From the NCBI GenBank assembly GCA_046758505.1, contig JBHIAH010000002.1, positions 59,312 through 123,311 on the forward strand: a DNA stretch of 64,000 bases. Direction: 5' to 3'. The stretch comes from Candidatus Methylomirabilales bacterium (lineage in GTDB: Bacteria; Methylomirabilota; Methylomirabilia; Methylomirabilales; CSP1-5). The position numbers and the translations under genes are program-made. A model generated the notes under the pieces. That model ran no database searches. It had not been told where the DNA came from and was given only the letters and a program-made list of their open reading frames with translations. This document shows, piece by piece, positions 1 through 64,000 of the stretch (positions within the stretch are counted from its first letter, which is position 1; each line of letters starts with the position of its first letter).

Positions 1-2
1 GC

Positions 3-608
3 CTGCACTCAGGCCCGACCGGCGGAGGCGGGCCGACCGACAACCCGAAGATATGGTACGAAGCCGATGCGTATGGGGGACTGACGTTCGGGCTGTTCGA
101 AAACTGGGAAGCGGGAGTGACCTACATCGCCTACACCAGCCCCAACGATTCCTTTGACACGGTTCAAGAGGTGTACCTGAGCCTCGGCTATGACGACAGC
201 GACCTGTTGGGTCCCTTTGCGCTGTCTCCGCACGTCCTTGTCGCCTTCGAGTTCGATAATCAGGCGGATGGGGGGAGCGACGAGGGCATTTATGTGGAGC
301 TGGGTGTCGAACCAGGCCTCACCCTCATCAAAAGCGAGCAATTCCCGGTGACCCTCTCATTTCCGATCACCCTCGGCTTGAGCGCCGATGACTATTACGA
401 GTTCGGCACTGGCGACGATAGCACCTTCGGGTACTTTGACGGGGGTATCGTCCTGAGCATGCCGTTGGGGTTCATTCCCGCCGCCTTCGGCACCTGGGAG
501 ATCAATGCCGGGGTACACTTCCTCGCCCTCGGGGACAACCTCGAAACGGTGAACAGTGGCGACGCCTTTGAGGCCATCGGCACGTTCGGCATCAGCCTGG
601 CCTACTGA
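3..608 (+). CDS. putative outer-membrane beta-barrel protein, 5' end outside window
   Basis: Frame 3 is open from nt 3, with no stop upstream of the listed ORF 117..608. Alternating hydrophobic/polar strand pattern with Gly/Asp turns. Ends ...GTFGISLAY, an aromatic C-terminus typical of OM barrels. Confidence 0.45.
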   Translation: MHSGPTGGGGPTDNPKIWYEADAYGGLTFGLFENWEAGVTYIAYTSPNDSFDTVQEVYLSLGYDDSDLLGPFALSPHVLVAFEFDNQADGGSDEGIYVELGVEPGLTLIKSEQFPVTLSFPITLGLSADDYYEFGTGDDSTFGYFDGGIVLSMPLGFIPAAFGTWEINAGVHFLALGDNLETVNSGDAFEAIGTFGISLAY

Positions 609-617
609 GGGATACAC

Positions 618-764
618 GCTGGGAAGCTAGGAGGCTAGGATGCGAGGAGGCTGGAACGCAAAAAGGCGGGAAGGATTCAATGAAGAGAAGCTGCGACTTT
701 GGAATGCTGAGAAGCTCTTTTGGATGTACGGCCTTCCAGCTTCCTAGCGTCCCAGCATCCTCGC
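618..764. repeat. inverted pair of degenerate 8-mer tandem arrays around a 75-nt core
   Basis: Read directly. Left arm 618-657: GCTGGGAA GCTAGGAG GCTAGGAT GCGAGGAG GCTGGAAC. Right arm 733-764: CTTCCAGC TTCCTAGC GTCCCAGC ATCCTCGC, the reverse complement of the same consensus GCTRGGAN. Lies between the convergent OMP gene and tRNA-Asp. The same word family recurs at 57979-58090. Confidence 0.8.
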
Positions 765-772
765 AGGATCGG

Positions 773-850
773 TGGCGGGGCCGACGGGACTTGAACCCGC
801 GATCTCCGGCTTGACAGGCCGGCGTGTTAACCAGGCTACACCACGGCCCC
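773..850 (-). tRNA. tRNA-Asp (anticodon GTC), CCA encoded
   Basis: The reverse complement folds as a cloverleaf. Acceptor GGGGCCG/CGGCCCC; D arm GTGT-AGCCTGGTTA-ACAC; anticodon arm CCGGC-CTGTCAA-GCCGG; variable AGATC; T arm GCGGG-TTCAAGT-CCCGT; discriminator G plus CCA. A perfect TATAAT (reverse complement of 861-866) lies 10 nt upstream of the mature 5' end. Confidence 0.9.
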
Positions 851-870
851 GCAACTCTCTATTATAGATG

Positions 871-937
871 AATCCGAACCCGCGATCTTCCCGATTGCCC
901 ATCGGGACGGGGTCACCAGGCTACACCACGGCCCCGC
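871..937 (-). pseudogene. decayed tRNA-like paralogue of the adjacent tRNA-Asp
   Basis: 915-937 is 23/23 identical to 830-852 (acceptor 5' strand plus D arm). 876-888 is 13/13 identical to 793-805 (variable loop plus T-stem 5' strand). The D-stem 3' strand, T-stem 3' strand and acceptor 3' strand are absent. The central hairpin TCCCG-ATGGGCAAT-CGGGA has a 9-nt loop. Confidence 0.5.
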
Positions 938-981
938 AGAAGGGAACGACTGTAAATCTATAGCGCACCTGGCGAGGGAAG

Positions 982-2214
982 TCAACTAAAGGGAAGGATC
1001 TCCATCTCCGGCGATCCCCCCGTCAGCGCCGCCATCAGCGTCAGATAGTCCGTCAGGTGGCGGGTGATGAGGAAATTGCGCCGGACGTGTTCCTTGGCGT
1101 CCGCGCCCATCTTTCGAGCGACCTTCGGGTTGTTCAGGAGATACCGGATCCGGAATGCCGCTCCCTCCACCGAACTCACGGTGTAGCCGGTCAGATAGTA
1201 GAGGATCTGGACGGTGATGCCCCCGGCGTCACCCCCAATGACCGGCTTTCCCTTCCACATGGCCTCGGAGACCGTCAGGCCGAACCCCTCCTTGATCGAC
1301 TTCTGAAGGATAATGCTGGCCGCCCGCTGCAGGGCGTTGATCTCGAGATTCGCATCCGGCGGGAGCTCCAGGATGTGGATGTCCGGGTCCTGGCCGGCGA
1401 CCTCCGTCACCTCTTCCACGACCGCCCTCCCTTCCGGGTCATCGGCCGCCCGGCTTCCTGCCAGTACTAGACGACAATCATTGTGCTTCTTGACGATCCG
1501 GTAGGCCTGGATCACCCCCACGGGGTCTTTGAAGTGGTCAAAACGGGAGACCTGCACCAGGATCGGCTTATCCTGGGGAACGCCCAACGTATTCAGGATC
1601 TTGGTCACCTCCCGTCGGCTGAGCTCCCGGTTCTTGTCGCTCAACGGATCGATCGAGGGATAGACGAGAAACTGGGGGATGGAAAGCTTCTGGGCAAAGG
1701 TGGGCAGGGAGAAGATGGCCGCGTCGTACTTCACCACGTAGTTTCTCAGGAAGCGCCACACCCGGCGCGCCGGGTGAGAGATGTCCAGATGACACCGCCA
1801 GACCCATTTCCCCACGCGCGGGCCATAGTCGATGAGGGCGGCCGGCTGGGGATCGTGGACCAAGATCATGTCGGCATCAAAAAGCAGCCGCTTGGCGTTC
1901 TCGCGATTACACTCGAGATACGCGCGGTACAACCGTTCGCTGATCTCCCGTTCCCGGCCCTGGAGGGCGTTGTGAAAAGCCTTGGTCACCGCGAAGAATT
2001 CGTCGCTTCCCTGGATAACCTCCCACGTGGCCTTGACCCCAAGTTCGTTGAGCAGGGGGACGAGACGGTTCAGCATCTCGGCCACACCACCGCCGAACCG
2101 GGTCGAGTTGATATTGAGGAGACTCCTCCCCTTCACCTTTTCGCTCAGGCGATAGAGAAGATCCACCGACCCCGGGGGGGCAACCTCCCGATAATCCTCA
2201 AGGCGAATCGACAC
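982..2214 (-). CDS. treT: TreT-type trehalose synthase (GT4 glycosyltransferase)
   Basis: N-terminal block INSTRFGGGVAEMLNRLVPLLNELGVKATWEVIQGSDEFFAVTKAFHNALQG and VSRFDHFKDPVGVIQAY match the TreT family pattern as I remember it. C-terminal GT-B motif EGFGLTVSEAMWKGKPVI. Confidence 0.75.
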   Translation of the reverse strand: MSIRLEDYREVAPPGSVDLLYRLSEKVKGRSLLNINSTRFGGGVAEMLNRLVPLLNELGVKATWEVIQGSDEFFAVTKAFHNALQGREREISERLYRAYLECNRENAKRLLFDADMILVHDPQPAALIDYGPRVGKWVWRCHLDISHPARRVWRFLRNYVVKYDAAIFSLPTFAQKLSIPQFLVYPSIDPLSDKNRELSRREVTKILNTLGVPQDKPILVQVSRFDHFKDPVGVIQAYRIVKKHNDCRLVLAGSRAADDPEGRAVVEEVTEVAGQDPDIHILELPPDANLEINALQRAASIILQKSIKEGFGLTVSEAMWKGKPVIGGDAGGITVQILYYLTGYTVSSVEGAAFRIRYLLNNPKVARKMGADAKEHVRRNFLITRHLTDYLTLMAALTGGSPEMEILPFS

Positions 2215-2884
2215 CGCTCTCCCCTCCCTCGATCAGGAACGTATCGCAAATCTCCACGAGACGGTCCCGGAGTTGTTCCAGGCTGAACATGTATGGGTCA
2301 ATGGTTCGGAGGCATTGGGCCAGCTCCACCATCTGCAATTCCCGCTCGATCCAGATGGGGAAATCTCCTTCCCGACCGTTCCGCCGGATCCGCGCCGCGT
2401 AGAAGTGGTAGTAGATGGCACTGGCGTCCACCTTGGAGAGTCCGTCCCGAAATTCCTGAAGCGTCTGCGCGATGATCCCGGTGGGAATCTCTACAATGCG
2501 AGACTGCATGAAGTAAAAGGGCTTTCCATCTTCGACCCGGGGGACAAAACTTAATGTGGCAAGGTGATCTTCAATGACGGCGACGAGGGCGTCACGCAGA
2601 TCGTCCAGCGTGTTGAAGTCGTACGGATCGATGACCCCCAGCCGTTCCCCCAGTACTCGATCGCGAACCTGCGTGGCCGCCCAGGTCGCAAAATCGTTGG
2701 GGTAGGGGGCTGCGAGGTACTGATGTCGGAGGAAGTACTGATGCGTATGATAGTAAATGGAGTCGATGGGCACCTCCTCCAAGAGATCCATGAGCTGGAG
2801 CTCATCCTCCGCCTTTGTCCCCAGGATCTCCCGGAGCTCCGTGCACCCGACGAATTCAAAGGGGAACCCGACGATCTTATGCAT
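2198..2884 (-). CDS. conserved hypothetical protein with internal tandem duplication, translationally coupled to treT
   Basis: Its 3' end overlaps the treT start by 17 nt. The two halves align: ...DSIYYHTHQYF...PNDFATW...VIDPYDFNTLDDLRDALV versus ...SAIYYHFYAAR...EGDFPIW...TIDPYMFSLEQLRDRLV. No function recognised. Confidence 0.7.
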   Translation of the reverse strand: MHKIVGFPFEFVGCTELREILGTKAEDELQLMDLLEEVPIDSIYYHTHQYFLRHQYLAAPYPNDFATWAATQVRDRVLGERLGVIDPYDFNTLDDLRDALVAVIEDHLATLSFVPRVEDGKPFYFMQSRIVEIPTGIIAQTLQEFRDGLSKVDASAIYYHFYAARIRRNGREGDFPIWIERELQMVELAQCLRTIDPYMFSLEQLRDRLVEICDTFLIEGGESGVDSP

Positions 2885-3118
2885 GGGAGACGCTCACGTT
2901 CGGTGTCCCTCCACTCCCCAAGGAATGCAACTGTCCACCAAGGTCAGATGGTACAGCAATACCTTCTACACCACTATCATTTGAAAGTCCACTGTCTCGG
3001 AATCCCGCAGCCATCAGGGGCACATCCTTCCTCCAGAGTGGAACGCGCGCTCGCCTCGGTCCCATCGTCCTCCGCTCGCCAGCCATGGCACCTTTCGCCC
3101 ACCACTCCTGCCGGCACC

Positions 3119-5116
3119 TTAGAGAGAGTCCTCAGAGTCCCGTTCCTTGCGGATCCGGCGCCGTACGCCGAACACATGAGCCGGAACGTTCTGCGGATTG
3201 AGCTCGACGTAATTGCGCGGGCCGTGCCAGAGGTAGCGGGCGTCGTTGATCAGATCATGCACTTGGTAGGGATGTTCGTGATCGAGCCCCAGCGCGTCGA
3301 GGTCAACCTCTACCCAGCCCGTATGCGTCTGATGGGGGCTCAGATTGACCACGACCAGGATCATGTTCGCCCGATCTTCCGTACTCTTGCTGTAACAGAG
3401 AAGCTGGTCGTTGTCCACGGAATGAAAACGCAGACCGCCATTGCTGTGCAGTGCAGGGTTTTCCCGACGAATCCGGTTCACCCGGGCGATCAATTCGCGC
3501 AGGCTGTCCGGTCGGGAGATGTCCCAGTATTTGATTTCGTACTTTTCCGAGTTGAGATATTCTTCGCCCCCGGGCTCCCGGGGCCGGTTCTCGCAGAGTT
3601 CAAAGGCGGGACCGTAGATTCCGTAACTCGCCGCCAGGGTGGCCGCCAAGACCAGCCGCGTCATGAAGGCCGGCCGCCCTCCGGACTGCAGATACTCGGG
3701 CAAGATATCGGGTGTATTCGGCCACAGACTGGGCCGGAAATACTCTCGCACGTCTGTCTGGGTGAGCTCGGTGAAGTATTCGGAGAGTTCCCACTTGGTG
3801 TTGCGCCACGCGAAATACGTATACGACTGGGTGAAGCCAAGCTTGGCGAGTTCGTACATCACCTTCGGGCGGGTGAAAGCCTCGGCGAGAAAGATCACGT
3901 CGGGATGGTCCGCCTTGATCCCGTCGATCAGCCACTGCCAAAAGGCAAAGGGCTTGGTGTGGGGATTGTCCACCCGGAAGATCCGCACACCCTCGTCGAT
4001 CCAGAAGTAAAAGATGCTCCTGAGTTCCTCCCAAAATTCGCGCCACGCTTCGGTCTCAAATTCGAAGGGGTAGATGTCCTCGTACTTTTTGGGCGGGTTC
4101 TCCGCGTACTGGACGGTGCCATCGGGGCGCCACCGGAACCACTCCGGATGCTCCTTCACATAGGGATGATCGGGTGAACACTGGAAGGCGATGTCTAATG
4201 CGATCTCGAGACCGTAGTCGCGAGCCTTTGCAAGGAACCGTCGGAAATCCTCCCGAGTCCCGAGCTGGGGATGAATCGCCTTGTGCCCGCCCTCCTCGGC
4301 GCCGATGCCCCAGGGGCTCCCCGGATCATCGGGCTCGCAAATGGGAGAGTTATTCTTCCCCTTGCGGTGCGTGCGGCCGATGGGATGGATGGGGGGGAAA
4401 TAGAGCACGTCAAAGCCCATGTCTGCAATGTACGGCAACCGCTGCTCACAATCCCTGAAGGTCCCGTGGACGCCCGGCTTCGGACCACAAGAGCGGGGAA
4501 ACATTTCGTACCAGGCACTGAACCGGGCCCGTTCCCGATCAACGACCACGACGAGCTCCTTGCCGTATCTGGTGGCCAGCCGCCTGTCGGGGTACAGCGC
4601 CATCAACTGGGCCAGATCCTCAGCCAGCGCCAGGCGGATCTTCTCGGATGGGTTCGACGGGAAGTCCGAACGCAGGGCCGTGGCTCTCTCCTTCAGCTTT
4701 GTGGCATCCGCCCCGGAAGCCCGCCCACTCGCCTCCTCGACCAAGTCGGCCCCCACCAGGAGGTCGACCTCCACCTCCTGGCCCGCCTCGACCTTCCTTC
4801 CCAGGTCCCGCCGCCAGGTTCTGAACCGATCGACCCAGGCTTCAAGGGTATACCGGTACCGCCCGAGCTCCGTCACACGAAACTCTGCGCGCCATCGGTC
4901 GTTCACCACGAACTCAAGGGGGACCTCACTCCAATTCTTAGCTGTCTCCCGGCGGTAGCGGAGTACGCCCGAGAGCGCGTCGAGCCCTTCAGCGAAAATA
5001 TCCACCTCCACGACAACCTTTTCACCGACCGTCCGCTTGATGGGGAAACGCCCCCCATCAATCTCGGGCTTGACCCCCTCGATAATTACCCGTCCGGGCC
5101 ATTCGTCGACACGCAC
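3119..5116 (-). CDS. glgE: alpha-1,4-glucan:maltose-1-phosphate maltosyltransferase
   Basis: N-terminus RVIIEGVKPEIDGGRFPIKRTVGEKVVVEVDIFAEG is typical of the GlgE N-domain. GH13 catalytic blocks GFDVLYFPPIHPIG, RVDNPHTKP and FLAEAFTRP. Confidence 0.9.
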   Translation of the reverse strand: MRVDEWPGRVIIEGVKPEIDGGRFPIKRTVGEKVVVEVDIFAEGLDALSGVLRYRRETAKNWSEVPLEFVVNDRWRAEFRVTELGRYRYTLEAWVDRFRTWRRDLGRKVEAGQEVEVDLLVGADLVEEASGRASGADATKLKERATALRSDFPSNPSEKIRLALAEDLAQLMALYPDRRLATRYGKELVVVVDRERARFSAWYEMFPRSCGPKPGVHGTFRDCEQRLPYIADMGFDVLYFPPIHPIGRTHRKGKNNSPICEPDDPGSPWGIGAEEGGHKAIHPQLGTREDFRRFLAKARDYGLEIALDIAFQCSPDHPYVKEHPEWFRWRPDGTVQYAENPPKKYEDIYPFEFETEAWREFWEELRSIFYFWIDEGVRIFRVDNPHTKPFAFWQWLIDGIKADHPDVIFLAEAFTRPKVMYELAKLGFTQSYTYFAWRNTKWELSEYFTELTQTDVREYFRPSLWPNTPDILPEYLQSGGRPAFMTRLVLAATLAASYGIYGPAFELCENRPREPGGEEYLNSEKYEIKYWDISRPDSLRELIARVNRIRRENPALHSNGGLRFHSVDNDQLLCYSKSTEDRANMILVVVNLSPHQTHTGWVEVDLDALGLDHEHPYQVHDLINDARYLWHGPRNYVELNPQNVPAHVFGVRRRIRKERDSEDSL

Positions 5117-5144
5117 CTACGCGACCCCCTCCTCTCTCAATGTT

Positions 5145-8054
5145 TCAGTGCCCTGGCGCGACATCACTCATTGTCCCCGAAATCAGGGCAAGCGGAAAAT
5201 GTTGAAAGAGGCGGTGGAGGGGCAACGCCTTCCTCCCGGAACTCGAGGAGACGTGCAAGGTCTCGCCGGTCAGGATGTTCTGCCAACGCGCCGGCGCCTC
5301 GCGAGGTACCACGAGACACCCATTGCCCCACACCCGCCGTCCCAGGGGCGGTTTGCCATTTCCCACGAGCCTCGCAATGAGCCGGGGGACAACTACCAAA
5401 GCCCACGCGCCCGCGTTCCGCCTCGCAAAGCTGCACACGTGTTCCTTTTTGTTGCCCAGAGCGTACAGGGGGAGGTAGTCTCCCTCCAGAAACAGCGCGC
5501 GGTGTTCCCGGCGAAAATCCAGCGCCCTGGCGGTGACAAAAAGTTTGATTCGGCCATCGTCCCAGCGCAGAAGTAACTCAGAGACCAAGGGCACGAGACC
5601 CTCGGCTTCTCGGCGCTTGAGATCCTCGAGCAGTCGGATTCGTTTCGTGAAATCGACGGGGCGACGGTTGTCGGGATCGACGAGACTGAAGTCCCAGAGT
5701 CCCGTGCCCTGATAAAAATCAGGGACGCCCGGCGACGTGATTTTGAGGAGCACCTGTGCCACGGCATTCAAGGCACCGTGGAAGGCGATCCGTTTCTGGA
5801 ACTGTACAAAGTCCAAGAGGAATCTGTTCTGACGCGACGTCCTCAAGATCGACTGCACAAAGGCGACGAGGGCGCGCTCATGAGCTGGGTCAGAATCGAT
5901 CCAGCTCGTGTAGACTTTTGCCTCTCTCGCTGCCTTGATCATGAAAGCCTCGAGCCGCTTCTTGAACGCGGGTACCTCATCCGCCCGGAAGGGCCACGCC
6001 CCGACGAGCGTCTGGTACAGAAGCATTTCCTCGTTGAGATCCGGGACAGATCGTCCGTTGACCTTTCGTTTGTTCGCCCGATTCCACCGGTTCCAGCGGG
6101 TTACGCACTGCGCCCACACTTGGGGAAGCTCAGAGAGGACATTGATTCGCGCCCGAACATCTTCGCTCCGCTTGGTGTCGTGCGTGGACGTCGCGTTCAG
6201 GGTATACGGCCAGTCCGCCCGGGTGGCACGGTTATGACGGTGAAAGTCCTTCACAGATACATGCTGAGCCCCAGGATCGCCCCCCACTTCGTTCAGGGAG
6301 ATCAGCCGGTTGTACGTATAGAGGGAGGTATCCTCGAGCCCCTTGGCCATAATCGGGCCCGTGAACTGCTGCCATCGCCTCACAAAGCAAAGCCAAGCCT
6401 CTCTCTGTTCTGCGGCGAGGGAAGGCGGAAAATCGAGGAGGAAGACCCGACGCAGAAAGTCGAAGACGGGCGTGCCGAGAGCCGCATTCCGTCGCATGGC
6501 CTCCTCCGCAGCCCGTGTGATGACCGTGCGGTCCTGCGGAGGCACCTCGTGACCGCGAATATAGGTCCGGTAGACAGGGAGGCACGCGGTGACCTCCACG
6601 AGGCCTTGCAAAAGGGTCTGCCGCGGGAGGTCGCGCGCGTGCCGATCCTGCCCGGCCAGGCGGGAGAGGGAGTGGCCGAGGGTTCGCATCTCCCCCGGAA
6701 ACAACGCCTCCATAATCCACTTCTTCTGCCGATAGACGATATCTGGAAAGCCCATCCGGGACCCGGTAAAACGCGTGTAATACGCGTCGAGCGGCTTGAT
6801 CCCGACCGGGTCCACGGAAACCCCATTCACGCGAATGGCAAACTCATAGCCCGTGGTGCCACACACCGGCCAATCCTTGGGTAGTGTTTCATCTCCGATG
6901 AGGATCTTTTCGACCAGGACATAAAAGCTCGGGGACGCTCCCTGCTCACTTGCCTCCGGGGCCAGACGGCCCTGGAGACGATGGAGATACCCTGGGGGGT
7001 CGTACAACCCGTCAATATGATCAGTCCGCAAGCCGGTCACCTTCCGATCCTTGACCAGCTCGAAGATCAACCTGTGCGTGGCCTTGAATACCTGCATGTC
7101 CTCGACCCGAACACTGACCAGGTCACTAATGTCGAAAAACCGCCTGTAGTTCATGCACTCCCTGGCGGTTCGCCAAAAACCAAGCCGGTAGGCCTGCTGG
7201 GCCAAGAGTTGGTCCAGGAGATCAAAGCTGTGGGGAGAGCCCCTCTCGCCGTTGAAAATCCTCACATTTTCATCGAGAAAGGTTTTGATCTCGGGATACG
7301 TCAGGTACAGGTGCCAAAGCCGGTGCTTGATACGCTCCCGCTCCCGCTCCGTCTCCCCCGTCACGCGATCGCCCACGGTGCCCACCGGCAGCCGCTGGAT
7401 CGCGTCGAGGAGATCAACCAGCGCGCGAAAGGCCAAGTGGGCCATCCCGAGCGTCTCCTCCATGGTGTGCATGCGGTGCGCGAGAATAGACCGATAGGAC
7501 TTGAGCTGAATCGGCAATTTCACGTTGTAGTAGCGAACATGAAACCCGCCCTCGTCGAGCCCCAAGACCAGCTCCTGCTTTTCCAAGACCTGGCCGTACG
7601 GGCCGCCGAGGAGGGGGAGGAGGACTTTATCCGCGAGTGGCCCGCTGTCTGGGTGCCAGTCAATGTCAAAGTAGCTCGCGTACCGGGAACTCGGGCCGTT
7701 CTCCAGCACATCCGTCCACCACGGGTTTTCAGGACTGGCAGCCATATGATTGGGCTCGATGTCCAGGAGAAGCCCCATCCCGTGACGCCTGAGCTCTTCC
7801 GACAGCAGATCGAATTCTTCCCGTGTGCCCAGCTCGGGGTTGAGGCGGGTCGGGTCCGTCACATCATACCCATGCGTGCTCCCCCGACGGACCTGGAAAA
7901 TCGGAGAGGCATAGAGATCCGTGATGCCAAGCATCAGAAGATACGGCACGAGCCGCCGGGCGTCCGCAAAGCCAAAGTCCTGGTTGAACTGCAGCCGATA
8001 CGTGGCGCCCGGAACCCGAAATGTGACCTTTCCACTGTCTCCCTGCACACCCAT
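5145..8054 (-). CDS. treY: malto-oligosyltrehalose synthase
   Basis: N-terminus ATYRLQFNQDFGFADARRLVPYLLMLGITDLYASPIFQVRRGSTHGYDVTD and LLLDIEPNHMA. Length 969 aa. Confidence 0.9.
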   Translation of the reverse strand: MGVQGDSGKVTFRVPGATYRLQFNQDFGFADARRLVPYLLMLGITDLYASPIFQVRRGSTHGYDVTDPTRLNPELGTREEFDLLSEELRRHGMGLLLDIEPNHMAASPENPWWTDVLENGPSSRYASYFDIDWHPDSGPLADKVLLPLLGGPYGQVLEKQELVLGLDEGGFHVRYYNVKLPIQLKSYRSILAHRMHTMEETLGMAHLAFRALVDLLDAIQRLPVGTVGDRVTGETERERERIKHRLWHLYLTYPEIKTFLDENVRIFNGERGSPHSFDLLDQLLAQQAYRLGFWRTARECMNYRRFFDISDLVSVRVEDMQVFKATHRLIFELVKDRKVTGLRTDHIDGLYDPPGYLHRLQGRLAPEASEQGASPSFYVLVEKILIGDETLPKDWPVCGTTGYEFAIRVNGVSVDPVGIKPLDAYYTRFTGSRMGFPDIVYRQKKWIMEALFPGEMRTLGHSLSRLAGQDRHARDLPRQTLLQGLVEVTACLPVYRTYIRGHEVPPQDRTVITRAAEEAMRRNAALGTPVFDFLRRVFLLDFPPSLAAEQREAWLCFVRRWQQFTGPIMAKGLEDTSLYTYNRLISLNEVGGDPGAQHVSVKDFHRHNRATRADWPYTLNATSTHDTKRSEDVRARINVLSELPQVWAQCVTRWNRWNRANKRKVNGRSVPDLNEEMLLYQTLVGAWPFRADEVPAFKKRLEAFMIKAAREAKVYTSWIDSDPAHERALVAFVQSILRTSRQNRFLLDFVQFQKRIAFHGALNAVAQVLLKITSPGVPDFYQGTGLWDFSLVDPDNRRPVDFTKRIRLLEDLKRREAEGLVPLVSELLLRWDDGRIKLFVTARALDFRREHRALFLEGDYLPLYALGNKKEHVCSFARRNAGAWALVVVPRLIARLVGNGKPPLGRRVWGNGCLVVPREAPARWQNILTGETLHVSSSSGRKALPLHRLFQHFPLALISGTMSDVAPGH

Positions 8055-8057
8055 CCC

Positions 8058-10187
8058 TCAGTCGCCGACAAGGCGCAGCAACGCCACGGATCGCCCCTGC
8101 AGGTCGTACGGCTGACCCCCACGCATCAGACGGTATCGTCGCCTTCCTACCGCATCCCGGGTGTCCAGGACCAGTTCCCACCGCAGTTTGGACCGCTGGA
8201 TGGGAAGGACGAATACGATAGGTTCATGGTAGGCGTTGAGGAGGATCAGCAAGGTGTCATCGACGATGCGATTTCCCCGGGCATCAACCTCCTCGATGGC
8301 GTCCCCGGCAAGCCGGAGCCCCAAGCAACGGGTGTGGGAATTTTCCCAGTCCTCGTCGCCCATTTCCTTGCCATCGGGGCGGAACCAAGTCAGATCTTTG
8401 ACCTCGGAGCCGCGGATCCTCCGCCCCTGGAAAAAGTTCCGACGCCGCAGGACCGGGTGCCGATGGTACAGCCGGATCAGGAGCCGAGTGAACTCGAGCA
8501 GCTCAAGCCGGGCTCGGTCTGGGCTCCAGTTTATCCAAGACGTCTCGTTGTCCTGACAATAGGCGTTGTTGTTCCCCTGCTGCGTACGCCCCATCTCGTC
8601 GCCAGCCAGGAGCATCGGAACACCCTGGGAAAGGAAGAGGGTTGCCAGCATGTTTCGTTTCTGCCGCTCTCGGAGGGCGAGGATCGCCGGATCATCTGTG
8701 GGCCCCTCCACGCCACAATTCCAGCTCAGGTTTTCGTCGGTGCCATCCCGGTTTCCCTCTCCGTTCGCCTCGTTATGTTTCCCGTTATAGCTCACCAGGT
8801 CGTGGAGGGTAAATCCATCATGGGCCGTCACAAAGTTGATGCTGGCATACGGCCGGCGGCCCCCATGATCGTAGAGATCGCTGCTTCCGGTCAGGCGGTA
8901 GGCCAGCTCACCGACCTGCCCCAGATCGCCCCTCCAGAAGCGTCTTACGTTATCGCGATATTTTCCATTCCATTCGGCCCACAGGACGGGAAAGTTGCCC
9001 ACTTGGTAGCCCCCCTCGCCGAGGTCCCACGGCTCGGCGATCAGCTTCACCTGCGAGAGGATGGGGTCCTGGTGGATGATGTCGAAGAACGCTGCCAACC
9101 GGTCCACCTCATGCAGTTCTCGCGCGAGGGCTGCGGCGAGATCGAAGCGAAACCCGTCCACGTGCATCTCCAGCACCCAGTACCGAAGGCTGTCCATAAT
9201 CAGCTGGAGTACCCGTGGGTGGGTCATGTCCAAGGTATTCCCGCAACCGGTGTAGTCCATGTAGTAGCGGCGGGTGTCCCCCGCCAGGCGATAATAGGCT
9301 GCATTATCAATGCCGCGAAAGCAGAGGGTTGGTCCGAGATGGTTCCCCTCCCCCGTATGGTTGTACACTACATCGAGGATGACCTCGATCCCCTCGCGGT
9401 GAAGCGTCTTGACCATGGTTTTAAACTCTGCCACCTGCTGGCCCAGAACCCCCGTGCTGGCATACCGCGCGCCGGGGGAGAAGAATCCGATCGAGTTATA
9501 GCCCCAGTAGTTGGTAAGCCCCCGGTCCACAAGTTGTCGATCCGCCACGAACTGGTGCACCGGCAGCAGCTCCACCGCGGTGATCCCCAGCGACCGGAGA
9601 TAGTCGAGGACCGGGGGGCAGGTGAGGCCAGCGTACGTCCCCTGCAGTTCCTTTGGGACGTTCGGGTGTTGGGCCGTAAACCCTTTTACATGCACTTCGT
9701 AGATGATTGTCTTGTGCCAGGGGATCCGCGGTGGCCGGTCCTCGCCCCAGGAGAAGGCCGGGTCGACCACCACGCACTTGGGAATGTCGGCGGCACTGTC
9801 TCGATTATCCCGAGAGCGATCCTCGGCCGGATCCCCGACACGGTATCCGAACAAAGCATCGCTCCAGTGGACGGTGCCGGCGATGGCTTTGGCATAGGGA
9901 TCGATGAGGAGCTTAGCGGGATTGAATCGGTGGCCGGCCTCCGGCTCGTAGGGGCCATGCACCCGATACCCGTAGAGCTGCCCCGGGCGCGCCTCAGGAA
10001 GATAAACGTGCCAGACCTGATCGGTTTGCTCCTGCATCGGGATGCGGGCGATTTCCTGACCGCCGTCCGGCCTCCCGAACAGGCTCAGTTCCACCCCGGT
10101 GGCGTTCTCGGAAAAGAGGGTGAAGTTGACCCCGGCTCCGTCCCAGGTTGCCCCCAGCGGATAGGGATGTCCCGGCCACACCTTCAT
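8058..10187 (-). CDS. glgX: glycogen debranching enzyme
   Basis: [37 protein letters not shown], plus GH13 motifs [21 protein letters not shown] and IAEPWD. Confidence 0.9.
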
Positions 10188-10260
10188 GACGGCCTCCTAC
10201 CGATGCGACCCTTACCCTGCCCGTCCACCCTGGAAAAGGACAGGGAAAATCGAAGCGGAT

Positions 10261-12114
10261 CTAAGTCTCCGCCGTCCGGCCGAAAGCGACAACGGCTTTC
10301 GGGTCAAGGATGAGGGTAACCTCTCCTTGCGAGTCAAGCTGCTCTGGTACCGTAGACCGACTCCCCTGCCACCGCTCGTCCGCCGCATCCAGCATTTTAG
10401 TCCACCGTCCCGGGGGGACCTGCAGGACGACCAAGGTGGAGGCATCGCCGAAGTGAAAAACGGTCAACGCCTCGTCGTCACCGTTCCACCGACGCACGGA
10501 CAACACCTTTGCGCGCTCGTCGACGGTGATCTCCATCCGCTCCGTACTTAAAAAGCTCAGGGCGAGATACGTCTTCCGAAGCCGGATCAGCTCTTTGTAA
10601 TACTCGAACAGTCCGCGGTGTCGCCCGTCGTCGCGCAGCTTATGATCGAGTTTTGCCCTGAAGAACACCGCCTCATCTTGCGGGTCCGGTGGTTCGCCCT
10701 GCCAGGTAAAGGCCGCGAATTCCTCCCGCCGTCCGCGTCGAACAGCATCAAGCAATTCCGGATCCGAGTGGCTGACGAAGTACTGGAAAGGCGCCGTCTC
10801 GCCGTACTCCTCCCCCATGAACAGCAGGGGGATAAAGGGCGAGAGGATGACCACACCAGCGGCGAGCTTGAGTGTGTCAAAAGAGACGAGTTGACTCAGC
10901 CGCTCACCCAACATCCGATTCCCCACCTGATCGTGATTCTGCGCGCAGACCACGAATTTTTGCGCGGGGAAGGATTTGGAGGAATTCCCGTGCCGACGCC
11001 TGCGGTAGATTGAATACTGGCCCGAGTAGACGTAGCCTTCGGCAAAAGCCTTGGCCAGGTGCGCCAACGTCCCGAAGTCTCGGTAATACCCGGCGTGTTC
11101 GCCCGTCAGGAGCGTGTGGAGAGCGTGGTGGAAGTCGTCGTTCCACTGGGCATCGAGACCATACCCGCCGAGCTCCCGTGACCGGATCAGCTTCGTGTCA
11201 TTGAGATCGCTCTCCGCGATAAGGTATACGTGCCGACCGATCCGCTCGCCGAGCTCCTGAACCCGCACCGCCAATTCCTCCAGAAAGGGGCGAGCCGAGA
11301 AGTCCATAATGGCATGGAGCGCATCGAGTCGGAGGGCATCGATATGAAATTCCGTAATCCAGTACAGGGCATTTTCGATAAAGAATCGCCGCACCTCATC
11401 ACTCCAGGGCCCATCGAAGTTGATGGCCGCCCCCCACGGGGTGCGATACCGCTCGGTAAAGTAGGGCCCGAAGTCCCACAGGGTATTTCCCTCCGGGCCC
11501 AGGTGGTTGTAGACCACGTCCAGGACTACGGCCAGCCCCCGCTGGTGACAGGCGCTGACCAAGCGGCGTAGACCGTCCGGGCCACCATACGAGTCCTGTA
11601 CGGCAAACGGAAAAACTCCGTCGTACCCCCAGTTCCGATTCCCCGGAAACTGAGCGACCGGCATTAGCTCAATGGCGGTCATGCCCACATCCTCGAGCGC
11701 ATCGAGGTGCGGGATGATGGCGTCAAATGTCCCTTCGGGCGTGAAGGTGCCGACGTGCAGCTCGTAGATAATGTAGTCTTCGAGCCGCAGCCCGAACCAC
11801 TCCCGGTCCTCCCAGGGAAAATGGGGATCAACGACCCGAGAGGGACCGTGGACCCCCTGCGGTTGGAACCGCGACGCGGGGTCGGGTCGCTCCATCTTTT
11901 CGCCAAGGCGGTAGAGGTAGAGGCTCCCGGGCTCGACCCCTTCGAGAACGGCTTGATGATATCCGTAACCCTCCTGGTCTAAGGGGACGATCCGCTCCCG
12001 GGGCGCCACGAGATGGACCCTGACCGTATCGGCCCACGGCGCCCAGACACGGAATTGGCACCGGCCCTCCCGGCAGCAGAGAGCACCCAGGCTCAGGGCG
12101 TTTTTCTGGCTCAT
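10261..12114 (-). CDS. treZ: malto-oligosyltrehalose trehalohydrolase
   Basis: [17 protein letters not shown]..., [39 protein letters not shown] and IDALRLDA. Its ATG overlaps the glgB TGA (ATGA at 12111-12114). Confidence 0.9.
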
Positions 12115-14090
12115 CGGCCGCGCCCCTCGTGTTTCAGGAAAACGGCAGCGAGGGGGGGGAGGGTCACGGTAAGGGAGTACGGGCGACCGTGCACGGGAGT
12201 TGGCACCGCTTCAATGCCCCCCAGGTTGCCCCGACCACTCCCCCCGTACGCTGTGGCATCGCTATTCAGCATCTCCCGCCAGAACCCGCCCTCCGGGGCA
12301 CCCACGCGGTAATTACGCCGGGGCACGGGGGTGAAATTACAGACAACGAGCACGACAGCATCCGCGGATTTCCCCTTCCGGATCCAGCTGATGACGCTGG
12401 AGGCCGCGTCGTTACAGTCGATCCACTCGAATCCCGCCGGATGGCAGTCCAGCTCGTGAAGCGCCGGCTCGCTCCGGTAGAGGCGGTTCAGGTCTGCCAC
12501 CAATCGCTGCAGGCCGGCATGCGGGGCCTCGCTCAAACGGTCCCACTCGATGCTGCCGTCGTGGGCCCACTCCCGCCGCTGGCCCAACTCTCCGCCCATG
12601 AAGAGGAGCTTCTTGGCCGGCTGGGCATACATGTATCCGAACAGCACCCGCATGTTGGCAAACTTCTGCCAGTCGTCCCCGGGCATCTTGGCCAAGAGCG
12701 AGCCCTTGCCGTGGACCACCTCATCATGGGACAGGGGGAGGATAAAGTTTTCGTGAAAGGCGTACAGCATCCGAAAGGTCAGCGTGTTGTGATGGTAGGT
12801 TCTGTAGATGGGATCCCGCGACATGTACTGGAGCGTGTCATGCATCCACCCCATATCCCACTTCAGGCCGAAGCCGAGCCCCCCCACGTAGGTCGGCCGG
12901 GATACCATCGGCCACGCCGTGGACTCTTCGGCAACCGTCTGGACGTCGGGGTGGCTCTGGTAGACCTCTTCATTAAGTCGGCGCAGAAAGGCAATGGCAT
13001 CGAGGTTCTCCCGCCCGCCGTACTGGTTGGGAATCCACTCCCCTTCTTTCCGGGAGTAATCAAGATAGAGCATGGAGGCCACCGCATCCACGCGCAGGCC
13101 GTCGGCGTGGTACCGGTCCAGCCAGAAGAGCGCGCTACTGATCAAGAAGCTGCGCACTTCACTCCGGCCGTAGTTAAAGACAAACGTGTTCCAGTCGGGG
13201 TGAATGCCCTGCCTGGGATCGGCATGTTCGTACAGGTGCGTGCCGTCGAAATAGCCGAGGCCGTGCTCGTCGGTTGGAAAGTGCGAGGGCACCCAATCCA
13301 GGATCACCCCAATGCCGTGCCGGTGCAGGTAATCGATCAGATACATGAGGTCCTGGGGGGTGCCGTAGTTGCCGGAGGGCGCGAAGTACCCGGTGGTCTG
13401 ATACCCCCACGAGGCGAAGAAGGGGTGGTCCATGATCGGAAGGAACTCAACATGGGTAAAGCCCATTTGCTGGACGTACTCCGCCAGGGCGGGAGCCAGC
13501 TCGCGGTAGCTCAGGGAGCGGTACCCTTCCGTGGGCACCCGCCTCCAAGAGCCCAGGTGCACCTCGTAGATGGCGAGGGGGGCGTCGAGGGCGTTACCGC
13601 GGCGTCGCGTCTCCATCCAATCCCGGTCGTCCCAAGGATATTCGAGATCCCACACAATCGAGGCCGTCTTCGGCGGGATCTCGTTGAACACCGCAAAGGG
13701 ATCGGCCTTCTCCACCCGGTAGCCGTTAAACCGGGAACAGATGTAATACTTGTAAAGCGCTCCCGTGCCGACTCCCGGAATAAACCCCTCCCAGATCCCC
13801 GACTGCCCGCGGGGATGCAAGGGATGGCTCGCCCTGTCCCACGTATTGAAGGTTCCCGTCACGAATACCCGCTCGGCACCGGGGGCCCAGACGGCGAAGG
13901 ACGTGCCGTCCGTCCCATCCACCGTCATCGGGTGGGCCCCGAACTTCTCATACAGGCGGAAATGGCTCCCCTCGTTGAAGAGGTAGAGATCATCATCCGT
14001 CAACAGGGTCGCCTCGGGGGGGACCCTCGGTGCCCTCGCCCTCGACCGGGATTTCCGGGTCGACTCCTCTCTCGCCTTCTTGCCCCTCAT
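12111..14090 (-). CDS. glgB: 1,4-alpha-glucan branching enzyme
   Basis: Homology-like sequence starts at MRGKKAREE...[20 protein letters not shown]...[11 protein letters not shown]13 motifs [18 protein letters not shown] and VAEEST. The ATG at 14090 overlaps the malQ TGA (ATGA). The listed 790-aa ORF (to 14483) is an upstream extension running inside malQ. Confidence 0.9.
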
Positions 14091-16225
14091 CGAGCGCTCC
14101 TCCCCTGCCTCCGCAGGCCCTCGATATCCCGAAGCGTATCCAGCACGGTGGACATTGTACACAAGGCTTCCAGGCTGTGCCGCGCCTTCCGCTGCCAATT
14201 GGGGCACTCCTCGCGGGTGGCGGGGACATTCTGGGGTTGGGTCTCGAGCCACAGGTCTTCCAGGTTGACGAGCACAACGCGCGCCGGACCCGCACCCAAG
14301 AAGCGCAGGCACGCCTTCAGCGCGGCGTGTCCGTTCGCCGGATCTGCCTTGAGCCAGCCCTGACCTTCGAGGAAGCCCGCCAGGGCACGCTTCAGGGTCT
14401 GCCGATGTTTCCGCTCGAGTGCTGCGCCCCTCCGGTCGACGAGGCCCCGACGCCGTCGGTCTGCAATGTCCAGACCCCGCCAATACGCGGCGAAGGGGGG
14501 CATGTCGTGCGTGTTCAGGCTCGCCACCGCCTCGCGCGGTGCCCCCCGAAATACCCGGCGGGTGTCAGTTGCCAGTTCGTACTGCAGCACGTGCATCCGG
14601 TGTAGGTTATGTCGGGCCATGGTCGAATGCACATACGCCGGAACGGTACCGAGGTTCTCCCCGACGATCGATGCCTTATATCGGTGGGACTCGAGGCTGA
14701 CAATGGCATACAGCTCCTCGGCAGGATAACGCACATAGACCCCCTCCCGCGACTCGAGCCCCTTGGGGATCCAGAAGAGTCGGTGAAGCCCCATCACGTG
14801 GTCGATGCGAAGGAGGCCGGCGTGCGCGAGCTGATGGCGGAGGGTGGCGATGACGTACCGGTAGCCCTGCGCCCTGATCGCTCCAGGATGCAAGGGTGGG
14901 AAGCCCCAATCTTGCCCTGCGGTAAACACCGCATCCGGAGGCGCACCGCCTGAGACATCCAGGGCAAAGGCCTCGCGCTCGCGCCAGACGTCATAGCTAT
15001 GGGGGTGCACCCCCAGGGGGAGATCAAGGTATACATCCACGTCCACACCCTTCGTCTTCTCTGCAAGGGCGTGGATCTGCCCATGCGCCACCCACTGGAC
15101 ATACAGGTGGTAGTGCCTGGCCGTCTCATCATAGTCCCCCTCGCGGAGGACGCCGTCGCGAAGTGGTGGAGGCCATGAGGGCCAGGGAGTACCCTGCCGC
15201 TCACCCGTGGCCCGGAAGCGGGCGTAATCGGCGACCTGGGGATGGTCCTCGACGAAGCGCTGAAAGGCAGCATGCCGCTCCGTCCTTTCGGCAACAAAGC
15301 CACGGACCAGCTCCTCAAGCACTGTTCGCTTGAGAGCCATCTGCCGCCGGTAGTCGATCAACGAAGAGGACCGCAGCGCATCAAGCTCCCGCTGAACTTC
15401 CTCTGATGCAAGGAGGGCCTGGGCGGTGGGACACCGCTTGAGTTCCGGGATCCGCGTCACGTCCAGGTACAACTCGTTCCAGAAGAGGCGGCTCGCCGGG
15501 GCATAGGGGCTCGGGTCACACGGCTCATCCAAAAAAGCCGCCAAAAGGGGCAGCGTCGCCACAACGCTCCCCCCGAGGCCCGCAACCCACTCGACCAAGG
15601 CCGCCAGATCAGTGAAGTCGCCACCGCCCCAGCTGTGCGCGGAATGGAGGGCGTAGAGCGGGAGAAAGACTCCCCAGGTCTTTCTCGCGCAGTCTTCGGA
15701 AGGGGAGTACGCCCGCATGGGAGCAGAAGTAATCATGGTCTCGAAAGGCCCCCCACGCGTTTCGAGCCTCAGGCGATGGTACCCCCAGGGCAACGGGCCG
15801 GGGAGGGGAAGCCTCGTGGCCAGGTAGCGCTCACCTTCTATGTCGACGGCCTGGCGCAGAGACAGCGAAGCGAGGTCCACCGTCCAGGTCTGGATTTCTC
15901 CCGACTCGGGTGTCAGATGGCAGGCCACAGAGCCGCTGGAGTGCCCCACCGGCAGGCGGAGCTCGAATGCGGTTGGTCCACCGTCCCACGCCACCACGAC
16001 CGGCTCCACCCCCTGCCTCCACAGGGCCTGCCGGCGCTCCCGAAGTGCCGCGGGGACGTCACGGGTCGAATCGACGGGCGCGCCGAGCGCCCGCAGGGTC
16101 AGGAGAAGGGCATCGGGTGAGGCCGACTTTCGCCGATGAAAGACATCGACGTACGTGGCCTGGACACCGTACAGGCGGGCCAGTTGCCGGAGCGAAGCGA
16201 TGGACGCCCCCGCCCCCCGGGTCAT
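14087..16225 (-). CDS. malQ: 4-alpha-glucanotransferase (amylomaltase)
   Basis: [28 protein letters not shown]..., [27 protein letters not shown] and VGENLGTVP. The ATG at 16225 overlaps the treS-mak TGA (ATGA). The listed 788-aa ORF is an N-terminal over-extension. Confidence 0.88.
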
Positions 16226-19200
16226 CCGGCGGCCTCCAGCAGCTGCAGGATGCCCTGGAGCGGGATCTTGACCCAGTCGGGCCGACTGTTGAGCTCGTAC
16301 CCCAGCTCGTAGACGGCCTTCTCCAGGAGGAGCACGTCCAAGAGCACCTGGAGTTCCTGCCGACTCTGAGGCACCAGGGGCGTCTCGCCGGCAATGTCGA
16401 GGTAGGCCCTGAAGAACGTCGCGGAGACCCCGAGGTACCAGAAGCGCGCCCACGCCTCCAGGGTGGCGACGGCCTCAGGGTGGGATTGCACTACACCCCT
16501 CGCCGCATGCTCGAACAGAGAAGCGTAGGCGGCGTAGTGGAAAGAGCGGAGCATACCGGCCACATCCCTGAGCGCCGAGCGCTTGAGCCTCCGCTCGCTC
16601 AGGGGCCGGGCCGGCTCCCCCTCGAAATCGATGATGACGAAGTCCTTGCCCGTGTACAGCACCTGTCCAAGATGATAGTCGCCGTGGCAGCGGATCCGCA
16701 TGGCCGTAATCCGCCGGTCGCGGATCCGTCGGAACCGCTTCCGAATGTCTCCCTCAAGGTCCAGAACCCTCCTGGCCGGCTCCTCTTCAGCCTTCGGAAT
16801 ATCCTTCAGGCGCCGGCGCAGGAGCTGGAAAGCCCGATCCGTTAGGCCAAGCATGCCATGATAGAGCGCCTGCCGGTAAAAGTCCGACAGGGGTTCGGGG
16901 GCGAAATCTGGACTGTCCGCGTCATGCGTCAACGCCACGTGGAGTTCTGCCGTGCGCCGGCCCAGGAGTTCAGCCGACGCGAGGTAGGGACCGACGGTCT
17001 CCTGAACTAGCGCGGGGAGGTCCTGCTCACTCAGGGCCAGAAGCGGCTCGCCCGGAATGGGCGGGGCCTGCCACTCGGGGTGTGCCAGCGCTCGCTCGAA
17101 ATACCGACCCAGGGCGTCCAACGTATACGTCCAGGCATCGCCTTGATTCGGGACGAAACCTTGAAGGATGCCCACGGTGATTGGCTGGGCTCGGGCCCGC
17201 CGGTACTCCAGGGCCCCCGCGACGGGGGGAATGTGGGCAAAAGAAGTCCGCTCCGTGAGAAATCGTCCGATCTCCAGGTCGGGATTTATCCCCTGCTCGA
17301 GGCGCCGAAAAATCTTCAAGACCAATCGGTCTCCGTATACCGCCGACGTGTTGCTCTGCTCCGCCTTGATGATTGCGGGATCGAGGCGGTCTTCTGCCGG
17401 GCCCCGAACCTTCCGAAACGCCCGCGTGGGTGAGGCCAGAACCTCACCCCACCTCCCCTTCAGGTGGCGGCGCCGACCCACAGCCTCAAGAAGACCCATA
17501 CAGAAGCCTGTATCCCACATTGCATCATAGAGCACTCCTTCCTCACTCCTGCCCTCTCCCGTCAACCGAAGGCGGGCGACGATCGCGTGACTGCCGGGCC
17601 TTTGCGCTGCCCCTTTTTCAGAGGCATAGGTGAGCGGAAGCATATAGAGCTCCGGCTCACCCTCGGTGTACCGGGCCTCAACCATGCCAAGCACAGCGCC
17701 GGACGGCCCGGACGACACGGAAATGGTGTCGAGGATCTTTGCCGCCTTTATCTGGCGTGCCTTCCCTCCGAACCAGCGACTCTCGTTCAGATACGCGGGC
17801 AGGATCTCTTCCAGGGCGATCTTGACCTCGCCCCGGAAGATGGCATCCCAGGAACCCCTCACCGTGAGGGTGGGGAGTCTGGCTTCTCCGGCATCGATGG
17901 GCGCGGGTGCCTCGATGCGCTGCCGCTCCAGCGCAAACCAATAAAAGGTGTGGGGCCCCAGGGTGAAGAAGTACGGATGCTCCCCGATCGGGGGAAACGC
18001 GGTTCGACCGAACATCTCGACGGGCACCATCGCTTTAAACTCCGAAAGGTTCAACTCAACACAATGGACGAAACGCGAGAGGTTGGCCAGCACCAGGATG
18101 CACTCATCCTGGTAGCGCCGGAGAAAGGCCAGCACCTTGCGATTCTCCGGATGGAGAAACTCCAGGCTGCCTTGCCCGAACGCCTTGAAGCGCTTCCTGA
18201 GGGCAATCAGGCGCTTCATCCACCACAATCGTGAATGAGGATTGTTCTGCTGGGCCTCGACGTTGACGGCTTCATAATGATACTCGGGATCAATTATGAC
18301 AGGGAGATAGAGCCGCTGGGGATTCGCCCGGGAAAAACCGGCGTTCCGGTCGGCGCTCCACTGCATCGGCGTGCGGACGCCGCTGCGGTCGCCCAGATAA
18401 ATGTTGTCCCCCATCCCGATCTCGTCCCCGTAGTAGATCACCGGGGTTCCCGGCAAGGAAAAGAGCAGGCCGTTCATGAGTTCGATCCGTCTGTGGTGAT
18501 TGCCGAGCAGGGGCGCCAGCCGCCGACGGATGCCCAGATTGATCCGCGCTTGCGGGTCTTGGGCATAGACCCGGTACATGTAATCCCGGTCTTCATCGGT
18601 CACCATCTCGAGCGTAAGCTCATCGTGGTTCCGCAGGAAGAGCGCCCACTGGCAACCCTCGGGGATCGACGGGGTTTCCTGGAGGACCTCGATGATGGGG
18701 AAGCGATCTTCGGTGCGGACCGCCATGAACAGGCGCGGCATCACGGGGAAATGATACGCCATGTGACACTCATCCCCCTCGCCGAAGTAGGCCGCGGCGT
18801 CCTCCGGCCACTGGTTTGCCTCCGCCAGGAGCATGCGGTCCCTGTATTTCCCGTCGACGTACTGCCGAAGCTTCTTCAGGAAGACGTGCGTTTCTGGAAG
18901 ATTCTCGCAGTTGGTCCCCTCGCGTTCGTAGAGGTATGGCACGGCATCCAGCCGCAATCCGTCCACCCCCATCCCCATCCAGAAATCCACCGCCTGGAGC
19001 ATTGCCCGTCGCACCGAAGGGCTGTCGTAGTTCAGGTCCGGTTGGTGCGCGTAAAATCGGTGCCAGTAGTAGGCCTGGGCCACAGGATCCCAGGCCCAGT
19101 TGGAGGACTCGTAATCCTTGAAGATGATCCGGGCATCGCGGTACCTGTCACGGGTGTTGCTCCAGACGTAGAAGTTGCGCCATCGGCCCCCGGGATCCGC

Positions 19201-19557
19201 CCGGCGGGCGCGCTGGAACCACGGATGCTGGTCGGAGGTGTGATTCAGGACCAGCTCGGTGATGACCCGCAGGCCCCGCCGGTGGGCTTCGCGCAGGAAG
19301 ACGTGAAAGTCGTGCACGGTTCCGTACGCGGCGTGCACGTTCGTGTAGTCGGCGATGTCATACCCGTCGTCCTTTAGCGGTGACGGGTAGAATGGGAGGA
19401 GCCAAATCGCCGTGACCCCCAAGTCGTGGAGGTAGTCCAGCTTCTCGGTCAGCCCCCGAAAGTCCCCCACCCCGTCGCCGTCACTGTCGAAGAACGCCCG
19501 GACGTGGAGTTCGTAGATAACAGCGTGCTTGTACCAGAGGGGATCCCCCGCCGTCAT
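16222..19557 (-). CDS. treS: trehalose synthase fused to maltokinase (TreS-Mak/Pep2)
   Basis: N-terminal half: DPLWYKHAVIYELHVRAFFDSDGDGVGDFRGLTEKLDYLHDLGVTAIWLLPFYPSPLKDDGYDIADY. C-terminal ~450 aa is a kinase-like domain (RCHGDYHLGQVLYTGKDFVIIDFEGEP). ATG at 19557 is preceded by GGGAGA; the listed GTG at 19581 is an alternative start. Confidence 0.9.
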   Translation of the reverse strand: MTAGDPLWYKHAVIYELHVRAFFDSDGDGVGDFRGLTEKLDYLHDLGVTAIWLLPFYPSPLKDDGYDIADYTNVHAAYGTVHDFHVFLREAHRRGLRVITELVLNHTSDQHPWFQRARRADPGGRWRNFYVWSNTRDRYRDARIIFKDYESSNWAWDPVAQAYYWHRFYAHQPDLNYDSPSVRRAMLQAVDFWMGMGVDGLRLDAVPYLYEREGTNCENLPETHVFLKKLRQYVDGKYRDRMLLAEANQWPEDAAAYFGEGDECHMAYHFPVMPRLFMAVRTEDRFPIIEVLQETPSIPEGCQWALFLRNHDELTLEMVTDEDRDYMYRVYAQDPQARINLGIRRRLAPLLGNHHRRIELMNGLLFSLPGTPVIYYGDEIGMGDNIYLGDRSGVRTPMQWSADRNAGFSRANPQRLYLPVIIDPEYHYEAVNVEAQQNNPHSRLWWMKRLIALRKRFKAFGQGSLEFLHPENRKVLAFLRRYQDECILVLANLSRFVHCVELNLSEFKAMVPVEMFGRTAFPPIGEHPYFFTLGPHTFYWFALERQRIEAPAPIDAGEARLPTLTVRGSWDAIFRGEVKIALEEILPAYLNESRWFGGKARQIKAAKILDTISVSSGPSGAVLGMVEARYTEGEPELYMLPLTYASEKGAAQRPGSHAIVARLRLTGEGRSEEGVLYDAMWDTGFCMGLLEAVGRRRHLKGRWGEVLASPTRAFRKVRGPAEDRLDPAIIKAEQSNTSAVYGDRLVLKIFRRLEQGINPDLEIGRFLTERTSFAHIPPVAGALEYRRARAQPITVGILQGFVPNQGDAWTYTLDALGRYFERALAHPEWQAPPIPGEPLLALSEQDLPALVQETVGPYLASAELLGRRTAELHVALTHDADSPDFAPEPLSDFYRQALYHGMLGLTDRAFQLLRRRLKDIPKAEEEPARRVLDLEGDIRKRFRRIRDRRITAMRIRCHGDYHLGQVLYTGKDFVIIDFEGEPARPLSERRLKRSALRDVAGMLRSFHYAAYASLFEHAARGVVQSHPEAVATLEAWARFWYLGVSATFFRAYLDIAGETPLVPQSRQELQVLLDVLLLEKAVYELGYELNSRPDWVKIPLQGILQLLEAAG

Positions 19558-19865
19558 GAAGGCATCTCTCCCTTCCCGCACCGGCCGTTTCCGTCATGCG
19601 ACCGCGGTGGCATCGAATCCCCTCCGCGTGACCCTTCGGCACCGCAGCGGGCCGGGTGGCACCACGGTCCCGATCCCATCCAACCATGCGCAGCAGCACG
19701 GCGTCCCCAGTTCCCCGAGTCTCACCGCGGCCTCCACCCCCAATACCGCATGAACGCGCGGTTGCCCGAATTGGGTGAGCACAAGCGGCCCCCATTATGA
19801 CGACGGCGAGCATGCCTGCCCGCCGCCCCGCCGAACTCCCCCCACGCCTTTTTGATACCACCCGC

Positions 19866-20132
19866 TTACGGCCCGTAGACCCCATGCCATCGGTACCGGG
19901 CCTCCGGCCACCCCTTCCGGGTGAGGGCCGGCTGGCGCTGCTCCACGAGGAAATTAATATGCCTGTCATGCTCGGCCTGGATGACCCTCATCCCCTTGGG
20001 ACGACGATTCAACACGCCCCGAGCCTGATGCAGAAACATGAGGAGTTCGCGCCGTTTCTCAAGAAATTGGAACTGCACCTCCTCTTCCCCTCCTGCCACC
20101 CTGCGTCCCCCCCAGAATCCGGACCTCCACAC
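19866..20132 (-). CDS. hypothetical small protein
   Basis: ORF with GC-rich third positions. Its GTG start lies 8 nt after the stop of the upstream coiled-coil gene. No motif recognised and the start is uncertain. Confidence 0.3.
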   Translation of the reverse strand: MWRSGFWGGRRVAGGEEEVQFQFLEKRRELLMFLHQARGVLNRRPKGMRVIQAEHDRHINFLVEQRQPALTRKGWPEARYRWHGVYGP

Positions 20133-20140
20133 GCGCCGGT

Positions 20141-20677
20141 TTACTTCGATGCGCCCCCAGGGGGCGACCCTTGCTCCAGCTCCTTTGCCAAACTGGTGAT
20201 TCGTTCCTGGATCTTCACGTCCAGCCGCTCCAGGCCTTTCTTGATCTCGTCCAGCTTGGCGCCGATGGCCTCGCGGACGGCAGGAGTTGTGCCGCCCATT
20301 GCGGTGAGGGCCCCCTTGGCCGCCTCGATCTTTTGCATGGCCCTGCCAAAATTCCGCTGTCCAACTTCAGCTGATGCTTGCGTCAGAGAGTCGATCACCT
20401 CATCGAGACCCGCCTTCAGTTTCGCGCGCGCCAGGGCGCGTTCGAGCTGAGATTTCTGCGCTTCCAGGACTTGCTTCTCCAGGGAGCTGATTTGCGCCGT
20501 CATTTTCTCCTTCTGCGCTGCCACGCGCTGTTGCAACTCTTGCACCTTTTGCTCCCTGAAAAAGTATCCCGTCCCGAATCCCGCAACCACCGCAACGATC
20601 ACGACCACGACGGCGATGGCAACGAAGCGCAAGGTCTTTCCCAGACCCGCTCGTCCTTCACGTTCTTCATTGGTCAT
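20141..20677 (-). CDS. membrane-anchored coiled-coil protein (YtxH/LEA-like amphipathic helices)
   Basis: GGAGG lies 7 nt upstream of the ATG. One N-terminal TM helix (FVAIAVVVVIVAVVAGFGTGYFF), then about 140 aa of heptad-rich Ala/Lys/Glu/Gln helix. Confidence 0.65.
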   Translation of the reverse strand: MTNEEREGRAGLGKTLRFVAIAVVVVIVAVVAGFGTGYFFREQKVQELQQRVAAQKEKMTAQISSLEKQVLEAQKSQLERALARAKLKAGLDEVIDSLTQASAEVGQRNFGRAMQKIEAAKGALTAMGGTTPAVREAIGAKLDEIKKGLERLDVKIQERITSLAKELEQGSPPGGASK

Positions 20678-20700
20678 CTTTCCACCTCCGGCGTGAAGGG

Positions 20701-20976
20701 CTATCGGCCTCGTCCCGGACCAGGCCGATCAGCCGGTCTCCCTTTCTGCTCTTTCTCCTTCTCCTCCGGAATCGGGGGCGGCGGGGATTGCTTGGGGCCC
20801 CTCACGGCCCGCTCCAGCCGGTCCAACGCGTCGGCGGTCTTCAGCCGAAGCGCCTCCGTGGCAGAACCCACGGACTTTACCTGACCCCGCAGATCCTGAA
20901 TGCCCCCGGCTTGCATGTACGCGAGAATCGCAATCACGAGCGCCACGATGGCGATGATCAGGGCCACGATCTCCAT
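20701..20976 (-). CDS. small membrane-anchored protein
   Basis: GGGAGGG lies 6 nt upstream of the ATG. N-terminal TM helix MEIVALIIAIVALVIAILAY, a short helical segment, then a Pro/Lys/Glu/Arg-rich tail. Confidence 0.55.
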   Translation of the reverse strand: MEIVALIIAIVALVIAILAYMQAGGIQDLRGQVKSVGSATEALRLKTADALDRLERAVRGPKQSPPPPIPEEKEKEQKGRPADRPGPGRGR

Positions 20977-21189
20977 GGCAAACCCTCCCTGTTTCGGTGC
21001 AGATTTACTGGATCATCAGGTCGATATTCGAATTATAGTCGATGAAGACCGAATTGTCATTGGCAGTTCTCTCACAGAACCGGAAACCCACGTCCAGGAT
21101 TCTGTTCCAATCAGATGTTTGAAAACCCCTCAGCGGAAGGAAAGCGGCAGGCGAGAGATGAAAGGCCGGCGGTTGAAGCGGACCTGCAC

Positions 21190-21264
21190 TGGTGGGCGAA
21201 ACAGGGTTCGAACCTGTGACCCCCTGCTTGTAAGGCAGGTGCTCTCCCACTGAGCTATTCGCCC
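21190..21264 (-). tRNA. tRNA-Val (anticodon TAC), CCA encoded
   Basis: Reverse complement reads GGGCGAA TA GCTC AGTGGGA GAGC A CCTGC CTTACAA GCAGG GGGTC ACAGG TTCGAAC CCTGT TTCGCCC A CCA, a canonical 75-nt cloverleaf. Confidence 0.92.
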
Positions 21265-21572
21265 CCACTCCCCCTCGAATGCCATACGGGATCACCAGCC
21301 TCCCAATATAGCCCCGCCCCACCCCCTGTCAAGGTGAAACGCGCCCCGGAGAGGCTCGCCTACCCTTGCTCTTTCACCACGACATGCACACCACAGATCC
21401 CGGGTCGGGACCCGGGGCAACACGAGACGGGTGGAGACGACGGAAGTGCACCGGATGAGGGGGCGAGGACACACAGGGCCCCCGGGCATTCGCCCGACGG
21501 ACGGAGAAACGCGACGGGCCCAGATCCCGCGGGAGAATCCGTGAAGCGATGAGAATCCAGGGCCGGGGACCG

Positions 21573-22826
21573 CTACGGGGCGGACCGATGGGACCAGGGG
21601 GGCTTCGGCTCTTCCCGGGAAAGGACGACGATCCCGCTTTCCGTCACGAAAAACCGCTCCCGATCCTTCTCCAGGTCGTAGCCGATCGCGGTTCCTAGCG
21701 GGACAGAGACGTTCTTGTCGATGATCGCCCGCCGGATCCGGCAGCCTCGTCCGATCTCGACCCGGCTCATGATGACCGCATCCTCGATGAGGCAATAGCT
21801 GTGAATCCGGACGTTCGGGCCGATCACCGAGCCGCGCACCACGCTTCCGCTGATGATGGTCCCCTCGGCCACAATCGAGTTCAGGGCGGACCCCCGGCGT
21901 CCCTCTTCATCGAAGACAAATTTCGCGGGGGGGTTGCCGTACCCCACCGTCCGGATGGGCCAGCTTTGGTTGTACAGGTTAAACGACGGATCGACCGCCC
22001 GGAGGTCCATGCTCGCCTCGTAGTAGGCGTCGAGCGTCCCGACATCCCGCCAGTAACTCGGCTCCTCCCCTTTCAGGGGGGTGGGGACGCGGTTCCTCCT
22101 GAAGTCGTACGCGTAGACCTGCCGCCCCTCCTTCACCAGGGTGGGGAGGATGTCGCGGCCAAAATCGTGGCTCCCCACCGGTTGCCGTGCGTCCTCCTCC
22201 AGCATCCGAACGAGCAGTTCCGTCTGGAACAGGTAGTTGCCCATGGAGGCCAGGGCGTACCCCGGCTCTCCCGGGATCGGCTTCGGTCGGGGGGGCTTTT
22301 CCTCGAAGCCGACGACCCGCCACCCGGGGTCCACCTCGAGCACCCCGAAGCTCGAAGCCTCTGCGAGCTTCACCGGGACTACCGCCACCGTGGCCTCCGC
22401 CCTGCTCGCCCGGTGGGACTCCACCATCTGACGGATGTTCATCTTATAGATATGGTCGGCCCCGAAGACGGCGACGCACCCGGGATCGGCCCGCTGGATC
22501 AGGTGGAGGTTCTGGTAAATGGCATCGGCCGTTCCACGGTACCAGTCAGCTCCCGTCTGCATCTGGGCCGGAACCGGGATCACAAAGTGATCCTGGAGGA
22601 CGCTGGAGAACCGCCAGCCTTCCCGAAGATGCTCCATGAGCGATTGGGCCTTGAACTGGGTGAGCACATAGATGGAGTAAACGCCGGAGTTGATGAAGTT
22701 CGACAGCACGAAGTCAATGATCCGGTACTTCCCGCCGAACGGGACGGCCGGCTTTGCTCGGTCCTTTGTGAGGGGATAGATACGCTCCCCTCGCCCACCG
22801 GCCAGGACCATCCCCAGGACTTCCAT
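21573..22826 (-). CDS. glgC: glucose-1-phosphate adenylyltransferase
   Basis: [58 protein letters not shown], plus a C-terminal left-handed beta-helix region. GGAGG lies 7 nt upstream of the ATG. Confidence 0.9.
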
Positions 22827-22970
22827 CAGCCGCCCTCCTCTTCACAGACCATATGCCGAGCGCCCACCCCAGTCAAGGCGGAAGCGCAAGCACTTCCGGG
22901 GCACGGATGTTCCCAGGCCTTCGTGCATCGGCCCCCTCCGAAGCAGGACTCCTCCCTAGTAACATCAAGG

Positions 22971-23000
22971 TTGACAATCTGAGACGATGAGCCCTATATT
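22971..23000 (+). promoter_or_regulatory. sigma70-type promoter of the tetR-efflux operon
   Basis: TTGACA (22971-22976), 18-nt spacer, TATATT (22995-23000). Confidence 0.5.
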
Positions 23001-23002
23001 TA

Positions 23003-23026
23003 AAATGACCGGTCGGTCGGTCATTT
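23003..23026. promoter_or_regulatory. palindromic operator, probable TetR binding site
   Basis: AAATGACCG-gtcggt-CGGTCATTT is a perfect 9-bp inverted repeat with a 6-bp spacer. It starts 3 nt after the -10 box and ends 18 nt upstream of the tetR GTG. Confidence 0.6.
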
Positions 23027-23043
23027 GAATCTGGAGACGCTAA

Positions 23044-23646
23044 GTGGCTATTATCGTTGACAAGGAGAGAAAGCGGGGAGAGATCCTCCAGGCGGCAATG
23101 CGGGTCTTTGCCCGTGACGGGTACCACCGGGCGAAAATGGAAGCCGTGGCGGAGGAGGCCGGCATCGGCAAGGGGACGGTGTACGAATACTTCAAGAGCA
23201 AGACCGACCTGTTCCTGGCCTTACACGATCACATGCTCTCCGAGCTGAAGGACTTCTACATGCAAAGGCTCGAGGGGATCCGGCAACCGACCGCCATGCT
23301 CGAGCGATTCATCGCGATCGCCTTTGAAACGTTCCGCCTGTGGGAGCCGTTCTTTCTGGTGTTTTTCGACTTCTGGGCCGAGGGGGGGCGCGGGGAGCAA
23401 CAGATGCTCCTCCAGACGCGCCTGCGGCAGGCCTACACGGTCGCCCGGGGGGACGTCGGCGCCATCATCGCCGCCGGCGTCCAGGACGGGTCCTTCCGCT
23501 GCGACAACCCTCGGCTGGTCGCCGCCGGCATCCTGGCTACCCTCGACGGATTGGTCCTGCAATGGCTCTGCGACCGCCACGCCTTCGACCTGGAAGCCAT
23601 GCGCGAGACGCTCACCCGGATGGTCCTACGGAGCCTGCAGCCATGA
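23044..23646 (+). CDS. TetR family transcriptional regulator
   Basis: N-terminal HTH ILQAAMRVFARDGYHRAKMEAVAEEAGIGKGTVYEYFKSKTDLF. GTG start. Its stop overlaps the next ATG (ATGA at 23643-23646). Confidence 0.88.
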   Translation: MAIIVDKERKRGEILQAAMRVFARDGYHRAKMEAVAEEAGIGKGTVYEYFKSKTDLFLALHDHMLSELKDFYMQRLEGIRQPTAMLERFIAIAFETFRLWEPFFLVFFDFWAEGGRGEQQMLLQTRLRQAYTVARGDVGAIIAAGVQDGSFRCDNPRLVAAGILATLDGLVLQWLCDRHAFDLEAMRETLTRMVLRSLQP

Positions 23647-24890
23647 ATCGCCGCTCGTCCCTCCTGTTGATCCTGGCGATGGTCCTCGTCACCTCCGTGA
23701 GCGTCTATCTTATTCGGGGCGATGACCAGCCGCCCCAGCAGAAACCAGCCCCGGTCCCCGTGCCGGTGGAGGTCGCCCGGATCACCCCACGCGCGTTCAC
23801 GCATCGGCTGGAGGCCCTGGGGACCGTGCAGGCCCGTCGCGAGGCTGCGGTGAGTGTCAAGGTCTCGGGCCCCGTGACGGCGATTCCCCCCGAGATCGAG
23901 CTCGGCGCTCCCGTGGAGTACGGGGCCTTACTGGCCCAGATCAACCCTACCCCCTTTCGCATTGACGTGCGCCACAGAGAGGCGCTGGTGGCCCGGGCCC
24001 GGGCCCAGCTCCGCACCCGGCAGACAGAGATCGAACGACAAAAGGCCCTGATCGGCATCAACCGGGACAAACTGCGGCTGGCCCAGACGGAATACCACCG
24101 ATTGAAGGCCCTGTTCGAGGAAGGGGGGATCGCCTGGCAAGAGTTGAAACGAGTCGAGCTGGCCCTCCGGCAGGTCCAGGAGGAGGTGGAACGGGCCGAG
24201 AGCGGCCTCCGCGAGGCGTCGGCGCAGCGCGGGGTGGCGAAAGCAGACCTGGCCTCGGCCCAGGCAGAGCTCGCGCGCGCGCGGGACGCACTGGCGGACA
24301 CGCAGGTGCGTGCCCCGTTTGCAGGGGTCATATCCGAAAAACCGGTCACCCTGGGGGAACACGTCGCCCCGGGGACCGTCCTGTTCCGTCTGGCAGACCT
24401 GAAGGTTGTCAAGATTCTGATACGGATCCCTGCGGACGACGTCGGCTTCCTCCATCCCGGCGCCAAAGCCGAGGTCACCTTGACCGGGTTCCCCGAACCG
24501 CTGGAAGGCCGGGTCGAACACATCGGCCCCCGGGCGGACGCGAAGACCCGGACGTTTCCGGTAGAGGTCCTCGTTGAGAACCGGGGCCCCCGGAAGCTCC
24601 TCCCCGGCATGTTCGCCCGCGCCAGCATCCCCGTGCGCACGTACCCCCGGGCGATCCTCATCCCACGCCCGAGCGTCCTGACCGAGGACGGCGGGCCGAT
24701 CGTGTTCGTTGCAGACCCCGAGCGGAAGACCGCGCACCGCCGTCCGGTCACCATCGCCCGCACCTTCGGATCCCGCCACCTGATCACCGGGGGACTCGAG
24801 TCCGGCGATCTCCTGGTGGTCACCGGGCATCGCCTCCTTCAGGAGGGGGCGCCCATCCGGGTGGTAGAGACGCGGGAGCTTACACCGTGA
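23643..24890 (+). CDS. RND efflux periplasmic adaptor (MFP/HlyD family)
   Basis: Signal/anchor MNRRSSLLLILAMVLVTSVSVYLI, a coiled-coil hairpin region, and VRAPFAGVISEKPVTLGEHV. The listed 516-aa ORF from 23340 is an over-extension inside tetR. Confidence 0.85.
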   Translation: MNRRSSLLLILAMVLVTSVSVYLIRGDDQPPQQKPAPVPVPVEVARITPRAFTHRLEALGTVQARREAAVSVKVSGPVTAIPPEIELGAPVEYGALLAQINPTPFRIDVRHREALVARARAQLRTRQTEIERQKALIGINRDKLRLAQTEYHRLKALFEEGGIAWQELKRVELALRQVQEEVERAESGLREASAQRGVAKADLASAQAELARARDALADTQVRAPFAGVISEKPVTLGEHVAPGTVLFRLADLKVVKILIRIPADDVGFLHPGAKAEVTLTGFPEPLEGRVEHIGPRADAKTRTFPVEVLVENRGPRKLLPGMFARASIPVRTYPRAILIPRPSVLTEDGGPIVFVADPERKTAHRRPVTIARTFGSRHLITGGLESGDLLVVTGHRLLQEGAPIRVVETRELTP

Positions 24891-27800
24891 GAAGACTGGC
24901 TGCGTTCTCCGTCCAGAACCCGGTCCTGGTGAACCTGCTCACCCTGTTCGTTTTGGGGACGGGACTGGTCACCTACTTTCGAATGCATCGGGAGCTGTTC
25001 CCTGAATTCTCCCGCCAAGCGATCCGGGTCACGACCACATATCTGGGGGCCTCTTCCGAGGAGGTGGAAAAGCTCATCACCGCCAAGATCGAGGATGAGG
25101 TCGCCGACATCGACGGGGTGGATGAGCTGCTGTCGGTCTCGCAGGAGGGTCGGTCTGAGATCCTGCTGAAATTCCAGCCCGACACCGACATGAACCGGGC
25201 CCTCAGCGACGTGCGGGCGGCTCTCGACAGTGTCGCCGACCTGCCGGAAGAGGCTGACGACCCCCGCGTCCAGGAGGTGAAGTCCACCTTTCCCGTCATC
25301 ACCGTGTCGTTGGCAGGCGACATCGACGAAGCGACGCTCCGGAAGATGGCCAAAGATCTCCGGGATGACCTGCGCCGACTTCCCGGGGTGGCCGCCGTCC
25401 GGATCCTCGGGATGCGCGAGCAGCAGATCTGGGTCGAGGTGGACCCGGCGCGGCTCGATCAGTACGGGATGAGCCTGGACGAGGTCCGGGCCGCCATCGC
25501 CGCCCACAACCGGAACGTGCCCGGCGGGACCCTAAAGACGGCCCGCGGCGAGATCCTGGTTCGGACGCTGGGCGAAGCCACGGGGGCCGCGGAGGTCGAG
25601 CGAATCATCCTGCGGAGCGTCGGCACGGGGACCCCCCTCACCGTGGCGGACGTGGCCACCGTCCGGGAGACCTTTGAAGAACCTACCACGATCGGCCGGT
25701 GGGGGGGGCGGCCCGCCCTCAACCTGGTCGTCATCAAGGAGCGCACCGGGGACGCCATTGACATCGCCGCGTCGGTCCGGGCGCTCGTGCAGGAGGTCCG
25801 GAGCCGGTTGCCCGAGACGGTGACCATCGGCGTCTATAACGACCTCTCCATCTTTATCCGGAAACGCCTGAATACCCTCCGCTGGAGCGGCGCCATCGGA
25901 CTGACCATCGTCCTGTTCACCCTCTGGATTTTCGTGCGGACGCGGATCGCCTTCCTGACGGGACTCGGCATTCCCTTCGCCATGCTGGGAGGCATCGTCC
26001 TCATGTCGGTCTCCGGCATCAGCCTCAACATGATCTCACTGTTCAGCCTGATCCTCGTCCTGGGCCTCCTGGTCGATGACGCGATCGTGGTGACGGAGAA
26101 CGTCTACCGCCACGTGGAACAGGGGATGGACCCCCGACAGGCGGCGATGCGGGGGACGGCGGAGGTCGCCTGGCCGGTGGTGGCGACGGTGACGACGACC
26201 GTCGCGGCCTTTCTCCCCCTCCTGTTGATCCCGGGGACGATGGGCGTTTTTCTCGCCCCCATCCCCGTCGTCGTCACCTTCACACTGCTCGCCTCGCTCT
26301 TCGAGGCGCTAGTGGTTCTCCCCTCCCACCTATCCGACGTCATCACACCGGCGTACGCCCACAAGGTCCGCCGCCGGGAACTCGGCTGGCTGACCCGGGC
26401 CCGAACGGCCTACGGCACCCTCCTGGCCACGGCGCTCAAATGGCGCTACGTCACCGCCGTCCTCCTCCTGTGCATCACCATCCTCCTCGCGATGACCGCC
26501 TGGCACCGGATCCCCTTTGTCCTCTTCCGGCAGTTCGAATCCTCGCAGTTCCTCATCAACTTCGAAACGTCGTCAGAGGCCAAGATCGAGGATACGCTGG
26601 AGGTGGCCAAACGAGCCGAGCACGTGGCGCTGAGCCTGCCGCCCGAGGACCTGCGTTCGCTCGCCACCAACGTGGGAATCACCTTTCTGGACATCCACCG
26701 GGCGGAGCAGGGACCGAACCTGGGACAATTGATGGTGGAGCTCAGGGAGGACCGCCGGCGCAGTGTGGATGCCGTGATCGCGGACCTCCGCGCGCGGATG
26801 GCGGATATTCCTGGCATCACCAAGATCCAGTTCCTGAAGACCCAGGCCGGTCCCGGGGGACCGGCCATCGAGGCGCGAGTGGTGGGGGAGACGATCCCGG
26901 TCCTCCGGACCTTGGCCGAGCAGGTGAAGGGATTCCTGCGGGGCATCCCGGGGGTGCAAGATGTCCGGGACGATTTCTCCGAGGGGAAGGAAGAGGTCCA
27001 GATCACCCTCCGCCCCGAGGCGCGCGCCCTCGGCCTGGACCTGGGCCAGATCGCGCGCCAGGTCCAGCAGGCGTTCCTGGGGGTGGAGGCCTCTACCATC
27101 CAGCGGCGGGATGAGGATGTGCCGATCGTCGTTCGCTTCCCCCAGGCCGCCCGCCGCCACCTGGAAACCGTCGCGGGCATGAAGCTCACCCTGCCCTCCG
27201 GAGAGCGGGTATTCCTGCGCGACGTCGCCCGCCTGGAGACGGCGATCGGCACCAGCAAGATCCGCCGGGACGATCAGAAGCGGACGATCACGGTGCTGGC
27301 CGACGTGGATACCCAGGAGGCAAATGCCTACCAGGTCGCCGCGCAGTTGAAACGGAAGTTCGCCGATGTGGGGAGCCAATTTCCGGGCTACCGGGTCGTC
27401 ATCAAGGGGGAGCGACAGGAGGCGGAGGAATCGCTCGCCGCCCTGCCGCAGATCTCGCTCATCGCCCTCTTGCTGATCTACTTTCTTCTGGGCTCGCTCT
27501 TCAAGTCGTTTAGTCAACCCCTCATTGTCATGGCGGCCATCCCCTTCGCCCTGGATGGTGTAGTCATTGGCCACCTCCTCATGGGAGAGCCCCTGAGCTT
27601 CCTCTCCATGATGGGGCTGGTTGCGCTTGCCGGAGTGGTCGTGAACGACTCCCTCATCCTGGTCGACTTCATCAACCGGGCCCGGCACGAGGGGATGCCC
27701 CGCGACGAGGCGATCCTGCAGTCCGGAGTGGCCCGTCTCCGACCGGTGCTGCTAACCACCATCACCACGGTGGGGGGCCTGATGCCCCTGGCCTTTTTCG

Positions 27801-27985
27801 CCAGCGGCCAGGCCAGGTTCCTCTCCCCCATGGCCATTTCTGTGGTCTGGGGGCTCTCGTTCGCCACGATTCTCACCCTCATCCTGATTCCCTGCCTGTG
27901 CGCCATCCTCGATGATCTGAAGGCGGGGGCCCGCCGCCTGCTCCGCCTCGAGGTCGGTGCGGCGGCCCCCCAGCCACGGAACTAG
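24887..27985 (+). CDS. RND superfamily efflux transporter (AcrB/CzcA-like)
   Basis: 1032 aa, 12-TM architecture with two large periplasmic loops. FSVQNPVLVNLLTLFVLGTG, LLVDDAIVVTENV and GVVVNDSLILVDF. GTG start overlaps the upstream TGA. Confidence 0.9.
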   Translation: MRRLAAFSVQNPVLVNLLTLFVLGTGLVTYFRMHRELFPEFSRQAIRVTTTYLGASSEEVEKLITAKIEDEVADIDGVDELLSVSQEGRSEILLKFQPDTDMNRALSDVRAALDSVADLPEEADDPRVQEVKSTFPVITVSLAGDIDEATLRKMAKDLRDDLRRLPGVAAVRILGMREQQIWVEVDPARLDQYGMSLDEVRAAIAAHNRNVPGGTLKTARGEILVRTLGEATGAAEVERIILRSVGTGTPLTVADVATVRETFEEPTTIGRWGGRPALNLVVIKERTGDAIDIAASVRALVQEVRSRLPETVTIGVYNDLSIFIRKRLNTLRWSGAIGLTIVLFTLWIFVRTRIAFLTGLGIPFAMLGGIVLMSVSGISLNMISLFSLILVLGLLVDDAIVVTENVYRHVEQGMDPRQAAMRGTAEVAWPVVATVTTTVAAFLPLLLIPGTMGVFLAPIPVVVTFTLLASLFEALVVLPSHLSDVITPAYAHKVRRRELGWLTRARTAYGTLLATALKWRYVTAVLLLCITILLAMTAWHRIPFVLFRQFESSQFLINFETSSEAKIEDTLEVAKRAEHVALSLPPEDLRSLATNVGITFLDIHRAEQGPNLGQLMVELREDRRRSVDAVIADLRARMADIPGITKIQFLKTQAGPGGPAIEARVVGETIPVLRTLAEQVKGFLRGIPGVQDVRDDFSEGKEEVQITLRPEARALGLDLGQIARQVQQAFLGVEASTIQRRDEDVPIVVRFPQAARRHLETVAGMKLTLPSGERVFLRDVARLETAIGTSKIRRDDQKRTITVLADVDTQEANAYQVAAQLKRKFADVGSQFPGYRVVIKGERQEAEESLAALPQISLIALLLIYFLLGSLFKSFSQPLIVMAAIPFALDGVVIGHLLMGEPLSFLSMMGLVALAGVVVNDSLILVDFINRARHEGMPRDEAILQSGVARLRPVLLTTITTVGGLMPLAFFASGQARFLSPMAISVVWGLSFATILTLILIPCLCAILDDLKAGARRLLRLEVGAAAPQPRN

Positions 27986-28249
27986 TGCCGTTCCAACTAC
28001 TTTCCCCAAAACCTGCCCCTCACTGAACCGAGGAAGCAGGCCGAACTGTGAGGGTCGGACTAGGCCACACAAGGTGGAACGGCGCTAGCCTCGACTCCCG
28101 CACCGCTCCTCTCCGCCCCCCCGTCATGACACCAGGCCCCCCCCGGCAGAACAGAGACCAGGACGTGCGTGCGCGCTTCAGGGGCGGCAACACCCGAGCC
28201 CGCCTGAGGGTAGGCGCAAGGGAAAATTTGGTGGCGGGTGCCAACGGTC

Positions 28250-28527
28250 GCTTCGACCTCACAATAGCGCCGCAGTATGGGAGGACACACGGTTGGTCGC
28301 GGCGGCGGCTGATACCCCACGGGGGGCACCAGCTCGCCCTGAACATGGCGGCGGGACTGCAACTGGGGGGCTCCGAATCGTATCCGCTGGTCTTCCAACC
28401 CTTTGGCGGCTTCGCCGACCTTATCCCCATCGAGGACGGCTATACCCATCCGCATGATTCCCCGGGGGTCGGTGTCGAGCTCAAGGCCGAACTGTACACC
28501 GAGCTCAAAAAACTCGCCTCCCCCTAA
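28250..28527 (+). pseudogene. 3' remnant of an enolase-superfamily (mandelate racemase/MLE-like) gene
   Basis: The tail LIPHGGHQLALNMAAGLQLGGSESYPLVFQPFGGFADLIPIEDGYTHPHDSPGVGVELKAELYTELKKL resembles the family C-terminus (...PH....E......DG....P..PGLGVEL...). Only about 540 nt are available after the RND stop, too short for a full gene. Upstream residues are Arg/Gly-rich non-protein-like sequence. Confidence 0.4.
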
Positions 28528-28784
28528 GGCCTCGCCTCAGATTGCTTACCGCTGATTCCCATGCCTTTAGGCCATGCGGGATGATCCGAAGGTGCGTGCC
28601 CCTGGGACCCCCCGGTGCGCCGTGGCCCCCCCAGCCCTCCTGATCCCAAGCTAGGCGCCAATTCTGGGGACCAAGCCGCCCGCCTTTGGTAGGACAAAGC
28701 CATATGAGACTCAAGATAACATATTATAAATAAATCTTTTGTCAGATATATGAGTCTATTCTACTAATATTTTCTTCTTAATGC

Positions 28785-28813
28785 TTGACAAATTTGCCGT
28801 GGCCGATTATATT
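28785..28813 (+). promoter_or_regulatory. near-consensus sigma70-type promoter of hsp20 inside an AT-rich island
   Basis: TTGACA (28785-28790), 17-nt spacer, TATATT (28808-28813). Preceded by about 100 nt of strikingly AT-rich DNA. Confidence 0.6.
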
Positions 28814-28884
28814 GTGTGTGGAAGGAACGGAGAGCCGCGGAAGAGGTGTGCGCGGCCAAACCCAGCTAGAAGGAGGTGTTAGAG

Positions 28885-29352
28885 ATGTTAATGCTTCGTC
28901 GATGGTCTCCGTTTGACGGGCTGACCCCATTCCACCGCGATTTCGATCAGCTGTTCGATCGACTCTTTGCGGGGCGCGATTGGTGGCCGTGGCCTCTCAC
29001 TACCGAAGGGTTCGTCCCCGCGCTTGAGGCATACGTGGAAGGGGATCAGTTCCACGTCCGCGCCGAGCTGCCCGGGATCGATCCGAAGGAGATCGACCTG
29101 TCCGTAGAGGACAACCGGCTCACGATCAGGGGCGAACGAAAGACCGCAGAGGAGAAAAGGGAGGAGGGGTACTACCTGCACGAGATTGCCCATGGCCGCT
29201 TCGAACGGACCGTGGGTCTGCCCGAGGGCGCCGATGTCGAGAAGATCGACGCCCGGTATGATAAGGGCGTCCTGGACATTACGGTGCCCCTGAAAGAGGC
29301 CCTCGCCTCAAAGAAAGTCCCGATCGAAGTGACCGCCGGGGAGAAGAAGTAA
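28885..29352 (+). CDS. Hsp20/alpha-crystallin small heat-shock protein
   Basis: FVPALEAYVEGDQFHVRAELPGIDPKEIDLSVEDNRLTIRGERK...GRFERTVGLPEGADVEKIDARYDKGVLDITVP. AGGAGG (28871-28876) lies 8 nt before the ATG at 28885. The listed GTG at 28876 abuts the SD. Confidence 0.9.
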   Translation: MLMLRRWSPFDGLTPFHRDFDQLFDRLFAGRDWWPWPLTTEGFVPALEAYVEGDQFHVRAELPGIDPKEIDLSVEDNRLTIRGERKTAEEKREEGYYLHEIAHGRFERTVGLPEGADVEKIDARYDKGVLDITVPLKEALASKKVPIEVTAGEKK

Positions 29353-29376
29353 AACAACCCATCCCATATCTGGATT

Positions 29377-29409
29377 GACCGCCGCCTGACCGCCCGTCAG
29401 GCGGCGGTC
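29377..29409. terminator. 13-bp GC hairpin between convergent hsp20 and prmA
   Basis: GACCGCCGCCTGA-ccgcccg-TCAGGCGGCGGTC. Only a weak T tract follows (gctatttcg). Confidence 0.4.
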
Positions 29410-29433
29410 GCTATTTCGACACAGCACCGCTCC

Positions 29434-30387
29434 CTACCTATCGGGTGTGAGAGTCAGGCAGAGCCACTCGTCGTCCGTTCGGCGGGCGATCACTCCGAAT
29501 CCCGAGGCCCGGGCCGTGGCGGCAACCCCCCTTGCCTCTTCTACCAGGATTCCCGAAGCAACCAGTCGGCCGCCCGCGGCAAGGTGGGTCAGGACGGCGC
29601 CGAATAATCCGCACAGGCCCTTCACATCCAGGTTCGCCAGGATCAGGTCGAAGCGCATCTCGGACCTGAGGGCCTCGACCCCCCCCTGCATGAGCTGGAC
29701 CCGACCCGCGACACCGTTCAGGACAAAGTTTTTCGTCGCGGCCCCGCACGCCTCGGCATCCGTATCGATGGCGACGACGCGCTCCGCCCCAAGGGCTGCC
29801 GCAGTGATCGCGAGGATGCCGGTTCCGGTCCCCACATCGAGCACCCCGGGTTTCCGGGGCCCCGCCCATTGCTCAATCAGGGCCTCCAGGGCTTCGAGGC
29901 ACATTCGCGTCGTGGCATGGTGGCCGGTTCCAAAACCCATCCCGGGGTCGATCCGGATGAGGAGCCGATCCTTCGGGAAGGGGCCAACCTCCCAGGGAGG
30001 CGCAATCACGAGACGCCTGCCGACCGGCAGCGGCGTAAAGTGCTCTTGCCAGGTTTTCCCCCAGTCCTCGGTCGGTATCTCGCGGACCGTGATCGGCCGC
30101 GCCTCCCCGCTGAGCCCGACGGCCTCGAGGGCCTCTTGGTATTGCGCCAGCCGCGCGACCGTCGGATCGATCACCACCCCCCCGGGGAAGCTTGCCCGGA
30201 TCACGATCCCCGGTCCCCCCGAGGGCGCGTCCTCCGTCAGGAGGCCGACCGCCCCCTCGGTGAAGAGGAAATCGGCCAGCGCCTCCGCGGTGTCGCCCGT
30301 CGCGACGACGGTTACCTCGATGTATCCCTCGCCCACCGTCCGCCTCCGAGCAAAACCGTTCCCGGTACCGACCGGCGATTCGGACAC
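29434..30387 (-). CDS. prmA: ribosomal protein L11 methyltransferase
   Basis: WGKTWQEHFTPLPVGRRLVIAPPWE, IRIDPGMGFGTGHHATTRMCLEALE and VLDVGTGTGILAITAAALGA. The start may be slightly downstream. Confidence 0.85.
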   Translation of the reverse strand: MSESPVGTGNGFARRRTVGEGYIEVTVVATGDTAEALADFLFTEGAVGLLTEDAPSGGPGIVIRASFPGGVVIDPTVARLAQYQEALEAVGLSGEARPITVREIPTEDWGKTWQEHFTPLPVGRRLVIAPPWEVGPFPKDRLLIRIDPGMGFGTGHHATTRMCLEALEALIEQWAGPRKPGVLDVGTGTGILAITAAALGAERVVAIDTDAEACGAATKNFVLNGVAGRVQLMQGGVEALRSEMRFDLILANLDVKGLCGLFGAVLTHLAAGGRLVASGILVEEARGVAATARASGFGVIARRTDDEWLCLTLTPDR

Positions 30388-30400
30388 GGGTCCACGAAGG

Positions 30401-30946
30401 CTAACCGGTGAAGCCCTCGTCCAGTTCGACGCCGAGGCCGTCGGCCACCCGATCCTGGTGGTTGAAGAAGCCGGCGATCAACGTCAGCGTGAGAATCTCT
30501 TCGTCCGAGAGCCCAGCGGCTCGTACTCGCTCAATGTCCTCACTCACGATCTTACTCGCATCCCGCGTGAGCCGTTCCGCGTGTTCGAGGATCACACGTG
30601 TCTTGCGGTCGAGAGCCGCTTGTCGGTAATCCTTCTTGATCTGGGCAGTCAGCTCATGACTGCGTGTCTCGCGACGGAGAAACTCTCCGTGAGCCTCTAT
30701 TCAATAATGGCAGTTGTTGAGCTTGGAGACTAGCACCGCGATCATTTCCCTCTGGGCCCGAGTGAGTCCGGACGGACCGAACATGAGGGTCTCGTAGAGC
30801 GGCTGCATGGCTTGCAGGACGTCAGGCCTGAGGCTGTAGACCTTCAGGATGTTGGGCACGAAGCCCATGCGCCCCTTGATCCCAGCGTAGAACTCGCCCA
30901 GTGCCCCTGTGGCTTCCTGCTCCTCGACTGTCTTGATCCACGCCAT
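30401..30946 (-). CDS. AhpD/carboxymuconolactone-decarboxylase family peroxidase-related protein with in-frame TGA (candidate selenocysteine) at 30701-30703
   Basis: Listed ORFs 30701..30946 and 30401..30595 are in the same frame, with no other stop between them. Read-through gives ...VSKLNNCHY-U-IEAHGEFLRR...LRAAGLSDEEILTLTLIAGFFNHQDRVADGLGV. The TGA occupies the second Cys of the family's C-x-Y-C-x-x-x-H redox motif. Total 181 aa, the usual size for this family. Confidence 0.7.
30668..30693 (-). promoter_or_regulatory. candidate bacterial SECIS hairpin
   Basis: On the mRNA: UGA, 7 nt (AUAGAGG), then CUC-ACGGAGA-GUU-UCUCCGU-(CGC bulge)-GAG. This is a 7+3 bp stem with a G/U-containing apical loop centred about 20 nt after the UGA. 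Confidence 0.5.
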
Positions 30947-31138
30947 TTCTCCCCCCTGTATGCGAAGACCTCCGCTGCTCGGTCACCCTCTCTGACGCGA
31001 CCCCATTCCGGGGCATCCCGCGATTCGCCAAAATGGTACAGCAGATCTCTGTTCGCGAAAACGACAAACGCAAGGGGGAAGGAAGGCTCGCAAGACAGGG
31101 AGGCTCTGGCGTTTCCTGGGGATCGGTGACTGGTCTTT

Positions 31139-32137
31139 CTACGACGCCAGACCGGCAACGGCCGCCAGCTCAGATGCCTCGGTGAATGCATGGGCGGCCA
31201 GCCACCGTTCGGCGTCAATCGCCGCCATCGCACCCGTGCCTGCAGCGGTGACCGCTTGCCGATACACATGGTCCTGGACATCACCGCAGGCAAAGACACC
31301 GGGCACGTTCGTATGGGTCGATCCAGGATGGATCACGATGTATCCCTGTTCGTCAAGCTCGACCCACCCCTCGAAGACATCCGTGTTCGGTTTGTGCCCG
31401 ATCGCGACAAACAGACCCTGCACGGGCAGGGTCGACGTCTTCCCGGTCTGCACATTCTTGAGCACGAGCCCCTCGACTTCGCGCTCCCCCAGCACATCGT
31501 GAACCACCGTGTTCCACACAAAGGTGATCTTCGCATTGGCCGAGGCGCGCTGTTGCATGAACCTCGAGGCACGCAATCGGCCACGCCGGTGTATGACATG
31601 CACCCGGGAGGCAAAGCGGGCAAGAAACAGGGCTTCTTCCATCGCGGCATCCCCTCCTCCGACAACGGCCACTTCCTGCCCGCGGAAGAACGCCCCGTCA
31701 CAGGTTGCACATGCCGAGACACCGCGCCCCAGGAGCCGCCGCTCGTTCTCCAGCCCAAGGTGCTTCGCAGATGCCCCCGTCGAAATGATCACCGCGTCAG
31801 CCAGCACCGGTTTCTCCCCCTCCACCAAGAGGCGAAACGGCCGCCGGGAAAAGTCAACCGCCGTCACCATACCGGAGCGGAGATCTGCGCCGAACCGGAC
31901 TGCTTGGGCTTCAAAATGCTGCATCAAGTCCGGTCCGAGGATGCCATCGGGAAAGCCCGGGTAGTTCTCGACCGCCGTCGTGGTGATGAGTTGGCCCCCC
32001 GGCTCCGGCCCCGAAAGTACCAGCGGATTGAGGTTGGCCCGCGCTGCATAGACTCCTGCTGTGAGACCGGCGGGACCGGTTCCGATGATCACTATCGACC
32101 GATGCTCGGCTTTGGAAAAATCTACATCGTTTCTCAC
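31139..32137 (-). CDS. trxB: thioredoxin-disulfide reductase
   Basis: VIIGTGPAGLTAGVYAAR, redox centre GVSACATCDGAFF, VVGGGDAAMEEALFL and GVFACGDV. Confidence 0.92.
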   Translation of the reverse strand: MRNDVDFSKAEHRSIVIIGTGPAGLTAGVYAARANLNPLVLSGPEPGGQLITTTAVENYPGFPDGILGPDLMQHFEAQAVRFGADLRSGMVTAVDFSRRPFRLLVEGEKPVLADAVIISTGASAKHLGLENERRLLGRGVSACATCDGAFFRGQEVAVVGGGDAAMEEALFLARFASRVHVIHRRGRLRASRFMQQRASANAKITFVWNTVVHDVLGEREVEGLVLKNVQTGKTSTLPVQGLFVAIGHKPNTDVFEGWVELDEQGYIVIHPGSTHTNVPGVFACGDVQDHVYRQAVTAAGTGAMAAIDAERWLAAHAFTEASELAAVAGLAS

Positions 32138-32155
32138 GACACGCTCCTGCCCGCA

Positions 32156-32497
32156 CTAGACCCGCTGGAGGATGGCGTCGAGCTTGTCGGCGAGCACCCT
32201 CTTTGGGACCACGCCGATGACCTGATCCACGACCCGGCCGTCCTCGAAAAACAGAAGTGCTGGAATGGACCGGATACCATACTGGGCAGCAATGCGAGGA
32301 TTGTGGTCCACGTTCACCTTGGCCACTTTAGCCTGGCCTTCAAAACCCGCCGCCAGCTCCTCGATCACCGGGGCGATCGCCCGGCACGGCCCGCACCAGC
32401 TCGCCCAGAAATCGACCAGAACGGGCGCAGAACTTTCAAGCACCTCGGTCTGGAAGTTCTCGTCGGTCAGTGTGATGTACCTCGTATTCTCCGCCAT
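32156..32497 (-). CDS. trxA: thioredoxin
   Basis: VLVDFWASWCGPCRAIAPVIEEL. ATG at 32497 has GGAGGA upstream. The listed start at 32527 adds 10 unlikely residues. Confidence 0.9.
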   Translation of the reverse strand: MAENTRYITLTDENFQTEVLESSAPVLVDFWASWCGPCRAIAPVIEELAAGFEGQAKVAKVNVDHNPRIAAQYGIRSIPALLFFEDGRVVDQVIGVVPKRVLADKLDAILQRV

Positions 32498-32692
32498 CGT
32501 CCTGTCCTCCGTTCCGCACCGAGACAAGGGTCGACCTTCTGGATCGACTATGCCAGATCTTCCCGTGTCGGTTCCGAGCCGACCTTGCCTCGTCGGTCAC
32601 GTCACACCATCGTTTATCTGAAATCATCGCTGGGGACAGAATTGCTCAACCCACACGGGATGAGCGTCCCCGCCCAAGACTGGCGGGCCCGA

Positions 32693-32848
32693 TCATGCAC
32701 GGCTCTTGCCCGTTCCACGAACTGGGGAGCCAGGCGTGCCCCTGAGAGACCTGGCCGTCTCATAGGCCCAGCTTCCCAGGAGCACAACGCTCAAGCTTCC
32801 GTAGAGAATGATGAAAGTCAGGATGAACATCGTATACCAGAGTTTCAT
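32693..32848 (-). CDS. hypothetical 51-aa single-pass membrane protein
   Basis: MKLWYTMFILTFIILYGSLSVVLLGSWAYETARSL..., with AAGGA upstream of the ATG at 32848. Embedded in a longer listed ORF (to 33157) whose upstream part looks non-coding. Confidence 0.35.
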   Translation of the reverse strand: MKLWYTMFILTFIILYGSLSVVLLGSWAYETARSLRGTPGSPVRGTGKSRA

Positions 32849-32894
32849 GGCTCGTTCCTTTATGTGGTATGGGGTAATGCCCCCTCTGTTTCCG

Positions 32895-33167
32895 TTATGC
32901 AACGTCAGCGGTCGCGATCGCCTGCCCCGCCTTCCTCCAGGTCTGCCTCGTCTCCAGCAACTCCTCGTGGGGAGCAAACCGGCGGACGGTAAAGCCGCAC
33001 ACTGTACAGCGTTGATACACAAAAGGCCATCCATGTCCGTCTTGGACGCCACCCACCCGTCTGGTGGAAGATGAACAACATCGGCTGGGGGACGGGGGGG
33101 AGATAATCTTTGCCGGGTAGGCATTGACGGCTTTCCGCTGAGCGCTGTACTCCACAATGGTCGCCAT
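32895..33167 (-). CDS. hypothetical Cys-rich small protein
   Basis: ATG at 33167 is preceded by GGAGGG at 7 nt. MATIVEYSAQRKAVNAYPAKII...SRCC...WPFVYQRCTVCGFTVRRF has four Cys (CC ... CxxC), possibly metal-binding. Confidence 0.4.
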   Translation of the reverse strand: MATIVEYSAQRKAVNAYPAKIISPPSPSRCCSSSTRRVGGVQDGHGWPFVYQRCTVCGFTVRRFAPHEELLETRQTWRKAGQAIATADVA

Positions 33168-33361
33168 CGGTTTTCCCTCCAGGCTCGTACTGCCCTTATC
33201 TCGCTTGCCCATATGACCCTTTCGTCAGTCCTTCTCTCCCGAGCCTTTACCCTATTAGATGCACTTCAGCGCCATGAGGTTTCACAAAAATTAAATCAGG
33301 ACGGTGCCCACGGCTCACATTCTTGCAGAGGGGCGAATTATCGCGAGGGGCCTCAAGGGAG

Positions 33362-33390
33362 TTGCCAGGCGCTGGGCCGCATGGTATATA
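33362..33390 (+). promoter_or_regulatory. sigma70-type promoter upstream of glgP
   Basis: TTGCCA (33362-33367), 17-nt spacer, TATATA (33385-33390). Implies a leader of about 100-120 nt. Confidence 0.45.
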
Positions 33391-33515
33391 TCTTGCTTTT
33401 GAAGAATGGGGGGTACGCACCCGGGAGTCCCGCGCGACCCAGCCTGCGCCCCAGCGCCGCTCCCGCAGCACATTTCATGTCGACGGGGAGGTTCCGAGTG
33501 AACACAGAGCCTGCG

Positions 33516-35225
33516 ATGTCCAGGAAATCGACCCAACCCCGCACCGTCGCTTATTTTTCCATGGAGGTAGGCCTTGACCCCGCCATCCCCACATACAGCG
33601 GCGGCCTGGGCGTGCTGGCCGGGGACACCTTACGGTCCGCCGCCGACTTGGGCGTGCCCATGGTGGGCGTAACCCTCCTCCATCGGAAAGGGTACTTCCA
33701 CCAACACCTGGACACCTGGGGGAACCAATCGGAGACGCCGGCCCTTTGGTCTCCGGAAGAGATCCTGGAACCCGTGCCGGCCCGCGCGGCGGTGGCCATC
33801 GAAGGGCGGCAGGTGCACGTCCGCGCGTGGCGGTACGTCGTGCGAGGCATATCCGGGCATACCCTCCCCGTCTATTTTCTCGACACGGCCCTGCCCGAAA
33901 ACAGCCCGTGGGATCAAGCGCTCACGGACCATCTCTACGGCGGAGATCATCATTACCGCCTGTGTCAGGAAGTGGTCCTGGGACTGGGCGGGGTGGCCAT
34001 GCTGCGCGCCGCCGGGCATGACACCGTCGGGGTCTACCACATGAACGAGGGGCACTCGGCGCTCCTCAGCCTGGCCTTGTTCGAGCGGCAGATGGAGGGG
34101 CGGGATCCGAGCGAGGTCACCGATCAGGACGTGGAGGCCGTCCGCCGCCAGTGTGTGTTTACCACCCACACGCCCGTCCCCGCAGGCCACGATCAGTTCG
34201 CCGCCGAGGTGGTCCGTCAGGTGCTGGGGCCGGAGGGGGTCGCTGCCCTCGAGGCAACGCAATGCTGCACGAACGGTACCCTGAACATGACATACCTGGC
34301 CGTGCGGTTTGCCCATTACATCAACGGGGTGGCCATGCGGCACGGAGAGATTTCCAACGGCATGTTTCCACAGTACCCGATCGACGCGATCACCAATGGT
34401 GTCCATGCGGTCACCTGGACAGCACCGCCCTTCCGGAACCTGTACGACCGGCGCATCCCCGAGTGGCGGTATGACAACCTCTACCTGCGGTACGCGGTGG
34501 GCATTCCCCTGCACGAAATCCGAGAGGCCCACGCCGAGGCCAAGCGGGAACTCCTGAGCCAGGTGGCCAAGCGAACGAACCGGCACCTCGACGCGGCGGT
34601 ATTGACCCTCGGTTTCGCGCGACGGGCCACCCCCTACAAACGGGCAGACTTGTTGTTCTCCGACCTGGATCGCCTCAAGAATATCGCGCGGCGGGTCGGC
34701 CCCTTGCAGGTCATTTACGCAGGCAAGGCCCATCCCCGGGATGAAGGCGGCAAAGCCATCATCCGCCGCATCTTCGAGGCAGCAGCTGAATTGGGGGATG
34801 ACGTACACGTCGTGTATCTGGACAATTACGACATGGCGTTGGCCCAGCAGCTCTGTGCCGGCGTGGATCTGTGGTTGAACACCCCCCTAAGGCCGCGGGA
34901 GGCCTCGGGCACGAGCGGCATGAAGGCCGCCCTCAACGGCGTACCGAGCCTGAGCGTCCTGGATGGGTGGTGGGTCGAAGGCCACGCGGAAGGCGTGACC
35001 GGATGGGCCATCGGTAATGGTCGCGAGCCCTCGGGAGATTCCTCCAGTGAGATTGCCTCGCTCTATGACAAACTCGAGCGCGTCATCCTTCCCCTCTTCT
35101 ACGGACGGCCCGACGCCTTCGGCGGTGTCATGCGCTCGGCCATTGCGGTGAACGGGTCATTTTTCAACACCCAACGCATGCTGACCCAGTACCTGAGAAA
35201 TGCCTACTTTCCCACCAACGGATAA
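33516..35225 (+). CDS. glgP: alpha-glucan phosphorylase (GT35, short alpha-glucan-family type)
   Basis: RTVAYFSMEVGLDPAIPTYSGGLGVLAGDTLRSAADLGVPMVGVTLLHRKGYF, HMNEGHSALL and EASGTSGMKAALNGVPSLSVLDGWW (PLP-Lys region). An alternative GTG start at 33498 has GGAGG 6 nt upstream. The listed start at 33213 is an over-extension. Confidence 0.88.
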   Translation: MSRKSTQPRTVAYFSMEVGLDPAIPTYSGGLGVLAGDTLRSAADLGVPMVGVTLLHRKGYFHQHLDTWGNQSETPALWSPEEILEPVPARAAVAIEGRQVHVRAWRYVVRGISGHTLPVYFLDTALPENSPWDQALTDHLYGGDHHYRLCQEVVLGLGGVAMLRAAGHDTVGVYHMNEGHSALLSLALFERQMEGRDPSEVTDQDVEAVRRQCVFTTHTPVPAGHDQFAAEVVRQVLGPEGVAALEATQCCTNGTLNMTYLAVRFAHYINGVAMRHGEISNGMFPQYPIDAITNGVHAVTWTAPPFRNLYDRRIPEWRYDNLYLRYAVGIPLHEIREAHAEAKRELLSQVAKRTNRHLDAAVLTLGFARRATPYKRADLLFSDLDRLKNIARRVGPLQVIYAGKAHPRDEGGKAIIRRIFEAAAELGDDVHVVYLDNYDMALAQQLCAGVDLWLNTPLRPREASGTSGMKAALNGVPSLSVLDGWWVEGHAEGVTGWAIGNGREPSGDSSSEIASLYDKLERVILPLFYGRPDAFGGVMRSAIAVNGSFFNTQRMLTQYLRNAYFPTNG

Positions 35226-35336
35226 GAAGCGGCTTTCTCTCCCACCACTGTCTTCCTATCCTCGCCTCGGCCGGGGCCGAAGAACCCCAGGATAAGGAAA
35301 CGCGTTCCGGGCGTTCCGCTCTCGGGCCGAGGCATA

Positions 35337-36377
35337 TCAGGGTACCTTCTTCCGGCTCGGGTCCCTCCGCCTCTCGGGCTTTTTCGGGAGGACGGGTTCA
35401 CTCTGAAGCCAACCACGCCGGGCGAACCAGCGAAGCATCACCACGGGCACCGCCACGATGGATGTGACGGTGAGCACGAAGAGAACCGGGTTCTTCCACG
35501 GAATGTGCTCGAAGTTCATCCCGAAAAATCCCGTGATGACGCTGAGGGGGAGGAAGATGGTGGCCATGATCGTGAGCTGTCGCATGATATCGTTCATGCG
35601 GTTCGACACGGCCGAGAGATACACCTCGACCGTGGTCGCCACCAGGTCCCGGCAGGTTTCCACGATCTCGGAAGCTCGGATCAGGTGGTCGTAGACGTCG
35701 CGGAAGTAGAGGGCGCTCTTCGGATCGAGCAGGGGGTAGTCGCGCCGGCTCAGGCCGTTGAAGACCTCGCGAAGGGGGCTCAGGGACTTGCGAAGATGAA
35801 TCAGGGTGCGCTTGTACGCGAAGAGACGCCGAAGGAGGGCGGGGCGCGCGGCGATCAGCACCCGGTCCTCGAGGTCGTCGATCTCCTCTTCGAGTCGGTC
35901 GAGGAACGGGAAGAACTGGTCGACGACGCTGTCGGCCAGGAAGTGGAGAAGGAATCCCGCAGGTTGCGTCAAGAGGACGGGCTCCTGGCGGAGTCGCTCA
36001 TGGAGTTTGCTCACCGCCTCGCTGTCCCGTTGATGGACCGTCACTAAAGCCTGGGGCGTCGCATAGACATAGATCTCATCCAAGTCCTCAACATCACACG
36101 AGTTATCAATCCCTTGGGGAAGCGCGTGGAGAACCAGGAAGAGATAGCCGTCATACGACTCCAGCTTCGGACGCTGGCCCCCGTGCAGGCAATCCTCGAT
36201 GGTAAGCGGATGAAACCCGAAGCACCGCCCGACCGTTTCCATCTCCTCCACGCCCGGACCGGTGAGGTCAACCCAGAGCCGGCCCTCAAGCTCGGCGACC
36301 CAGGAGTGCAGGGAGGTCATGTCCTTTGTCTCCTCGAGCCTTCCGTCGGATTGACAGCGCGCGATTGTCAACATCAC
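35337..36377 (-). CDS. corA: CorA family magnesium/cobalt transporter
   Basis: Two C-terminal TM helices with the signature GFFGMNFEHIPW (GMN motif). N-terminal cytoplasmic domain has HPLTIEDCLH. Confidence 0.88.
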   Translation of the reverse strand: MMLTIARCQSDGRLEETKDMTSLHSWVAELEGRLWVDLTGPGVEEMETVGRCFGFHPLTIEDCLHGGQRPKLESYDGYLFLVLHALPQGIDNSCDVEDLDEIYVYATPQALVTVHQRDSEAVSKLHERLRQEPVLLTQPAGFLLHFLADSVVDQFFPFLDRLEEEIDDLEDRVLIAARPALLRRLFAYKRTLIHLRKSLSPLREVFNGLSRRDYPLLDPKSALYFRDVYDHLIRASEIVETCRDLVATTVEVYLSAVSNRMNDIMRQLTIMATIFLPLSVITGFFGMNFEHIPWKNPVLFVLTVTSIVAVPVVMLRWFARRGWLQSEPVLPKKPERRRDPSRKKVP

Positions 36378-36565
36378 CCCCCCCGTTCACAGACACATCT
36401 CAGCCCCGAGTAAATTAGCGCTTCCCGTACCGTTGCTGCGATTCCCGGATGACCCTCACCGCCACATCATGCTCTTCCACACCCTCGGCCCCGGTCTTCG
36501 TCGCCTGCAGGGCCCTACCGACGGAGAAGAAATGCTTGACCTCCCCAACAAGATGGAATCCGGTG

Positions 36566-38566
36566 CTAACTCCTTTCCTCCGTCTCGTTGAGGAGGGCCA
36601 AGGCCCGTTCCACCTGCTGCCGGCTCCCGACGACGACGAGGACCTGCCCGGCGGCAATTCGGTGCTCCGGCCCGGGGTTGGCGGTAACCTTGCCGTCCTG
36701 GATCACCGCCACCACCGAGGCCCCGGTGCGACGTCGGATGTGCAAATCCCCGATGGTCTTGCCCGTGGTGGGGACGGCCTCGCGGGCCAAATATGTCTCC
36801 ATCTCGACCTGCGCAAAGAGCCGGGCCACGTCTGTCTCTGCCAACGGAGGCGCCTGGAGTTGGCGAAGCATCTCGTATCTCTCCCGGCGGACCTTGTCCA
36901 CCTGCTCCCCGACTATCGCCCGGGGAATATGATACCGGCGCAGGACGCGGGCAAAGATCTCGATAGAGGTCTCGAATTCCTCTGCGATCACTTCGTCGGC
37001 GCCCAGACGGTACAGCTCGTCGATTTCAACCTCGTACTGGGTCCGGACGAGGATGTGAAGGTGGGGATTCTGTTCCCGCGCCAGCCGGACCGCCCGACGG
37101 ATCGACCCGGGATCGGAGATCGCCACCACCAGAGACCGGGCGCACTGGATGGCTAGGTGTCTCAAGACCTCGGGGCTGGAGACGTCCCCATAAAAGATCG
37201 GTTCCCCCACCCGCCGCATCCGTCTGACTGTCTCGCCGTTGAGTTCCAGGATGCAATAGGGAATCTCGGTTGCCTTCAGGACGCGCGAGAGGTTCCGACC
37301 GGTGGGGCCGTACCCCACGATGATTACGTGGTCACGGAGTGCCACCTGCCCCGGTCTCAACTCCTCGAAGCTGCGCCCCGGAAACCACCGTTCGACCCGC
37401 CGCAGGCGGCCTATCCACCCTGCCAGCTTGGGACTCGTTTGAATCACGAAGGGTGTGAGGAGAAGACTCACCACCGCGGCAGAGAGGAAATACTGATTGA
37501 GTTTCGGAGTGATAAGCCCCCACTCCCACCCCACCCGGGACAGGACGAAGGAAAACTCGCCCACCTGGGCGAGGGCGCCCCCCACCAAGACCGCCACGCG
37601 AAGCGGATAGCCAAGCACCAGGACACTCCCCGCAGCGACGACCGTCTTTCCGATCAGGATCGCCGAAAGCGTCCCCGCCACCTCCAGGGGGTGGGTCACG
37701 AGCGTCCGAACATCCATCAGCATCCCGATGGAAATAAAAAACAGGCTGATAAAACTATCCCGAAGGGGAAGGATGTTTGCCAGGGTTTGATAGCTATACT
37801 CCGATTCGGCGATAACCATGCCGGCCAGAAAGGCTCCTAGGGCCAGGGACAGACCGATCTGAGAGGTGGCCCAGGCCGTCCCGAGGCAAATGAGGATAAT
37901 CGAGATGATGAAGACTTCGGGACTCCTGATCTTTACCACTTCAAAGAGGATCCGCGGGACCAGAAAACGGGAGAGGAGGAAGACCAGGCTCACGGTGAAG
38001 GCCAGCTTGCCGATGACCCAGAGGACGGCAACGGCGCCCGTCGTCTCATCCCCGCCCAAGAGAGGGGTGAGGAGCATCATGGGCACGACGCACAGGTCCT
38101 GGAAGAGCAGGATCCCGACGGCAAAGCGTCCTTGCGGCGAATCGATCTCTCCTCGGTCCATCAAAATCTTGAGGACGATGGCCGTACTCGACAAGGCAAG
38201 GAGAAACCCGAAGAAGACCGCCTGCGCCGGCGGCAGACCCAAAAGCCAGGCCCCTCCGGCGGTGAGGAGGATGGTCCCCAGAACTTGAACGCTCCCGCCT
38301 ACCAGAACCAGCTGCCGCATCTGGTTCAGCTTGGAGATAGAGAACTCCAGGCCGATGGTGAACAGGAGGAGCACCACGCCGATCTCCGCTAACAACTCCA
38401 CCTGATGCACCTCGGCGATGAGGCTGAACCCGTACGGACCTATCAGGATCCCCGAGGCCAGAAACCCCACGATGGTCGGTTGCCGGAGCCGGTGGAAGAG
38501 AAACACCACCAGCGTAGACACGCCGAAAACCAGCACCAGATCTTTGAGAAACCCTAACTGTTCCAT
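36566..38566 (-). CDS. CPA2 family monovalent cation:proton antiporter with RCK (TrkA-N/TrkA-C) domains, Kef-like
   Basis: About 390 aa of multi-TM Na_H-exchanger-like domain. Then a Rossmann VIIVGYGPTGRNLSRVL and a C-terminal TrkA-C (GKTIGDLHIRRRTGASVVAVIQDG). Confidence 0.85.
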   Translation of the reverse strand: MEQLGFLKDLVLVFGVSTLVVFLFHRLRQPTIVGFLASGILIGPYGFSLIAEVHQVELLAEIGVVLLLFTIGLEFSISKLNQMRQLVLVGGSVQVLGTILLTAGGAWLLGLPPAQAVFFGFLLALSSTAIVLKILMDRGEIDSPQGRFAVGILLFQDLCVVPMMLLTPLLGGDETTGAVAVLWVIGKLAFTVSLVFLLSRFLVPRILFEVVKIRSPEVFIISIILICLGTAWATSQIGLSLALGAFLAGMVIAESEYSYQTLANILPLRDSFISLFFISIGMLMDVRTLVTHPLEVAGTLSAILIGKTVVAAGSVLVLGYPLRVAVLVGGALAQVGEFSFVLSRVGWEWGLITPKLNQYFLSAAVVSLLLTPFVIQTSPKLAGWIGRLRRVERWFPGRSFEELRPGQVALRDHVIIVGYGPTGRNLSRVLKATEIPYCILELNGETVRRMRRVGEPIFYGDVSSPEVLRHLAIQCARSLVVAISDPGSIRRAVRLAREQNPHLHILVRTQYEVEIDELYRLGADEVIAEEFETSIEIFARVLRRYHIPRAIVGEQVDKVRRERYEMLRQLQAPPLAETDVARLFAQVEMETYLAREAVPTTGKTIGDLHIRRRTGASVVAVIQDGKVTANPGPEHRIAAGQVLVVVGSRQQVERALALLNETEERS

Positions 38567-38902
38567 CGTGCTATCGAAGGCATGGAGATGTTAAAGGCTG
38601 CTGCTGCAGGATCCACTCCCCTTCAGGCATGTCCTCGCCCGCGAGAAGGCCCGGGAACCGCGTCCCCGGACGAACCACCCCCCTACCGAGGAGGGCTCCC
38701 CGTGGGGGGCCACGGGCGAACCGTCTGGCCGCACAATGTGCAGTTATAGTGCCAGTGGGAACACCGACCCTTTACGGTGTGGAAAAACGGGTACTTGCGG
38801 AGCAGGGAAAGGGGCAATGGACCGCGCGTTTGGAAACAGCACATGCTCGTCGCTCAGCCCCGGGTTGAGACGTCGGACTACGAGCCGTTACGGCAACTCC
38901 TC

Positions 38903-39907
38903 CTACGCGCGAAGCAGGGAGGCGCACCGTGCGGCTCCATAGAGTGCCGTCTTGGGGTCTAGGATAACGCGCACCGGCATGGCTTCGAGGAGCGGTGAGA
39001 GTCGGCCCTTGTCGGTAAAGGCCGCCATGAAGGTGCCGTCCTTGAGCTGATCGAGGATTTTGGGGGCGATGCCGCCACCGACATAGACCCCGCCCGTAGC
39101 CAAGGCCTTGAGCGCCAGGTTCCCCGCCTCCGCTCCATAGAGAGAGACGAAGAGATGGAGGGCCCTGACACAGAGATCGCTCTTCCCCTGCATGGCTGCC
39201 TCGGTGATGACCGTACTCGGATCCTGCCCTTGGAATTCCTCCACCAGCCAGGGTGGCTCCTGCGCATACCCCGCCTCCTTGAGAAACGAATAGATGTTGA
39301 AGATGCCGGGGCCGGAGAGGACCCGCTCGTAGCTCACCCGGTGAAACCGACTGAGCAGGTACTGCAGGAGCCTAATCTCCAGCGCGTTACGCGGGGCCAG
39401 GTCGGCGTGCCCCCCCTCCGAGGAGACCGCCCGGTACGCCTCCCCGTCCCAGAAGAGGATCGCCTCTCCTAGGCCCGTCCCGGCGGCGATCAAAGCCATG
39501 TTTCCCTGGGAGTGGGACTGTCCTTCGTTCAGGACACAAACCTCGTTGGGCCCAAGGACCGGGACCCCGTAGGCCGTGGCGACGAGATCGTTGATCACCG
39601 AAACCTGCTTGACTTCCAGGATGCGCCCCAGGTCCCGCTCATCGATCACCCAGGGCAGATTGGTCGCCTCGCAGCGCCCCTCAACCACCGGCCCGGCTAC
39701 TCCAAAGCAAGCGGCCGTGATGTGACCCTCGCTGCCTGGTGATGGGTGGCCTGTCGCTTCATCCAAGAATGCACGGATCAGCTCTTCGAGCCCCGGGTAG
39801 TCCTTGCTCGCCAAGGTTCGCTCGACGCGAGGCGAGAGGTGATCACCCCGCACGGTAAAAAGTGCGATATTGCTTTTCGTCCCCCCGATGTCGCCTGCAA
39901 GAATCAT
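38903..39907 (-). CDS. glk: glucokinase
   Basis: MILAGDIGGTKSNIALF..., AACFGVAGPV, and GGVYVGGGIAPKIL. Its ATG overlaps the pgl TGA (ATGA at 39904-39907). Confidence 0.88.
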   Translation of the reverse strand: MILAGDIGGTKSNIALFTVRGDHLSPRVERTLASKDYPGLEELIRAFLDEATGHPSPGSEGHITAACFGVAGPVVEGRCEATNLPWVIDERDLGRILEVKQVSVINDLVATAYGVPVLGPNEVCVLNEGQSHSQGNMALIAAGTGLGEAILFWDGEAYRAVSSEGGHADLAPRNALEIRLLQYLLSRFHRVSYERVLSGPGIFNIYSFLKEAGYAQEPPWLVEEFQGQDPSTVITEAAMQGKSDLCVRALHLFVSLYGAEAGNLALKALATGGVYVGGGIAPKILDQLKDGTFMAAFTDKGRLSPLLEAMPVRVILDPKTALYGAARCASLLRA

Positions 39908-40674
39908 GTCTCCCGTGCTCCGGGAAGGGTAAGTTCTTTCGCAGCCGCACGATCAACAATGAACCAGAGCTTCCCACTCACCGGCTGAATACGCTGTGCC
40001 GGCAACCGCTCTGGCCCGCGCTTGTCCCCAAGCACCCCTCTCAACACCGACGCCTTGGCCTCTCCCGCGACCACGAACACCACGCTGGCCGCGCGATTGA
40101 TCACGGGTACGGTCAGCGTGAGACGGACTGTGCCGTGCTGCTCCACATCTGTGCTGGCGACCAGACGCTCGGTCTCGGCCAGCGCTGCCGTCCCCGGGAA
40201 AAGCGATGCCGTATGCCCATCCTGGCCCAGCCCCAGCAAGATCAGGTCGAAACGCGGGAACTCGCCGACATCCACCTCAAAGAACGCCCTGAGGGTCGTC
40301 TCATACTCGGCGCCTGCCCGGGCGGGATCCTCGTCCTCGGCGGGCATCCGGTGCACGTTGTGCTGCGGAATCGGGACCCGGTCGAGCAGGAGCTCCCGCA
40401 CCATGCGATAGTTGCTCTCCGGATGGTCCGGCGGGACGCACCGCTCATCCCCCCAGAAGAGATGCACCCTCGACCAAGACACCTGCGGCCGAAATTGATC
40501 GCCCGCCAACAGGGTATAAAGCCCCTTCGGGGTTGCGCCACCCGAGAGTGCCACTGTGAAGCGCCCCGACGACGAGACGGCGGTGTCAGCCAGTCGAACG
40601 AACAACTCCGCTGCGCGGCGGCTCATCTCGTGCAGATCGCGGCACACCAGAAGTTCGGTTCGTCCCCCTCTCAT
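39904..40674 (-). CDS. pgl: 6-phosphogluconolactonase
   Basis: FTVALSGGATPKGLYTLL, VHLFWGDERCVPPDHPESNY, and ILLGLGQDGHTASLFPG. ATG at 40674 chosen. The listed TTG start at 40722 abuts the opcA stop. Confidence 0.88.
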   Translation of the reverse strand: MRGGRTELLVCRDLHEMSRRAAELFVRLADTAVSSSGRFTVALSGGATPKGLYTLLAGDQFRPQVSWSRVHLFWGDERCVPPDHPESNYRMVRELLLDRVPIPQHNVHRMPAEDEDPARAGAEYETTLRAFFEVDVGEFPRFDLILLGLGQDGHTASLFPGTAALAETERLVASTDVEQHGTVRLTLTVPVINRAASVVFVVAGEAKASVLRGVLGDKRGPERLPAQRIQPVSGKLWFIVDRAAAKELTLPGARET

Positions 40675-40726
40675 TGTGCGCCACGGCGGGGTCCAAGACA
40701 CCCTAGTCCGACTCCCCCCCAACTCC

Positions 40727-41875
40727 TCATTTCACCATTCGCAATCCTGAAAGAAACTCGAGCGCCTGCTCGTAGAGGGCGTCGCGACCGAGCATTTCCA
40801 GCTCGGTGCTGATGAGCTCCGCTTCGGTCTGGCCGCCGAGCCGAAAAACATTCCCGGGCAGCCTCTTCCCGGCCACCTCGACATCGGACCGCAAGTACGC
40901 GCCGTCCGCACTGCGCGAAACCCCGAACCGCACCGGCGGCCCGTCCTCGGCGATCAGGGTGAGTGCGCTCAGCCCGACGTGGGCGCCTTGCGTAGCAGGC
41001 ACGACCGTGACTTGGAGCGTAATCGGAACGGTTGCTGATACGAACTCACACCAAAGCGTCTGGTTGTCGTTCTGGCGGGACACCGACGTCGGCCGCCATC
41101 CCAGACGACTGGCCAGCCAGCATGCGATCAGGAGGGCCTGGCTGGGAATCGAGCAACGCTCGGCGTCATCCTGCCTGTACCGGATCTCCACACGGCTCAG
41201 CCGCCTGAGATAGGCACGCCATTCGGGGGCATCAAAGAGCCCGGCAACCGACGCACGCCACGGAGTGAGTCTGGACCAACTCAGGTCGCTGAACGCGGTC
41301 CGCTCCGCCGTCTGACCGATGAGCGTTCTCAGGCCAGCGAGACCGCGCTCGGCATCCGGAAACCTCTCCGAGTCAATAATCACGCGGTCGGAGGTTTTCA
41401 GCAGCTCGCCAAACAGACGAGACTCACACCTGGGAATATCACGCCACCACAAGACAACGGGAAGATCGTGCACGAGCAGCGACCGGATCATGCTGGGTAC
41501 CTGGCTCACCCCTTCGCCTTCGGCCGCGATCTTGATCTGCTCGCAGCAGATCTGTTTCCGCGCGCCGGCTGCCAGGTGACACTGGGCCGTCACCCAGGCG
41601 TCCAGGCGGGGCCCGGTCGCCTCAGAGTTGGACAGCACGACAATGATGCGACTGGGATGCTGGATGGTCACCTCAGCCATGATCTCGCCCACCTCACCAT
41701 TGCCCTGCTCGCCGGGCGCGTACGCGATCACATTCAGGACGCACACCCGCATCACCGGCTGCTGGCCTTCCCCATCGGCCGACTCAGCCATCTGCTTCCA
41801 GAGCTGCTGCAGGTCGTGCTCGATTTGCTGGGCGTTTGTGCTCATCGCGTCGGGAGATTCGTGCTCCCATCCCAC
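40727..41875 (-). CDS. opcA: glucose-6-phosphate dehydrogenase assembly protein OpcA
   Basis: Position immediately after zwf. IEHDLQQLWKQ...VMRVCVLNVIAY and HPSRIIVVL are typical OpcA N-terminal blocks. The start could be the ATG at 41845 instead of the GTG at 41875. Confidence 0.75.
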   Translation of the reverse strand: MGWEHESPDAMSTNAQQIEHDLQQLWKQMAESADGEGQQPVMRVCVLNVIAYAPGEQGNGEVGEIMAEVTIQHPSRIIVVLSNSEATGPRLDAWVTAQCHLAAGARKQICCEQIKIAAEGEGVSQVPSMIRSLLVHDLPVVLWWRDIPRCESRLFGELLKTSDRVIIDSERFPDAERGLAGLRTLIGQTAERTAFSDLSWSRLTPWRASVAGLFDAPEWRAYLRRLSRVEIRYRQDDAERCSIPSQALLIACWLASRLGWRPTSVSRQNDNQTLWCEFVSATVPITLQVTVVPATQGAHVGLSALTLIAEDGPPVRFGVSRSADGAYLRSDVEVAGKRLPGNVFRLGGQTEAELISTELEMLGRDALYEQALEFLSGLRMVK

Positions 41876-41915
41876 GTGCGTTCTCTGGTCCCTTCCTGCC
41901 TTTTTGCTCTCCGCA

Positions 41916-43454
41916 CTACGGAATCCTCCACCGGCGGCCGTCTCGTTCGATCAGTTCGGCCGCCACCTTCGGCCCCCAGGTCCCAGCTTCGTAGTTGGGG
42001 AAACTCATGGCCGATCGCTGCCACGCCTCGAGAATGGGCATCGCCAGCTCCCAGGCGACTTCGACCATGTCGCCCCTGGCGAACAGGGTGGAATCCCCCA
42101 CCATGCCATCCAGCAAGAGCCGCTCGTACGCCTCAGGCAACTTCCTGCCAAACGAGGTCCCATAATGAAAATCCATCGTGACCGGCCGGATATGAAATGT
42201 CTGGCCCGGCATCTTGGCACTGAATTTGAGCGAGATACCTTCGTCCGGCTGAATCCGCACGATGAGGGCATTGGGTTCCAAAGGGCCACTCCTCGTGTGT
42301 TTGAATAAGAGATGCGGGGCGCGCCGAAACTGGATGGCCACCTCAGTGACTCGCTTGGGCAACCGCTTGCCGGTCCGGAGGTAGAATGGGACGTCGGCCC
42401 AGCGCCAGTTGTCGATGAGCAGCTTCACCGCGGCATAGGTCTCGGTGTTCGATCCAGGGCTCACGCCCTCTTCATCTCGGTATCCCCGGACTGGCTGCCC
42501 CCCCACGGATCCCGCACCATACTGGCCGCACACCGCGAAGTGCCCCACCTCCTCGGCCGTGATGGGGCGGATCGCCCGCACCAGTTTCGTCTTTTCGTCG
42601 CGGACAGCGTTGGCCTCCATGGCCGCCAGGGGTTCCATTGCGACGTGCGCCAGCACCTGGAGGAGGTGATTCTGAATCATATCCCGGAACGCCCCCGCCT
42701 GTTCGTAATATCCGCCGCGACCCTCGACGCCAATACTTTCGGCCGCGCTGATTTGCACGTGGTCGATGTAGCGCCGATTCCAGATCGGCTCGAAGATCCC
42801 GTTGGCGAACCGTAGCACCATGATGTTTTGCACGGTTTCCTTACCCAGGTAGTGATCGATGCGGTAGATCTGATCCTCCGCGAAGACCGCCAGCACCTCC
42901 CGGTTCAACGCCCGGGCCGTTTCGAGATCCTGACCGAATGGTTTCTCAATGATGACACGGGTCCAGCCTCCGTTGGACGAGCGATTCAACCCCGTGACGC
43001 CAATCAGCTGGATGATCTGACGGTAGAGGCTCGGGGGCGTTGAGATATAAAATAATCGATTGCCACCGGTTCCCCGTTCGCGGTCGATTTGGGCCAACAA
43101 CTCGGTCAGCGCGGCGTAGCTCTCCGGCCTTGTGGAGTCGGTCGGCGTGTAGAAGAGCCCAGCGGCGAAACTCTCCCAGACAGCGCTATCGGTGGCAGCG
43201 GCGTTGGAGAAACGATCGACGGCAACGCGCATCTCAGCTCGAAAGGTCTCGTGGTTCATCGGAGTTCGCCCGGTGCCCACGATGGAAAACCCACCGGCCA
43301 GGAGATTCTGCTGAGCCAAACGGTACAGGGCGGGGACGAGCTTCCGTTTCGTCAAGTCTCCGGAGGCGCCAAAGATGACGACCACGCAGGGCTCCGCGGT
43401 GCGGTCTACGCGCAAGCCCTCGCGCAATGGATTTTCAAATACCGCTGCGTCCAT
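41916..43454 (-). CDS. zwf: glucose-6-phosphate 1-dehydrogenase
   Basis: VIFGASGDLTKRKLVPALYRL, active-site RIDHYLGKE, and WRWADVPFYLRTGKRL. Confidence 0.93.
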   Translation of the reverse strand: MDAAVFENPLREGLRVDRTAEPCVVVIFGASGDLTKRKLVPALYRLAQQNLLAGGFSIVGTGRTPMNHETFRAEMRVAVDRFSNAAATDSAVWESFAAGLFYTPTDSTRPESYAALTELLAQIDRERGTGGNRLFYISTPPSLYRQIIQLIGVTGLNRSSNGGWTRVIIEKPFGQDLETARALNREVLAVFAEDQIYRIDHYLGKETVQNIMVLRFANGIFEPIWNRRYIDHVQISAAESIGVEGRGGYYEQAGAFRDMIQNHLLQVLAHVAMEPLAAMEANAVRDEKTKLVRAIRPITAEEVGHFAVCGQYGAGSVGGQPVRGYRDEEGVSPGSNTETYAAVKLLIDNWRWADVPFYLRTGKRLPKRVTEVAIQFRRAPHLLFKHTRSGPLEPNALIVRIQPDEGISLKFSAKMPGQTFHIRPVTMDFHYGTSFGRKLPEAYERLLLDGMVGDSTLFARGDMVEVAWELAMPILEAWQRSAMSFPNYEAGTWGPKVAAELIERDGRRWRIP

Positions 43455-43496
43455 CCTCCACGCCCTTGCCGGTCGTCGCCAGGGGGCATCGGGCAG

Positions 43497-44990
43497 TCAG
43501 TCCGACGTCACCGGCGACTCTCCAGTGAGACCGACCCAATCCGTATGTATCGGGCCCTGCTCGGGTTTGTCCGTGCGCTCGTACAGATGAGCACCAAAGA
43601 AATCCCGCTGGGCCTGTGTCAGGTTCTGCGGAAGATTCGCCGTCCGATAGGTATCAAAGTAGGCCAGGCTGGCCGACATCGCCATGAGCGGGATGCCCAG
43701 GCTCTGGCCGACCGCGACGGTTTGGCGCCACCGCGGCTGCGCCTCGGTCACCCATGCCGCAAAGTCGGGGTCCAGCAGCACGTTGGGCAAGTCGGGCCGG
43801 CTCCGAAATGCCTGTTTGATTTTATCCAGAAACTGCGCCCGGATGATGCACCCCCCCTTCCAGATGCGGCTCAACTCGCCGAGATCAATGCCCCATCGGT
43901 ATGCCTGCGAGCCCGCACGGATGAGCGCCATCCCCTGCGCGTACGAGCAGATCTTGCTCGCATACAGTGCATCGTGAACACCGGTAATCAATTCCTGGCG
44001 GTCACCGGTAAAGCGCGCCTGCTGCGGACCGGCGATCTGTCGACTGGCGTTCACCCGTTCCGCCTTGGCATGGGAGAGCATGCGGGCTTCAATGGCTGCG
44101 TGGATCGTGGGGATGGGGACGCCGAGCTCGAGCCCAATCGCCGAGGTCCACCGACCCGTCCCCTTCTCACCTGCTGCGTCGAGGATCAGATCGACCAAAG
44201 GCTTTCCGGTCTCTTCATCCGTAACCGTGAAAATCTTCGCGGTGATCTCAATCAGATACGAGTTGAGCATGCCCGCGTTCCACTCGGCAAAGATGTCGCC
44301 CAGCTGGTTGGCCCCGAGGCCCAAAGCGTGGCGCAGAATATCGTACGCCTCGGCAATGAGCTGCATGTCACCGTATTCGATGCCGTTGTGAACCATCTTG
44401 ACGAAATGGCCCGCCCCGTCGGGGCCGATATACGTGACACAGGGGCCGTCATCGACCTGGGCCGCGATGGCCTCGAAGACGGGGCGAATTTCCTCGTAGG
44501 CTTCCCGCGTGCCGCCGGGCATCAATGAGGGTCCCCATCGCGCCCCCGTTTCGCCCCCCGAGACACCCGTGCCAACGAAGCGAAGGCCGTCGACCGCCAT
44601 GTCTTTCTCGCGGCGCTGCGTATCCTGAAAGCGGGAGTTCCCGCCATCAATGATGATGTCGCCTTTTTCGAGATACGGCTTCACCTGGTCGATCGTCCAG
44701 TCCACCGGGGCGCCGGCCCGGATCATCATCATGATCTTGCGTGGTCGCGCGAGGGCACCAACGAAGTCCTGAATCGATGTCGTGCCAATTACCCGTTTCC
44801 CATGGGCCTTTCTCTGCACGAACTCATCGACCCATTCGGGTTCACGATTCCACACGACGACCGGATACCCGTTGCGCTCGACGTTCAGGGCGAGGTTCTG
44901 TCCCATCACCCCGAGTCCAATGATTCCAAATGCGGCCGTTCCGCGTTTTGCGCCGGCTGCCGACATCTCTGTCACCCTCTTGTCGGACAC
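43497..44990 (-). CDS. gnd: 6-phosphogluconate dehydrogenase (decarboxylating)
   Basis: FGIIGLGVMGQNLALNVERNGY, IIDGGNS, GTGVSGGETGAR and IIRAQFL. An alternative ATG at 44966 would remove the 19-nt overlap with tal-pgi. Confidence 0.92.
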   Translation of the reverse strand: MSDKRVTEMSAAGAKRGTAAFGIIGLGVMGQNLALNVERNGYPVVVWNREPEWVDEFVQRKAHGKRVIGTTSIQDFVGALARPRKIMMMIRAGAPVDWTIDQVKPYLEKGDIIIDGGNSRFQDTQRREKDMAVDGLRFVGTGVSGGETGARWGPSLMPGGTREAYEEIRPVFEAIAAQVDDGPCVTYIGPDGAGHFVKMVHNGIEYGDMQLIAEAYDILRHALGLGANQLGDIFAEWNAGMLNSYLIEITAKIFTVTDEETGKPLVDLILDAAGEKGTGRWTSAIGLELGVPIPTIHAAIEARMLSHAKAERVNASRQIAGPQQARFTGDRQELITGVHDALYASKICSYAQGMALIRAGSQAYRWGIDLGELSRIWKGGCIIRAQFLDKIKQAFRSRPDLPNVLLDPDFAAWVTEAQPRWRQTVAVGQSLGIPLMAMSASLAYFDTYRTANLPQNLTQAQRDFFGAHLYERTDKPEQGPIHTDWVGLTGESPVTSD

Positions 44991-47860
44991 GGTGGCTGCT
45001 CCGGCAGCGCCTCCCGCACGGCGCCGAGCAGCGTGGTTAATCCGGCCTCGACATCCTGCCCCAGGTGGACGCGAATCGCCCGCCGATGACGGTTCGAAAG
45101 CGACTGAAAGTCCCCGAGGGCCTGGGCCTTCTTCAGCACGCCAAAGGTGTACGGCTCGGCGGGAATCGGAAGATCCACGGCGTCATCAGCCGTGATCTGA
45201 ATGAAGACCCCGCGATCGGGGCCCCCCTTGTGCAGCTGGCCCGTGGAGTGCAGGAAGCGGGGCCCGTAGCCGACCGTTGTCGCCGTCTTGAGTGTGTCGC
45301 GAATGTGTATGCGGATTGCCTGCAACAGGGCTTCGTGCGCCGCCGTCTCCTGGATATAGGCCGTCAACGCGACGTAATCGCCGGCCCCAACCCGGGCTAA
45401 GTGTGCCCGTACAGCGGCAGCCAGCGATCCCGTCACCCCCTGAAGCGCCGTCCGCGTCCCTGCGTCGCCATAGATGCGGCATCCGTCCCCCTCGATGACC
45501 ATGTCCTCCTCGGGAAGTCTCCCCGTCGTGCGGTACACCTCCAGCAGATGCGTCGTATTGTCCTTACTCTCCTGCACGTTGGGCTGGTCGAAGGCGTTAA
45601 TGCCCAGCAGCGCCCCGGCCAGCGCTGTGGCGATCTCCCAGAGGAAGAACTCTCGCCCGAGACTCAACGTATCCCGCATTACGTGGCGGACCACCGGGTG
45701 CCCCTCGCGCTCCAGGGCCTTGAGTTGAGGCTCGGTCTCCGCCCCCGACGCGTCACGCGTGGCGATGTGTACAAATACCCGATCGTTGCCATACACGCGG
45801 GGACTCCCGAGCGATTCGCCAGCCACCGGCAGGATGCCTCGGCCTTCCTTGCCCGTGCTTTCGGCGATCAGCTGCTCGACCCACAAACCGAGCGAATCAA
45901 TCGGAGGAAGCGTGAGAAGCGTGACCTTATCCCGCCCTTGCCTGGCCAGTTCGCCGAGGATTGCGCCGAGCCGCGCACCCGGGTTTTTGTCTGTCGGGAC
46001 ACAGCCGTCGCACGCTTCGGCCGCATCGACGGTCCGCTCCAGCAGTTCTCTCACATCCACTCCCATGAGCGCCGCCGGCACCAAACCGAAGTACGACAGC
46101 GCCGAGTAGCGCCCCCCGATGTCGGCCGGATTCAGGAAGACCCGTCGGAACTGCTGCTGCCGACCGATCGCCTCCAGGGGGGTGCCCGGGTCGGTGATGG
46201 CGATGAACTGCGCGCCGGGCCGACCGGCCTTCACCTGCGAGACCTTTTCGAAAAAATACTGGTAGAACATCAGCGGCTCGGTCGTCGTGCCCGACTTGCT
46301 GGCAACGATGAAAAGGGTCGTGGCGATATCCACCGCACGCTCCATCCACCTGACCGTCGCCGGATCAGTGCTATCCAACACCCAAAGCTGTGGATACCCC
46401 TCGACCCGCCCGAATGTCCGTCGGAAGACTTCGGGACACAAGCTGCTCCCGCCCATCCCGAGGAGCATGACGGACTGGAAACCGTCGTTGCGAACGCGCT
46501 CGGCAAAGCCCCGCAACTCGTCGGTCTGTTCCAGCATGGTCTCGGCCACCGTCAACCAGCCCAGGGCGTTCCGAATGACCCTCTGGTGGGCGGGATCGTC
46601 TTTCCACAGCGTCGGATCCTTTCGCCACAGGCGGCGGAGGAATTGCTGCTCAGCCATCCGGTGGATCGTCTTGTCCACCGCCGACGCGTACGTGCCGAGA
46701 CTGACGGGCTGGCGTTCCACGATGCTGCTCATGCTCGCGTCTCGCCTGTGTTCAATGGCCTTCAGCAGCTTTTCGAATGGTACGGCGAATGCCGTGACAC
46801 CCGCCTCGAGCAGCTGTGCCGTCACCTCACGGAGACTGATGCCGACCTCCGCGAGGGTGGCCAGTGTCTGGTGCGCACCCTCGAGGTCCTCTTCGAGCGT
46901 GAGCCGCACCCGCCCGTGATCACGAAACGCCGCGAACGTGGCCGGCGGCACCGTGTTGACCGTATCGGGGCCGATGAGTGATTCGACATACAGCACATCG
47001 CTGTAGTTCGGGTTCTTGGTCCCTGTCGAGGCCCACAGCGGTCGTTGCACGCGCCCCCCCTTGGCGTGCAGGGCGCGAAACCGCTCGCTGCCGAAAATCT
47101 CTGTGAACTTCTGATAGGCCAGCTTGGCATTGGCGGTTGCCACCTTTCCCAAGAGTGCAGACAGCGTCGCCTGCTCCGTATCGTCCGTCGAGCGCCGGAT
47201 ACGAGACTCCAACGCATTATCAACAGCCGTGTCAATCCGACTCACAAAGAAGCTGGCGACGGATGCAATGTGATCCAGGGGTTTCCCTTCGACCGCGCGG
47301 CGCTCCAGGCCCATGAGGTACGCGTTGGCCACCTGCGTGTAAACCTCCCGAGAGAAAATCAGTGTGACGTTGATGTTGATGCCGGCTGCAATGAGCTGCT
47401 CGATAGCCGGCAGCCCCTCGGGCGTCGCCGGGACCTTGATCATCACGTTGCTCCGGTCGAGGCGTTTCCACAACCGCGTGGCTTCGGAAACGGTCCCCGC
47501 CGTATCATGAGCCAGGCGTGGCGAGACTTCCAGGCTCACAAAGCCATCCCCGCCCTTGGTCCTCTCGTAGACAGGCCGGAAAAGATCGGCCGCCATCTGG
47601 ATATCCTCGACGACCAACGCCTCATACATCTCGTCGACGCTCTTCCCCTGCACCGCAAGCCTGCGGAGGGCATCATTGTAATCGGTACTGCCGTCGATGG
47701 CCTTCTCAAAAATGGCCGGATTGGAGGTCACGCCCCGGAGGTCATCCTCCTCGATCATTCGCTGCAAGTCACCCGTAACGATCAGGGCCCGGCGAATGTT
47801 GTCATACCACACACTCTGCCCATGCTTCCCCAGCTCTACGAGTGGATTCGAAGCCACCAT
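44972..47860 (-). CDS. tal: bifunctional transaldolase / glucose-6-phosphate isomerase fusion
   Basis: N-terminal transaldolase (GQSVWYDNIRR...LRGVTSNPAIFEKAI...NVMIKVPAT). C-terminal PGI domain (VMLLGMGGSSLCPEV, ASKSGTTTEP, GGRYSALS). 962 aa. Confidence 0.9.
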   Translation of the reverse strand: MVASNPLVELGKHGQSVWYDNIRRALIVTGDLQRMIEEDDLRGVTSNPAIFEKAIDGSTDYNDALRRLAVQGKSVDEMYEALVVEDIQMAADLFRPVYERTKGGDGFVSLEVSPRLAHDTAGTVSEATRLWKRLDRSNVMIKVPATPEGLPAIEQLIAAGININVTLIFSREVYTQVANAYLMGLERRAVEGKPLDHIASVASFFVSRIDTAVDNALESRIRRSTDDTEQATLSALLGKVATANAKLAYQKFTEIFGSERFRALHAKGGRVQRPLWASTGTKNPNYSDVLYVESLIGPDTVNTVPPATFAAFRDHGRVRLTLEEDLEGAHQTLATLAEVGISLREVTAQLLEAGVTAFAVPFEKLLKAIEHRRDASMSSIVERQPVSLGTYASAVDKTIHRMAEQQFLRRLWRKDPTLWKDDPAHQRVIRNALGWLTVAETMLEQTDELRGFAERVRNDGFQSVMLLGMGGSSLCPEVFRRTFGRVEGYPQLWVLDSTDPATVRWMERAVDIATTLFIVASKSGTTTEPLMFYQYFFEKVSQVKAGRPGAQFIAITDPGTPLEAIGRQQQFRRVFLNPADIGGRYSALSYFGLVPAALMGVDVRELLERTVDAAEACDGCVPTDKNPGARLGAILGELARQGRDKVTLLTLPPIDSLGLWVEQLIAESTGKEGRGILPVAGESLGSPRVYGNDRVFVHIATRDASGAETEPQLKALEREGHPVVRHVMRDTLSLGREFFLWEIATALAGALLGINAFDQPNVQESKDNTTHLLEVYRTTGRLPEEDMVIEGDGCRIYGDAGTRTALQGVTGSLAAAVRAHLARVGAGDYVALTAYIQETAAHEALLQAIRIHIRDTLKTATTVGYGPRFLHSTGQLHKGGPDRGVFIQITADDAVDLPIPAEPYTFGVLKKAQALGDFQSLSNRHRRAIRVHLGQDVEAGLTTLLGAVREALPEQPPCPTRG

Positions 47861-47883
47861 GCCCCCCTTCTGTCTTTTCGCAG

Positions 47884-48330
47884 TTACGTGTCTCGTTCTA
47901 AGTCCATTACTTTCTCGAGCCGGCGGCGATGCCGCTCGGCGCCGGAGAAGCGCGCGGCCAGGAAGGTACGGACCACCTCTTCTGCCAGCTGGGGACCAAT
48001 CACCCGAGGGCCCAGACAGAGCACGTTCGCGTCATCGTCCTCACGACTTTGACGAGCCGAGAACGTATCATGGCACAGCGCCGCACGAATACCCCGGATC
48101 TTGTTCGCCGCGATGCTGGCCCCCACACCGCTCCCGCACAAGAGCACACCGACATCGGCCTTGCGGTTCCTCAGGGCCTCCCCCACGGCCCGCGCATGGT
48201 CGGGGTAATCGGTCGGGTCTGCGTTATGCGCTCCGAGGTCCACAACGGCATGCCCTTCCCCCTTCAGCCACTCGATGATGAGACCCTTCATCGAGAATCC
48301 TGCGTGATCCGCTCCAACGGCGATCCGCAT
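47884..48330 (-). CDS. rpiB: ribose-5-phosphate isomerase B
   Basis: MRIAVGADHAGFSMKGLIIEWLKGEGHAVVDLG, and GVLLCGSGVGASIAANKIRGIRAA. Confidence 0.92.
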   Translation of the reverse strand: MRIAVGADHAGFSMKGLIIEWLKGEGHAVVDLGAHNADPTDYPDHARAVGEALRNRKADVGVLLCGSGVGASIAANKIRGIRAALCHDTFSARQSREDDDANVLCLGPRVIGPQLAEEVVRTFLAARFSGAERHRRRLEKVMDLERDT

Positions 48331-48470
48331 GCTCGCCTCCTGGCCTCGCTAGTGCTTCGATTTGCAAATACTGTGACGTATGCCGACAGGTATGTTGAAC
48401 ACCTTTGCTCGCCCGGAACGAAGTCGTGTCTGAATACGTGCGCCATCGCATTTATAAACAAACCGAAGGA

Positions 48471-50519
48471 CTAGCCTTGTTCCATCGATCCCACCGGCTG
48501 GCCGGCCAGCAGGGCCTTTGCCGCGGCGACCACGTCCGCCGTCGTAAACCCGAAATGCTCGAGGAGGTCCTTGAGCGGGGCCGACGCGCCGAAATGCCGC
48601 CGGGCGATAACCGCGCCGTCAATTCCGACATACCGACGCCAGCCAAGCGACGAGCCAGCCTCCACTGCCAGGCGCTTTCGAACCGAGGGTGGCAGCACAT
48701 GCTCACGATACGCCTGCGGCTGTGCCTCAAACAGTTCGTAAGACGCCATGTTGACGACTCGGGCCCCGACCCCCTCCGCCCTCAACCGCTCATACGCCTC
48801 TACACACCACTGCACCTCCGATCCGGAGGCGATCAAAACGATCTCGGGTGTGCCGTCGCTGTCGGCAAGCACGTAGCCCCCTTTCCGCAATTCTGACGCC
48901 GGAGCATATTTGGTCCGGTCCAGGGTCGGCAGAGCCTGCCGGCTAAGGATGAGTGCGACCGGGCGATGCCTCTGCTCCATGATGACCCGCCACGCCTCGG
49001 AGACCTCGTTGGCATCCGCCGGGCGGATCACAAGCAACTCCGGAATGGCCCGGAGTGAAACCAGATGTTCCACGGGCTGGTGCGTCGGCCCATCCTCACC
49101 GACGCCAATACTATCATGCGTGAAGATGCAGGTCACCGGGAGCTCCATGAGGGCCGACAGTCGCAAGGCCGGTCGAAGATAGTCGGAAAAAATCAGAAAG
49201 CCCGAGCCAAAGGGTCGGATCTTGCAGAGCGTCATGCCATTGAGAATCGCCCCCATGGCATGCTCCCGGATACCAAAATGGAAATTCCGCCCCCCATAGG
49301 ACCCTTTCTGGAAATCACCGCCGTCGACGATGCGCGTCTTGGTGGAGGGCGCGAGGTCCGCCGAGCCGCCAATGAGCCAGGGAACGTGGCCAGCAATCGC
49401 GTTGAGCACCTTTCCGCCGGCCTCGCGGCCGGCCAGGCCCTTGCGGTCAGCGGGAAATGACGGGATGTCGCGGTCCCAACCCTCTGGCAATTGCCCGCCT
49501 TGCATCAGCCTCCACTCCGCCGCCAGGTCTGGATGGGCCTCGACGTACGCCGCGAGCCGCTGGTTCCACTCTTCCTCCCACCGGTGACCGCGTTCGACTG
49601 CCTGGTGCATGTGCGCGGCCACTTCATCGGGCACCAGGAACTGCGCATCGGGAGGCCAGCCGTACCGCCGCTTGGTCAGCCGGATCTCTTCCTCCCCCAG
49701 CGGCTCGCCGTGCGCCCCCGACGTGTCCTGCTTGGTGGGAGCCCCGTAGGCAATATGGCTGTCCACGATGATGAGTGATGGGCGGTCGGTCTCCTTCTGC
49801 GCCGTCGCGATGGCCCGATCGAGCAACTCGAGATCGTTGGCATCCCCGACCCGCTGGACATTCCACTGAAGCGCCATGAAGCGGGCGGCCACGTCCTCGG
49901 AGAATGCCAGTGCCGTGTTGCCCTCGATGGTGATGTGATTGTTATCGTAGATCCAGATCAGCTTATGGAGCCCGAGATGTCCCGCCAACGAGGCGGCCTC
50001 CGACGAGAGACCTTCCATGAGGTCGCCGTCGCCGCAGATGGCGTAGGTGCGAAAGTCCACGATTGCGTGCCCGGGCCGATTGAAGTGTGCAGCGAGCCAT
50101 CGCTCGGCGATAGCCATGCCGACGCTGTTGGCCACGCCTTGCCCGAGGGGGCCGGTCGTCGTCTCGACGCCGGGGGTCAGTCCGTACTCCGGATGCCCGG
50201 GGCACCGGCTATCCCACTGGCGGAACTTTTTGATCTCTTCGAGCGTCAGATCATATCCCGTCAAGTGCAGCAGGCTATACAGCAGCATCGAGGCATGACC
50301 GGCCGAGAGCACGAAGCGGTCCCGGTTCGGCCAGTCCGGATGCTGCGGATGATGCCGGAGGTACCGGTCCCACAAGACGTACGCCACAGGCGCCAGGGCC
50401 ATCGGCGTCCCGGGATGACCCGACTTCGCCCTCTGCACGGCGTCCATCGACAACGTGCGGATGGTGTTGATGCACATCTGATCGAGTGTGTCATGCGTTT
50501 CCGCTCCTGTTGACGGCAT
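48471..50519 (-). CDS. tkt: transketolase
   Basis: [47 protein letters not shown] and [17 protein letters not shown]. Start chosen at the second of two ATGs, 5 nt after GGAGG. The listed ORF to 50699 is an over-extension. Confidence 0.92.
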
Positions 50520-50887
50520 CATTGCCTCCTCATCTTCTCCCACGGGACCATGCACGGAATCCCCTACATTTAGATGCAACTTCATGGGCGCGAGGTTCAC
50601 CTCCCCCCCGGAACGCACCCTCTGCGCACGCGCCGCGCGCAAGCCCCCCTCCGCTACCCCAACCGTGCCATACTGGAGCCCCGGGGCAACCATAATCACC
50701 TTACCCCGCCGCCGGGACAGGACCGAAAGACTCTACACCCATGCTCCTTCTTTTGGGGTAGCCGAGTGACCACCGGAAAGAAGATGTCCACGAGATCCCA
50801 AGAACGTTGAACCCGATGAGAAGCCCCGATCAAGCCTTACGATGGCCGCAGGTGGAAGGTTCCGGGCTTCCCAATCCCGCCGCAGCC

Positions 50888-52057
50888 TTACTCCACCAGT
50901 TCCAGGTACTTGAGCCCCCAGCCGGTGTTCAACAACACGACCGTGGTCTCCGGTCCCACAACCCCGTCGGCGAGCAGGTGCTTGAGGGCGACCAGGGTGG
51001 CCGCCCCTTCCGGGCAGGGGAAGATCCCCTCGGCCGTGGCCATCTCTTTCATCCCCTTCACCATCTCCCCGTCCGTCACCGCCAGTGAAGTCCCGCCCGT
51101 TTCCCTGACCGCCCGCAGGATGAGGGCGTCGGCAAATGGGTGCGGCACACGCAACCCGTGCGCCACCGTCTTTGGGTTGCGCCAGGGCTGGCAGACCTCT
51201 GCCCCCTCGCGGAACGCCTTGACAATGGGCTGGCATCCCTCGGCCTGGACCGCGATGAAGCGTGGCTGGGGGCCTTCCACCCAACCTAACTCCAGTAGCT
51301 CCCGGAAGACCTTCCACATGCCGATGATGCCCGTCCCGCCGCCGGTGGGGTAGAGAATCACATCCGGCAGCCGCCAGCCCAAGTCCATCGCGATCTCGAG
51401 ACCCATGGTTTTCTTGCCTTCGACCCGGTACGGTTCCTGAAGCGTCGAGAGGTCAAAGCAGCCCTCTTCCTGGCTCTTCGCACGCGCGAGATGCCCAGCG
51501 TCACCGATGTGCCCCTCTACGAGGGTGACACGGGCGCCCGTGACCGCAGCCTCCTTTCGATTCGCCTCAGGCGCGTCCCGAGGCATAAAAAGATGCGCCT
51601 CGAGATCCGCGCGGGCGGCGTACGCAGCCAGCGCGCCCGCCGCGTTGCCTGCCGAAGGGAGCGAGAGTCGTCTGATGCCCAACTCCTTGGCCCGGGAGAC
51701 CGCCACCGTCATGCCCCTGGCCTTAAAAGTGGCTGTCGGGTTCAGCCCCTCGTCCTTAATATAAAGGTGGTGGATACCGAGCCTCTTCCCAAGGGTGACG
51801 GCCGGCAGCAAAGGCGTCACACCCTCCCCCAGGGTGACGACATGTCCGGGGTCCTGTACCGGCAGCAGTTCAAAGAATCGCCAGAGGGTGGCGGGTCGCG
51901 TTGCAAAAACCTCCCGGGACACTCCCCGCTTGAGACCCGCCACATCATACCGCGCAAACAGCGCCTTCCCGCACTTCGCGCAGGTCCGCATCGACTGCTG
52001 CGGTTGGTACTCCCCCGCGCATGCCGTGCATTCCAGGTGCGACAGGTAGCTCTTCAT
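50888..52057 (-). CDS. thrC: threonine synthase family PLP enzyme
   Basis: N-terminal Zn-ribbon-like LECTACAGEY...CAKCGKALFARYD, PLP-lysine block NPTATFKARG, and PTGGGTGIIG. Confidence 0.75.
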   Translation of the reverse strand: MKSYLSHLECTACAGEYQPQQSMRTCAKCGKALFARYDVAGLKRGVSREVFATRPATLWRFFELLPVQDPGHVVTLGEGVTPLLPAVTLGKRLGIHHLYIKDEGLNPTATFKARGMTVAVSRAKELGIRRLSLPSAGNAAGALAAYAARADLEAHLFMPRDAPEANRKEAAVTGARVTLVEGHIGDAGHLARAKSQEEGCFDLSTLQEPYRVEGKKTMGLEIAMDLGWRLPDVILYPTGGGTGIIGMWKVFRELLELGWVEGPQPRFIAVQAEGCQPIVKAFREGAEVCQPWRNPKTVAHGLRVPHPFADALILRAVRETGGTSLAVTDGEMVKGMKEMATAEGIFPCPEGAATLVALKHLLADGVVGPETTVVLLNTGWGLKYLELVE

Positions 52058-52407
52058 GCCGCTCCCCCCTGGCTGTGTTTGTCCAGCCGTGCCTCGTGCG
52101 GCGAATGGCTAGTGATGGGCCAGCGACGGCATACGCAACGCGGGCGCCACGAGACCGGGGCGGGAACATGTCGATGTTCCTCTGAACGATCCCGCGACCG
52201 GCGGAAAGGGTCTTGTTAGCCTTCCTCCCTTCGCCTGTTACCACCGTACCCGAACTTCCCCGAAGGGTCAATGTTTGGGTGGGAGAAAGGCCTTGACAAG
52301 GCGGGAACGGGTTCAGTAAGAAGGACCCGAGCGATCGTCGTGCCCTCTCCGATCAGGATCGCTCGTTGCTTTCTCGCCCGCCAGCATCCCTGGAGGGGAG
52401 GAAAGCC

Positions 52408-52896
52408 ATGCCCAGGGCCCTGAAGATCATCCCCGAAAAGTGCACCGGATGCATGCAGTGTGAACTGGCCTGCTCCTGGGTGCAGACCGGGACCTTCCGC
52501 CCGTCGCGTTCGGTCATTCGGGTGAACGTCTTTGATGAGCAGGCGAGCTATGCCCCTTACACCTGTTTTCAGTGTGAGGAGGCCTGGTGCATGACCGCCT
52601 GCCCGGTCAACGCGATCGCGATCAATCCCGATACGGGCGCCAAGGTCGTCCTGGAGAAGGTCTGCGTGGGGTGCAGCCTGTGTGTCATCGCGTGTCCCTT
52701 CGGGACCATCTTCTGGAATCCCGACACCCACAAGGCCTTCAAGTGCAACCTGTGCGACGCCGACCCGGCCTGCGCCCGGGCCTGCCCGACCGGGGCGATC
52801 GAGTTTGCTGAGCTGCCGGCCGCCGACTGGGTGGGGCCATGGGCGGAGCGACTCAACACCGGGTACCTCGAGGCCCTCGCAGGAGGTGAGGCGTGA
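52408..52896 (+). CDS. 4x[4Fe-4S] ferredoxin-type electron-transfer subunit of aldehyde oxidoreductase (AorA-like)
   Basis: Four Cys clusters: CTGCMQCELAC, CFQCEEAWCMTACP, CVGCSLCVIACP and CNLCDADPACARACP. GGAGGGGAGGAAAGCC precedes the ATG at 52408. Stop overlaps the next GTG. Confidence 0.85.
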   Translation: MPRALKIIPEKCTGCMQCELACSWVQTGTFRPSRSVIRVNVFDEQASYAPYTCFQCEEAWCMTACPVNAIAINPDTGAKVVLEKVCVGCSLCVIACPFGTIFWNPDTHKAFKCNLCDADPACARACPTGAIEFAELPAADWVGPWAERLNTGYLEALAGGEA

Positions 52897-54737
52897 TCTA
52901 CGGCTGGAGCGGGACCATCCTCCGGGTCGATCTGACCCACGGCATCATCACGAAGGAACCCCTGAACCGGCAGTGGGCCCGCGATTACGTCGGCGGGCGG
53001 GGGCTGGGGGCCAAATACCTGTATGCGGAGATGGACCCGACCGTGGATCCCCTGGGCCCGGACAACACCCTGATCTTTGCCACCGGTCCCCTCACCGGGA
53101 CCAACGCCTCGTGCGGGGCCCGGTACATGGTGGTGACCAAGGGAGCCCTGACCAACACGATCACCACCTCCAATTCGGGTGGGCACTGGGGACCGGAGCT
53201 GAAGTTCGCCGGCTACGACATGGTCATCCTCGAGGGACGGGCCGCCCGACCCTCTTATCTGTGGATTTATGACGATCAGGTCGAGATCCGACCGGCGGAT
53301 CACCTGCAGGGGAAAACCGTCTGGGACACAGAGGATCTCATCCGGCAGGAGCTGGGGATTCCCGACGCCATCGTCGCCTGCATCGGTCCCGCGGGCGAGA
53401 AGCTGGTGAAGTTTGCCTGCATCATGAATGACAAGCACCGGGCCGCGGGCCGCTCCGGAGTCGGAGCGGTCATGGGGTCCAAGAACCTGAAGGCCATCGC
53501 CGTTCGCGGAACGAAGGGGGTTCGCATCGCCCACCCCGAGGCCTTCATGAAGGCCGTCTGGGCCGCGAAGGCCAAGCTTCGAGCCTCGCCGACGACAGGT
53601 CAGGGCCTCGCCACGTACGGGACCGCCGTCCTCGTCAACGTCATCAACGAGCACGGGGCCTTCCCTACCAACAACCATCAGCTCGCCCAACTGAAAGGGG
53701 CCGACAAGCTGAGCGGCGAGACCCTGACCGAAACCCGCCTCGTAGCCAACAAGGCGTGCTTCGCCTGTACCATCGCCTGCGGGCGGGTTTCCAAGCTTCC
53801 CGAAGACGCCGCGGGCAAACTCCCGGTGACGACCCATCCCCATAACTGGCGGATCGCAGCGGAGGGCCCGGAGTACGAAAACATCTGGGCTCTCGGGGCG
53901 GACTGCGGTGTCACCGATCTGGACGCCGTCATCAAGGCGAATTTCCTTTGCAACGAGCTGGGGATGGATCCGATTTCGATGGGGGCGACCCTGGCCGCCG
54001 CCATGGAACTGTACGAGAAGGGACATGTCAATCTGGGGCACACGGGGGTCCCGCTCACCTTTGGCAGCGGCGAGGCGTTGGTGGCCATGGTGGAGCAGAC
54101 TGCCTACCGGGAGGGTTTCGGCGGGGAGCTCGCCGAGGGATCCAAGCGGCTCGGCGCAAAGTTCGGCGCCCCCCAGTTTTTCATGGGGGTGAAGGGCCAG
54201 GAATTTCCCGCGTACGACAGTCGAGCGATCCAGGGGATGGGGCTCGGGTACGCCACGTCGAACCGGGGCGCCTGCCATTTGAAGGCGTACACCGTCGCTC
54301 CCGAGATCCTGGGCACGCCCAAAAAGATGGACCCGACGACGACCGAGGGGAAGGCGGGGATCACCAAGCTCATGCAGGACGTCACAGCGTCGGTCGACGC
54401 CACGGGATTGTGTCTGTTCCTGACCTTCGGGATCGGTCTCGAGGACATCCTGCCGCAACTCGCGGCGGGAACCGGCATCCCCTACACGATGGAGAGCATC
54501 CTCCAGGCGGGAGAGCGGATCTGGAACCTCGAGCGGATCTGGAACCAGAAGGCCGGCTTCAGCGGCACGGACGATACCCTGCCCACACGGATCCTCCAAG
54601 AGCCGATCCCCAGCGGGCCAAGCAAGGGGCGGGTAAACCGTCTGCACGAGATGCTTCCCGAGTACTACCAACTCCGGGGCTGGACCCCTGATGGCCAGCC
54701 CTCAGCTCAAAAATTGATCGAACTGGGCCTCCTGTAG
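52893..54737 (+). CDS. aor: tungsten-dependent aldehyde:ferredoxin oxidoreductase (AOR family catalytic subunit)
   Basis: GWSGTILRVDLTHGIITKEPL..., YVGGRGLGAKYLY, SNSGGHWG, and KNLKAIAVRG. Confidence 0.9.
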   Translation: MIYGWSGTILRVDLTHGIITKEPLNRQWARDYVGGRGLGAKYLYAEMDPTVDPLGPDNTLIFATGPLTGTNASCGARYMVVTKGALTNTITTSNSGGHWGPELKFAGYDMVILEGRAARPSYLWIYDDQVEIRPADHLQGKTVWDTEDLIRQELGIPDAIVACIGPAGEKLVKFACIMNDKHRAAGRSGVGAVMGSKNLKAIAVRGTKGVRIAHPEAFMKAVWAAKAKLRASPTTGQGLATYGTAVLVNVINEHGAFPTNNHQLAQLKGADKLSGETLTETRLVANKACFACTIACGRVSKLPEDAAGKLPVTTHPHNWRIAAEGPEYENIWALGADCGVTDLDAVIKANFLCNELGMDPISMGATLAAAMELYEKGHVNLGHTGVPLTFGSGEALVAMVEQTAYREGFGGELAEGSKRLGAKFGAPQFFMGVKGQEFPAYDSRAIQGMGLGYATSNRGACHLKAYTVAPEILGTPKKMDPTTTEGKAGITKLMQDVTASVDATGLCLFLTFGIGLEDILPQLAAGTGIPYTMESILQAGERIWNLERIWNQKAGFSGTDDTLPTRILQEPIPSGPSKGRVNRLHEMLPEYYQLRGWTPDGQPSAQKLIELGLL

Positions 54738-54833
54738 AACGTCCAACGTCCGAGGGCCGAAGTCCGACGCGGGGACAAACGATAGAATAACTTTGGACAT
54801 CGGACGTCGAACATCGCACTTCGGACTTCGCTG
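54738..54833. repeat. inverted heptamer arrays filling the aorB-aorC spacer
   Basis: Left 54738-54772: AACGTCC AACGTCC GAGGGCC GAAGTCC GACGCGG. Right 54792-54833: TTTGGAC ATCGGAC GTCGAAC ATCGCAC TTCGGAC TTCGCTG. The right units are the reverse complement of the GTCCGAN word; for example CGAAGTCCGA pairs perfectly with TCGGACTTCG. Confidence 0.85.
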
Positions 54834-54845
54834 AGCGGAGCGACC

Positions 54846-56234
54846 ATGCAGCACGTGATCATCGGGGGCGGGCCGACCGGGATGTACGCCCTCGATACGA
54901 TTCGAAAACTCGACCAGACGGCCGCCATCACCCTGATTTCGGATGAACCGGCGTACGCGCGCATGGCCCTCCCGTATTATCTGGCCCGAGAAATTCCCGA
55001 GGAGCAGCTCATGCTCGGGAACGACCGCTTCTTTCAGGAGATGCGGGTGGAGGCGCGCCTCGGCCGGCGGGTAACCCGCATCGATCCACAGCAAAGGGTG
55101 GTGACCCTGGACGACGCCAGTACGCTTGACTTCGACACCCTCCTGATCGCCACCGGTTCCTCCCCCACCCGGCCCGCCGTCCCGGGGGTCGATGGCCCCG
55201 GAATCAGCACCCTCTGGACCCTGCAAGAGTCCCGGGACGTCTTGACGCGCGCCCGGGAGGGGGCCAAGGTGGTCTTCATTGGGGCGGGGTTCATCGGTTT
55301 CATCGTGCTGAACGCCCTGCATAAGATCGGCTGCCAGCTCTCGGTGATCGAGATCAAAGATCAGATCCTTTCCCGCATGCTCGACCGAGGCTCGGCCGGC
55401 CTGGTAGAGCGGTGGTTGACCACCAAAGGCATCGCGGTCTATACCGGGGCCACCGTGACAGAGATTGGCGACCTTCGGGATGGTCGGAAGGCCATCCGCC
55501 TGAGCGACGGGCGCACCCTCAGCGCGGATCTAGTGATCGTGGCCACCGGGATTCGTCCCAATACCGACCTTGCCCAGGCCGCTGGGATTCAGGTGCATGA
55601 GGGAATCCTGGCCAACGACCGACTCCAGACGAACTTCCCCTTCATCTATGCGGGAGGAGATACGGCGCAGGGGCCCGACCTCTCGACCAGCGGCCAGGCC
55701 ATCCATGCCATCCAGCCCACCTGCGTGGACCACGGCCGGGTGGCAGGCGCCAATATGGCCGGCGCCACGGTCCACTACGCCGGAAGCCTCCTGGTGAACA
55801 TCCTCGATGTCGCGGGGCTGCACTGCAGCAGCTTTGGCCTCTGGCAGGATGAGGGACGCGAGGCCACGGTTCTTCAGAACCCAAACCGCTTCATCCTCCG
55901 AAAGCTCGTCTGGGAGGGGGACCGGATTGTCGGGGCACTCTTCCTCGGCCCGGCGGAGGACAGCGTGATGCTGAACGACCTGGGAATGGTGAAGGGCCTC
56001 ATCCAGACAAAGGTGAGCCTAGGACCATGGAAAGGGCATCTCATGAAATACCCCCTTGATATTCGACGCCCCTACGTCGCCAGTCGGGCGGCTGAAAGGC
56101 TTCTCCAGTCCACGACCGTGGGACGACCCTCCACGGATCTCAGGTTCCGGCACCTGGGGCACACACCCGAGACCCGACCCACGGCGGCCCATCACGTGAT
56201 GATCAGCACGCAACCAAACATGGACCAACCATAG
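54846..56234 (+). CDS. FAD/NAD(P)-binding pyridine nucleotide-disulfide oxidoreductase (AorC-like subunit)
   Basis: MQHVIIGGGPTGMYAL (first dinucleotide fold), VVFIGAGFIGFIVLNAL (second fold), and YAGGDTA. GGAG lies 5 nt before the ATG. Confidence 0.85.
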   Translation: MQHVIIGGGPTGMYALDTIRKLDQTAAITLISDEPAYARMALPYYLAREIPEEQLMLGNDRFFQEMRVEARLGRRVTRIDPQQRVVTLDDASTLDFDTLLIATGSSPTRPAVPGVDGPGISTLWTLQESRDVLTRAREGAKVVFIGAGFIGFIVLNALHKIGCQLSVIEIKDQILSRMLDRGSAGLVERWLTTKGIAVYTGATVTEIGDLRDGRKAIRLSDGRTLSADLVIVATGIRPNTDLAQAAGIQVHEGILANDRLQTNFPFIYAGGDTAQGPDLSTSGQAIHAIQPTCVDHGRVAGANMAGATVHYAGSLLVNILDVAGLHCSSFGLWQDEGREATVLQNPNRFILRKLVWEGDRIVGALFLGPAEDSVMLNDLGMVKGLIQTKVSLGPWKGHLMKYPLDIRRPYVASRAAERLLQSTTVGRPSTDLRFRHLGHTPETRPTAAHHVMISTQPNMDQP

Positions 56235-56268
56235 TCCGAAGTCCAATGTCCGACGTCCGAAGTCAACA
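56234..56268. repeat. heptamer array starting in the aorC stop codon
   Basis: GTCCGAA GTCCAAT GTCCGAC GTCCGAA GTCAACA. Confidence 0.8.
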
Positions 56269-56474
56269 AAGGCGAGGAAGGGGTTCCTTCCGAGGCAGAC
56301 ACCATCTGGCTTGCGTCGGCCGGGGTCCCGCAGCCGGAGCGAAGCGAAGGCTGGGGTGGCCCACACGAACGAATCAAAACGCCTCACCGCGCGTAAGGTT
56401 GCACCTGTGCATTAAGTCCATGGAGAATATGGTGCTGCCGAGGAAGGTCCTTCCAAGCCTTTAGTGAGACAAGC

Positions 56475-57050
56475 ATGAAGATAGAGATCAAGCTGTTCGC
56501 CAATCTGAAAAAGCTCCTCCCCCCCGACGCCGACGGCAACATGGCCACCCTGGAGGTCGAGGAGAGCCTGACGGTGGGAGCACTCCTCGAGCACCTCCAA
56601 GTCCCCACGGAGCTGGCGCAACTCGTCCTGGTCAACGGTGTCAATATCGAGGGGGAGTATGGGCGGGTCCTTCGAGAGGGCGACACGCTAAGCATCTTCC
56701 CCCCGGTCGCCGGCGGGATCGCCTATCCCTACTTCCCGGATCTCGACAACGCGCCGGAGAAGGAGATTACGCGCGGGGTGAAGATCCGGGTAGCCTGGGG
56801 GGACAAGCTCATGCTCTCCCGCGTCATCCTGGAGCCGGGCGCTACCGTCCCAATGCACAGCCATCCCCATGAGCAAGCGGGGATCGTTTTGGAAGGCGAG
56901 TTCGACTTTACGATCGGCACTGAAACCAGGCGAGTGAAGGCAGGAGATGTCTACTTTATTCCGGGGGGTGTGACGCACGGCTGTCTCGCCTGTACCGGAC
57001 GGGCCATCGCCCTCGACATCTTCACTCCCCCACGGGAGGAGTATAAATAG
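56475..57050 (+). CDS. MoaD/ThiS-like ubiquitin-fold domain fused to a cupin domain
   Basis: aa 1-81: MKIEIKLFANL...VLVNGVNIEGEYGRVLREGDTLSIFPPVAGG, a canonical MoaD ending. It continues without a stop into the cupin motifs PMHSHPHEQAGIVLEGEF and GDVYFIPGGVTHG. Confidence 0.8.
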   Translation: MKIEIKLFANLKKLLPPDADGNMATLEVEESLTVGALLEHLQVPTELAQLVLVNGVNIEGEYGRVLREGDTLSIFPPVAGGIAYPYFPDLDNAPEKEITRGVKIRVAWGDKLMLSRVILEPGATVPMHSHPHEQAGIVLEGEFDFTIGTETRRVKAGDVYFIPGGVTHGCLACTGRAIALDIFTPPREEYK

Positions 57051-57321
57051 GTAGGGCAGAGGGTCTCCCCTCGCCGGCACACCCGTGGGAGCGGTCACTT
57101 CGCTCGCCAATCTCTCCCTCCTCTGGCTCACCCCTTGCATTCATAACCCTGCGATCGCCGTACTCGTGAGCCGTGGCCCCGGTTGGCGGAGCATTGGGCG
57201 CTGACCACACGGGGTGGCGGGGCTCTTGCACCGCCGGGAAAAGGGATGTAGGTTCCCCAGACAAGGTCCAGGGGGGTGCCGGGCACCCCCTCAGAATGCC
57301 GGGTGAAGTGTGGGAGGACGG

Positions 57322-57930
57322 ATGCTCGACCTGAATGCGCTGATCAGCCATTGGGGATACCTAGCCATCTTTTTCGGAATCATCCTCGGCAACGTGGGAC
57401 TTCCCATTCCGGAAGAGACGGTCCTCGTTCTCGCTGGATTCCTCGCCTGGGGTGGTAGGTTCCGGCTGCCGCTGGTCCTCGCGATCGGCATCGTGGGCGC
57501 AGTGGCTGGCGACAATATGGGGTACTGGGCCGGCCGACGCTATGGGCTGGCGGTGCTCAAGCGGTACGGCAGCCGGCTCTACGTCACGGCGGACCGATTC
57601 GAGAGGATGCAGCGCATCGTCAAGCGATACGGCCCCTCCGGGGTGTTCGTCTCACGATTTCTCCCGGGGCTCCGCTTCATGGCCGGCCCGCTCGCCGGGA
57701 CCACCGGACTACCATTTTTCTCCTTCTTTGTCTCGAATGTCCTCGGCGCGATCGTGTACGCGCCGACGATGGTGGGGCTCGGCTATGCCATCGGTTACGG
57801 ACTTGGCCAGTACGTCGAGCGGTTTCAGCAGGTCGTGCGGCAGACCGAACACATCCTGCTGCTCGGCGTGATCGTCCTCACCGTGATGCTTCTCGGCTGG
57901 CGGGCCTTCCGTTCCCGCACACACGCCTGA
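57322..57930 (+). CDS. DedA family inner-membrane protein
   Basis: GYLAIFFGIILGNVGLPIPEETVLVLAGFLA, GDNMGYWAGRRYG, and VFVSRFLPGLRF. Confidence 0.85.
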   Translation: MLDLNALISHWGYLAIFFGIILGNVGLPIPEETVLVLAGFLAWGGRFRLPLVLAIGIVGAVAGDNMGYWAGRRYGLAVLKRYGSRLYVTADRFERMQRIVKRYGPSGVFVSRFLPGLRFMAGPLAGTTGLPFFSFFVSNVLGAIVYAPTMVGLGYAIGYGLGQYVERFQQVVRQTEHILLLGVIVLTVMLLGWRAFRSRTHA

Positions 57931-57937
57931 CTCGAAC

Positions 57938-58122
57938 CAGCTGCCAGTTGTCAGCCGTCCGCTGTCAGCAGAGGAGATGCTGGGAAGCGAGGATGCTAGA
58001 AAGCTTGGATGCTGGGAGGGAGTCTGTTGTCAGGCTCCCCCGTCCCCACACGCCCGGCCTACTAGCCTTCTAGCGTTCCAGCCTGCTAGCCGCCTATTGC
58101 TGACTGCTGACAGCCGACAGCT
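57938..58122. repeat. nested inverted repeat arrays between convergent dedA and the NxxGxxAF gene
   Basis: Outer arms: CAGCTGC CAGTTGT CAGCCGT CCGCTGT CAGCAG (57938-57971) versus TTGCTGACTGCTGACAGCCGACAGCT (58097-58122). CTGCTGACAGC is shared as a perfect complement, and 17 of 19 nt match when extended. Inner arms: GCTGGGAA GCGAGGAT GCTAGAAA GCTTGGAT GCTGGGAG (57979-58018) versus CTACTAGC CTTCTAGC GTTCCAGC CTGCTAGC (58059-58090). Confidence 0.85.
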
Positions 58123-59320
58123 ATCTCGCGGTGGGGACGGCAAGGAAGAGACCGGAGGCAGCCCGGCCACCCTCGACAGTACCCGCAAACGCCACGGTGC
58201 CGTCGGGGCCGACTTCCGGATCGATCACATTGGTAAAACGTCCCCCCAGCGGAGTCGGGTCCCCGACCCGGACGACCGGCATCAAGGTTGCTTTCGTGGC
58301 GAGGAAGATTCCGGCACTCGCCTCTCCCCGCGAAATTGTCGCTTCAAAGGCGACGGTACCGCTTTGATTGAACGAGTACGTCAGGCCGATAAAAGAGAGC
58401 TGCCCCCCGCCCGGCACGGGATCTCCCCGTGCCGCTATCTTTTTGATGGACCCGTCCGAGGCCAGGAAGAGGCCCGCGGGGGCTCGAGCCCCCTCGAGCG
58501 AGGCCCAAAAGACCACCTCCCCATGATCGTTCAGCATCGGGAGGGCCAGGTCCTTGAAGGTCCCCCCGAGGGGGGACGGATCTCCCACGGCAACCACTGT
58601 CTGCACACCTGACTTCGGACCCACAAAGATTCCCGAAGGGGCCCTGCCGCGATGCACTCTGCCTTCAAAGACCATCTCCCCCCGGTTGTTCATCGACAGG
58701 TCGACAAACTCACCGAATCGACCGCCGACCGACGTGGGATCACCAGCCCCCACCACCTTTTCAAGGACGCCCGCCGAGGCGAAGAAGAGAGCCCTGGGCA
58801 CCTTGCCGCGCTCCACGCGACCCACAAAGGCAATGGCATCGGCGCAATTGAGCACCACCTGGCCGAGCTCCCGGAGGACACCGCCACCCGGGGCAGCGTC
58901 ATTCACCGCCACCACCTTCTTCAGACTGTTTCCCCCCCTGAAGTAAATCGCCTGGGGAACCCCGCCCGCCGCCGAGCCGACGAAGGCCACATTCCCCCGC
59001 CGATTCAGGGCCGTGGAACTCAGATCGATAAACGTCCCCCCCAGGGGAGAGGAATCGCCTATGGCGACGACCCGAGTGAGGGAAACGCCTCGCGCCACGT
59101 AGACCCCATGAAACGGTTCATCCTTCTTTTTCACCAAGGCATCAAACAGAATCGCGCCGGTGTTCGCCACGGGGTCAAAATGCGTAAAGGTCCCTCCCTG
59201 AGGCGCCCCGTCCCCCGCGGCCACCACCTTCAGGATGGTAAACGCGGCGGGCTCGGCCGAGCCCACCCCGAACAGGAATAGTAGTAAGGCAGCGACAAAG
59301 GCTCTCCGTAGCACCCTCAC
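58121..59320 (-). CDS. secreted tandem-repeat protein (NxxGxxAF-type repeats, probable beta-propeller)
   Basis: Signal peptide MRVLRRAFVAALLLFLFGVGSA. About eight repeats of roughly 48 aa with the pattern VVA-GD--P-GG-F------N--G-VAF------G---G-F. Confidence 0.75.
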   Translation of the reverse strand: MRVLRRAFVAALLLFLFGVGSAEPAAFTILKVVAAGDGAPQGGTFTHFDPVANTGAILFDALVKKKDEPFHGVYVARGVSLTRVVAIGDSSPLGGTFIDLSSTALNRRGNVAFVGSAAGGVPQAIYFRGGNSLKKVVAVNDAAPGGGVLRELGQVVLNCADAIAFVGRVERGKVPRALFFASAGVLEKVVGAGDPTSVGGRFGEFVDLSMNNRGEMVFEGRVHRGRAPSGIFVGPKSGVQTVVAVGDPSPLGGTFKDLALPMLNDHGEVVFWASLEGARAPAGLFLASDGSIKKIAARGDPVPGGGQLSFIGLTYSFNQSGTVAFEATISRGEASAGIFLATKATLMPVVRVGDPTPLGGRFTNVIDPEVGPDGTVAFAGTVEGGRAASGLFLAVPTAR

Positions 59321-59377
59321 CAGACTCTCCTCCCTCTCATGCCCGACTAACCCTGGCCGATGACCGGAAACCGCCTC

Positions 59378-59636
59378 GGTTCATGGTTCATAGTTTATGG
59401 TTCATGACCAACAGTTCACGGTGGATGATTCATGGTTCATGGTGGTGCTCGGAGTATAAGTCTATGAACTCTGAACCTTCAATCCTGAACTCCCTACCAC
59501 CATTCACTAGTCACCAGCCACCACTCACCCGCCACGAGTCACCTGCCGACAGACGACTGGTGACCGCAGACCGACGACTGACTTTGGACGTTGGACTTTG
59601 GACCCTCACGGTGAACCGTGAACTATGAACCGTGAA
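59378..59636. repeat. 259-nt mosaic of 37 phase-locked heptanucleotides
   Basis: Stepping by 7 from 59378: GGTTCAT GGTTCAT AGTTTAT GGTTCAT GACCAAC AGTTCAC GGTGGAT GATTCAT GGTTCAT GGTGGTG ... CTATGAA CTCTGAA CCTTCAA TCCTGAA ... TCACCAG CCACCAC TCACCCG CCACGAG TCACCTG CCGACAG ACGACTG GTGACCG CAGACCG ACGACTG ACTTTGG ACGTTGG ACTTTGG ACCCTCA CGGTGAA CCGTGAA CTATGAA CCGTGAA. No register slip. Confidence 0.9.
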
Positions 59637-60657
59637 CAGGCCTTATGACGGCCGGCTTTCGATGCCGGGCCATTCGGATTGCCACCCGGAGCGCCTCCAG
59701 GAGGCTCTGCGGGCTGGCTGTCCCCTTTCCGGCAATGTCGAAGGCGGTCCCGTGATCCACCGAAGTCCGGATTATCGGCAGCCCCACAGTCACATTGACC
59801 GCCCGACCGAAACTCCGGAGTTTGACAGCGACATGCCCCTGATCGTGATACATCGCGACGACGAAATCGAACCCGCCTCGGGCCGCCCGGTAAAAGAGGG
59901 TATCGGCAGGAAAGGGCCCCGTGGCATCGATCCCCTCTCCTCGGGCCGCCGCCACCGCCGGAGCGATCTCTTCCCGCTCTTCGCCGCCAAAGAGCCCCTC
60001 TTCCCCTGCGTGGGGATTCAGGCCGGCCACGGCGATCCGTGGCCTGGGAAGATCCCATGCCGCTCCGACCTCGTGCGCCAAGCGGACGACCTGCAACACG
60101 CGCTCTTTCTTGACCCGATCACACGCCTCGCGAAGGGGGACATGCGTGGAGACATGGAGCACCCGGAGCCTTCCTGCGACCAACATGAGCGCGTAGTTTC
60201 GGACGCCAGTCCGTTCGGCAAAGATCTCGGTATGCCCCCCGAACGGATAGCCGGCGAGATGCATCGCCTCTTTGTTGAGCGGGGCCGTGACCACCGCATC
60301 GAGCTCACCGGCCCGGGCGAGCTCGATCGCCTTCCAGACGTACTCAACGGCCGCCCGCCCGGCTTGGGCCGAGAGAACGCCCGGGGGACACTGCTCCACT
60401 TCGACATTCTTGAGGTCGAGGACTGCCACCTCTCCCGCGTGGCCGGTTACCTCCCCAACCGAACCGATCCGCCGAACGCCGACAGAGACCCCCACATAGC
60501 CCTGCGCCCGGTCCAAGACGGCGCCGTCCCCCACGACGATCGGGATCGCCTGGCGGGAGATCGCCCCGTGAGCGAGGGCCTTGATGATGATCTCCGGCCC
60601 GATCCCAGCCGGATCGCCCATGGTAATGCCGATGCGTAGCTTCCTTTTCTCCGCCAC
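59623..60657 (-). CDS. pdxA: PdxA family 4-hydroxythreonine-4-phosphate dehydrogenase
   Basis: LRIGITMGDPAGIGPEIIIKA, and SVDHGTAFDIAGKG. GTG at 60657 has GGAGG 5 nt upstream. The listed ATG at 60717 lies inside the heptamer repeat. Confidence 0.85.
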   Translation of the reverse strand: MAEKRKLRIGITMGDPAGIGPEIIIKALAHGAISRQAIPIVVGDGAVLDRAQGYVGVSVGVRRIGSVGEVTGHAGEVAVLDLKNVEVEQCPPGVLSAQAGRAAVEYVWKAIELARAGELDAVVTAPLNKEAMHLAGYPFGGHTEIFAERTGVRNYALMLVAGRLRVLHVSTHVPLREACDRVKKERVLQVVRLAHEVGAAWDLPRPRIAVAGLNPHAGEEGLFGGEEREEIAPAVAAARGEGIDATGPFPADTLFYRAARGGFDFVVAMYHDQGHVAVKLRSFGRAVNVTVGLPIIRTSVDHGTAFDIAGKGTASPQSLLEALRVAIRMARHRKPAVIRPVHGS

Positions 60658-60710
60658 TCGCACCTCCCCGCCGCCGGATTTTAGCACACTCTCTCGTCGG
60701 TGCCAAAGTC

Positions 60711-60836
60711 GGTTCACGGTTCACAGTTCACGGTTGAGGGTCCAACGCCCGAAACTACGGCTTTTGGCCCGGTTCATGGTTCATAGTTCATGGTTCAGTG
60801 GAAACAGAAATTCGCAATCCCCAATTCGAAATTCGA
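60711..60836. repeat. heptamer arrays in the pdxA / sucC-like divergent spacer
   Basis: GGTTCAC GGTTCAC AGTTCAC GGTTGAG GGTCCAA (60711-60745). GGTTCAT GGTTCAT AGTTCAT GGTTCAG (60771-60798, register shifted by 4). AATTCGC AATCCCC AATTCGA AATTCGA (60809-60836). Confidence 0.85.
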
Positions 60837-60916
60837 TATACCCAACCCACGGTCGTCGGTCAACCCTGGGGGGCTTGCTCCTTGAACCGGGCGGGGAAAG
60901 GGTATAAGGTGAATTC

Positions 60917-62125
60917 ATGCGACTCCTCGAACACGAAGCCAAGCGGCTCCTCGCCGCCTGTCAGGTCCCGGTGCCCGCCGGCCTGCTGATCTCATCGGAA
61001 CCCGAACTCACGAGGGCGTGCGGCGCCATCAGGTCTCCTCGCATGCTGAAGGCTCAGATCCCCACGGGGGGACGGGGGAAGGCCGGAGGCGTCGTGAAGG
61101 TCGGCACGTCTGATGAGGGCCTCAGAACAGGCAGGGGCCTCCTCGGCCGATCTCTGCTCGGCCACCCGGTTACCGCGCTACTCCTCGAGGAGCCGGCAGA
61201 GGTCGAGGAGGAACTGTACGCGGCCGTCACGTATGATCCGGTGGCCAGGCGCCCGGTCATGATCCTCAGCCGATCCGGGGGAATCGATGTGGAGGTAAGG
61301 GCCGCCCGATCCCCCGGCGCGGTGCAGACAATGCCCTTCGATCCTTTGGAGGGGTTCCACCCGTTTCGCGCCCGGGAGATCGTCCACCGGCTGGGATTCT
61401 CTGGCACTGAACTGCTCCAGCTTTCTGACCTTCTCTGCCGGCTCGTCGACTGCTTCCGGCGCTTCGAAGCTACGCTCGTCGAGGTGAATCCCCTGGCAAA
61501 AACGCCCCGAGGAGCGTTCGTCGCCCTCGACGCCCGCATCGAACTGGACGAGGATGCCCTGTGCCGGCACCCCGAGCTCGCGGCGCGCCATGACATCCAG
61601 CCGCGGGAATCGGGCGTTCGCCCCGTAACCCCCTTCGAGCAGCAGGCGCGGACCATCGACGCCATGGACCACCGGGGGGTGGCGGGACGGGTGATCGAGT
61701 TTGCGGGAGACCTCGGCCTGCTCATCGGTGGCGGAGGGGCGTCCCTGACCGCCTTTGACGCGATCCTGCGGCACGGGGGGTATCCGGCCAACTACTGCGA
61801 GATCGGCGGCAATCCTTCGGTCAAGAAGCTTCAGGCGTTGACCGCGCTCATCCTCTCCAGACCCCGGGTGAAGAAGCTGGCCGTGATCATGAACGTGGTC
61901 TCCAATACCCGGGCGGACCTAGTGGCTCGGGGGGTGATCAAGGGAGTGCTGGAGCGGGGAATGAAGCCACACGAGACCATCGTCTGCTTCCGGGTCCCCG
62001 GGTCGTGGGAAGATGAAGCGCTGAAGATTTTACGGCGGTATGGGGTAACCCCCTGCGACCGGTCCGTCTCGATTGACGAGGCCGCCCGTCTCGCGGTGCG
62101 CCGGGCACACGGTGAGGCCGCGTGA
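60917..62125 (+). CDS. succinyl-CoA synthetase / ATP-citrate-lyase-like acyl-CoA synthetase, ATP-grasp (beta-type) subunit, divergent
   Basis: MRLLEHEAKRLL..., and GGRGKAGGVVKV. LLIGGGGASLTAFDAILRHGGYPANYCEIGGNP resembles the ACL/CCS type more than the canonical SucC NGAGLAM. Confidence 0.75.
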   Translation: MRLLEHEAKRLLAACQVPVPAGLLISSEPELTRACGAIRSPRMLKAQIPTGGRGKAGGVVKVGTSDEGLRTGRGLLGRSLLGHPVTALLLEEPAEVEEELYAAVTYDPVARRPVMILSRSGGIDVEVRAARSPGAVQTMPFDPLEGFHPFRAREIVHRLGFSGTELLQLSDLLCRLVDCFRRFEATLVEVNPLAKTPRGAFVALDARIELDEDALCRHPELAARHDIQPRESGVRPVTPFEQQARTIDAMDHRGVAGRVIEFAGDLGLLIGGGGASLTAFDAILRHGGYPANYCEIGGNPSVKKLQALTALILSRPRVKKLAVIMNVVSNTRADLVARGVIKGVLERGMKPHETIVCFRVPGSWEDEALKILRRYGVTPCDRSVSIDEAARLAVRRAHGEAA

Positions 62126-62126
62126 G

Positions 62127-62243
62127 ATGACGATGCACCGGGAAATATATCAGTGTGATCTCTGCGGAGCCACGATGCAGGATATTCACTGTAAGCTCGT
62201 CTGCCCTGACTGTGGCTATACGCGCGACTGCTCGGACCCCTAG
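62127..62243 (+). CDS. unlisted 38-aa Cys-rich zinc-ribbon-like protein
   Basis: MTMHREIYQCDLCGATMQDIHCKLVCPDCGYTRDCSDP. Its ATG is 1 nt after the upstream TGA, and its TAG is 3 nt before the downstream ATG. Six Cys including two CxxC pairs. Too short for the supplied ORF track. Confidence 0.55.
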   Translation: MTMHREIYQCDLCGATMQDIHCKLVCPDCGYTRDCSDP

Positions 62244-62246
62244 ACG

Positions 62247-63185
62247 ATGGCGATTCTGGTCGACGAAAAAACACGGATCCTGATTCAGGGGATTACCGGC
62301 CGAGAAGGGGCGGCCATGGCGAAGGACTCCGTGGAGTATGGGGCACAGATCGTGGCGGGCGTCACGCCGGGAAAGGGGGGCCGCCAGATTCACGGGGTGT
62401 CGGTCTATGATTGCGTCAGCCACGCCGTGAAGGAACACGGCATGGACGCGGCGGTGATCGCGGTCCCCCCGCCCTTTGCCAGGGACGCCGCCCTCGAAGC
62501 CCTCTCGTGCGGCATCGGCCTCGTGGTGATCCTCACCGAGCGCATCCCCCGCAAAGATACGGTAGAGATCGTCAGCTTCGCCGCGCAGCAGGGGGCCCAC
62601 GTCATCGGTCCGAACTCGTTAGGAATAATCTCCCCTGGGAAGACGAAAGTCGGTATGATCGGGGGGCCCGCGCAGGACGTGCGGAAGGCCTATCAGCCCG
62701 GCGCGGTCGGCATCATCTCGCGCAGCGGCGGGATGACCACGGAGATCGCCACGCTCCTTACCCTGAACGGCATCGGACAGTCTACCTGTGTGAGCATCGG
62801 GGGGGATCCGATCGTCGGGACCCATTACCTCGACTTGATCCCCCTCTTCGCCCGGGACCCGGCAACGGCAGTAGTGGTGCTCTTCTGCGAGCCTGGTGGC
62901 GGGGCCGAAGAGGCCCTGGCCGACCGGGTCGCCCGAGAGGGGCTCCCCGTGCCGATCGTGGCATTCGTGGCTGGACGGTTTGCCGACCGGATGCCGGGAA
63001 CGCGTTTCGGGCATGCCGCCGTCATGGTGGAGGGGAAGCGCGGGAGTACCCAGGGAAAGATCGAGGCGTTCCGCCGCGCCGGCCTTCCTGTGGCCGAAGA
63101 GCTCACCGGCATAGTCCCTTTGGTCCGGGAGGCCCTCGGACGGGAGAAAAACAGTTCAGGGTTCAGAGTTCATGGTTCAGGGTAA
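62247..63185 (+). CDS. succinyl-CoA synthetase alpha-type (CoA-binding, phosphohistidine) subunit
   Basis: MAILVDEKTRILIQGITGREG, GVTPGKGG, GPNSLGIISPG, SRSGGMTTE and QSTCVSIGGDPI, with the phosphohistidine loop GTRFGHAAVM. The last 11 codons (SSGFRVHGSG) are encoded by the heptamer repeat. Confidence 0.85.
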   Translation: MAILVDEKTRILIQGITGREGAAMAKDSVEYGAQIVAGVTPGKGGRQIHGVSVYDCVSHAVKEHGMDAAVIAVPPPFARDAALEALSCGIGLVVILTERIPRKDTVEIVSFAAQQGAHVIGPNSLGIISPGKTKVGMIGGPAQDVRKAYQPGAVGIISRSGGMTTEIATLLTLNGIGQSTCVSIGGDPIVGTHYLDLIPLFARDPATAVVVLFCEPGGGAEEALADRVAREGLPVPIVAFVAGRFADRMPGTRFGHAAVMVEGKRGSTQGKIEAFRRAGLPVAEELTGIVPLVREALGREKNSSGFRVHGSG

Positions 63186-63187
63186 GG
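63153..63187. repeat. heptamer array overlapping the sucD-like 3' end
   Basis: AGTTCAG GGTTCAG AGTTCAT GGTTCAG GGTAAGG. The TAA stop (63183-63185) lies in the last unit. Confidence 0.85.
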
Positions 63188-63204
63188 GGCACAGAGAAAA
63201 ACAA

Positions 63205-63474
63205 ATGACGGCCGGGGCGGAAATACTGAAAGGCATCTTTATCAGGGTGGCGGTGAACGACCCGGCGTGTCTCGGGATAGAGCAGTGCGGGGACTGTGTG
63301 GGCCTCTGCCCGGTCGATATTTTTTATCCCGTCGGGGACCGGGTCAGCGTGCAGGAGGAAGACGAGTGCACGCTGTGTACCCTGTGCCTCACATGCCCCA
63401 CCGATGCCATCCGGATTGTGAAGCTGTATGAGGATGGGGAGTCCGATGTCCAAAGTCCAACGTCCAAAGTCTAG
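63205..63474 (+). CDS. 2x[4Fe-4S]-type ferredoxin-like protein
   Basis: CLGIEQCGDCVGLCP and CTLCTLCLTCP. The start is uncertain: ATG at 63205, or ATG at 63172 overlapping the upstream gene. The C-terminal DVQSPTSKV is encoded by GTCCAAA-type heptamers. Confidence 0.65.
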   Translation: MTAGAEILKGIFIRVAVNDPACLGIEQCGDCVGLCPVDIFYPVGDRVSVQEEDECTLCTLCLTCPTDAIRIVKLYEDGESDVQSPTSKV

Positions 63475-63714
63475 GACCCTTGGGCGGGGGGCTGGCGGGG
63501 GGCTGGCGGTTGGCGGCTGGTGGCACGGAGTTCAGGGTTGAGGGTTCAGAGTTCATGAGGAGTGGATGGTGGTTGGTAAGGGTCGTGGGTGTTGGGTGTT
63601 AGGTTTGAGTCATGCGCGATCATTACTGAGTGCTGAGGGGCGATTTGGCATTGCTGACCGCTCACTGCTGACGGCCGACCGCTGATTCCATCGGTCGCCG
63701 GTCGTCGGTCACCG
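63441..63714. repeat. 274-nt mosaic of heptamer arrays plus an 11-mer duplication
   Basis: GTCCGAT GTCCAAA GTCCAAC GTCCAAA GTCTAGG. GGGGGGCTGGC x2 (63486-63507). AGTTCAG GGTTGAG GGTTCAG AGTTCAT. GTGGATG GTGGTTG GTAAGGG TCGTGGG TGTTGGG TGTTAGG. TACTGAG TGCTGAG GGGCGAT TTGGCAT TGCTGAC CGCTCAC TGCTGAC GGCCGAC CGCTGAT TCCATCG GTCGCCG GTCGTCG GTCACCG. Confidence 0.88.
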
Positions 63715-63716
63715 AC

Positions 63717-64000
63717 ATGCGAGGAGGCATGGCAGGGACTATCTCCCAAGGACTGGCCAGATTTATCACCGATATCACGATCGACAGGCTGCCGGCCGAG
63801 GTGATCGAGATGACCAAGCTCTGCCTCCTCGACTGGCTGGGCTCCGCCATCGCGGGGGGGATCACTCGGCCCGTCCAGATGTTTCTCCGGGTGGCCACGG
63901 ATCTCGGCGGAAGACCTCAGGCGACCCTGATCCCCGATGGTTCCAAGACCTCGTGCCACCTCGCCGCGCTCGTCAACGCCGCCTCTTCCCACGTCGTGGA
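63717..64000 (+). CDS. MmgE/PrpD family protein (2-methylcitrate dehydratase-like), 3' end outside window
   Basis: An open frame not in the ORF track, because it has no stop in the window: MRGGMAGTISQGLARFITDITIDRLPAEVIEMTKLCLLDWLGSAIAGGITRPVQMFL...ATLIPDGSKTSCHLAALVNAASSHVV. This is a typical MmgE/PrpD N-terminus. The start may be the ATG at 63729. Confidence 0.7.
   Translation, partial: MRGGMAGTISQGLARFITDITIDRLPAEVIEMTKLCLLDWLGSAIAGGITRPVQMFLRVATDLGGRPQATLIPDGSKTSCHLAALVNAASSHVV

Follow-up and report, generated by a model that had tools for sequence, protein, structure and literature searches.

Genes at the locus

The window, that is, the whole stretch of 64,000 nucleotides that was analysed, carries on its minus strand an AhpD-like gene (30401..30946), which matches the TIGR01926 'peroxidase-related enzyme' model and runs over 181 codons from the ATG at 30946..30944 to the TAG at 30403..30401. 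Codon 82 of this gene is a UGA (30701..30703, minus strand), which in the alignment of homologues stands in place of the second Cys of the CxxC motif and is predicted to be read as Sec (U82). Inspection of the sequence finds a purine-rich, Shine-Dalgarno-like run, GGGGGGAG, close upstream of the ATG (30949..30956, minus strand), and folding, together with the register shared with relatives, places a SECIS-like hairpin after the UGA at 30668..30693 on the same strand.

The AhpD-like gene is preceded by trxA (32527..32156, minus strand; TIGR01068, 124.5 bits) and trxB (32137..31139, minus strand; TIGR01292, 395.9 bits), and the gap between trxB and the start of the AhpD-like gene is 192 nt long (30947..31138), where no terminator-like site was found. 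The prmA gene (29434..30387, minus strand; TIGR00406, 183.7 bits against a cut-off of 183.15) lies 13 nt downstream of the AhpD-like gene and is probably co-transcribed with it. The TrxB encoded in the window is 100% identical to MFQ5846267.1, a protein from a Candidatus Methylomirabilales MAG. Upstream of trxA, two small ORFs at 32898-33167 and 32756-32848, both on the minus strand and with no Pfam match on record, are about 77% conserved with NC10 relatives; one has 90 aa and is Cys-rich (…SRCCSSS…CTVCGF…), and the other has 51 aa and is hydrophobic.

Elsewhere, the window consists largely of two metabolic clusters. One (982-22826) is a glycogen/trehalose cluster with TreT, GlgE, a TreY-like protein, a GlgX-like protein, TreZ, GlgB, MalQ, a TreS-maltokinase fusion and GlgC, and the other (38903-50699) is an oxidative pentose phosphate cluster with glk, pgl, opcA, zwf, gnd, a tal-pgi fusion and tkt. 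Between the two clusters are genes for GlgP, CorA and a Kef-type transporter. A 700-aa ORF without a Pfam match is found at 52569-54671 on the minus strand, and overlaps a 614-aa ORF at 52893-54737 on the plus strand.

Reading frame and the in-frame UGA

Translation of the minus-strand frame from 30946 to 30401 meets a single internal stop, the TGA at codon 82, in the context SKLNNCHY*IEAHGEF, and the 99 codons that follow contain no further stop or frameshift. The homologues in the alignment begin with M-A-W-I-K, and so does the AhpD-like gene. A sequence-only reading of this DNA had joined two ORFs, 30701..30946 and 30401..30595, into one protein of 181 aa with the motif C-H-Y-[TGA]-I-E-A-H; the mechanical ORF list contains both, in one frame, and the joined frame translates as described, with codon 82 as its sole internal stop. 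A crude scan of the window for ORF-TGA-ORF junctions returned many matches, an abundance that is typical for GC-rich DNA, and the junction at 30703 is the only one with a redox motif.

The record for this gene holds only the 81-aa N-terminal fragment given by gene callers. Such a fragment would also be the product of a pseudogene or split gene, in which a nonsense mutation ends the protein after 81 residues, and the ORF behind it is either defunct or translated as a product of its own from the GTG at 30595. In that second form the product would be devoid of the whole catalytic motif, and the uninterrupted 99 codons, which keep all the residues invariant in the family (see below), speak against decay of the downstream part.

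Another reading would be an error of sequencing or assembly at a codon that is really TGC or TGT and encodes Cys, since one base separates either from TGA and the source is a metagenome-assembled genome. The TGA and its flanks are, against this, identical in two more, independent Logan assemblies from different runs, SRR29324609 and SRR29324601, one of which was seen in 3 samples, and an error of this kind is considered very unlikely. Two Logan contigs, L084 (end 6637) and L085 (end 6148), have the same last base, which falls within the hairpin at about position 30679 of the window (...CACGGAGAGTTTCTC); the inverted repeat may possibly break the assembly graph at this point.

Family and catalytic residues

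Profile scores were computed with Cys substituted at the TGA. The AhpD-like protein scores 149.8 bits with NCBIfam TIGR01926 (cut-off 81.8), where residues 2-174 align to model positions 1-174 of 178, and 44.4 bits with both the TIGR00778 core domain (cut-off 27.8) and Pfam CMD (cut-off 23), so that the earlier assignment to the AhpD/CMD family, with a conserved core, is borne out by three models. AhpD proper (TIGR00777) was rejected, with 19.6 bits against a cut-off of 191.95, as was membership in NF041238, with 71.7 bits against a cut-off of 175 and a match to model positions 151-337 only. None of the window ORFs scanned with Pfam and NCBIfam was identified as an ahpC-type gene.

The catalytic relay is encoded at 30689..30748 on the minus strand and is built by five residues: Glu67 (30748..30746), Cys79 (30712..30710), Tyr81, Sec82 (predicted) and His86 (30691..30689), with the spacing E-x11-C-x-Y-[C/U]-x3-H. 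Glu67 and Tyr81 are invariant in the alignment of homologues and His86 is conserved in at least 90% of them. The family-invariant residues Thr127, Asp148, Ile151, Arg166, Leu171 and Gly172 are all downstream of the TGA and are all present. The proton relay is formed by Glu36, Cys48, Tyr50, Cys51 and His55 in Pseudomonas aeruginosa PA0269, and by Glu118, Cys130, His132, Cys133 and His137 in Mycobacterium tuberculosis AhpD (PMC3141380). Both have the same spacing as the AhpD-like protein of the window. We take Cys133 to be the nucleophilic Cys of the M. tuberculosis enzyme and, if this is so, Sec would hold the attacking position in the AhpD-like protein.

The solved relatives 2PFX (CFYCLVAHG) and 3C1L (CYYCLTAHG) match the protein with E values of about 1e-31, which is enough to establish its fold, and the second Cys of their CxxC motif aligns with the TGA. 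That the TGA replaces this second Cys had been proposed before, and Cys is indeed what occupies the column in 2PFX, in 3C1L and in the Cys-type homologues.

The UGA column across relatives

In the protein search about 120 relatives were found at full length, with 180-187 aa, and the column of the UGA holds Cys in many of them and 'W' in the closest ones. At the DNA level, a scan with one genome per species found 596 relatives, the closest of them at 54%, and the best 80 loci were kept. The codon at the UGA column of these best 80 loci is TGA in 65, TGC or TGT in 14 and GGC in 1, and three further metagenome contigs also have TGA there; the check recommended by the sequence-only reading, whether homologues place Cys or Sec in this column, thus came out in favour of its proposal. 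The TGA carriers among the best 80 loci belong, by their record titles, to about 13 phylum-level groups, which include Acidobacteriota, Poribacteria, Chloroflexota, Gemmatimonadota, Planctomycetota, Firmicutes, Myxococcota, Marinimicrobia, Cloacimonadota and Bacteroidota. Selenocysteine is typically recognised by just this pattern, a TGA that recurs in alignment with Cys and is flanked by conserved coding sequence. The same distribution weighs against a nonsense mutation, which would have to coincide with the same column in 65 of the best 80 related loci from many phyla, and against a sequencing error, since TGA is the majority state of the column in relatives.

The 'W' found in public protein sets at the homologous codon could be taken as a sign of readthrough of the UGA without selenium, either by an alternative code in which TGA means Trp or Gly, or by near-cognate or Cys insertion at codon 82. 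The DNA behind three of these proteins, P0001, P0002 and P0005 (loci L001-L003), has an in-frame TGA in all three; W at the Sec position is also found in P0006, P0014, P0016, P0018, P0020 and P0030, so that three of nine such proteins were examined at the DNA level. The W appears in this column because short contigs were translated with a table in which TGA is Trp (code 4), and is an artefact of gene calling: in P0002 a second TGA near the C-terminus is also read through. The column is otherwise Cys, not Trp. Furthermore, TGA is the ordinary stop of 13 of the 32 annotated genes of the window, among them gnd, tal-pgi, glgX and treS-mak, which rules out an alternative code, and the GC content of 60-66% is unlike that of the low-GC lineages known to use code 4 or 25. 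Selenium-free readthrough is for these reasons regarded as very improbable.

The hairpin downstream of the UGA

The core of the hairpin is a stem of 7 bp between ACGGAGA (30690..30684) and UCUCCGU (30680..30674), closed by the apical loop GUU (30683..30681), and three outer pairs join CUC (30693..30691) with GAG (30670..30668) across a CGC bulge. The distance from the UGA is 7 nt to the start of the hairpin and 17 nt to its apical loop, and the hairpin is located within the coding sequence at codons 86-91. The folding energy is -8.4 kcal/mol for the core stem and -9.7 kcal/mol for the extended form. For the 71-nt segment that contains the hairpin, the z-score is -1.68, and equally good folding is seen in 11 of 200 shuffled sequences; taken alone, the hairpin does not go beyond chance, and its weight comes only from the comparison with relatives.

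In this comparison 68 TGA genes and 16 non-TGA genes were anchored on the codon in a gap-free manner, and two main registers of the hairpin were found. Type A, which includes the window, has its stem at offsets 13-18 and 24-29 from the U of the UGA and a loop of 3-5 nt, and is present in 39 genes. Type B has its stem at offsets 20-26 and 33-39 and an invariant loop start, CGGG, and is present in 18 genes, mainly from Poribacteria and Thermoanaerobaculia. The loop is about 17-20 nt from the UGA in type A, with the sequence NGGNN or AGUUU, and 24 nt from it in type B; about 11 of the 68 TGA genes have shifted variants of the hairpin. A hairpin of type A or B occurs in 57 of the 68 TGA genes and in 2 of the 16 non-TGA (Cys or Gly) genes (Fisher p = 1.2e-7), a contrast that could partly reflect divergence, since the non-TGA controls tend to be more distant relatives.

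In the type-A register, 81.9% of the cells of the stem are paired across the 68 TGA genes, compared with 28-51% when the 3' partner is slid, and one pair shows a GC-to-CG double change in 13 genes. Where the 5' arm encodes Gly (GGN), 31 genes use CUC and one uses CUU as the Leu codon of the 3' arm, and where the 5' arm encodes Ala (GCN), 6 of 7 use CUG (Fisher p = 2.5e-6 for the association of the Leu codon with Gly or Ala). Since these Leu codons are synonymous, a choice that follows the opposite arm indicates that selection acts on the RNA structure and not on the protein. The stem-loop CUC-ACGGAGA-GUU-UCUCCGU-bulge-GAG is therefore present as had been described from the sequence, and it is also conserved and covarying in relatives. 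A covarying hairpin that goes specifically with TGA genes is not what a pseudogene would keep, and beside a Cys codon misread as TGA its conservation would lack a reason. With these observations the pseudogene reading becomes highly unlikely.

The window has some features of its own. The G at offset 20 in the loop, found in 37 of the 39 type-A genes, is present in the window. At 3 nt, the GUU loop of the window is shorter than NGGNN, the 5-nt loop that most relatives have; GUU/AGUUU is a minority variant, which is shared with L021, L033 and L058. An alternative type B pairing with 6 of 7 pairs is also possible in the window sequence. Searches with Rfam gave no SECIS-type match, either over the whole window at gathering thresholds or over 30560..30800 at E <= 10. 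To our knowledge, Rfam has no bacterial SECIS model, and this null result is then probably uninformative. The hairpin lies just 3' of the UGA and has a small, G-containing loop, in keeping with bSECIS elements. [quoted passage not shown]

Gene neighbourhood in NC10 relatives

The thiol redox neighbourhood that had been suggested from trxB and trxA holds as adjacency, with both genes upstream on the same strand, and finds support within the Methylomirabilales/NC10 lineage only: in the best 80 related loci, which come from other lineages, neither TrxB nor TrxA is encoded within about 4 kb. These 80 loci share no neighbours beyond close relatives, either in tblastn searches with TrxB, TrxA, PrmA, Hsp20 and GlgP or in an all-against-all clustering of ORFs. 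One large cluster of flanking ORFs among them was rejected, being an antisense ORF of the AhpD-like gene itself.

Three NC10/Methylomirabilales relatives, L087-L089, whose TrxB proteins are 80-83% identical to that of the window, have a Prx-like (AhpC-TSA) gene directly after trxA-trxB, in the order trxA-trxB-prx(U)-htrA-prmA-hsp20. The Prx-like gene has itself an in-frame TGA in LLFYRGEW-[TGA]-P/H-Y-C (W-U-x-Y-C), which is at 4227 in L087 and L088, where the gene spans 4101-4574, and at 2166 in L089, where it spans 2040-2516. A small hairpin, UCAGC-AGUUA/G-GCUGA, follows this TGA, and the gene has been called in three ways: split in two in L087, as one product of 157 aa in L088 and not called in L089.

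Right behind the stop codon of the Prx-like gene, at 4592-4645 of L087 and L088, is a stretch of about 55 nt with some 90% identity to the end of the AhpD-like gene on its 3' side (window 30401-30460, minus strand; translation DRVADGLGIELDEAFTG); no such relic was found in L089. This stretch looks like a relic of an AhpD-like gene, displaced in the relatives by prx (and htrA), and its position behind prx suggests an in-place replacement of one selenoprotein by another. A redox selenoprotein is, as far as these predictions go, consistently found in the slot after trxA-trxB within the lineage, which gives modest, lineage-specific support for a link to thioredoxin. That the slot between trxA-trxB and prmA in Methylomirabilales/NC10 is an exchangeable site for Trx-dependent selenoproteins, in which one displaces another, is a further idea that we hold to be rather unlikely.

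Proposed selenocysteine decoding

The reading that we prefer, with a probability of roughly 0.92, is that 30946..30401 is one intact, Sec-decoded gene of 181 residues for an AhpD-like/TIGR01926 selenoprotein, as judged from the sequence and its relatives. On this reading, ribosomes would decode the UGA at codon 82 as Sec, and the hairpin on its 3' side would bind SelB carrying Sec-tRNA(Sec). With Sec at the position of the second CxxC cysteine, the redox centre would alternate between the selenol/thiol and the selenenylsulfide forms. The most likely role, as predicted, is that of a thiol-dependent reductase or a peroxidase-type antioxidant enzyme, and recycling by the TrxA/TrxB pair encoded just upstream is plausible. 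Sec insertion, the presence of selABCD in the genome, the substrate and the thioredoxin link are all points that we infer.

As regards the organism, ARAGORN found tRNA-Asp and tRNA-Val and no tRNA-Sec in the 64-kb window, and Pfam and NCBIfam scans of about 35 long ORFs of the window found no selA, selB or selD. This negative result for the window is a point on which the pseudogene reading can draw. Methylomirabilota are described as heavy users of Sec, with one MAG that has 63 predicted selenoprotein genes (2026 review, PMC13188914), and Sec-type hydrogenases are reported from this phylum (PMC13582414). Together with the TGA-containing Prx-like gene of the NC10 relatives, these reports give good indirect support for Sec machinery in the genome.

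Comparison with known systems

Zhang, Fomenko and Gladyshev introduced the AhpD-like CxxU proteins (COG2128) as a new selenoprotein family in 2005, with 27 sequences from the Sargasso Sea (PMC1088965). 'AhpD-like 1' was later the fourth most abundant selenoprotein family in the GOS data, with 299 sequences (PMC2398784), and a 2026 review places AhpD-like selenoproteins under TIGR01926 (PMC13188914). The sequence-only reading had already pointed to a known selenoprotein family and had seen the novelty mainly in annotation, and the literature agrees on both points, the CxxU family of COG2128/TIGR01926 having been published since 2005. The gene of the window has no essential difference from this family (COG2128/YciW): it shares the TIGR01926 model, the CxxU motif with Sec in second position, the length of about 180 aa and a bacterial-type hairpin with a small, G-containing loop right after the UGA. 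Its particulars are the Methylomirabilales MAG in which it occurs, its place after trxA-trxB and the minority loop, GUU/AGUUU.

The structures 2PFX and 3C1L (Mlr4105), annotated as 'uncharacterized peroxidase-related protein / putative antioxidant defense protein', align residue for residue over the NxCxYC-x3-H motif and over about 150 residues, with Cys where the window has UGA; 6K40, 2OYO and 2PRR are further Cys-form structures of relatives. M. tuberculosis AhpD (TIGR00777) and PA0269 have the five-residue relay Glu/Cys/His-or-Tyr/Cys/His at a spacing identical to that of the window protein, which differs from them by the predicted Sec at the position of Cys133/Cys51 and by the lack of an adjacent ahpC. 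The NF041238 family (AhpD_rel_CFYUT, alkylhydroperoxidase-related (seleno)protein) also has CxxU in an AhpD-type domain, but its model of 357 positions is about twice as long as the protein described here. The SelB-binding SECIS of Escherichia coli fdhF is likewise a stem-loop within the coding sequence, directly after the UGA and with a small loop containing a G; its sequence is unrelated, two hairpin registers occur within the AhpD-like family, and SelB binding is in the present case only predicted.

Meaning for annotation and for the organism

The main point of the gene concerns annotation, since standard gene calling splits or truncates it. In protein sets translated with code 4, Sec is written as Trp, which hides the Sec forms as CxxW and masks how common the Sec form is. 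What is known of AhpD-like selenoproteins in general is unchanged by this gene. If the slot after trxA-trxB were indeed exchangeable, the TIGR01926 selenoprotein would be a stand-alone peroxidase recycled by Trx and functionally interchangeable with a peroxiredoxin. Called correctly, the gene makes this Methylomirabilales MAG a likely user of Sec and would add one gene to its selenoproteome.

Follow-up and report, generated by a model that had tools for sequence, protein, structure and literature searches.

The window, the 64,000-nucleotide stretch of DNA analysed here and probably part of a Methylomirabilota genome, carries arrays of short degenerate repeat units in the spacers of its last 9 kb. 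The arrays fill the free spacer DNA as far as the stop codons of the genes and in three cases extend across them. We regard these arrays, with about as much confidence as doubt, as an STRR-like, multi-word family of dispersed repeats that is non-autonomous, selfish or near-neutral and spread by copy-paste.

Periodicity, clustering and gene ends

All 32 gaps of 40 nt or more were scanned for self-matches at lag 7, and only six (54738-54845, 56235-56474, 57931-58120, 59321-59622, 60718-60916 and 63475-63716) reached the threshold of at least 16/21 matches. Tandem Repeats Finder (TRF) independently reported period-7 arrays in the same six gaps and also at 63154-63183 and 63440-63471. According to lag-7 coverage, period-7 arrays occupied 579 of 1,623 intergenic nt between 54738 and 63716 and 0 of 5,314 between 1 and 54737, while lags 5, 10 and 13 covered no intergenic base in the same scan. 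Array-bearing spacers accounted for 7/8 in the last 9 kb versus 1/24 upstream (Fisher p = 1.8e-5). The coverage and this test bear out the sequence-only reading, which had described heptamer arrays in seven of eight spacers and a single related locus (618-764) in the preceding 54 kb. Two-unit GTTCA or GTCCRA matches were absent from the first 54 kb, and three-unit patterns numbered 5 and 7, where shuffled sequence predicted 0. Two details needed correction: the repeats at 618-764 and in the inner part of the dedA|NxxGxxAF spacer, read as heptamers, have period 8, and the array assigned to the sucD-like|ferredoxin spacer lies at 63151-63184, inside the sucD-like ORF at its 3′ end and outside the 19-nt spacer. 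The gene names proposed earlier were broadly correct by Pfam, with "aorB" being an AOR catalytic protein, "aorC" a pyridine-nucleotide-disulphide oxidoreductase and NxxGxxAF a DUF7453 protein.

The stop codons of seven genes were either the start point of an array or overrun by one. The plus-strand GTCCRAN array at 54738..54768, a 5′ arm, begins immediately behind the AOR stop codon, and a second one (56232..56264, +, 4.6 units, TRF) overlaps the aorC-like stop codon (56232-56234). For pdxA, the sucD-like gene and the ferredoxin gene, the arrays supply both the C-terminal codons and the stop. Four YRTGAAC units (59607..59639, +) encode, on the minus strand, the last five codons of pdxA (PVHGS) and its stop (59623-59625). 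Four RGTTCAG units (63151..63184, +, TRF) encode the sucD-like tail SSGFRVHGSG plus stop; SucD in most relatives stops at about residue 297. A further GTCCRAN array (63438..63475, +, 4.6 units, TRF) encodes the ferredoxin tail ESDVQSPTSKV and its stop codon.

Unit anatomy, paired arrays and folding

The window arrays typically comprise about 4-6 degenerate units of 7 nt, some of 8 nt, each with a conserved core of about 5 nt and one or two variable positions. The words include RGTTCAY, GTCCRAN, GGTCRYC, CTGWCAG and the octamer GMTRSGRR. Across 259 units, counted without the forced match, GTTCA was conserved at 91-99%, whereas the two flanking positions reached only 56-57%. An array may stand alone or form a convergent inverted pair with a second one, and such pairs can fold into long imperfect hairpins. 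Four window loci hold a pair of this kind, and at three of them the fold is better than that of shuffled sequence (z −2.8 to −5.2).

The upstream pair (615..765, no strand assigned; TRF period 8/16, lag-8 17/21) consists of octamer arrays, with a 5′ arm at 615-654 (GAAGCTAG GAGGCTAG GATGCGAG GAGGCTGG) and a 3′ arm at about 729-765. It lies between the stop of a plus-strand gene (606-608) and tRNA-Asp (773-850, −), has words in common with 57976-58096 and folds at z = −2.8. Between the convergent dedA and DUF7453 genes, a nested palindromic composite (57938..58125, no strand assigned, TRF) is self-complementary over 185 nt (z = −4.4 on the plus and −3.7 on the minus strand). Its outer heptamer arms (CAGYYGY, 57938-57971; GCTGACN, 58092-58125) enclose inner octamer arms (57976-58019 and 58054-58091), and the DUF7453 stop codon lies under its 3′ end. 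The NxxGxxAF-pdxA composite begins with a 5′ arm of about nine RGTTCAY units (59375..59444, +, TRF; inverted repeats I1, I2 and I5), followed by a core (59445..59496, +) made up of the loop GCTCGGAGTATAAGTCTATG and an inner inverted arm (ATGAACT, CTGAACC, TTCAATC, CTGAACT). Three successive word-class arrays then follow at 59497..59603 (+, TRF), namely CCACCAN/TCACNAG x7, ACGACTG/GTGACCG x4 and ACTTTGG/ACGTTGG x3, the last being the complement of GTCCAAN. The YRTGAAC array over the pdxA stop codon forms the 3′ arm, and the whole composite folds at z = −5.2 (RNA), −4.2 (DNA) and −3.1 (minus-strand RNA). The fourth pair (54738-54832) gives a hairpin no better than shuffles (z = −0.5). Its inverted arm (54790..54832, +, TRF period 7/14; TTGGACA, TCGGACG, TCGAACA, TCGCACT, TCGGACT) is the complement of the GTCCRAN class, matches 56233-56264 reversed at 87.5% and ends 14 nt upstream of the aorC-like ATG.

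The divergent pdxA|sucC-like spacer (60707..60862, +, TRF) contains three direct arrays, GGTTCAC x3 (60707-60742), GGTTCAT x4 (60767-60801) and GAAATTC-type x4 (60807-60836), then CGGTCGT CGGTCAA, and forms no hairpin (z = +1.6). Upstream of the prpD-like gene lie G/T-rich arrays (63483..63609, +, TRF) of GGCGGGGGGCT x2.5 (a perfect 11-mer), GGCTGGC-type, GAGTTCAGGGTTGAGGGTTCAGAGTTCAT and GGGTGTT-type repeats, as well as GCTGACN-type and GGTCGCC GGTCGTC GGTCACC arrays (63660..63714, +, TRF) that end 2 nt upstream of the start codon.

Pair polarity was strict for the two main words (37:1, 55:3, 12:0), other words had the G/T-rich arm at the 5′ side (GG vs CC, 30:4), and all four window pairs fit this polarity, with the G-rich unit in the 5′ arm. 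Convergent arrays might instead be the inverted repeats of an inverton, flanking invertible segments that switch an enclosed promoter. Pairs do flank segments of 37-170 nt in intergenic DNA, and the core of the NxxGxxAF-pdxA composite (59445-59496) has a promoter-like match on the minus strand (59482..59453), directed toward the DUF7453 gene. However, the only independent contig spanning this locus (L001) is oriented as in the window, and the three further Logan contigs begin downstream of it; the core-to-arm orientation in contig L188 is also that of the window, most arrays are unpaired and no recombinase gene is nearby. We therefore assign this explanation an almost negligible probability.

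A primary function at the RNA level, either as terminators (factor-independent or bidirectional) or as blocks to 3′ exonucleases of the kind proposed for REP, fits several of these features. The three pairs that fold above shuffles (z = −4.4, −5.2 and −2.8) are situated where convergent genes meet (dedA/DUF7453; gene/tRNA-Asp) or downstream of a gene 3′ end, and stop codons serve as array start points. Canonical hairpin-plus-T-run terminators are at chance level here (8 found vs 6.4 expected), which may leave a need for 3′ structures of another kind, and arrays in the metagenome sample were somewhat nearer to 3′ than to 5′ ends (median 48 vs 83 nt). Conversely, half of the array-bearing spacers fold no better than shuffles (z = −0.5, +1.6, −1.2), many arrays are unpaired or in the divergent promoter spacer, and T-runs are absent. 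There was no spacer-type or strand bias (convergent vs divergent, 13 vs 13), sense-strand G.U pairs did not outnumber A.C mismatches (51 vs 62), and both strands of pairs fold equally well. Together, these last results give no sign of RNA-structure selection or strand-specific function. A primary RNA-level function is thus quite unlikely, although the folding of three pairs at 3′ or convergent junctions could still reflect some selected 3′-end role.

Copies between loci, relatives and samples

Identical or near-identical modules were present in several spacers in both orientations. The sequence-only reading had noted that 63448-63468 complements 59581-59601; indeed, 59580-59603 is a 100% reverse complement of 63448-63471. 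Its second pairing, of 63693-63713 with the complement of 59553-59566, amounts by eye to a loose word-class resemblance with only CGGTCACC in common. The RGTTCAY array at 59375..59444 shares 96% identity with 60770-60797, and 58099-58122 matches 63660-63683 at 87.5%. Two multi-word composites are collinear with each other, 59464-59533 matching 63556-63487 (76%, 70 nt) and 59580-59603 matching 63471-63448 (100%, 24 nt). Moreover, a 121-nt core of the NxxGxxAF-pdxA composite recurs with 82% identity at a non-syntenic locus on L188 (5043-5156). When the window is taken together with L005 and L188, six of the nine RGTTCAY arrays show, by inspection, the pattern G-G-A-G at their R positions.

Comparison of syntenic spacers, which the sequence-only reading had suggested as a check, supported its view of a dispersed, inter-derived family. 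The aor-to-prpD synteny is kept in the relatives L005 and L012, in which the orthologous spacers are short and array-free: the ferredoxin|prpD spacer measures 3 nt in relatives vs 242 nt in the window, and the NxxGxxAF|pdxA spacer <90 nt vs 302 nt. In the L005/L012 alignment, arrays make up an insertion of about 140 nt in the pdxA|sucC spacer of the window that L005 lacks, and the proximal TTGAAC-N17-TATAAG block is kept. The gene cluster is otherwise conserved; the arrays were inserted into its spacers and copied from one neighbouring spacer to another, leaving intact at least the one promoter-like proximal block that can be compared. Since syntenic relatives are without them, the arrays are not needed for the operon, which counts against the RNA-level function. 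Corresponding spacers of L008 carry arrays of other words. At the sucD 3′ end, L005 (70% protein identity) has an array of the identical word in the matching position, a hint that arrays may persist or have a function and do not simply turn over.

Plain microsatellites, arising by in-situ replication slippage known to favour 7-nt units, with neither dispersal nor function, would be another account. Among long SSRs, heptanucleotide repeats outnumber the other classes in most prokaryotic genomes, and their origin was suggested to be polymerase slippage, according to the summary of Mrazek 2007 given in PMC4679880. Likewise, 1.15 Mb of unrelated genome loci contained 43 lag-7 and 19 lag-8 arrays, far above the 1-5 each for lags 5, 10, 11 and 13, and the perfect 11-mer GGCGGGGGGCT varies by one copy between samples (an 11-nt indel in L002/L003). 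In contrast, the heptamer arrays were identical across four independent samples, with no change in copy number, and hence they are not simple hypervariable microsatellites. Slippage also leaves unexplained the identical modules and collinear composites at different loci, the L188 copy, the limitation of variation to 2/7 positions, the 37:1 pair polarity and the occurrence of one word across 33-69% GC. Shared modules, the L188 copy, pair polarity and core constraint largely refute this explanation, and we consider it very improbable. Array-free relatives, shared copies and the 121-nt composite in L188 point to a dispersed, copy-pasted family rather than to independent slippage products.

A further candidate is a true REP/BIME (REPIN) system, moved by a RAYT (Y1/HUH) transposase whose gene would lie at another place in the genome. 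Like REP/BIME/REPIN elements, the repeats are dispersed and intergenic, form hairpin-capable inverted doublets (here of fixed polarity), lie behind genes and combine modules into mosaics with other motifs. A REP unit, however, is an imperfect palindrome of 20-40 nt with a conserved head, whereas the window units are tandem non-palindromic 7-mers; a single array does not fold on itself, a GTAG-type head is absent, and unit architecture and word diversity resemble no REP family. No Y1 transposase was found near 120 loci, a weak check since RAYT genes are single-copy, and no link to RAYT was found. The BIME analogy of the sequence-only reading therefore holds as a description of mosaic, hairpin-capable intergenic repeats and does not extend to REP/RAYT membership, which we judge highly improbable.

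Recognition, spread and known systems

RGTTCAY arrays gave >120 exact matches in metagenome contigs of 33-69% GC, and the word also occurs in Desulfobacterota MAGs. These arrays have the same core with two variable positions, a four-unit mode and a pair polarity of 37:1; some arrays elsewhere reach 26-49 units. The class is therefore not lineage-specific, heptamer repeats with convergent pairs being known from Xanthomonas, G. metallireducens and cyanobacteria. The earlier proposal of "this lineage's" equivalent of REP/BIME is unsupported, given this distribution, the prior description of the class and the non-palindromic units.

The arrays may alternatively be sites on double-stranded DNA tiled by a protein, one unit per 7 bp (octamers 8 bp), on the model of ribbon-helix-helix (RHH) heptad tiling, with convergent pairs as two oriented filaments and a role in nucleoid organisation, insulation or global regulation. 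The strictly kept 7-nt register of units with a 5-nt core and two variable positions, the four-unit mode, the strict pair polarity, the independence of array orientation from gene direction and the single core across genomes of very different GC favour this. A precedent exists in the RHH ParB/omega of pSM19035, which binds contiguous 7-bp WATCACW repeats, direct or inverted, and needs at least four of them (PMC9499535). Those arrays resemble the window's in their contiguous 7-bp units with conserved core and variable flanks (WATCACW vs RGTTCAY), direct and converging orientations and four units, the functional threshold there; they differ in being plasmid-borne, over cognate operon promoters, 7-10 units long and of other sequence (PMC9499535), and the window arrays have no such gene context. 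Against tiling, at least six unrelated words within 9 kb would require several proteins or very relaxed specificity. Moreover, the arrays lie at 3′ ends, within gene ends and between convergent genes with no promoter preference, some elsewhere have 26-49 units, syntenic relatives show them to be dispensable for the operon, and a Pfam scan of 52.9-64 kb, with its ten genes, revealed no RHH, Par or other candidate binder. On balance, we consider protein tiling as the explanation unlikely.

On the favoured reading, the arrays would most likely be non-autonomous, selfish or near-neutral elements with REPIN/MITE-like behaviour, spreading by gene conversion, template switching or a trans-acting enzyme. 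Unit-level slippage would cause only minor length changes, the constant core would be read by some sequence-specific protein in a 7-bp register, and any influence on expression, for instance through hairpins at gene 3′ ends or in convergent spacers, would be of secondary importance. Counting against a selfish element, no target-site duplication was found at the arrays, no recurrent transposase among the neighbours of 120 loci, and pair interiors are mostly unrelated, unlike those of classical MITEs. The coexistence of several unrelated core words within 9 kb is also awkward for one recognising protein. No mobilising gene, RAYT included, was seen within the 64-kb window.

Cyanobacterial STRR (short tandemly repeated repetitive) heptamers were reportedly described by Mazel et al. 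in 1990; their arrays are longer and more perfect than those of the window. With them and the TAACTGA repeats, the window shares several intergenic heptamer words per genome and one word common to distant phyla. TAACTGA repeats, found in Beggiatoaceae, Cyanobacteria and Bacteroidetes, differ in lying mostly just 5′ of start codons, in forward orientation and with almost no inverted repeats (PMC4679880). The intergenic heptameric repeats of Xanthomonas (GGGAATC) and Nostoc (GGGGAYT) are likewise head-to-tail 7-nt units (about 190 sites per genome) with 70-75 convergent opposite-strand pairs of the same polarity, G-rich in the 5′ arm on both strands; single or paired type is kept between species and repeat length is not (Rehm et al. 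2015, PMC4692102). They use one G-rich word per genome, read as G-quadruplex-forming, with 14-26 perfect units at most (PMC4692102), unlike the window's mosaics of 4-5 degenerate units from at least six, mostly non-G4, words. Geobacter metallireducens has four tandem GGACCGG (49 sites), five tandem MTYCTGA and four tandem GTTGCTYN (Aklujkar et al. 2009, PMC2700814). Similarities to the window include 4-5 units, 7- and 8-nt periods in one genome, opposite-strand pairs (mostly, there) at variable distance, location between and sometimes within genes, and absence from its sister species (PMC2700814). The words differ, the description is without polarity, stop-codon invasion or multi-word mosaics, and the sites were proposed to bind global regulators (IHF/HU), which would favour protein tiling, or to be regulatory-RNA sites (PMC2700814). 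The arrays of the window are a new example of this repeat class, known from cyanobacteria, Xanthomonas and Geobacter.

Intergenic heptamer arrays and the gene ends they overlap

We scanned each of the 32 gaps measuring 40 nt or more for self-matches at a lag of 7 nt, with a threshold of at least 16 matches in 21. Signals at this level were found only in six long spacers of positions 54738–63716, and gap 609–981 displayed a lag-8 signal in place of lag-7. Tandem Repeats Finder detected the same arrays and two more (63154–63183 and 63440–63471). Lag-7 arrays covered 579 of the 1,623 intergenic nt in 54738–63716 and none of the 5,314 intergenic nt 5′ of this region, where, for GTTCA or GTCCRA, not even two-unit matches occurred in the first 54 kb. 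Within the region, coverage of coding DNA was 104 of 7,356 nt, at gene 3′ ends only. Lags of 5, 10, and 13 covered no intergenic bases in the same scan. Three-unit patterns were matched five and seven times against an expectation of zero. Arrays were present in seven of the eight spacers of the region versus one of the 24 before it (Fisher p = 1.8e-5). The heptamer arrays of the window are thus a real and statistically strong feature. The sequence-only reading had already counted seven array-bearing spacers; the number stands, but the array assigned to the sucD–ferredoxin spacer sits in coding sequence, at the 3′ end of the sucD-like gene. Likewise, the related locus that it placed at 618–764 does carry an array, but one built of octamers rather than heptamers. 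The inner arms of the composite between dedA and the DUF7453 (NxxGxxAF) gene are octamers as well.

The gene map of the window (63% G+C) was based on ORFs and third-position GC and was verified by Pfam over the last 11 kb. The genes encode AOR (52893–54737), a pyridine-nucleotide-disulphide oxidoreductase (54846–56234), a ThiS/MoaD–cupin fusion (56475–57050), DedA (ending at 57930), DUF7453 (58121–59320, minus strand), PdxA (59623–60669, minus strand), a SucC-like ATP-grasp protein (60917–62125), a SucD-like protein (62247–63185), a small ferredoxin (63205–63474), and PrpD (starting at 63717). A 38-residue zinc-ribbon ORF with a CxxC...CxxC pattern (62127–62243, plus strand; a Logan gene call with a weak HVO_2523-like Pfam match) occupies the 121-nt gap that separates the SucC-like gene from the SucD-like one, so that this gap is a gene and not a spacer. 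The array-flanking genes are metabolic according to Pfam, and neither base composition nor skew gave an island-like signal at the array-rich region. Separately, a tRNA-Asp(GTC) gene (773–850, minus strand) is followed by a stretch that repeats part of it at 81% identity (793–853 versus 876–938), in which ARAGORN called no tRNA; 876–938 is either a tRNA pseudogene or a partial duplicate of the kind that integrative elements leave.

The arrays have 4–5 units, with one of about nine, and match at 62–90% according to Tandem Repeats Finder. Their words fall into the classes RGTTCAY, GTCCRAN, GGTCRYC, CAGYYGY/GCTGACN, G/T-rich GGYKGNN, GAAATTC, and the octamer GMTRSGRR. Arrays begin at, or run over, stop codons: one lies directly 3′ of the AOR stop, one begins 7 nt 3′ of the DedA stop, and others overlap the stop codons of the oxidoreductase gene at 54846–56234 and of DUF7453. 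The last codons and the stop are array-derived in PdxA (PVHGS), the SucD-like protein (SSGFRVHGSG; most homologues stop at about residue 297), and the ferredoxin (ESDVQSPTSKV). The arrays tolerate, or create, new gene ends, recasting them as three array-encoded C-terminal tails in the window.

Insertion into spacers and copying between loci

The nearest relatives of the SucD-like protein (67–70% identity) are Candidatus Methylomirabilota MAGs, and the aor-to-prpD gene order is kept in two syntenic relatives, L005 and L012. The comparison of syntenic spacers proposed with the sequence-only reading pointed to insertion, as the spacers of these relatives were short and array-free: the ferredoxin–prpD spacer is 242 nt in the window versus 3 nt in L005, and the DUF7453–pdxA spacer is 302 nt versus less than 90 nt in the relatives. 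Between pdxA and sucC, the arrays form an insertion of about 140 nt, and the alignment with L005 retains a proximal TTGAAC-N17-TATAAG block. L008 carries arrays of different words in two of these same spacers. The arrays were thus added to free intergenic DNA in a lineage-specific manner. The one at the sucD-like 3′ end is older than the others; L005 has an array (units GGTTCAT, GGTTCAC, AGTTCAC, and GGTTCAT) at the identical place. Apart from the conserved L005 case, a sucD-specific role of this array was considered and rejected: 5 of 75 loci carry an array there, but these genomes are array-rich overall.

Several modules recur within the window. Two spacers share a 28-nt module at 96% identity (59377–59404 versus 60770–60797), and two oppositely oriented composites correspond collinearly over 70 nt at 76% and 24 nt at 100%. 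The complementarity noticed earlier between 63448–63468 and 59581–59601 proved exact, and 59580–59603 and 63448–63471 are reverse complements at 24 of 24 positions, whereas the proposed kinship of 63693–63713 with the block at 59553–59566 came down to a resemblance of word class. The octamer arrays at 615–765 and 57976–58096, 57 kb apart, have words in common.

Beyond the window, a metagenome contig of 60% GC (L188) contains a 121-nt stretch that duplicates the core of the DUF7453–pdxA composite (59375–59639) at 82% identity, the non-repetitive loop GCTCGGAGTATAAGYCTATGRAC included. The locus is non-syntenic, since the copy adjoins a two-component system, and the contig carries further classes (GAAATTC, GTCCAAA, and GGTCGYC). 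The same strain was assembled independently from short reads four times, and the heptamer arrays were identical throughout; the sole difference across about 4 kb among the compared samples was the copy number of a perfect 11-mer, GGCGGGGGGCT, at 63483–63509 (2.5 copies in the window and L001, one extra in L002 and L003, which come from two other samples). Look-ups with the ferredoxin and MoaD–cupin proteins yielded no new contigs from further strains.

In most prokaryotic genomes, heptanucleotide repeats are reported to outnumber every other long SSR class, and polymerase slippage has been proposed as their source (Mrazek 2007, as reported in PMC4679880). Pure slippage at each locus is nevertheless improbable here, because it does not fit the shared modules, the collinear composites, the L188 copy, or the identity of arrays among samples. 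Together with the insertions, these results show that the arrays form a dispersed family in which copies arose from one another, as the sequence-only reading had supposed: the arrays were copied from locus to locus.

A second L188 match concerns a non-coding block of about 200 nt (56268–56465, plus strand), which lies 3′ of a heptamer array and stops about 10 nt 5′ of the MoaD–cupin start codon. It is 78–82% identical to L188 4426–4622 (minus strand), immediately 5′ of an OmpR-type response-regulator gene. The block had no Rfam match at E ≤ 10, and a 72-residue ORF overlapping it appears non-coding; candidate readings of the block are a conserved leader, an ncRNA, or a further dispersed module.

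Of practical note, at least one short-read contig, L004 of the same strain, stops inside an array at window position 63183, and 35 of 120 metagenome matches lie near contig edges. L001–L003 all end about 25 nt beyond the window end, within prpD.

Constraint and polarity across genomes, and folding in the window

A survey of 1.15 Mb around SucD-like genes in 80 unrelated genomes gave 43 lag-7 and 19 lag-8 arrays, versus 1–5 for lags 5, 10, 11, and 13. Inverted pairs built of other words were frequent among these arrays. Three-unit GTCCRA matches were found in 96 IMG/VR stretches, of which the 80 examined hold 288 lag-7 arrays in 688 kb. The 24-nt module GTTCAYGGTTCAYAGTTCAYGGTT had at least 120 exact matches, in metagenome contigs of 33–69% GC; in IMG/VR, the sole collection scanned with both patterns, there was a single occurrence of it and none of its reverse-order control. 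GTTCA arrays are present in named MAGs, among them Methylomirabilales and Desulfobacterales. When the forced match was set aside (259 units), conservation was 91–99% in the GTTCA core but only 56–57% at the two flanking positions, mostly R and Y; the array core is under constraint.

An octamer word, GRAGCTRG, is common to window 618–654 (GAAGCTAG GAGGCTAG) and positions 3550–3590 (GGAAGCTG AGAAGCTG) of a Candidatus Schekmanbacteria contig of 40% GC, so that word sharing between distant phyla extends to the 8-nt class. An array-bearing metagenome contig (L241) also contains a group II intron (9109–9724, minus strand; Rfam RF02001, RF01998, and RF00029), which is probably unrelated to the arrays.

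Among the metagenome matches listed, the modal array had four units, and the inverted partner lay downstream in 37 cases versus one. Counted by cluster, pair polarity was 55:3 for GTTCA and 12:0 for GTCCRA; for other words, the G/T-rich arm was the 5′ one (GG versus CC, 30:4; TT versus AA, 28:7). Pairs thus have a fixed polarity, which is followed by all four inverted pairs of the window (615–765, the aorB–aorC spacer, 57938–58125, and 59375–59639). We consider it very improbable that these inverted, polar pairs are invertons. At 120 metagenome loci with crude ORF calls, arrays were sense to genes in 21 cases and antisense in 24, and no association with convergent junctions emerged, convergent and divergent spacers numbering 13 each. 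Unpaired arrays had no GT/AC strand bias, and an apparent keto-skew bias was confounded by viral-set selection; pairs and singles were compared by spacer type in numbers too small to use. The arrays are indifferent to gene orientation.

The arrays lie at gene 3′ ends, and some of the pairs fold, both of which would suit a primary function at RNA 3′ ends. Relative to shuffles, the fold z was −5.2 for 59375–59639, −4.4 for 57938–58125, −2.8 for 615–765, and −0.5 for the aorB–aorC pair, against −1.2 for the ferredoxin–prpD spacer and +1.6 for the pdxA–sucC spacer, which has direct arrays only. A general description as hairpin elements was rejected, as just three of six composites fold better than shuffles. 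The opposite strand folded about as well, and so did DNA, so the folding assigns neither strand nor molecule. Canonical intrinsic terminators (a G+C-rich hairpin plus a T-run) numbered 8 versus 6.4 expected, none of them at arrays, and Rfam covariance models had no match at E ≤ 1 in 54000–64000 and none over arrays in 20 related loci. In the sense-strand hairpin, G·U and A·C mismatches numbered 51 and 62, with neither a G·U excess nor overdispersion; arm complementarity at variable positions was 0.68 within pairs versus 0.54 between them in an underpowered sample (n = 8). A primary RNA 3′-end function therefore seems unlikely.

Known repeat classes and a possible 7-bp recognition register

The record of intergenic heptamer repeats goes back to 1990, the cyanobacterial STRR heptamers being the oldest example, and since 2007 they have been recognised as the dominant prokaryotic long SSR class; to our knowledge, they still lack an accepted function or origin. 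The window arrays belong to this class, sharing with it head-to-tail 7-nt units beyond chance and mainly in non-coding DNA, and are an added case of it in Methylomirabilota. A further mark of the class is long, perfect or near-perfect arrays at many sites of a genome; within these 64 kb, the arrays are short, with 4–9 units matching at 62–90%. GGGAATC arrays number about 190 per Xanthomonas genome, 70–75 of which are convergent pairs on opposite strands (PMC4692102), an arrangement that recurs four times in the window. In G. metallireducens, four-unit heptamer, five-unit heptamer, and four-unit octamer sites, mostly opposite-strand pairs, were proposed as global regulator sites (PMC2700814). 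TAACTGA repeats are common to Beggiatoaceae, Cyanobacteria, and Bacteroidetes (PMC4679880); words of the family reported from Beggiatoaceae and cyanobacteria also occur at high GC in a 12-kb IMG/VR "viral" contig (L142, 63% GC), which has ten TGACTGA/TTACTGA/TAACTGA-type arrays of up to 14 units at 2186–12168.

Two classes of mobile repeat resemble the pairs in part. REPIN doublets are inverted and form a hairpin, as pairs of the window do, but the REP/BIME/REPIN unit is a self-folding imperfect palindrome of 20–40 nt, and the cognate RAYT (Y1 transposase) gene usually has such repeats on its flanks. The heptamers are non-palindromic, and the spacer with direct arrays only did not fold better than shuffles. 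Since the unit is not a palindrome and no RAYT link emerged within the 64 kb or among the neighbours of 120 array loci, the arrays are not REP elements. The lineage's own functional equivalent of REP/BIME, suggested by the sequence-only reading, is not supported, and a true REP/RAYT system is highly unlikely. MITEs have terminal inverted repeats bounding 100–400 nt, and elements of 67–335 nt start with GTTCA and end with TGAAC, 59375–59639 being the one in the window. They differ from MITEs because target-site duplication is absent, no consistent direct repeat being seen around 39 pairs by inspection. As to interiors, which are conserved among MITE copies, positions 59370–59490 and L188 share a core (82%), and other pair interiors are unrelated. 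When the neighbours of the 120 array loci were clustered, only two-component systems and other common families recurred (response regulators, kinases, epimerases, and ABC ATPases), with no recurrent mobilisation genes. The composite at 59360–59645 had no BLAST match among plasmids, possibly owing to the low-complexity filter.

The RHH protein omega of pSM19035, which binds contiguous WATCACW heptads, direct or converging, and needs at least four (PMC9499535), is by analogy a mechanistic precedent for the 7-bp register. Its arrays overlap the cognate RHH/par promoter, whereas those of the window, likewise of at least four contiguous 7-bp core units, occupy gene 3′ ends and one divergent spacer, 5′ of a retained promoter-like block. 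The core with two variable positions, the four-unit mode, the polarity, the occurrence of RGTTCAY across 33–69% GC, the indifference to orientation, and the absence of any trace of selection on RNA pairing argue for protein recognition every 7 bp over slippage alone. On this evidence, we give about an even chance to the arrays being non-autonomous selfish or near-neutral repeats, with a protein that reads every 7 bp keeping the core and with 3′-end hairpin effects secondary. That tiling by a host protein is itself their function is a more doubtful proposition. Equally tentative is the idea that RGTTCAY-type arrays and their sister words are chromosomal binding arrays of a widespread sequence-specific protein that would read a 5-nt core per 7 bp, require about four contiguous units, and assemble directionally, which would account for the convergence of paired arrays. 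If this were true, the arrays would mark a pan-bacterial nucleoprotein system for insulation or nucleoid organisation with an RHH/omega-like mechanism, or else heptad-array termini of non-autonomous mobile elements that make up a new class.

Searches for the literal repeat words in the literature returned primers only, and those for Methylomirabilis returned nothing; the core-plus-two-variable unit, the four units, the convergent polarity, and the cross-phylum word appear to be undescribed in the literature searched. For a phylum that has been little studied, the window offers a clear example in which a conserved gene cluster separates insertion from ancestry. The family-level regularities limit any model of heptamer repeats and supply concrete pull-down probes, making the question of what these repeats are more testable.

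Follow-up and report, generated by a model that had tools for sequence, protein, structure and literature searches.

An AOR-linked MoaD-like domain fused in frame to a small cupin in Methylomirabilota: a candidate precursor with an internal Gly-Gly

The sulfur-carrier chemistry of MoaD-like proteins conflicts with a Gly-Gly that lies inside a longer polypeptide, and an open reading frame of a Candidatus Methylomirabilales bacterium, located in a 64-kb stretch of DNA (64,000 nucleotides, here termed the window), poses this problem: how might a MoaD-like domain function when its Gly-Gly is followed by another folded domain? The original prediction, made from the letters of the window, had noted a MoaD/ThiS domain spanning residues 1-81, its in-frame continuation into a cupin with an HxH...E...H pattern, its position directly after aorABC-like genes, and the resulting clash with carrier function, and these points are borne out by the present analysis (Table 1). 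In a Pfam scan both expected models score above their cutoffs: ThiS (PF02597) covers residues 6-81 (E 1.2e-8, 35.8 bits, cutoff 22.5), with the final position of the profile falling exactly on Gly81, and Cupin_2 (PF07883) covers residues 116-182 (E 8.8e-18, 64.2 bits, cutoff 27.2). The cupin motif is present as PMHSHPHEQ...GGVTHG, comprising H128, H130, E133/Q134 and H168. Matches to the NCBIfam models moaD_arch, SAMP1 and moaD all remain under their cutoffs, and neither Pfam nor NCBIfam detects MoaE in the protein, its partner domain being Cupin_2. The codons GGC GGG are followed by neither a stop nor a frameshift but by 110 further residues in frame, the junction being spanned by the sequence SIFPPVAGGIAYPYFPDLDNAPEK. 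An identical copy of the protein in NCBI, from a Candidatus Methylomirabilales MAG, is annotated as a "cupin domain-containing protein". The Gly-Gly is not the free C-terminus of the translated product, and a free terminus would require proteolysis.

Table 1. Features of the fusion gene and its surroundings, in positions of the window
Feature	Positions	Strand	Description
aorA-like 4Fe-4S ferredoxin subunit	52366..52896	+	Fer4 family matches, resemblance to PadI; opens the operon
aorB-like tungsten aldehyde oxidoreductase, catalytic subunit	52893..54737	+	AFOR_N E 2.7e-83; AFOR_C E 4.7e-143
aorC-like FAD/NAD pyridine nucleotide-disulfide oxidoreductase subunit	54846..56234	+	Pyr_redox_2 E 2.1e-54; PadH-like (NCBIfam)
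Fusion ORF	56475..57050	+	ATG start; 191 aa; MoaD-like domain, 4-residue linker, cupin
AorD-type ThiS/MoaD beta-grasp domain	56475..56717	+	Residues 1-81, ending SIFPPVAGG; Pfam ThiS
Gly80-Gly81 codons GGC GGG	56712..56717	+	Direct reading; predicted processing/activation site
Linker Ile82-Ala-Tyr-Pro85	56718..56729	+	Variable among fused homologues; disordered in the model
Complete monocupin, Sthe2323/KdgF-like	56730..57047	+	Residues 86-191; Cupin_2
First cupin metal motif H128-S-H130-P-H132-E133-Q134	56856..56876	+	Near-invariant residues
His168, second cupin metal-motif histidine (GGVTHG)	56976..56978	+	Near-invariant
DUF7453 gene	58121..59320	-	Pfam DUF7453; synteny anchor that follows the cupin at related NC10 loci
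pdxA	59623..60717	-	Pfam PdxA; synteny anchor, transcribed toward the cupin in NC10 relatives

The fusion gene lies directly downstream of the aorA-aorB-aorC-type genes on the same strand, and the order aorABC-then-moaD recurs in four related loci (L001, L005, L013 and L016) and, among the best 80 loci of the pattern scan described below, in 40 loci outside NC10. The aorA-like subunit is 88-92% identical to the copies in L001, L005 and L013, and the aorB-like subunit shares about 60% identity with AorB of L176 and L094. On the downstream side the DUF7453 gene occupies an equivalent position in L007, L014, L015, L016 and L095, and pdxA adjoins the cupin or fusion gene in L002, L006, L007, L010, L014, L093 and L094. 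The window contains no second MoaD (AorE/MoaD2), and no pectin or alginate genes were noticed in it. The proposal that a regulatory RNA or a terminator separates aorC from the fusion gene was rejected, since this interval yields no Rfam match at E <= 0.1, no promoter-like sites, and three terminator-like sites, all on the minus strand, which do not exceed the shuffled mean of 3.4.

An AlphaFold2 model of the fusion protein, built on a checked alignment of 76 sequences, has a mean pLDDT of 93.3 and two confident domains, with the MoaD domain above 90. The only segment with pLDDT below 50 comprises residues 80-83 (GG-IA). The pTM of 0.59 leaves the relative orientation of the domains undefined, with no confident interface between them. 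The fusion had been described as burying the Gly-Gly, which is correct with respect to the chain but not with respect to the fold: the model leaves Gly80-Gly81 exposed in space in a flexible, disordered linker, as expected of a processing site.

The MoaD half belongs to a family ending in S[IV]FPPVAGG, the profile of which (A5) ends at the last residue of the chains of 2m19 (positions 1-81) and E. coli MoaD (1fm0_D, positions 3-81), and also aligns end to end with the solved MoaD 1vjk, GG being the last two residues. In a scan of one genome per species, 439 genomes contain this pattern; in the analysis of the best 80 of these loci, MoaD is directly preceded by aorB/aorC-like genes at 44 of the 80 loci, in most cases together with aorA. 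These 44 AOR-linked loci derive mostly from Binatia, and also from Methylomirabilota, Planctomycetota and others. The MoaD half of the window clusters with these MoaDs from 44 other genomes, and on this basis is assigned to the AOR-linked, AorD-type class.

This class differs sharply from its sister subfamily at the C-terminus. Among the best 80 loci, 12 of the 44 AOR-linked MoaDs end at GG, 20 extend by 1-3 residues and 12 by four or more, whereas the corresponding counts for the 36 MoaDs that are not AOR-linked are 33, 0 and 3; tails, 1-40 residues long in the former, are thus seen in 32/44 versus 3/36 loci. The MoaDs of the group-iii metagenome loci likewise end in GGK, GGL, GGC or GGRG. 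The tails are unconserved, some being relics of a cupin N-terminus (e.g. GGIDHLQNLDKAPKK), and FPPVAGG is retained whether a member is fused, tailed or untailed. The invariance of GG in the best 80 loci is partly built in because the retrieval pattern itself contains GG; GG is also near-universal in a word-indexed protein search that used no GG pattern. A GG that is conserved ahead of a variable, disposable tail is the signature of processed ubiquitin-like precursors, and the frequency of tails in AOR-linked MoaDs points to their routine C-terminal processing. Alternatively, it could mean that these MoaDs do not use their C-terminus at all.

Given the above observations, we favour, with a probability of roughly 0.55, the reading that the fusion protein is a precursor which is cut after Gly81 in the manner of MoaX and DR2607. 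The MoaX precedent cited in the original prediction holds, in that cleavage of this Mycobacterium tuberculosis protein after Gly82 is required for its activity (PMC4326299). Similarly, the JAMM protease DR0402 cleaves the MoaD-MoaE fusion DR2607 of D. radiodurans, and archaeal JAMMs cut linear fusions regardless of the downstream moiety. The moaD stop codon and spacer being absent, a single chain results, with Gly80-Gly81 in a flexible, exposed linker. In the favoured scheme, a peptidase specific for ubiquitin-like proteins (of the JAMM/MPN+ type or equivalent), encoded elsewhere, would cut after Gly81. The freed carrier would then be adenylated and thiocarboxylated by a MoeB-type E1, and would provide the tungstopterin of the neighbouring AorB with its dithiolene sulfur. 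The cupin would be released as an independent metalloenzyme of 110 residues (about 12.5 kDa), so that the main effect of the fusion would be 1:1 co-expression of the two products. The fusion would be tolerated because MoaDs of the AorD class are routinely made with disposable C-terminal tails. A connection of this class to tungsten enzymes is seen in Aromatoleum, where aorDE on the expression plasmid together with extra tungstate resulted in higher AOR activity and tungsten content. Adjoining genes for JAMM, MoeB or MoaE were considered as partners and discarded: none is detected by Pfam and motif searches of the window, none occurs in the gene clusters that neighbour the best 80 loci, and the JAMM motif H[ST]Hx7SxxD has zero matches in 1.46 Mb of related loci.

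The same data admit a different interpretation, namely that the two-domain protein stays uncleaved and that its MoaD-like domain is no longer a thiocarboxylate carrier but a beta-grasp adaptor, docking the cupin, or itself, onto AorB or the cofactor-insertion machinery; as a consequence, the whole AorD class would function without a free C-terminus. The proportion of MoaDs not ending at GG (73% of the AOR-linked versus 8% of the non-AOR-linked sister subfamily in the best 80 loci) is consistent with this, as are the lack of activating or processing enzymes in any neighbourhood examined, the description of AorD and AorE solely as "putative maturation factors", and the missing start codon of the window-type cupin (see below), which could indicate a functional two-domain protein. 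However, the retention of FPPVAGG beside unconserved tails is the pattern of processed ubiquitin-like precursors, the structural model offers no confident domain interface with its pTM of 0.59 and disordered linker, and cupin and MoaD each persist alone in relatives. We regard the adaptor role as unlikely.

The best match of the cupin half among solved structures is the uncharacterized protein Sthe2323 (4e2g), both by sequence (E 1.8e-23) and by fold (Foldseek: TM 0.86-0.89, rmsd 1.1-1.2 Å, 44% identity), followed by KdgF (26-33% identity, TM 0.84-0.90), BacB and 9bwf. In an alignment of 57 sequences (A2), H128, H130, H132, E133, Q134 and His168 are near-invariant. Stand-alone homologues of 105-123 aa begin at the equivalent of Tyr86-Phe87 (M-x-F-x-D-L). 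By these comparisons, the second half of the fusion protein is a complete, small metal-binding monocupin. Across loci the genes near the cupin encode AOR or ALDH, SDR and radical SAM proteins, the latter two often following it, and these neighbours are compatible with either an aldehyde-metabolism role or a cofactor-related role. A homologous cupin from a related locus (L115), distinct from the window protein, has a weak NCBIfam match to ureidoglycine aminohydrolase. A literature search for a link of the cupin to Cmo-type radical SAM proteins returned nothing relevant.

A survey of orthologues recovered both split and fused versions, and the usual arrangement in relatives is that of separate adjacent genes, the last two of the series aorA-aorB-(moaD2)-aorC-moaD-cupin. 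Such split pairs occur in L094, L176, L006 and about 25 metagenome loci. L094 has aorB-aorC-moaD (79 aa, GG-stop), a 51-bp spacer and a cupin of 108 aa, followed by a convergent pdxA. L176 has aorA-aorB-moaD2-aorC-moaD-cupin followed by radical SAM and SDR genes, with an RM system inserted in between, and L006 has 228 bp between moaD and cupin. In a metagenome sample ranked by similarity, and hence biased toward matches to both halves, the gene immediately upstream of the cupin is of the MoaD family in 27/31 loci where the cupin shares at least 60% identity with that of the window, versus 1/38 loci at 50-60% cupin identity; given these counts, the moaD-cupin pair is a conserved feature of one cupin subclade. 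Among the best 80 loci of the pattern scan, none of the 40 aorBC-moaD loci outside Methylomirabilota has a cupin nearby, with up to 10 kb of flank covered on each side.

The fusion arose from such adjacent genes, and it did so at least three times by different events, two of which (those of L093 and L100) can be read out. In L093 a 42-bp in-frame deletion takes out TAG and most of the spacer, the Shine-Dalgarno sequence of the cupin being translated as LEEI ahead of its own ATG, and in L100 a stop loss (TAG to GAG) leads to read-through of a 99-nt spacer, both being single contigs and L093 also having a frameshift in a G-run. Both keep the Shine-Dalgarno sequence and ATG of the cupin. The window-type junction reads GG-IAYP-YFPDL without a Met, and homology to the stand-alone cupin gene of L002 starts at 56715. 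There is no in-frame ATG near this junction, and the only in-frame start-type codon noted there, a GTG at Val101, would truncate the first strand; an internal translation start was accordingly rejected, and the window-type cupin depends wholly on the fusion. These findings run against the earlier proposal of a maturation factor with an extra cupin activity, as the cupin is normally a separate gene downstream of moaD and the fusion is secondary, through stop loss.

A scenario of accidental neighbours, in which a mobile aorABC-moaD cassette landed upstream of a resident cupin by pdxA, was also considered. It is weakened by the intact aor...moaD-cupin operons of the divergent L094 and L176, by the 27/31 gene-pair count and by the three independent fusions. 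Part of the idea survives, in that either gene occurs without the other. The cupin stands alone beside pdxA, without aor genes, in L002, L007 and L010; aorABC-moaD lacks a cupin, and has relic tails such as GGIDYLLNPDKAPST, in L005, L015 and L016; and the fusion occurs without adjacent aorABC in L014/L095 and in L093.

The tightness of the gene pair in the cupin subclade, which holds across differing flanking genes, raises the further possibility that the cupin acts as the cognate enzyme partner of this carrier, as MoaE does for MoaD and ThiG for ThiS. Once the chain is cleaved, the GG tail would insert into the metal site of the cupin, and sulfur would be handed on to the tungsten cofactor or a small molecule. 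The three independent fusions, the fact that known N-terminal MoaD/ThiS fusions join acceptor enzymes, and the radical SAM and SDR genes often found downstream of the cupin are in line with such pairing. Against it, 40 of the 44 aorBC-moaD loci among the best 80, all of them outside Methylomirabilota, have no cupin in flanks of up to 10 kb, and four of the five close cupin homologues examined (L002, L007, L010 and L178) lack a MoaD neighbour, the exception being P0043 (L176). Moreover, some loci have the paralogous MoaD2 upstream, which resembles operon decay rather than specific pairing, the closest characterized cupins, KdgF and BacB (a uronate-linearising enzyme and an isomerase), are not sulfur-transfer enzymes, and the model shows no confident interface. 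On the whole, a cognate acceptor role of this kind appears quite unlikely; it is compatible with cleavage of the fusion.

It is likewise very doubtful that the cupin is a dedicated enzymatic partner of AorD-type MoaD-like proteins. One form of this proposal holds that the cupin may be a metallohydrolase, a non-JAMM enzyme of the cupin fold that trims the residues after GG, in which case the fused form would cleave itself. In another form it may accept the sulfur of the MoaD thiocarboxylate for a step specific to the tungsten cofactor, such as sulfuration. A dedicated partner of either kind is compatible with the tight moaD-cupin pairing, the three independent fusions and the frequent post-GG tails, and also with the existence of cupin-fold amidohydrolases, to which the weak match of the L115 cupin points.

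The distribution of the fused form and the selection acting on it bear on whether it has any function. A search of 5.8 billion proteins identified fused ThiS+Cupin_2 homologues (P0002-P0006) at 73-82% identity, as well as frameshifted copies of a homologue (P0013 and P0017), and among 1.84 billion representative proteins the MoaD-cupin architecture is limited to a few Methylomirabilota-type sequences. Fused homologues also lie at loci L001, L014, L095 and L096, and at least five other NC10/Methylomirabilales sequences have the fusion in common. Their post-GG linkers (IAYP, IDYP, T, ADNP and WGDI) vary in length and sequence, with the frame always kept. In a DNA-level comparison of three fused genes (window, L001 and L014) with dS of 0.58-1.1, the MoaD half has a dN/dS of 0.11-0.22 and the cupin half one of 0.12-0.21. 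Purifying selection therefore acts on both halves, and the fusion has survived substantial divergence. The notion of a neutral read-through accident, which would leave the fusion without a function and the MoaD half of this lineage dispensable or in decay, can appeal to the ease with which simple stop-loss events make such fusions, to the loss of either half in relatives and to the commonness of junk tails. Nevertheless, it is highly improbable, as the MoaD half shows this constraint over dS of up to 1.1 just as the cupin half does, and indels in the linker have preserved the frame in at least five lineages. Finally, the suspicion of an artefact, with a stop or frameshift missed after GGG at 56717 and two genes in reality, draws on the origin of the window from a MAG and on the frameshift variants among homologues (P0013, P0017 and the G-run of L093), but is practically ruled out because the same in-frame junction recurs at 73-82% identity in independent assemblies, namely L001 (GCA_046758825), L014 (NC10 SPGG6), L095 (GCA_044231125), P0004 and P0005.

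We return to the favoured reading, a precursor that would be cut after Gly81. If this is true, the protein would add to the bacterial cases of ubiquitin-like precursor processing one whose fusion partner is not MoaE. The fusion itself arises by trivial stop loss between neighbouring genes. The locus shows that AOR-linked MoaDs commonly carry C-terminal extensions with the Gly-Gly conserved throughout, and that Methylomirabilota have repeatedly joined them to the conserved cupin encoded downstream, a small uncharacterized protein which becomes a candidate accessory of this type of aor operon. AorD/AorE-type MoaDs raise the activity of bacterial AORs as well as their tungsten content, and these enzymes attract biotechnological interest as catalysts of acid reduction. 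The fusion makes the question of how AorD-type proteins function directly testable.

Among known systems, the closest counterparts of the locus are aorABCDE of Aromatoleum aromaticum, with AorD and AorE, and the AOR-linked MoaD cluster of Iyer, Burroughs and Aravind (2006), who considered it a probable mobile module for the tungsten cofactor; in both, a MoaD-like gene likewise follows those for the 4Fe-4S, AOR and FAD subunits and has a proposed role in tungsten-cofactor synthesis. Unlike aorABCDE, the MoaD-like unit of the window has a cupin fused to its C-terminus, and AorE/MoaD2 is absent from the window. A fusion in Azoarcus (Iyer 2006) places MoaD at the C-terminal end of AOR with its GG free, whereas the GG of the window protein is internal. 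MoaX and DR2607 share with the window protein an N-terminal MoaD in which Gly-Gly is succeeded in frame by a folded protein, but their partner is MoaE rather than a cupin, and cleavage of the window protein is proposed by analogy with them. The window cupin has its fold and metal motif in common with Sthe2323 (4e2g) and the KdgF-type monocupins; those are stand-alone proteins, whereas the hallmark of its own subclade is an upstream MoaD-family gene. KdgF reportedly linearises unsaturated uronates (Hobbs et al. 2016), the window cupin being only 26-33% identical to it. Eukaryotic ubiquitin precursors, both the fusions with ribosomal proteins and the tailed ubiquitin-like proteins, likewise have a variable tail or an unrelated protein after a conserved GG, as would be expected if a peptidase specific for ubiquitin-like proteins takes it off. 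The window protein belongs instead to a prokaryotic sulfur-carrier family. The searchable literature yielded no MoaD-cupin fusion; since AOR-linked MoaDs and N-terminal MoaD-MoaE fusions are already known, the pairing of MoaD with a cupin constitutes the new, if modest, element of the present locus.

A gene for an NAD-type aldehyde dehydrogenase (PF00171) occupies the position of AorB, the tungsten aldehyde oxidoreductase, in the metagenome loci L115 and L128, which suggests that the dehydrogenase has taken over from the tungsten enzyme within the operon. In L128 this gene adjoins those for an AorA-like (4Fe-4S) subunit, MoaD2 (the second MoaD paralogue), an AorC-like flavoprotein subunit, MoaD and the cupin; in L115 it is followed only by MoaD2, MoaD and the cupin.

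Many of the group-iii loci, a set drawn from metagenomes, carry a radical SAM gene and an SDR gene downstream of the cupin. The radical SAM protein has a Cys-rich N-terminus (CRVCPWDCEINR), and its matches to the NrdG and PflA activase models are weak and sub-threshold. A restriction-modification pair and a Fic gene are inserted in L176, with the cupin on one side and the radical SAM gene on the other.

Coordinates of genes and repeats in the window and in related loci
Feature	Sequence	Coordinates	Strand
NAD-type aldehyde dehydrogenase, PF00171, in AorB's place	L115; L128	2956-4461; 211-1716	
Radical SAM protein, ~330 aa	L101; L115; L176	843-1838; 5801-6796; 13411-14385	
Restriction-modification pair (N6_N4_Mtase + XhoI) and Fic gene	L176	10696-13234	
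Lipoprotein-like gene with CarboxypepD_reg domain	L014; L095	2113-2946; 3565-4383	
Fragment of the same type of gene, upstream of moaD	L006	699-980	
PLP-dependent enzyme (Pfam: PALP only)	window	50888-52057	-
Second cupin copy, partial (residues 64-109, 83% identical)	L001	10945-11082	
Tandem heptamer repeats GTTCA[TCG]G / complement	window	59379-59445, 59612-59644, 60705-60803, 63154-63199, 63530-63561	
Perfect inverted pair, 24 nt, GACTTTGGACGTTGGACTTTGGAC	window	59580-59603 / 63448-63471	
Inverted repeat, 70 nt	window	59464-59533 / 63487-63556	

In the window, the spacer between aorC and the fusion gene (56235-56474) measures 240 bp, as against ~55-130 bp in relatives; scans of this interval recovered no Rfam family, no promoter-like site and no terminator-like site on the plus strand, and no obvious Shine-Dalgarno sequence precedes the ATG of the fusion gene. 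The gene for the PLP-dependent enzyme is divergent from aorA, and its product, with an N-terminal, zinc-ribbon-like CxxC...CxxC, reads like threonine synthase. It is not a conserved member of the cluster, since it is missing from the equivalent position in L001, L005 and L010.

In L001, the intact fusion gene is followed 3 kb further downstream, past a 551-aa ORF without a Pfam match, by the partial cupin copy, which looks like a rearrangement scar. Within the window, the tandem heptamers and their complement occupy the intergenic regions flanking pdxA and the citryl-CoA-synthetase-like genes, and together with the inverted repeats may represent a family of intergenic repeat elements.

A 79-aa MoaD-like subfamily, whose last residues are exactly SIFPPVAGG, occurs in mostly Thermodesulfobacteriota hosts (genome loci L029-L033, L043, L056 and L064-L092), with no aorABC near its genes in these loci. 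As judged by eye, these genes adjoin TolQ/TolR/TolA/TolB-like genes, and a SelD-like gene lies directly upstream of the 79-aa MoaD-like gene in six loci.

The lineage of P0003, a fused ThiS and Cupin_2 homologue, has a CarboxypepD_reg lipoprotein-like gene where aorABC would be, ending 12 bp upstream of the fusion gene. The lipoprotein-like protein displays a CxxHxxM motif that reads like the copper site of a cupredoxin.

Follow-up and report, generated by a model that had tools for sequence, protein, structure and literature searches.

Heptanucleotides have been known to be over-represented in the spacers of bacteria since 1990 and 2007, and to our knowledge neither a mechanism nor a function has so far been shown for these repeats. 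The STRR sequences of Calothrix, Anabaena and Nostoc (consensus words CCCCAGT, TTGGTCA and CAACAGT) are tandem 7-nt units which reside in non-coding spacers, form several families per genome and have no known function. The heptads of plasmid pSM19035 have the word WATCACW. LSSRs are, in later summaries of Mrazek 2007, intergenic and phylogenetically scattered repeats with units of 5-11 nt, 7 nt being the commonest length, and slippage was proposed there as the cause of heptanucleotide over-representation (PMC4679880, PMC4692102). TAACTGA repeats have been described in marine Beggiatoaceae, and mixed heptamer assemblages in Microcystis, Gramella and Elizabethkingia, with Bacteroidetes among the groups covered (PMC4679880); GGGAATC repeats are found in Xanthomonas (PMC4692102). 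In Geobacter metallireducens, classes of 3-5 tandem units of 7, 8 or 9 nt form mostly opposite-strand pairs, which the authors proposed, without a test, as sites for a global regulator or for IHF/HU (PMC2700814). A protein moving in heptad steps is represented by omega/ParB of pSM19035, a ribbon-helix-helix protein which binds contiguous heptads, direct or inverted, and needs at least four of them, free of gaps, for full activity (PMC9499535).

The repeats analyzed here belong to a MAG of an uncultured bacterium of the Methylomirabilales (NC10), and were found in a window of 64,000 nt, the whole stretch of DNA under analysis. They occupy 259 nt (59378-59636) between the stop of pdxA and the start of a DUF7453 gene. 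The upstream gene, pdxA (59623..60657, minus strand), encodes 344 aa (PF04166, E=4.5e-108; 100% identity to P0001, "Candidatus Methylomirabilales bacterium"). The downstream gene (58121..59320, minus strand) was assigned by PF24251 (E=1.5e-39) and by synteny with the related locus L009; its product, a secreted protein with an N-terminus resembling a signal peptide (VRVLRRAFVAALLLFLFGVGSAEPA), had no recorded match in an exact look-up. The leader of this gene (59321..59377, minus strand) is free of repeats, and carries the Shine-Dalgarno sequence GGAGGAG followed by GTG at 59320. We regard the 259 nt as probably a compound heptanucleotide microsatellite of the STRR/LSSR type which fills the pdxA-DUF7453 spacer. 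The mosaic is a dense further example of a known repeat class and no novel type of element.

All blocks of the mosaic are given as read on the plus strand. The left terminal arm (59378..59405; GGTTCAT GGTTCAT AGTTTAT GGTTCAT) is a four-unit "GG-A-G" module, a 96% identical copy of which, 28 nt long, lies at 60770-60797. It is followed by the degenerate units GACCAAC AGTTCAC GGTGGAT GATTCAT GGTTCAT GGTGGTG (59406..59447); the stretch 59378-59432, made up of the arm and part of the degenerate units, matches by BLAST, over 55 nt and with 87% identity, a segment of L009 (8229-8283) located upstream of prpD. An AT-rich core without repeats, CTCGGAGTATAAGT (59448..59461), includes on the minus strand the hexamer TATACT (59458..59453), termed -10-like only for its match to the consensus; a -35-like TTGAAG (59482..59477, minus strand) falls within the next block, CTATGAA CTCTGAA CCTTCAA TCCTGAA (59462..59489), which an inverted-repeat search identified as complementary to GGTTCAN. 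A BLAST match of 39 nt, 90% identical, links 59464-59502 with 63518-63556 in reverse complement. The CACCAS block (59490..59545; CCACCAT TCACTAG TCACCAG CCACCAC TCACCCG CCACGAG TCACCTG) has a higher-order period of 14 nt, with 82% matches at period 14 vs. 63% at period 7 according to TRF, and is partly complementary to 59420-59446. The GAC-core block (59546..59580; CCGACAG ACGACTG GTGACCG CAGACCG ACGACTG) is the complement of the CGGTCGT family, found again at 60848-60861, at 63692-63714 and in L009. ACTTTGG ACGTTGG ACTTTGG AC follows at 59581..59603, and the 24 nt from 59580 to 59603 have an inverted copy, 100% identical, at 63448-63471. The right terminal arm, ending with CGGTGAA CCGTGAA CTATGAA CCGTGAA C (59604..59637), shares sequence with the end of pdxA, namely the stop codon (59623-59625) and the gene's final four codons (..VHGS*). 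Word families named for the locus are GGTTCAN, GACTTYG, CGGTCGT, CTGGTGA and GCTGACA. Multi-unit modules sharing the same internal pattern of variants recur at non-orthologous sites.

Over the final 9 kb of the window the majority of spacers are filled with heptad and octad blocks, and none of 20 spacers earlier in the window gave a period-7 signal. This clustering was counted against the compound-microsatellite reading. Inverted GTCCRA and ACTTYGG heptad arrays occupy the spacer 54738..54845. The spacer between convergent genes at 57946..58122 has outer CTGTCAG/CTGACAG heptads (57946-57970 with 58098-58122) enclosing octad arrays (57976-58017 and 58057-58091), and folds with z=-5.3 and -3.0. 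A third sister spacer (63415..63722) contains the heptad families AGTCCAA, GGTTCAG, TGGGTGT, GCTGACS and CGGTCGY, along with an 11-nt repeat (63483-63509) which has one more unit in L002 and L003; this unit-step polymorphism is the sole difference over 4.2 kb between near-identical strains. All arrays in the window reside in spacers or in the final 4-12 codons of genes, the mainly non-coding location typical of the LSSR class. Lag-7 identity is 0.55 or higher at 470 window positions; other lags reach this value at 0-25 positions, save lag 8 (104) and lag 14 (129).

Within 59378-59636 lag-7 identity is 0.563, vs. 0.248±0.027 in 2000 shuffles (maximum 0.34); identity is 0.52 at lag 14 and 0.50 at lag 21. 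Period-7 arrays were delimited by TRF at 59378-59443, 59497-59547, 59580-59603 and 59611-59637. Lag-7 identity and TRF arrays both show the head-to-tail repetition of a 5-11-nt unit, beyond chance, by which LSSRs are recognized. The excess over shuffled sequence, the lack of which would have told against the sequence-only reading, is real also in comparison with control loci, over which it is about 10-fold: arrays of at least three near-identical units number 25 in 152 kb of NC10 loci vs. 7 in 493 kb of PdxA-selected loci. The latter derive from a PdxA metagenome scan, and are relatives at most 61% identical among the matches listed; 7 is the commonest period there among those which are not a multiple of three.

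The sequence-only reading had described 37 heptads in one unbroken register. The length and the words it listed are correct, and periodicity holds within blocks; the single register running across unrelated word families is not supported. Any string of 259 nt is divisible into 37 heptads. Random rotation of the blocks equals or exceeds the observed column information in 39% of trials (p=0.39), and at long lags (35-210) identity is 0.261 at multiples of 7 vs. 0.262 at 1 mod 7. At the six junctions between families 13 of 42 positions match in register, vs. 16-17 of 42 at offsets -3 and -1. Only one pair of blocks of the same family could be compared in this way: the xxxTGAA blocks, separated by 147 nt, share a phase, as expected once in 7 by chance. 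In the adjacent spacer the distance from GGTTCAC (60711) to GGTTCAT (60771) is 60 nt, or 4 mod 7. With the phase lock unsupported, the locus offers no argument for a special generator, or a reader, with a 7-nt step, and the case made for one from the common register lapses.

An ATG-initiated ORF of 81 aa (59383-59628) spans the region, antisense to both neighbouring genes. That it encodes a real repeat protein, or else that the region is an assembly artefact, is extremely unlikely. The ORF, already taken for a by-product of the repeat in the sequence-only reading, has GC values of 0.49/0.51/0.54 at the three codon positions, vs. a GC3 of 0.69-0.87 in the selected ORFs of the window, and no Pfam match at E<=1; a period of 7 traverses all three frames. 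Repeats may collapse in short-read assemblies, and an N gap does lie within a heptad array of L009. Yet the blocks contain imperfections and do not exceed 28 nt, a length below assembler k-mers, the sequence contains no N, and an independent Logan assembly of SRR29324603 has 59378-59636 in identical form. This is the only other assembly covering the region and, being identical, it reveals no 7-nt unit variant, a point counted against the compound-microsatellite reading.

The complement block had been thought capable of forming, in a transcript, a long imperfect hairpin with the GGTTCAT block. The two do pair (59378-59393 with 59462-59477, 16 nt, 88%), but a stronger inverted pair is made by the terminal arms (59379-59404 with 59612-59637, 26 nt, 88%). 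Provided that the full right arm is included, 59321-59660 folds better than shuffles on both strands (z=-4.9 on the plus, z=-2.5 on the minus strand), so that the hairpin potential surmised from the sequence is there. The spacer could accordingly be read as acting in RNA, the pdxA-DUF7453 transcript folding into a long closed hairpin or a multibranch structure in the manner of REP/BIME, and stabilizing the upstream mRNA, pausing or terminating transcription, or offering an RNase III cut which uncouples the two genes. The 26-nt terminal inverted repeat and the nested inverted blocks, inverted arrays in the sister spacers 54738-54845 and 57931-58120, and the share of inverted pairs among GTTCA arrays across phyla, about one third (median gap 28 nt), fit such a role. 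We consider it decidedly unlikely, as the better-folding plus strand is antisense to both genes, and the three mismatches between the arms are all G-U on the plus strand and A-C on the transcribed minus strand. When the right arm is shortened by its last 15 nt, z drops to -1.25 and -0.37; in the spacers 60658-60916 and 63475-63728 inverted repeats are missing, and folding does not exceed that of shuffles. A U-tract terminator is lacking, a covariance-model search of 54000-64000 against Rfam gave no match at E<=1, and arrays show neither orientation bias nor preference for 3'-end spacers. A role as terminator was discarded for the missing U-tract, the lack of a convergent or 3'-end preference, and the folding of most heptad spacers, which does not surpass that of shuffles; a strand-specific RNA role was rejected for the lack of orientation bias. 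As for enterobacterial REP/BIME sequences, these are likewise intergenic mosaics of short, hairpin-capable modules in alternating orientation, but consist of imperfect palindromes of ~35 nt associated with RAYT transposases, and not of tandem heptads.

The same terminal arms, 26 nt long and 88% complementary, are those expected of a non-autonomous MITE or foldback element inserted between pdxA and the DUF7453 gene. Gene calls in L009 leave 13 nt only between the two genes, as if the insertion were missing there, and sub-modules of 24-55 nt are repeated elsewhere in the window and in L009. The 13-nt gap, however, results from over-extended calls of both pdxA and DUF7453: the orthologous spacer of L009 has ~105 nt of heptads (GGTTCAG, GAAATTC, CGGTCGT), and therefore repeats were already at the site. 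The flanks (CGCCTC/AGGCCT) exhibit no target-site duplication, BLAST of the window and L009 retrieved no second full-length copy, only sub-modules of up to 55 nt, and the interior is itself built of arrays. For want of both a target-site duplication and full-length copies the mobile element was rejected, and it appears very unlikely.

In relatives whose PdxA is 77-81% identical, the same word families are found in the same spacers, with units differing in number and order. NC10 blocks are short, made up of 3-4 near-identical units. In the spacer upstream of pdxA a GGTTCAC array (60711..60735, plus strand), which reads GTGAACC on the strand of pdxA, lies directly against the -35 of this gene's promoter (TTGGCA-17-TAAAAT, 60706..60678), and a GTGAACN array has the same position in L006, L009 and L215. 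The array is 79% identical across the four genomes vs. 36% for the adjacent promoter spacer, a figure inflated by repeat alignment. L213 (PdxA 82% identical) retains a conserved pdxA promoter lacking the array, and no arrays were found in 11 kb of L214. L212 likewise counts with L213 and L214 among the heptad-poor NC10 lineages, and the window, L009, L006 and L215 among the heptad-rich.

By analogy with omega/ParB, arrays could be cis-elements on duplex DNA for a protein stepping 7 bp (8 bp on octads), four-unit modules being putative operators, or nucleoid-organizing sites, next to promoters. The GTGAACN array, 3-7 units long and flush with the pdxA -35 in the window, L006, L009 and L215, shows a degree of conservation similar to that of the -10 and the Shine-Dalgarno sequence, four-unit "GG-A-G" modules recur both within the window and among other MAGs of NC10, and the occurrence of both orientations without strand bias suits duplex binding. 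The four gap-free heptads required in pSM19035 (PMC9499535), and the annotation of the paired Geobacter repeats as putative regulator sites (PMC2700814), point the same way. Against this, six or more unrelated words coexist in one spacer, and 23 in the NC10 sample and 149 elsewhere are too many for one reader. The promoter kept without an array in L213 and the array-free L214 indicate that arrays are dispensable; convergent spacers are occupied as often as promoter-bearing ones, and the conservation estimate gains from repeat self-similarity. Such a reader is rather unlikely. The resemblance to omega/ParB, an established 7-bp-step reader of contiguous heptads which are direct and inverted and lie next to promoters, is an analogy of mechanism only: omega has one word, resides on a plasmid and is encoded by a cognate RHH gene, and many unrelated words are involved here. 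Four-unit GGTTCAN modules occur, yet the mosaic spacer mixes at least six words.

Four-unit GTTCA arrays were found in at least 120 genome stretches, vs. about 1 expected, from Acidobacteriota, Planctomycetota, Verrucomicrobiota, Bacteroidota, Cyanobacteria, Desulfobacterota, Gemmatimonadota and NC10, and in at least 120 viral contigs. Among the matches listed, the number of units declines in a roughly geometric fashion (89 arrays with 4 units, 41 with 5, 9 with 6, 14 with 7, up to 17 units), and for 32% of arrays an inverted partner lies no more than 300 nt away. Again among the matches listed, arrays are distributed in proportion to spacer type (co-directional 96/282, divergent 28/93, convergent 31/88), unpaired arrays are equally frequent on the two strands (24 sense vs. 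28 antisense, p=0.68), and the loci retrieved by the GTTCA scan yield 149 different words for lineages other than NC10 and 23 for NC10. GTTCA was dropped as a privileged word, scrambled period-7 cores being abundant too in viral contigs (GCATT, at least 120; GTCTA, 51). The GTTCA core gave 81 matches at period 8 and 16 at period 5, vs. at least 120 at period 7, so that the 7-to-8 ratio is known as at least 1.5 only; period 8 is found in the window as well. It is quite unlikely that modules of about four 7-bp (and 8-bp) units, arranged as direct or inverted pairs, form a widespread and so far unrecognized class of duplex-DNA cis-elements read by 7-8-bp-stepping proteins in the way of the ribbon-helix-helix proteins omega or MetJ. 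Were it so, modules would be kept next to promoters, as with the GTGAACN array beside the pdxA -35 in four lineages of NC10, and would be common to many phyla, and 59378-59636 would be a stack of sites for several readers.

The kinship with STRR sequences, proposed from the sequence alone, is of the right kind: tandem 7-nt units, several families per genome, non-coding spacers and no known function are common to both, and GTTCA-type heptads are present in cyanobacterial loci too. The host is NC10 and not a heterocystous cyanobacterium, the words differ from the STRR consensus, and the short blocks, of 3-4 good units, are closely strung together and frequently form inverted pairs. LSSRs share the intergenic placement and the prevalence of period 7, seen here in the control loci; they differ, as single long tracts in the work of Mrazek 2007, from the many short tracts of different words concatenated here. 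Closer in architecture are the G. metallireducens sites. The combination found there, 3-5 tandem 7-9-nt units paired on opposite strands in spacers, at variable distance and with heptads and octads in one genome, is found here as well. MTYCTGA is similar to the complement of GGTTCAG, but when the published consensuses GTTGCTYN, TCTCCGTS, MTYCTGA and GGACCGG (PMC2700814) are compared the families are 1-2 positions off at best, and the Geobacter repeats, recognized through BLAST, make up separate multicopy families instead of an unbroken mosaic. The arrays of Beggiatoaceae, Microcystis and Xanthomonas are intergenic heptamers too, with mixed words and inverted pairs reported, and in related species, there as here, repeats lie between the same genes and vary in length and sequence. 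TAACTGA repeats are oriented to start codons, and GGGAATC repeats can form G-quadruplexes; neither applies here, there being no strand bias and no G-rich words. The view that the mosaic fits no described class finds no support, because intergenic heptanucleotide arrays, mixed-word assemblages and opposite-strand tandem pairs of 7-9-nt units are all on record outside heterocystous cyanobacteria. Of the earlier interpretation, then, the ORF as artefact, the hairpin potential and the STRR kinship stand, the phase lock and the unassignable class do not.

Taking the locus as a compound microsatellite, each block of 3-7 units would be an independent short array, arisen and renewed by replication slippage in steps of one or two whole units; two-unit steps would give the 14-nt higher-order periods. 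Slippage as the generator, and any reason for a unit of 7 nt, are inferred. Blocks and composite pieces may also be copied among neighbouring spacers and into inverted orientation, which would produce the nested inverted repeats. The process would act at the DNA level, whatever the word, and arrays would accumulate in spacers because only non-coding sequence, or the last few codons of a gene, can tolerate a period indivisible by three. The longer spacer, the hairpin or cruciform potential and the repeat-derived promoter-like hexamers would be by-products, or at most secondarily exploited. Since slippage is expected to be slow in blocks of 3-4 units, the persistence of arrays at the same position calls for an explanation. 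Modules with a shared variant pattern at non-orthologous sites tell that slippage alone is insufficient, and the 32% of GTTCA arrays with an inverted partner that an extra process, or selection, is needed. The clearest case of positional persistence is the GTGAACN array abutting the pdxA -35.

Gene callers run ORFs through such arrays, as the 81-aa ORF and the over-long pdxA and DUF7453 of L009 illustrate, and assemblies are broken by them. No prior description was found in the literature on NC10 repeats and on the literal arrays, and the case extends the heptanucleotide-array phenomenon to NC10/Methylomirabilales. In this lineage arrays persist at the same spacers over about 20% protein divergence, yet are absent in some sister lineages; across phyla neither word nor strand governs their occurrence, and inverted pairs account for about one third of them.

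The spacer at 59378-59636, on a 123-kb contig of the 'Candidatus Methylomirabilales bacterium' MAG (NC10 phylum), is flanked by pdxA (59623-60657, minus strand, 344 aa) and by a gene for a DUF7453 secreted protein (58121-59320, minus strand). The 37 heptads and the words listed for them in the sequence-only reading were borne out by reading the sequence. The period-7 repeat is genuine: identity is 0.563 at lag 7, vs. 0.248±0.027 in 2000 shuffles (maximum 0.34), 0.52 at lag 14 and 0.50 at lag 21. TRF places period-7 arrays at 59378-59443, 59497-59547, 59580-59603 and 59611-59637, and finds, besides period 7, higher-order periods of 14 and 21 nt in the CACCAS block (59490-59545). A second, independently made assembly (Logan, SRR29324603) carries the identical sequence; the repeat is thus genuine and no one-off assembly error.

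The 81-aa ORF on the plus strand is an artefact, as had been supposed, its GC content being 0.49, 0.51 and 0.54 at codon positions 1, 2 and 3, vs. a GC3 of 0.69-0.87 in the selected ORFs of the window, with no Pfam match. Between the repeat and the GTG start of the DUF7453 gene lies an ordinary leader of 57 nt with the Shine-Dalgarno GGAGGAG; at the other end, the right arm spans the stop codon and the final four codons of pdxA. In three genes the 3' end is invaded by arrays, which encode the C-terminal tails of pdxA (59623-59637, ..VHGS*), of a ccsA-like CoA-ligase subunit (63150-63185, ..FRVHGSG*) and of a ferredoxin-like ORF (63440-63474, ..SDVQSPTSKV*), stop codons of real genes being thus set by repeats. 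Citryl-CoA-synthetase-like subunit genes (60917-63185; ATP-grasp_2 with Citrate_bind, CoA_binding with Ligase_CoA) sit between pdxA and prpD, and are missing from this position in the relatives L006, L009 and L214.

A 259-nt string can always be divided into 37 heptads, and the claim of a single 7-nt register across word families therefore needed testing. None of four tests supported it, periodicity being found within blocks only. After random rotation of each block, column information was equal or higher in 39% of trials; over lags 35-210, identity in the spacer was 0.261 at multiples of 7 vs. 0.262 at 1 mod 7; six word-family junctions gave 13/42 matches at the in-register offset vs. 16-17/42 at offsets -3 and -1. 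The xxxTGAA blocks, the sole same-family pair in the spacer, are 147 nt apart and in phase (chance 1 in 7); one spacer further on, a distance of 60 nt between GGTTCAC (60711) and GGTTCAT (60771) equals 4 mod 7 and puts the two out of phase. Phase lock across words is not demonstrable and, with periodicity confined to blocks, the argument for a phase-keeping generator or reader across words falls.

The spacer ends in a terminal inverted repeat (59379-59404 with 59612-59637; 26 nt, 88% complementary), both arms carrying the same four-unit module, whose third unit starts with A. Inner inverted pairs are formed by 59378-59393 with 59462-59477, and by 59420-59446 with 59496-59522. The hairpin potential assigned to the spacer was upheld: with its inverted arms the spacer folds better than shuffles, the better fold being on the antisense strand. 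When both arms are included, the folding energy of the plus strand is -117 kcal/mol (z=-4.9), and z is -2.5 for the minus strand, the sense strand of the genes; once the right arm is shortened by its final 15 nt, these z values weaken to -1.25 and -0.37. The three mismatches between the arms become G-U pairs on one strand alone, the plus strand, antisense to pdxA and DUF7453. A sigma-70-like TTGAAG-18-TATACT (minus strand, 59482..59453), drawn from an AT-rich non-repeat core and a variant heptad, is a consensus match only. An Rfam search of 54-64 kb returned no match at E<=1.

All period-7 arrays of the window reside in its last 9.3 kb (54734-54856, 56209-56272, 58099-58122, 59349-59647, 60697-60868, 63139-63214 and 63415-63722), a cluster spanning 54700-63722; the twenty spacers examined within 1-54000 are without arrays or lag-7 signal. 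A period-7 excess over controls was found: the window has 12.5 arrays per 100 kb vs. 1.2 in 493 kb of loci selected by PdxA, where 7 is the commonest period among those not multiple of three. In L006 arrays are likewise grouped around prpD and pdxA, the following 10 kb being without any. Inverted arrays occur in 3/5 large heptad spacers and are absent from the other two; only 57931-58120 and the spacer 59378-59636 fold clearly more stably than shuffles. Octad arrays (8/16-nt period) also form inverted pairs, one (618-656 with 732-765) adjoining a tRNA gene, the other (57976-58017 with 58057-58091) enclosed by heptad arms between convergent genes. The tRNA-Asp(GTC) gene (773-850, minus strand) has its 5' end at the high-coordinate end on the plus strand; 85 nt away, 908-938 is a 31-nt, 90% identical copy of this end, and could be a remnant of tRNA duplication or integration site.

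Immediately before a ThiS/MoaD-cupin gene, on its upstream side, lies a non-coding element about 197 nt long (56268-56463, plus strand; L006:9676-9872), flanked by heptad arrays in window and L006 alike. Between these two genomes the element is 82% identical, vs. about 36% for neutral spacers. RNAalifold, run on two sequences only, predicts 61 pairs with a long closing stem and counts 6 compensatory double changes, and Rfam gave no match at E<=10. The element is a tentative candidate for a structured RNA not yet annotated, perhaps a riboswitch, a leader or an sRNA.

In NC10 relatives (L006-L009 and L215, PdxA 77-81% identical) the same word families (GGTTCAN, GACTTYG, GAAATTC, CGGTCRT, GCTGWCA and GTGRCTR) are found in spacers around prpD, pdxA, DUF7453 and a cupin gene. 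The orthologous pdxA-DUF7453 spacer of L009, about 105 nt long, consists of GGTTCAG, GAAATTC and CGGTCGT blocks. In L009 (9882-10049, 11221-11512) the called pdxA and DUF7453 ORFs overrun the heptad array, leaving an apparent spacer of 13 nt, and an N run within another heptad array has duplicated repeat sequence on its flanks; the repeats are the cause of both artefacts, the one of annotation and the other of assembly. The pdxA promoter (window 60678-60735; TTTGG -35-like, extended -10 TGTGCTAnnAT, Shine-Dalgarno GGGAGGT) is conserved in window, L006, L009 and L215, in all of which a GTGAACN array of 3-7 units lies immediately against the -35. Over the four genomes this array is 79% identical, a figure inflated by repeat self-similarity, vs. 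36% in the -35/-10 spacer. L213 (PdxA 82% identical) retains the promoter but lacks the array, and 11 kb of L214 are free of arrays; such arrays are long-lived yet dispensable.

Composite pieces of the spacer recur at non-orthologous sites: 55 nt (87%) at L009:8229-8283 upstream of prpD, 39 nt (90%) as the reverse complement of 63518-63556, and 24 nt (100%) as that of 63448-63471. The (GGTTCAN)4-loop-(NTGAACC)4 hairpin is found in other NC10 MAGs as well. Over about 4.2 kb, near-identical strains differ in a single respect: contigs from two other samples (L002/L003, about 3640-3680) carry an additional unit of the 11-nt repeat GGCGGGGGGCT (63483-63509), direct evidence of whole-unit change inside such a mosaic.

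Four GTTCA units at 7-nt spacing were detected in at least 120 genome stretches vs. about 1 expected (20 fixed bases, 596 Gb), those listed belonging to Acidobacteriota, Planctomycetota, Verrucomicrobiota, Bacteroidota, Cyanobacteria, Desulfobacterota, Gemmatimonadota and NC10; viral contigs gave at least 120 matches. Scrambled cores at period 7 are frequent too (GCATT at least 120, GTCTA 51), and the GTTCA core gave 81 matches at period 8 and 16 at period 5. Among the matches listed, genome loci contain 149 distinct heptad words, with nested inverted blocks as in the spacer; unit counts of GTTCA arrays drop roughly geometrically from 4 to 17; for 55/172 arrays an inverted partner lies no more than 300 nt away (median gap 28 nt); co-directional, divergent and convergent spacers host arrays in proportion to their numbers; and among unpaired arrays neither strand is favoured (24 sense vs. 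28 antisense, p=0.68). A role of the spacer at the RNA level, to which the folding of its arms could point, is the weaker rival: it is the antisense strand that folds better, and orientation bias is absent.

Heptanucleotide over-representation and the idea of polymerase slippage go back to Mrazek 2007, as summarised in PMC4679880 and PMC4692102. Slippage with local copying and block inversion fits as the mutational origin of the arrays, given their word and strand independence, confinement to non-coding DNA, whole-unit change and higher-order periods. Not accounted for by slippage are the common occurrence of inverted pairs, the recurrent four-unit modules, the regional clustering and the long persistence of short arrays beside promoters, features which keep a protein-binding reading alive. 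That arrays are cis-elements read by a protein with a 7-bp step is improbable. Such a reader is established elsewhere, omega/ParB of pSM19035 needing at least 4 contiguous heptads (PMC9499535), and the paired tandem hepta-, octa- and nonanucleotide repeats of G. metallireducens are proposed regulator sites (PMC2700814); yet word diversity, array dispensability and the equal use of convergent spacers disfavour a single reader.

The literature search turned up no account of heptad repeats in NC10, nor any bacterial paper in which GGTTCAN arrays appear literally. Mixed heptamer assemblages are described in Microcystis, Gramella and Elizabethkingia (PMC4679880), and in Xanthomonas inverted pairs, with repeats kept between the same genes while varying in length and sequence (PMC4692102). 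The mosaic, at first not assigned to any described class, belongs with the STRR of cyanobacteria and the heptanucleotide LSSR (long simple sequence repeats): the spacer is a dense, nested-inverted heptanucleotide mosaic, an NC10 addition to a known class.
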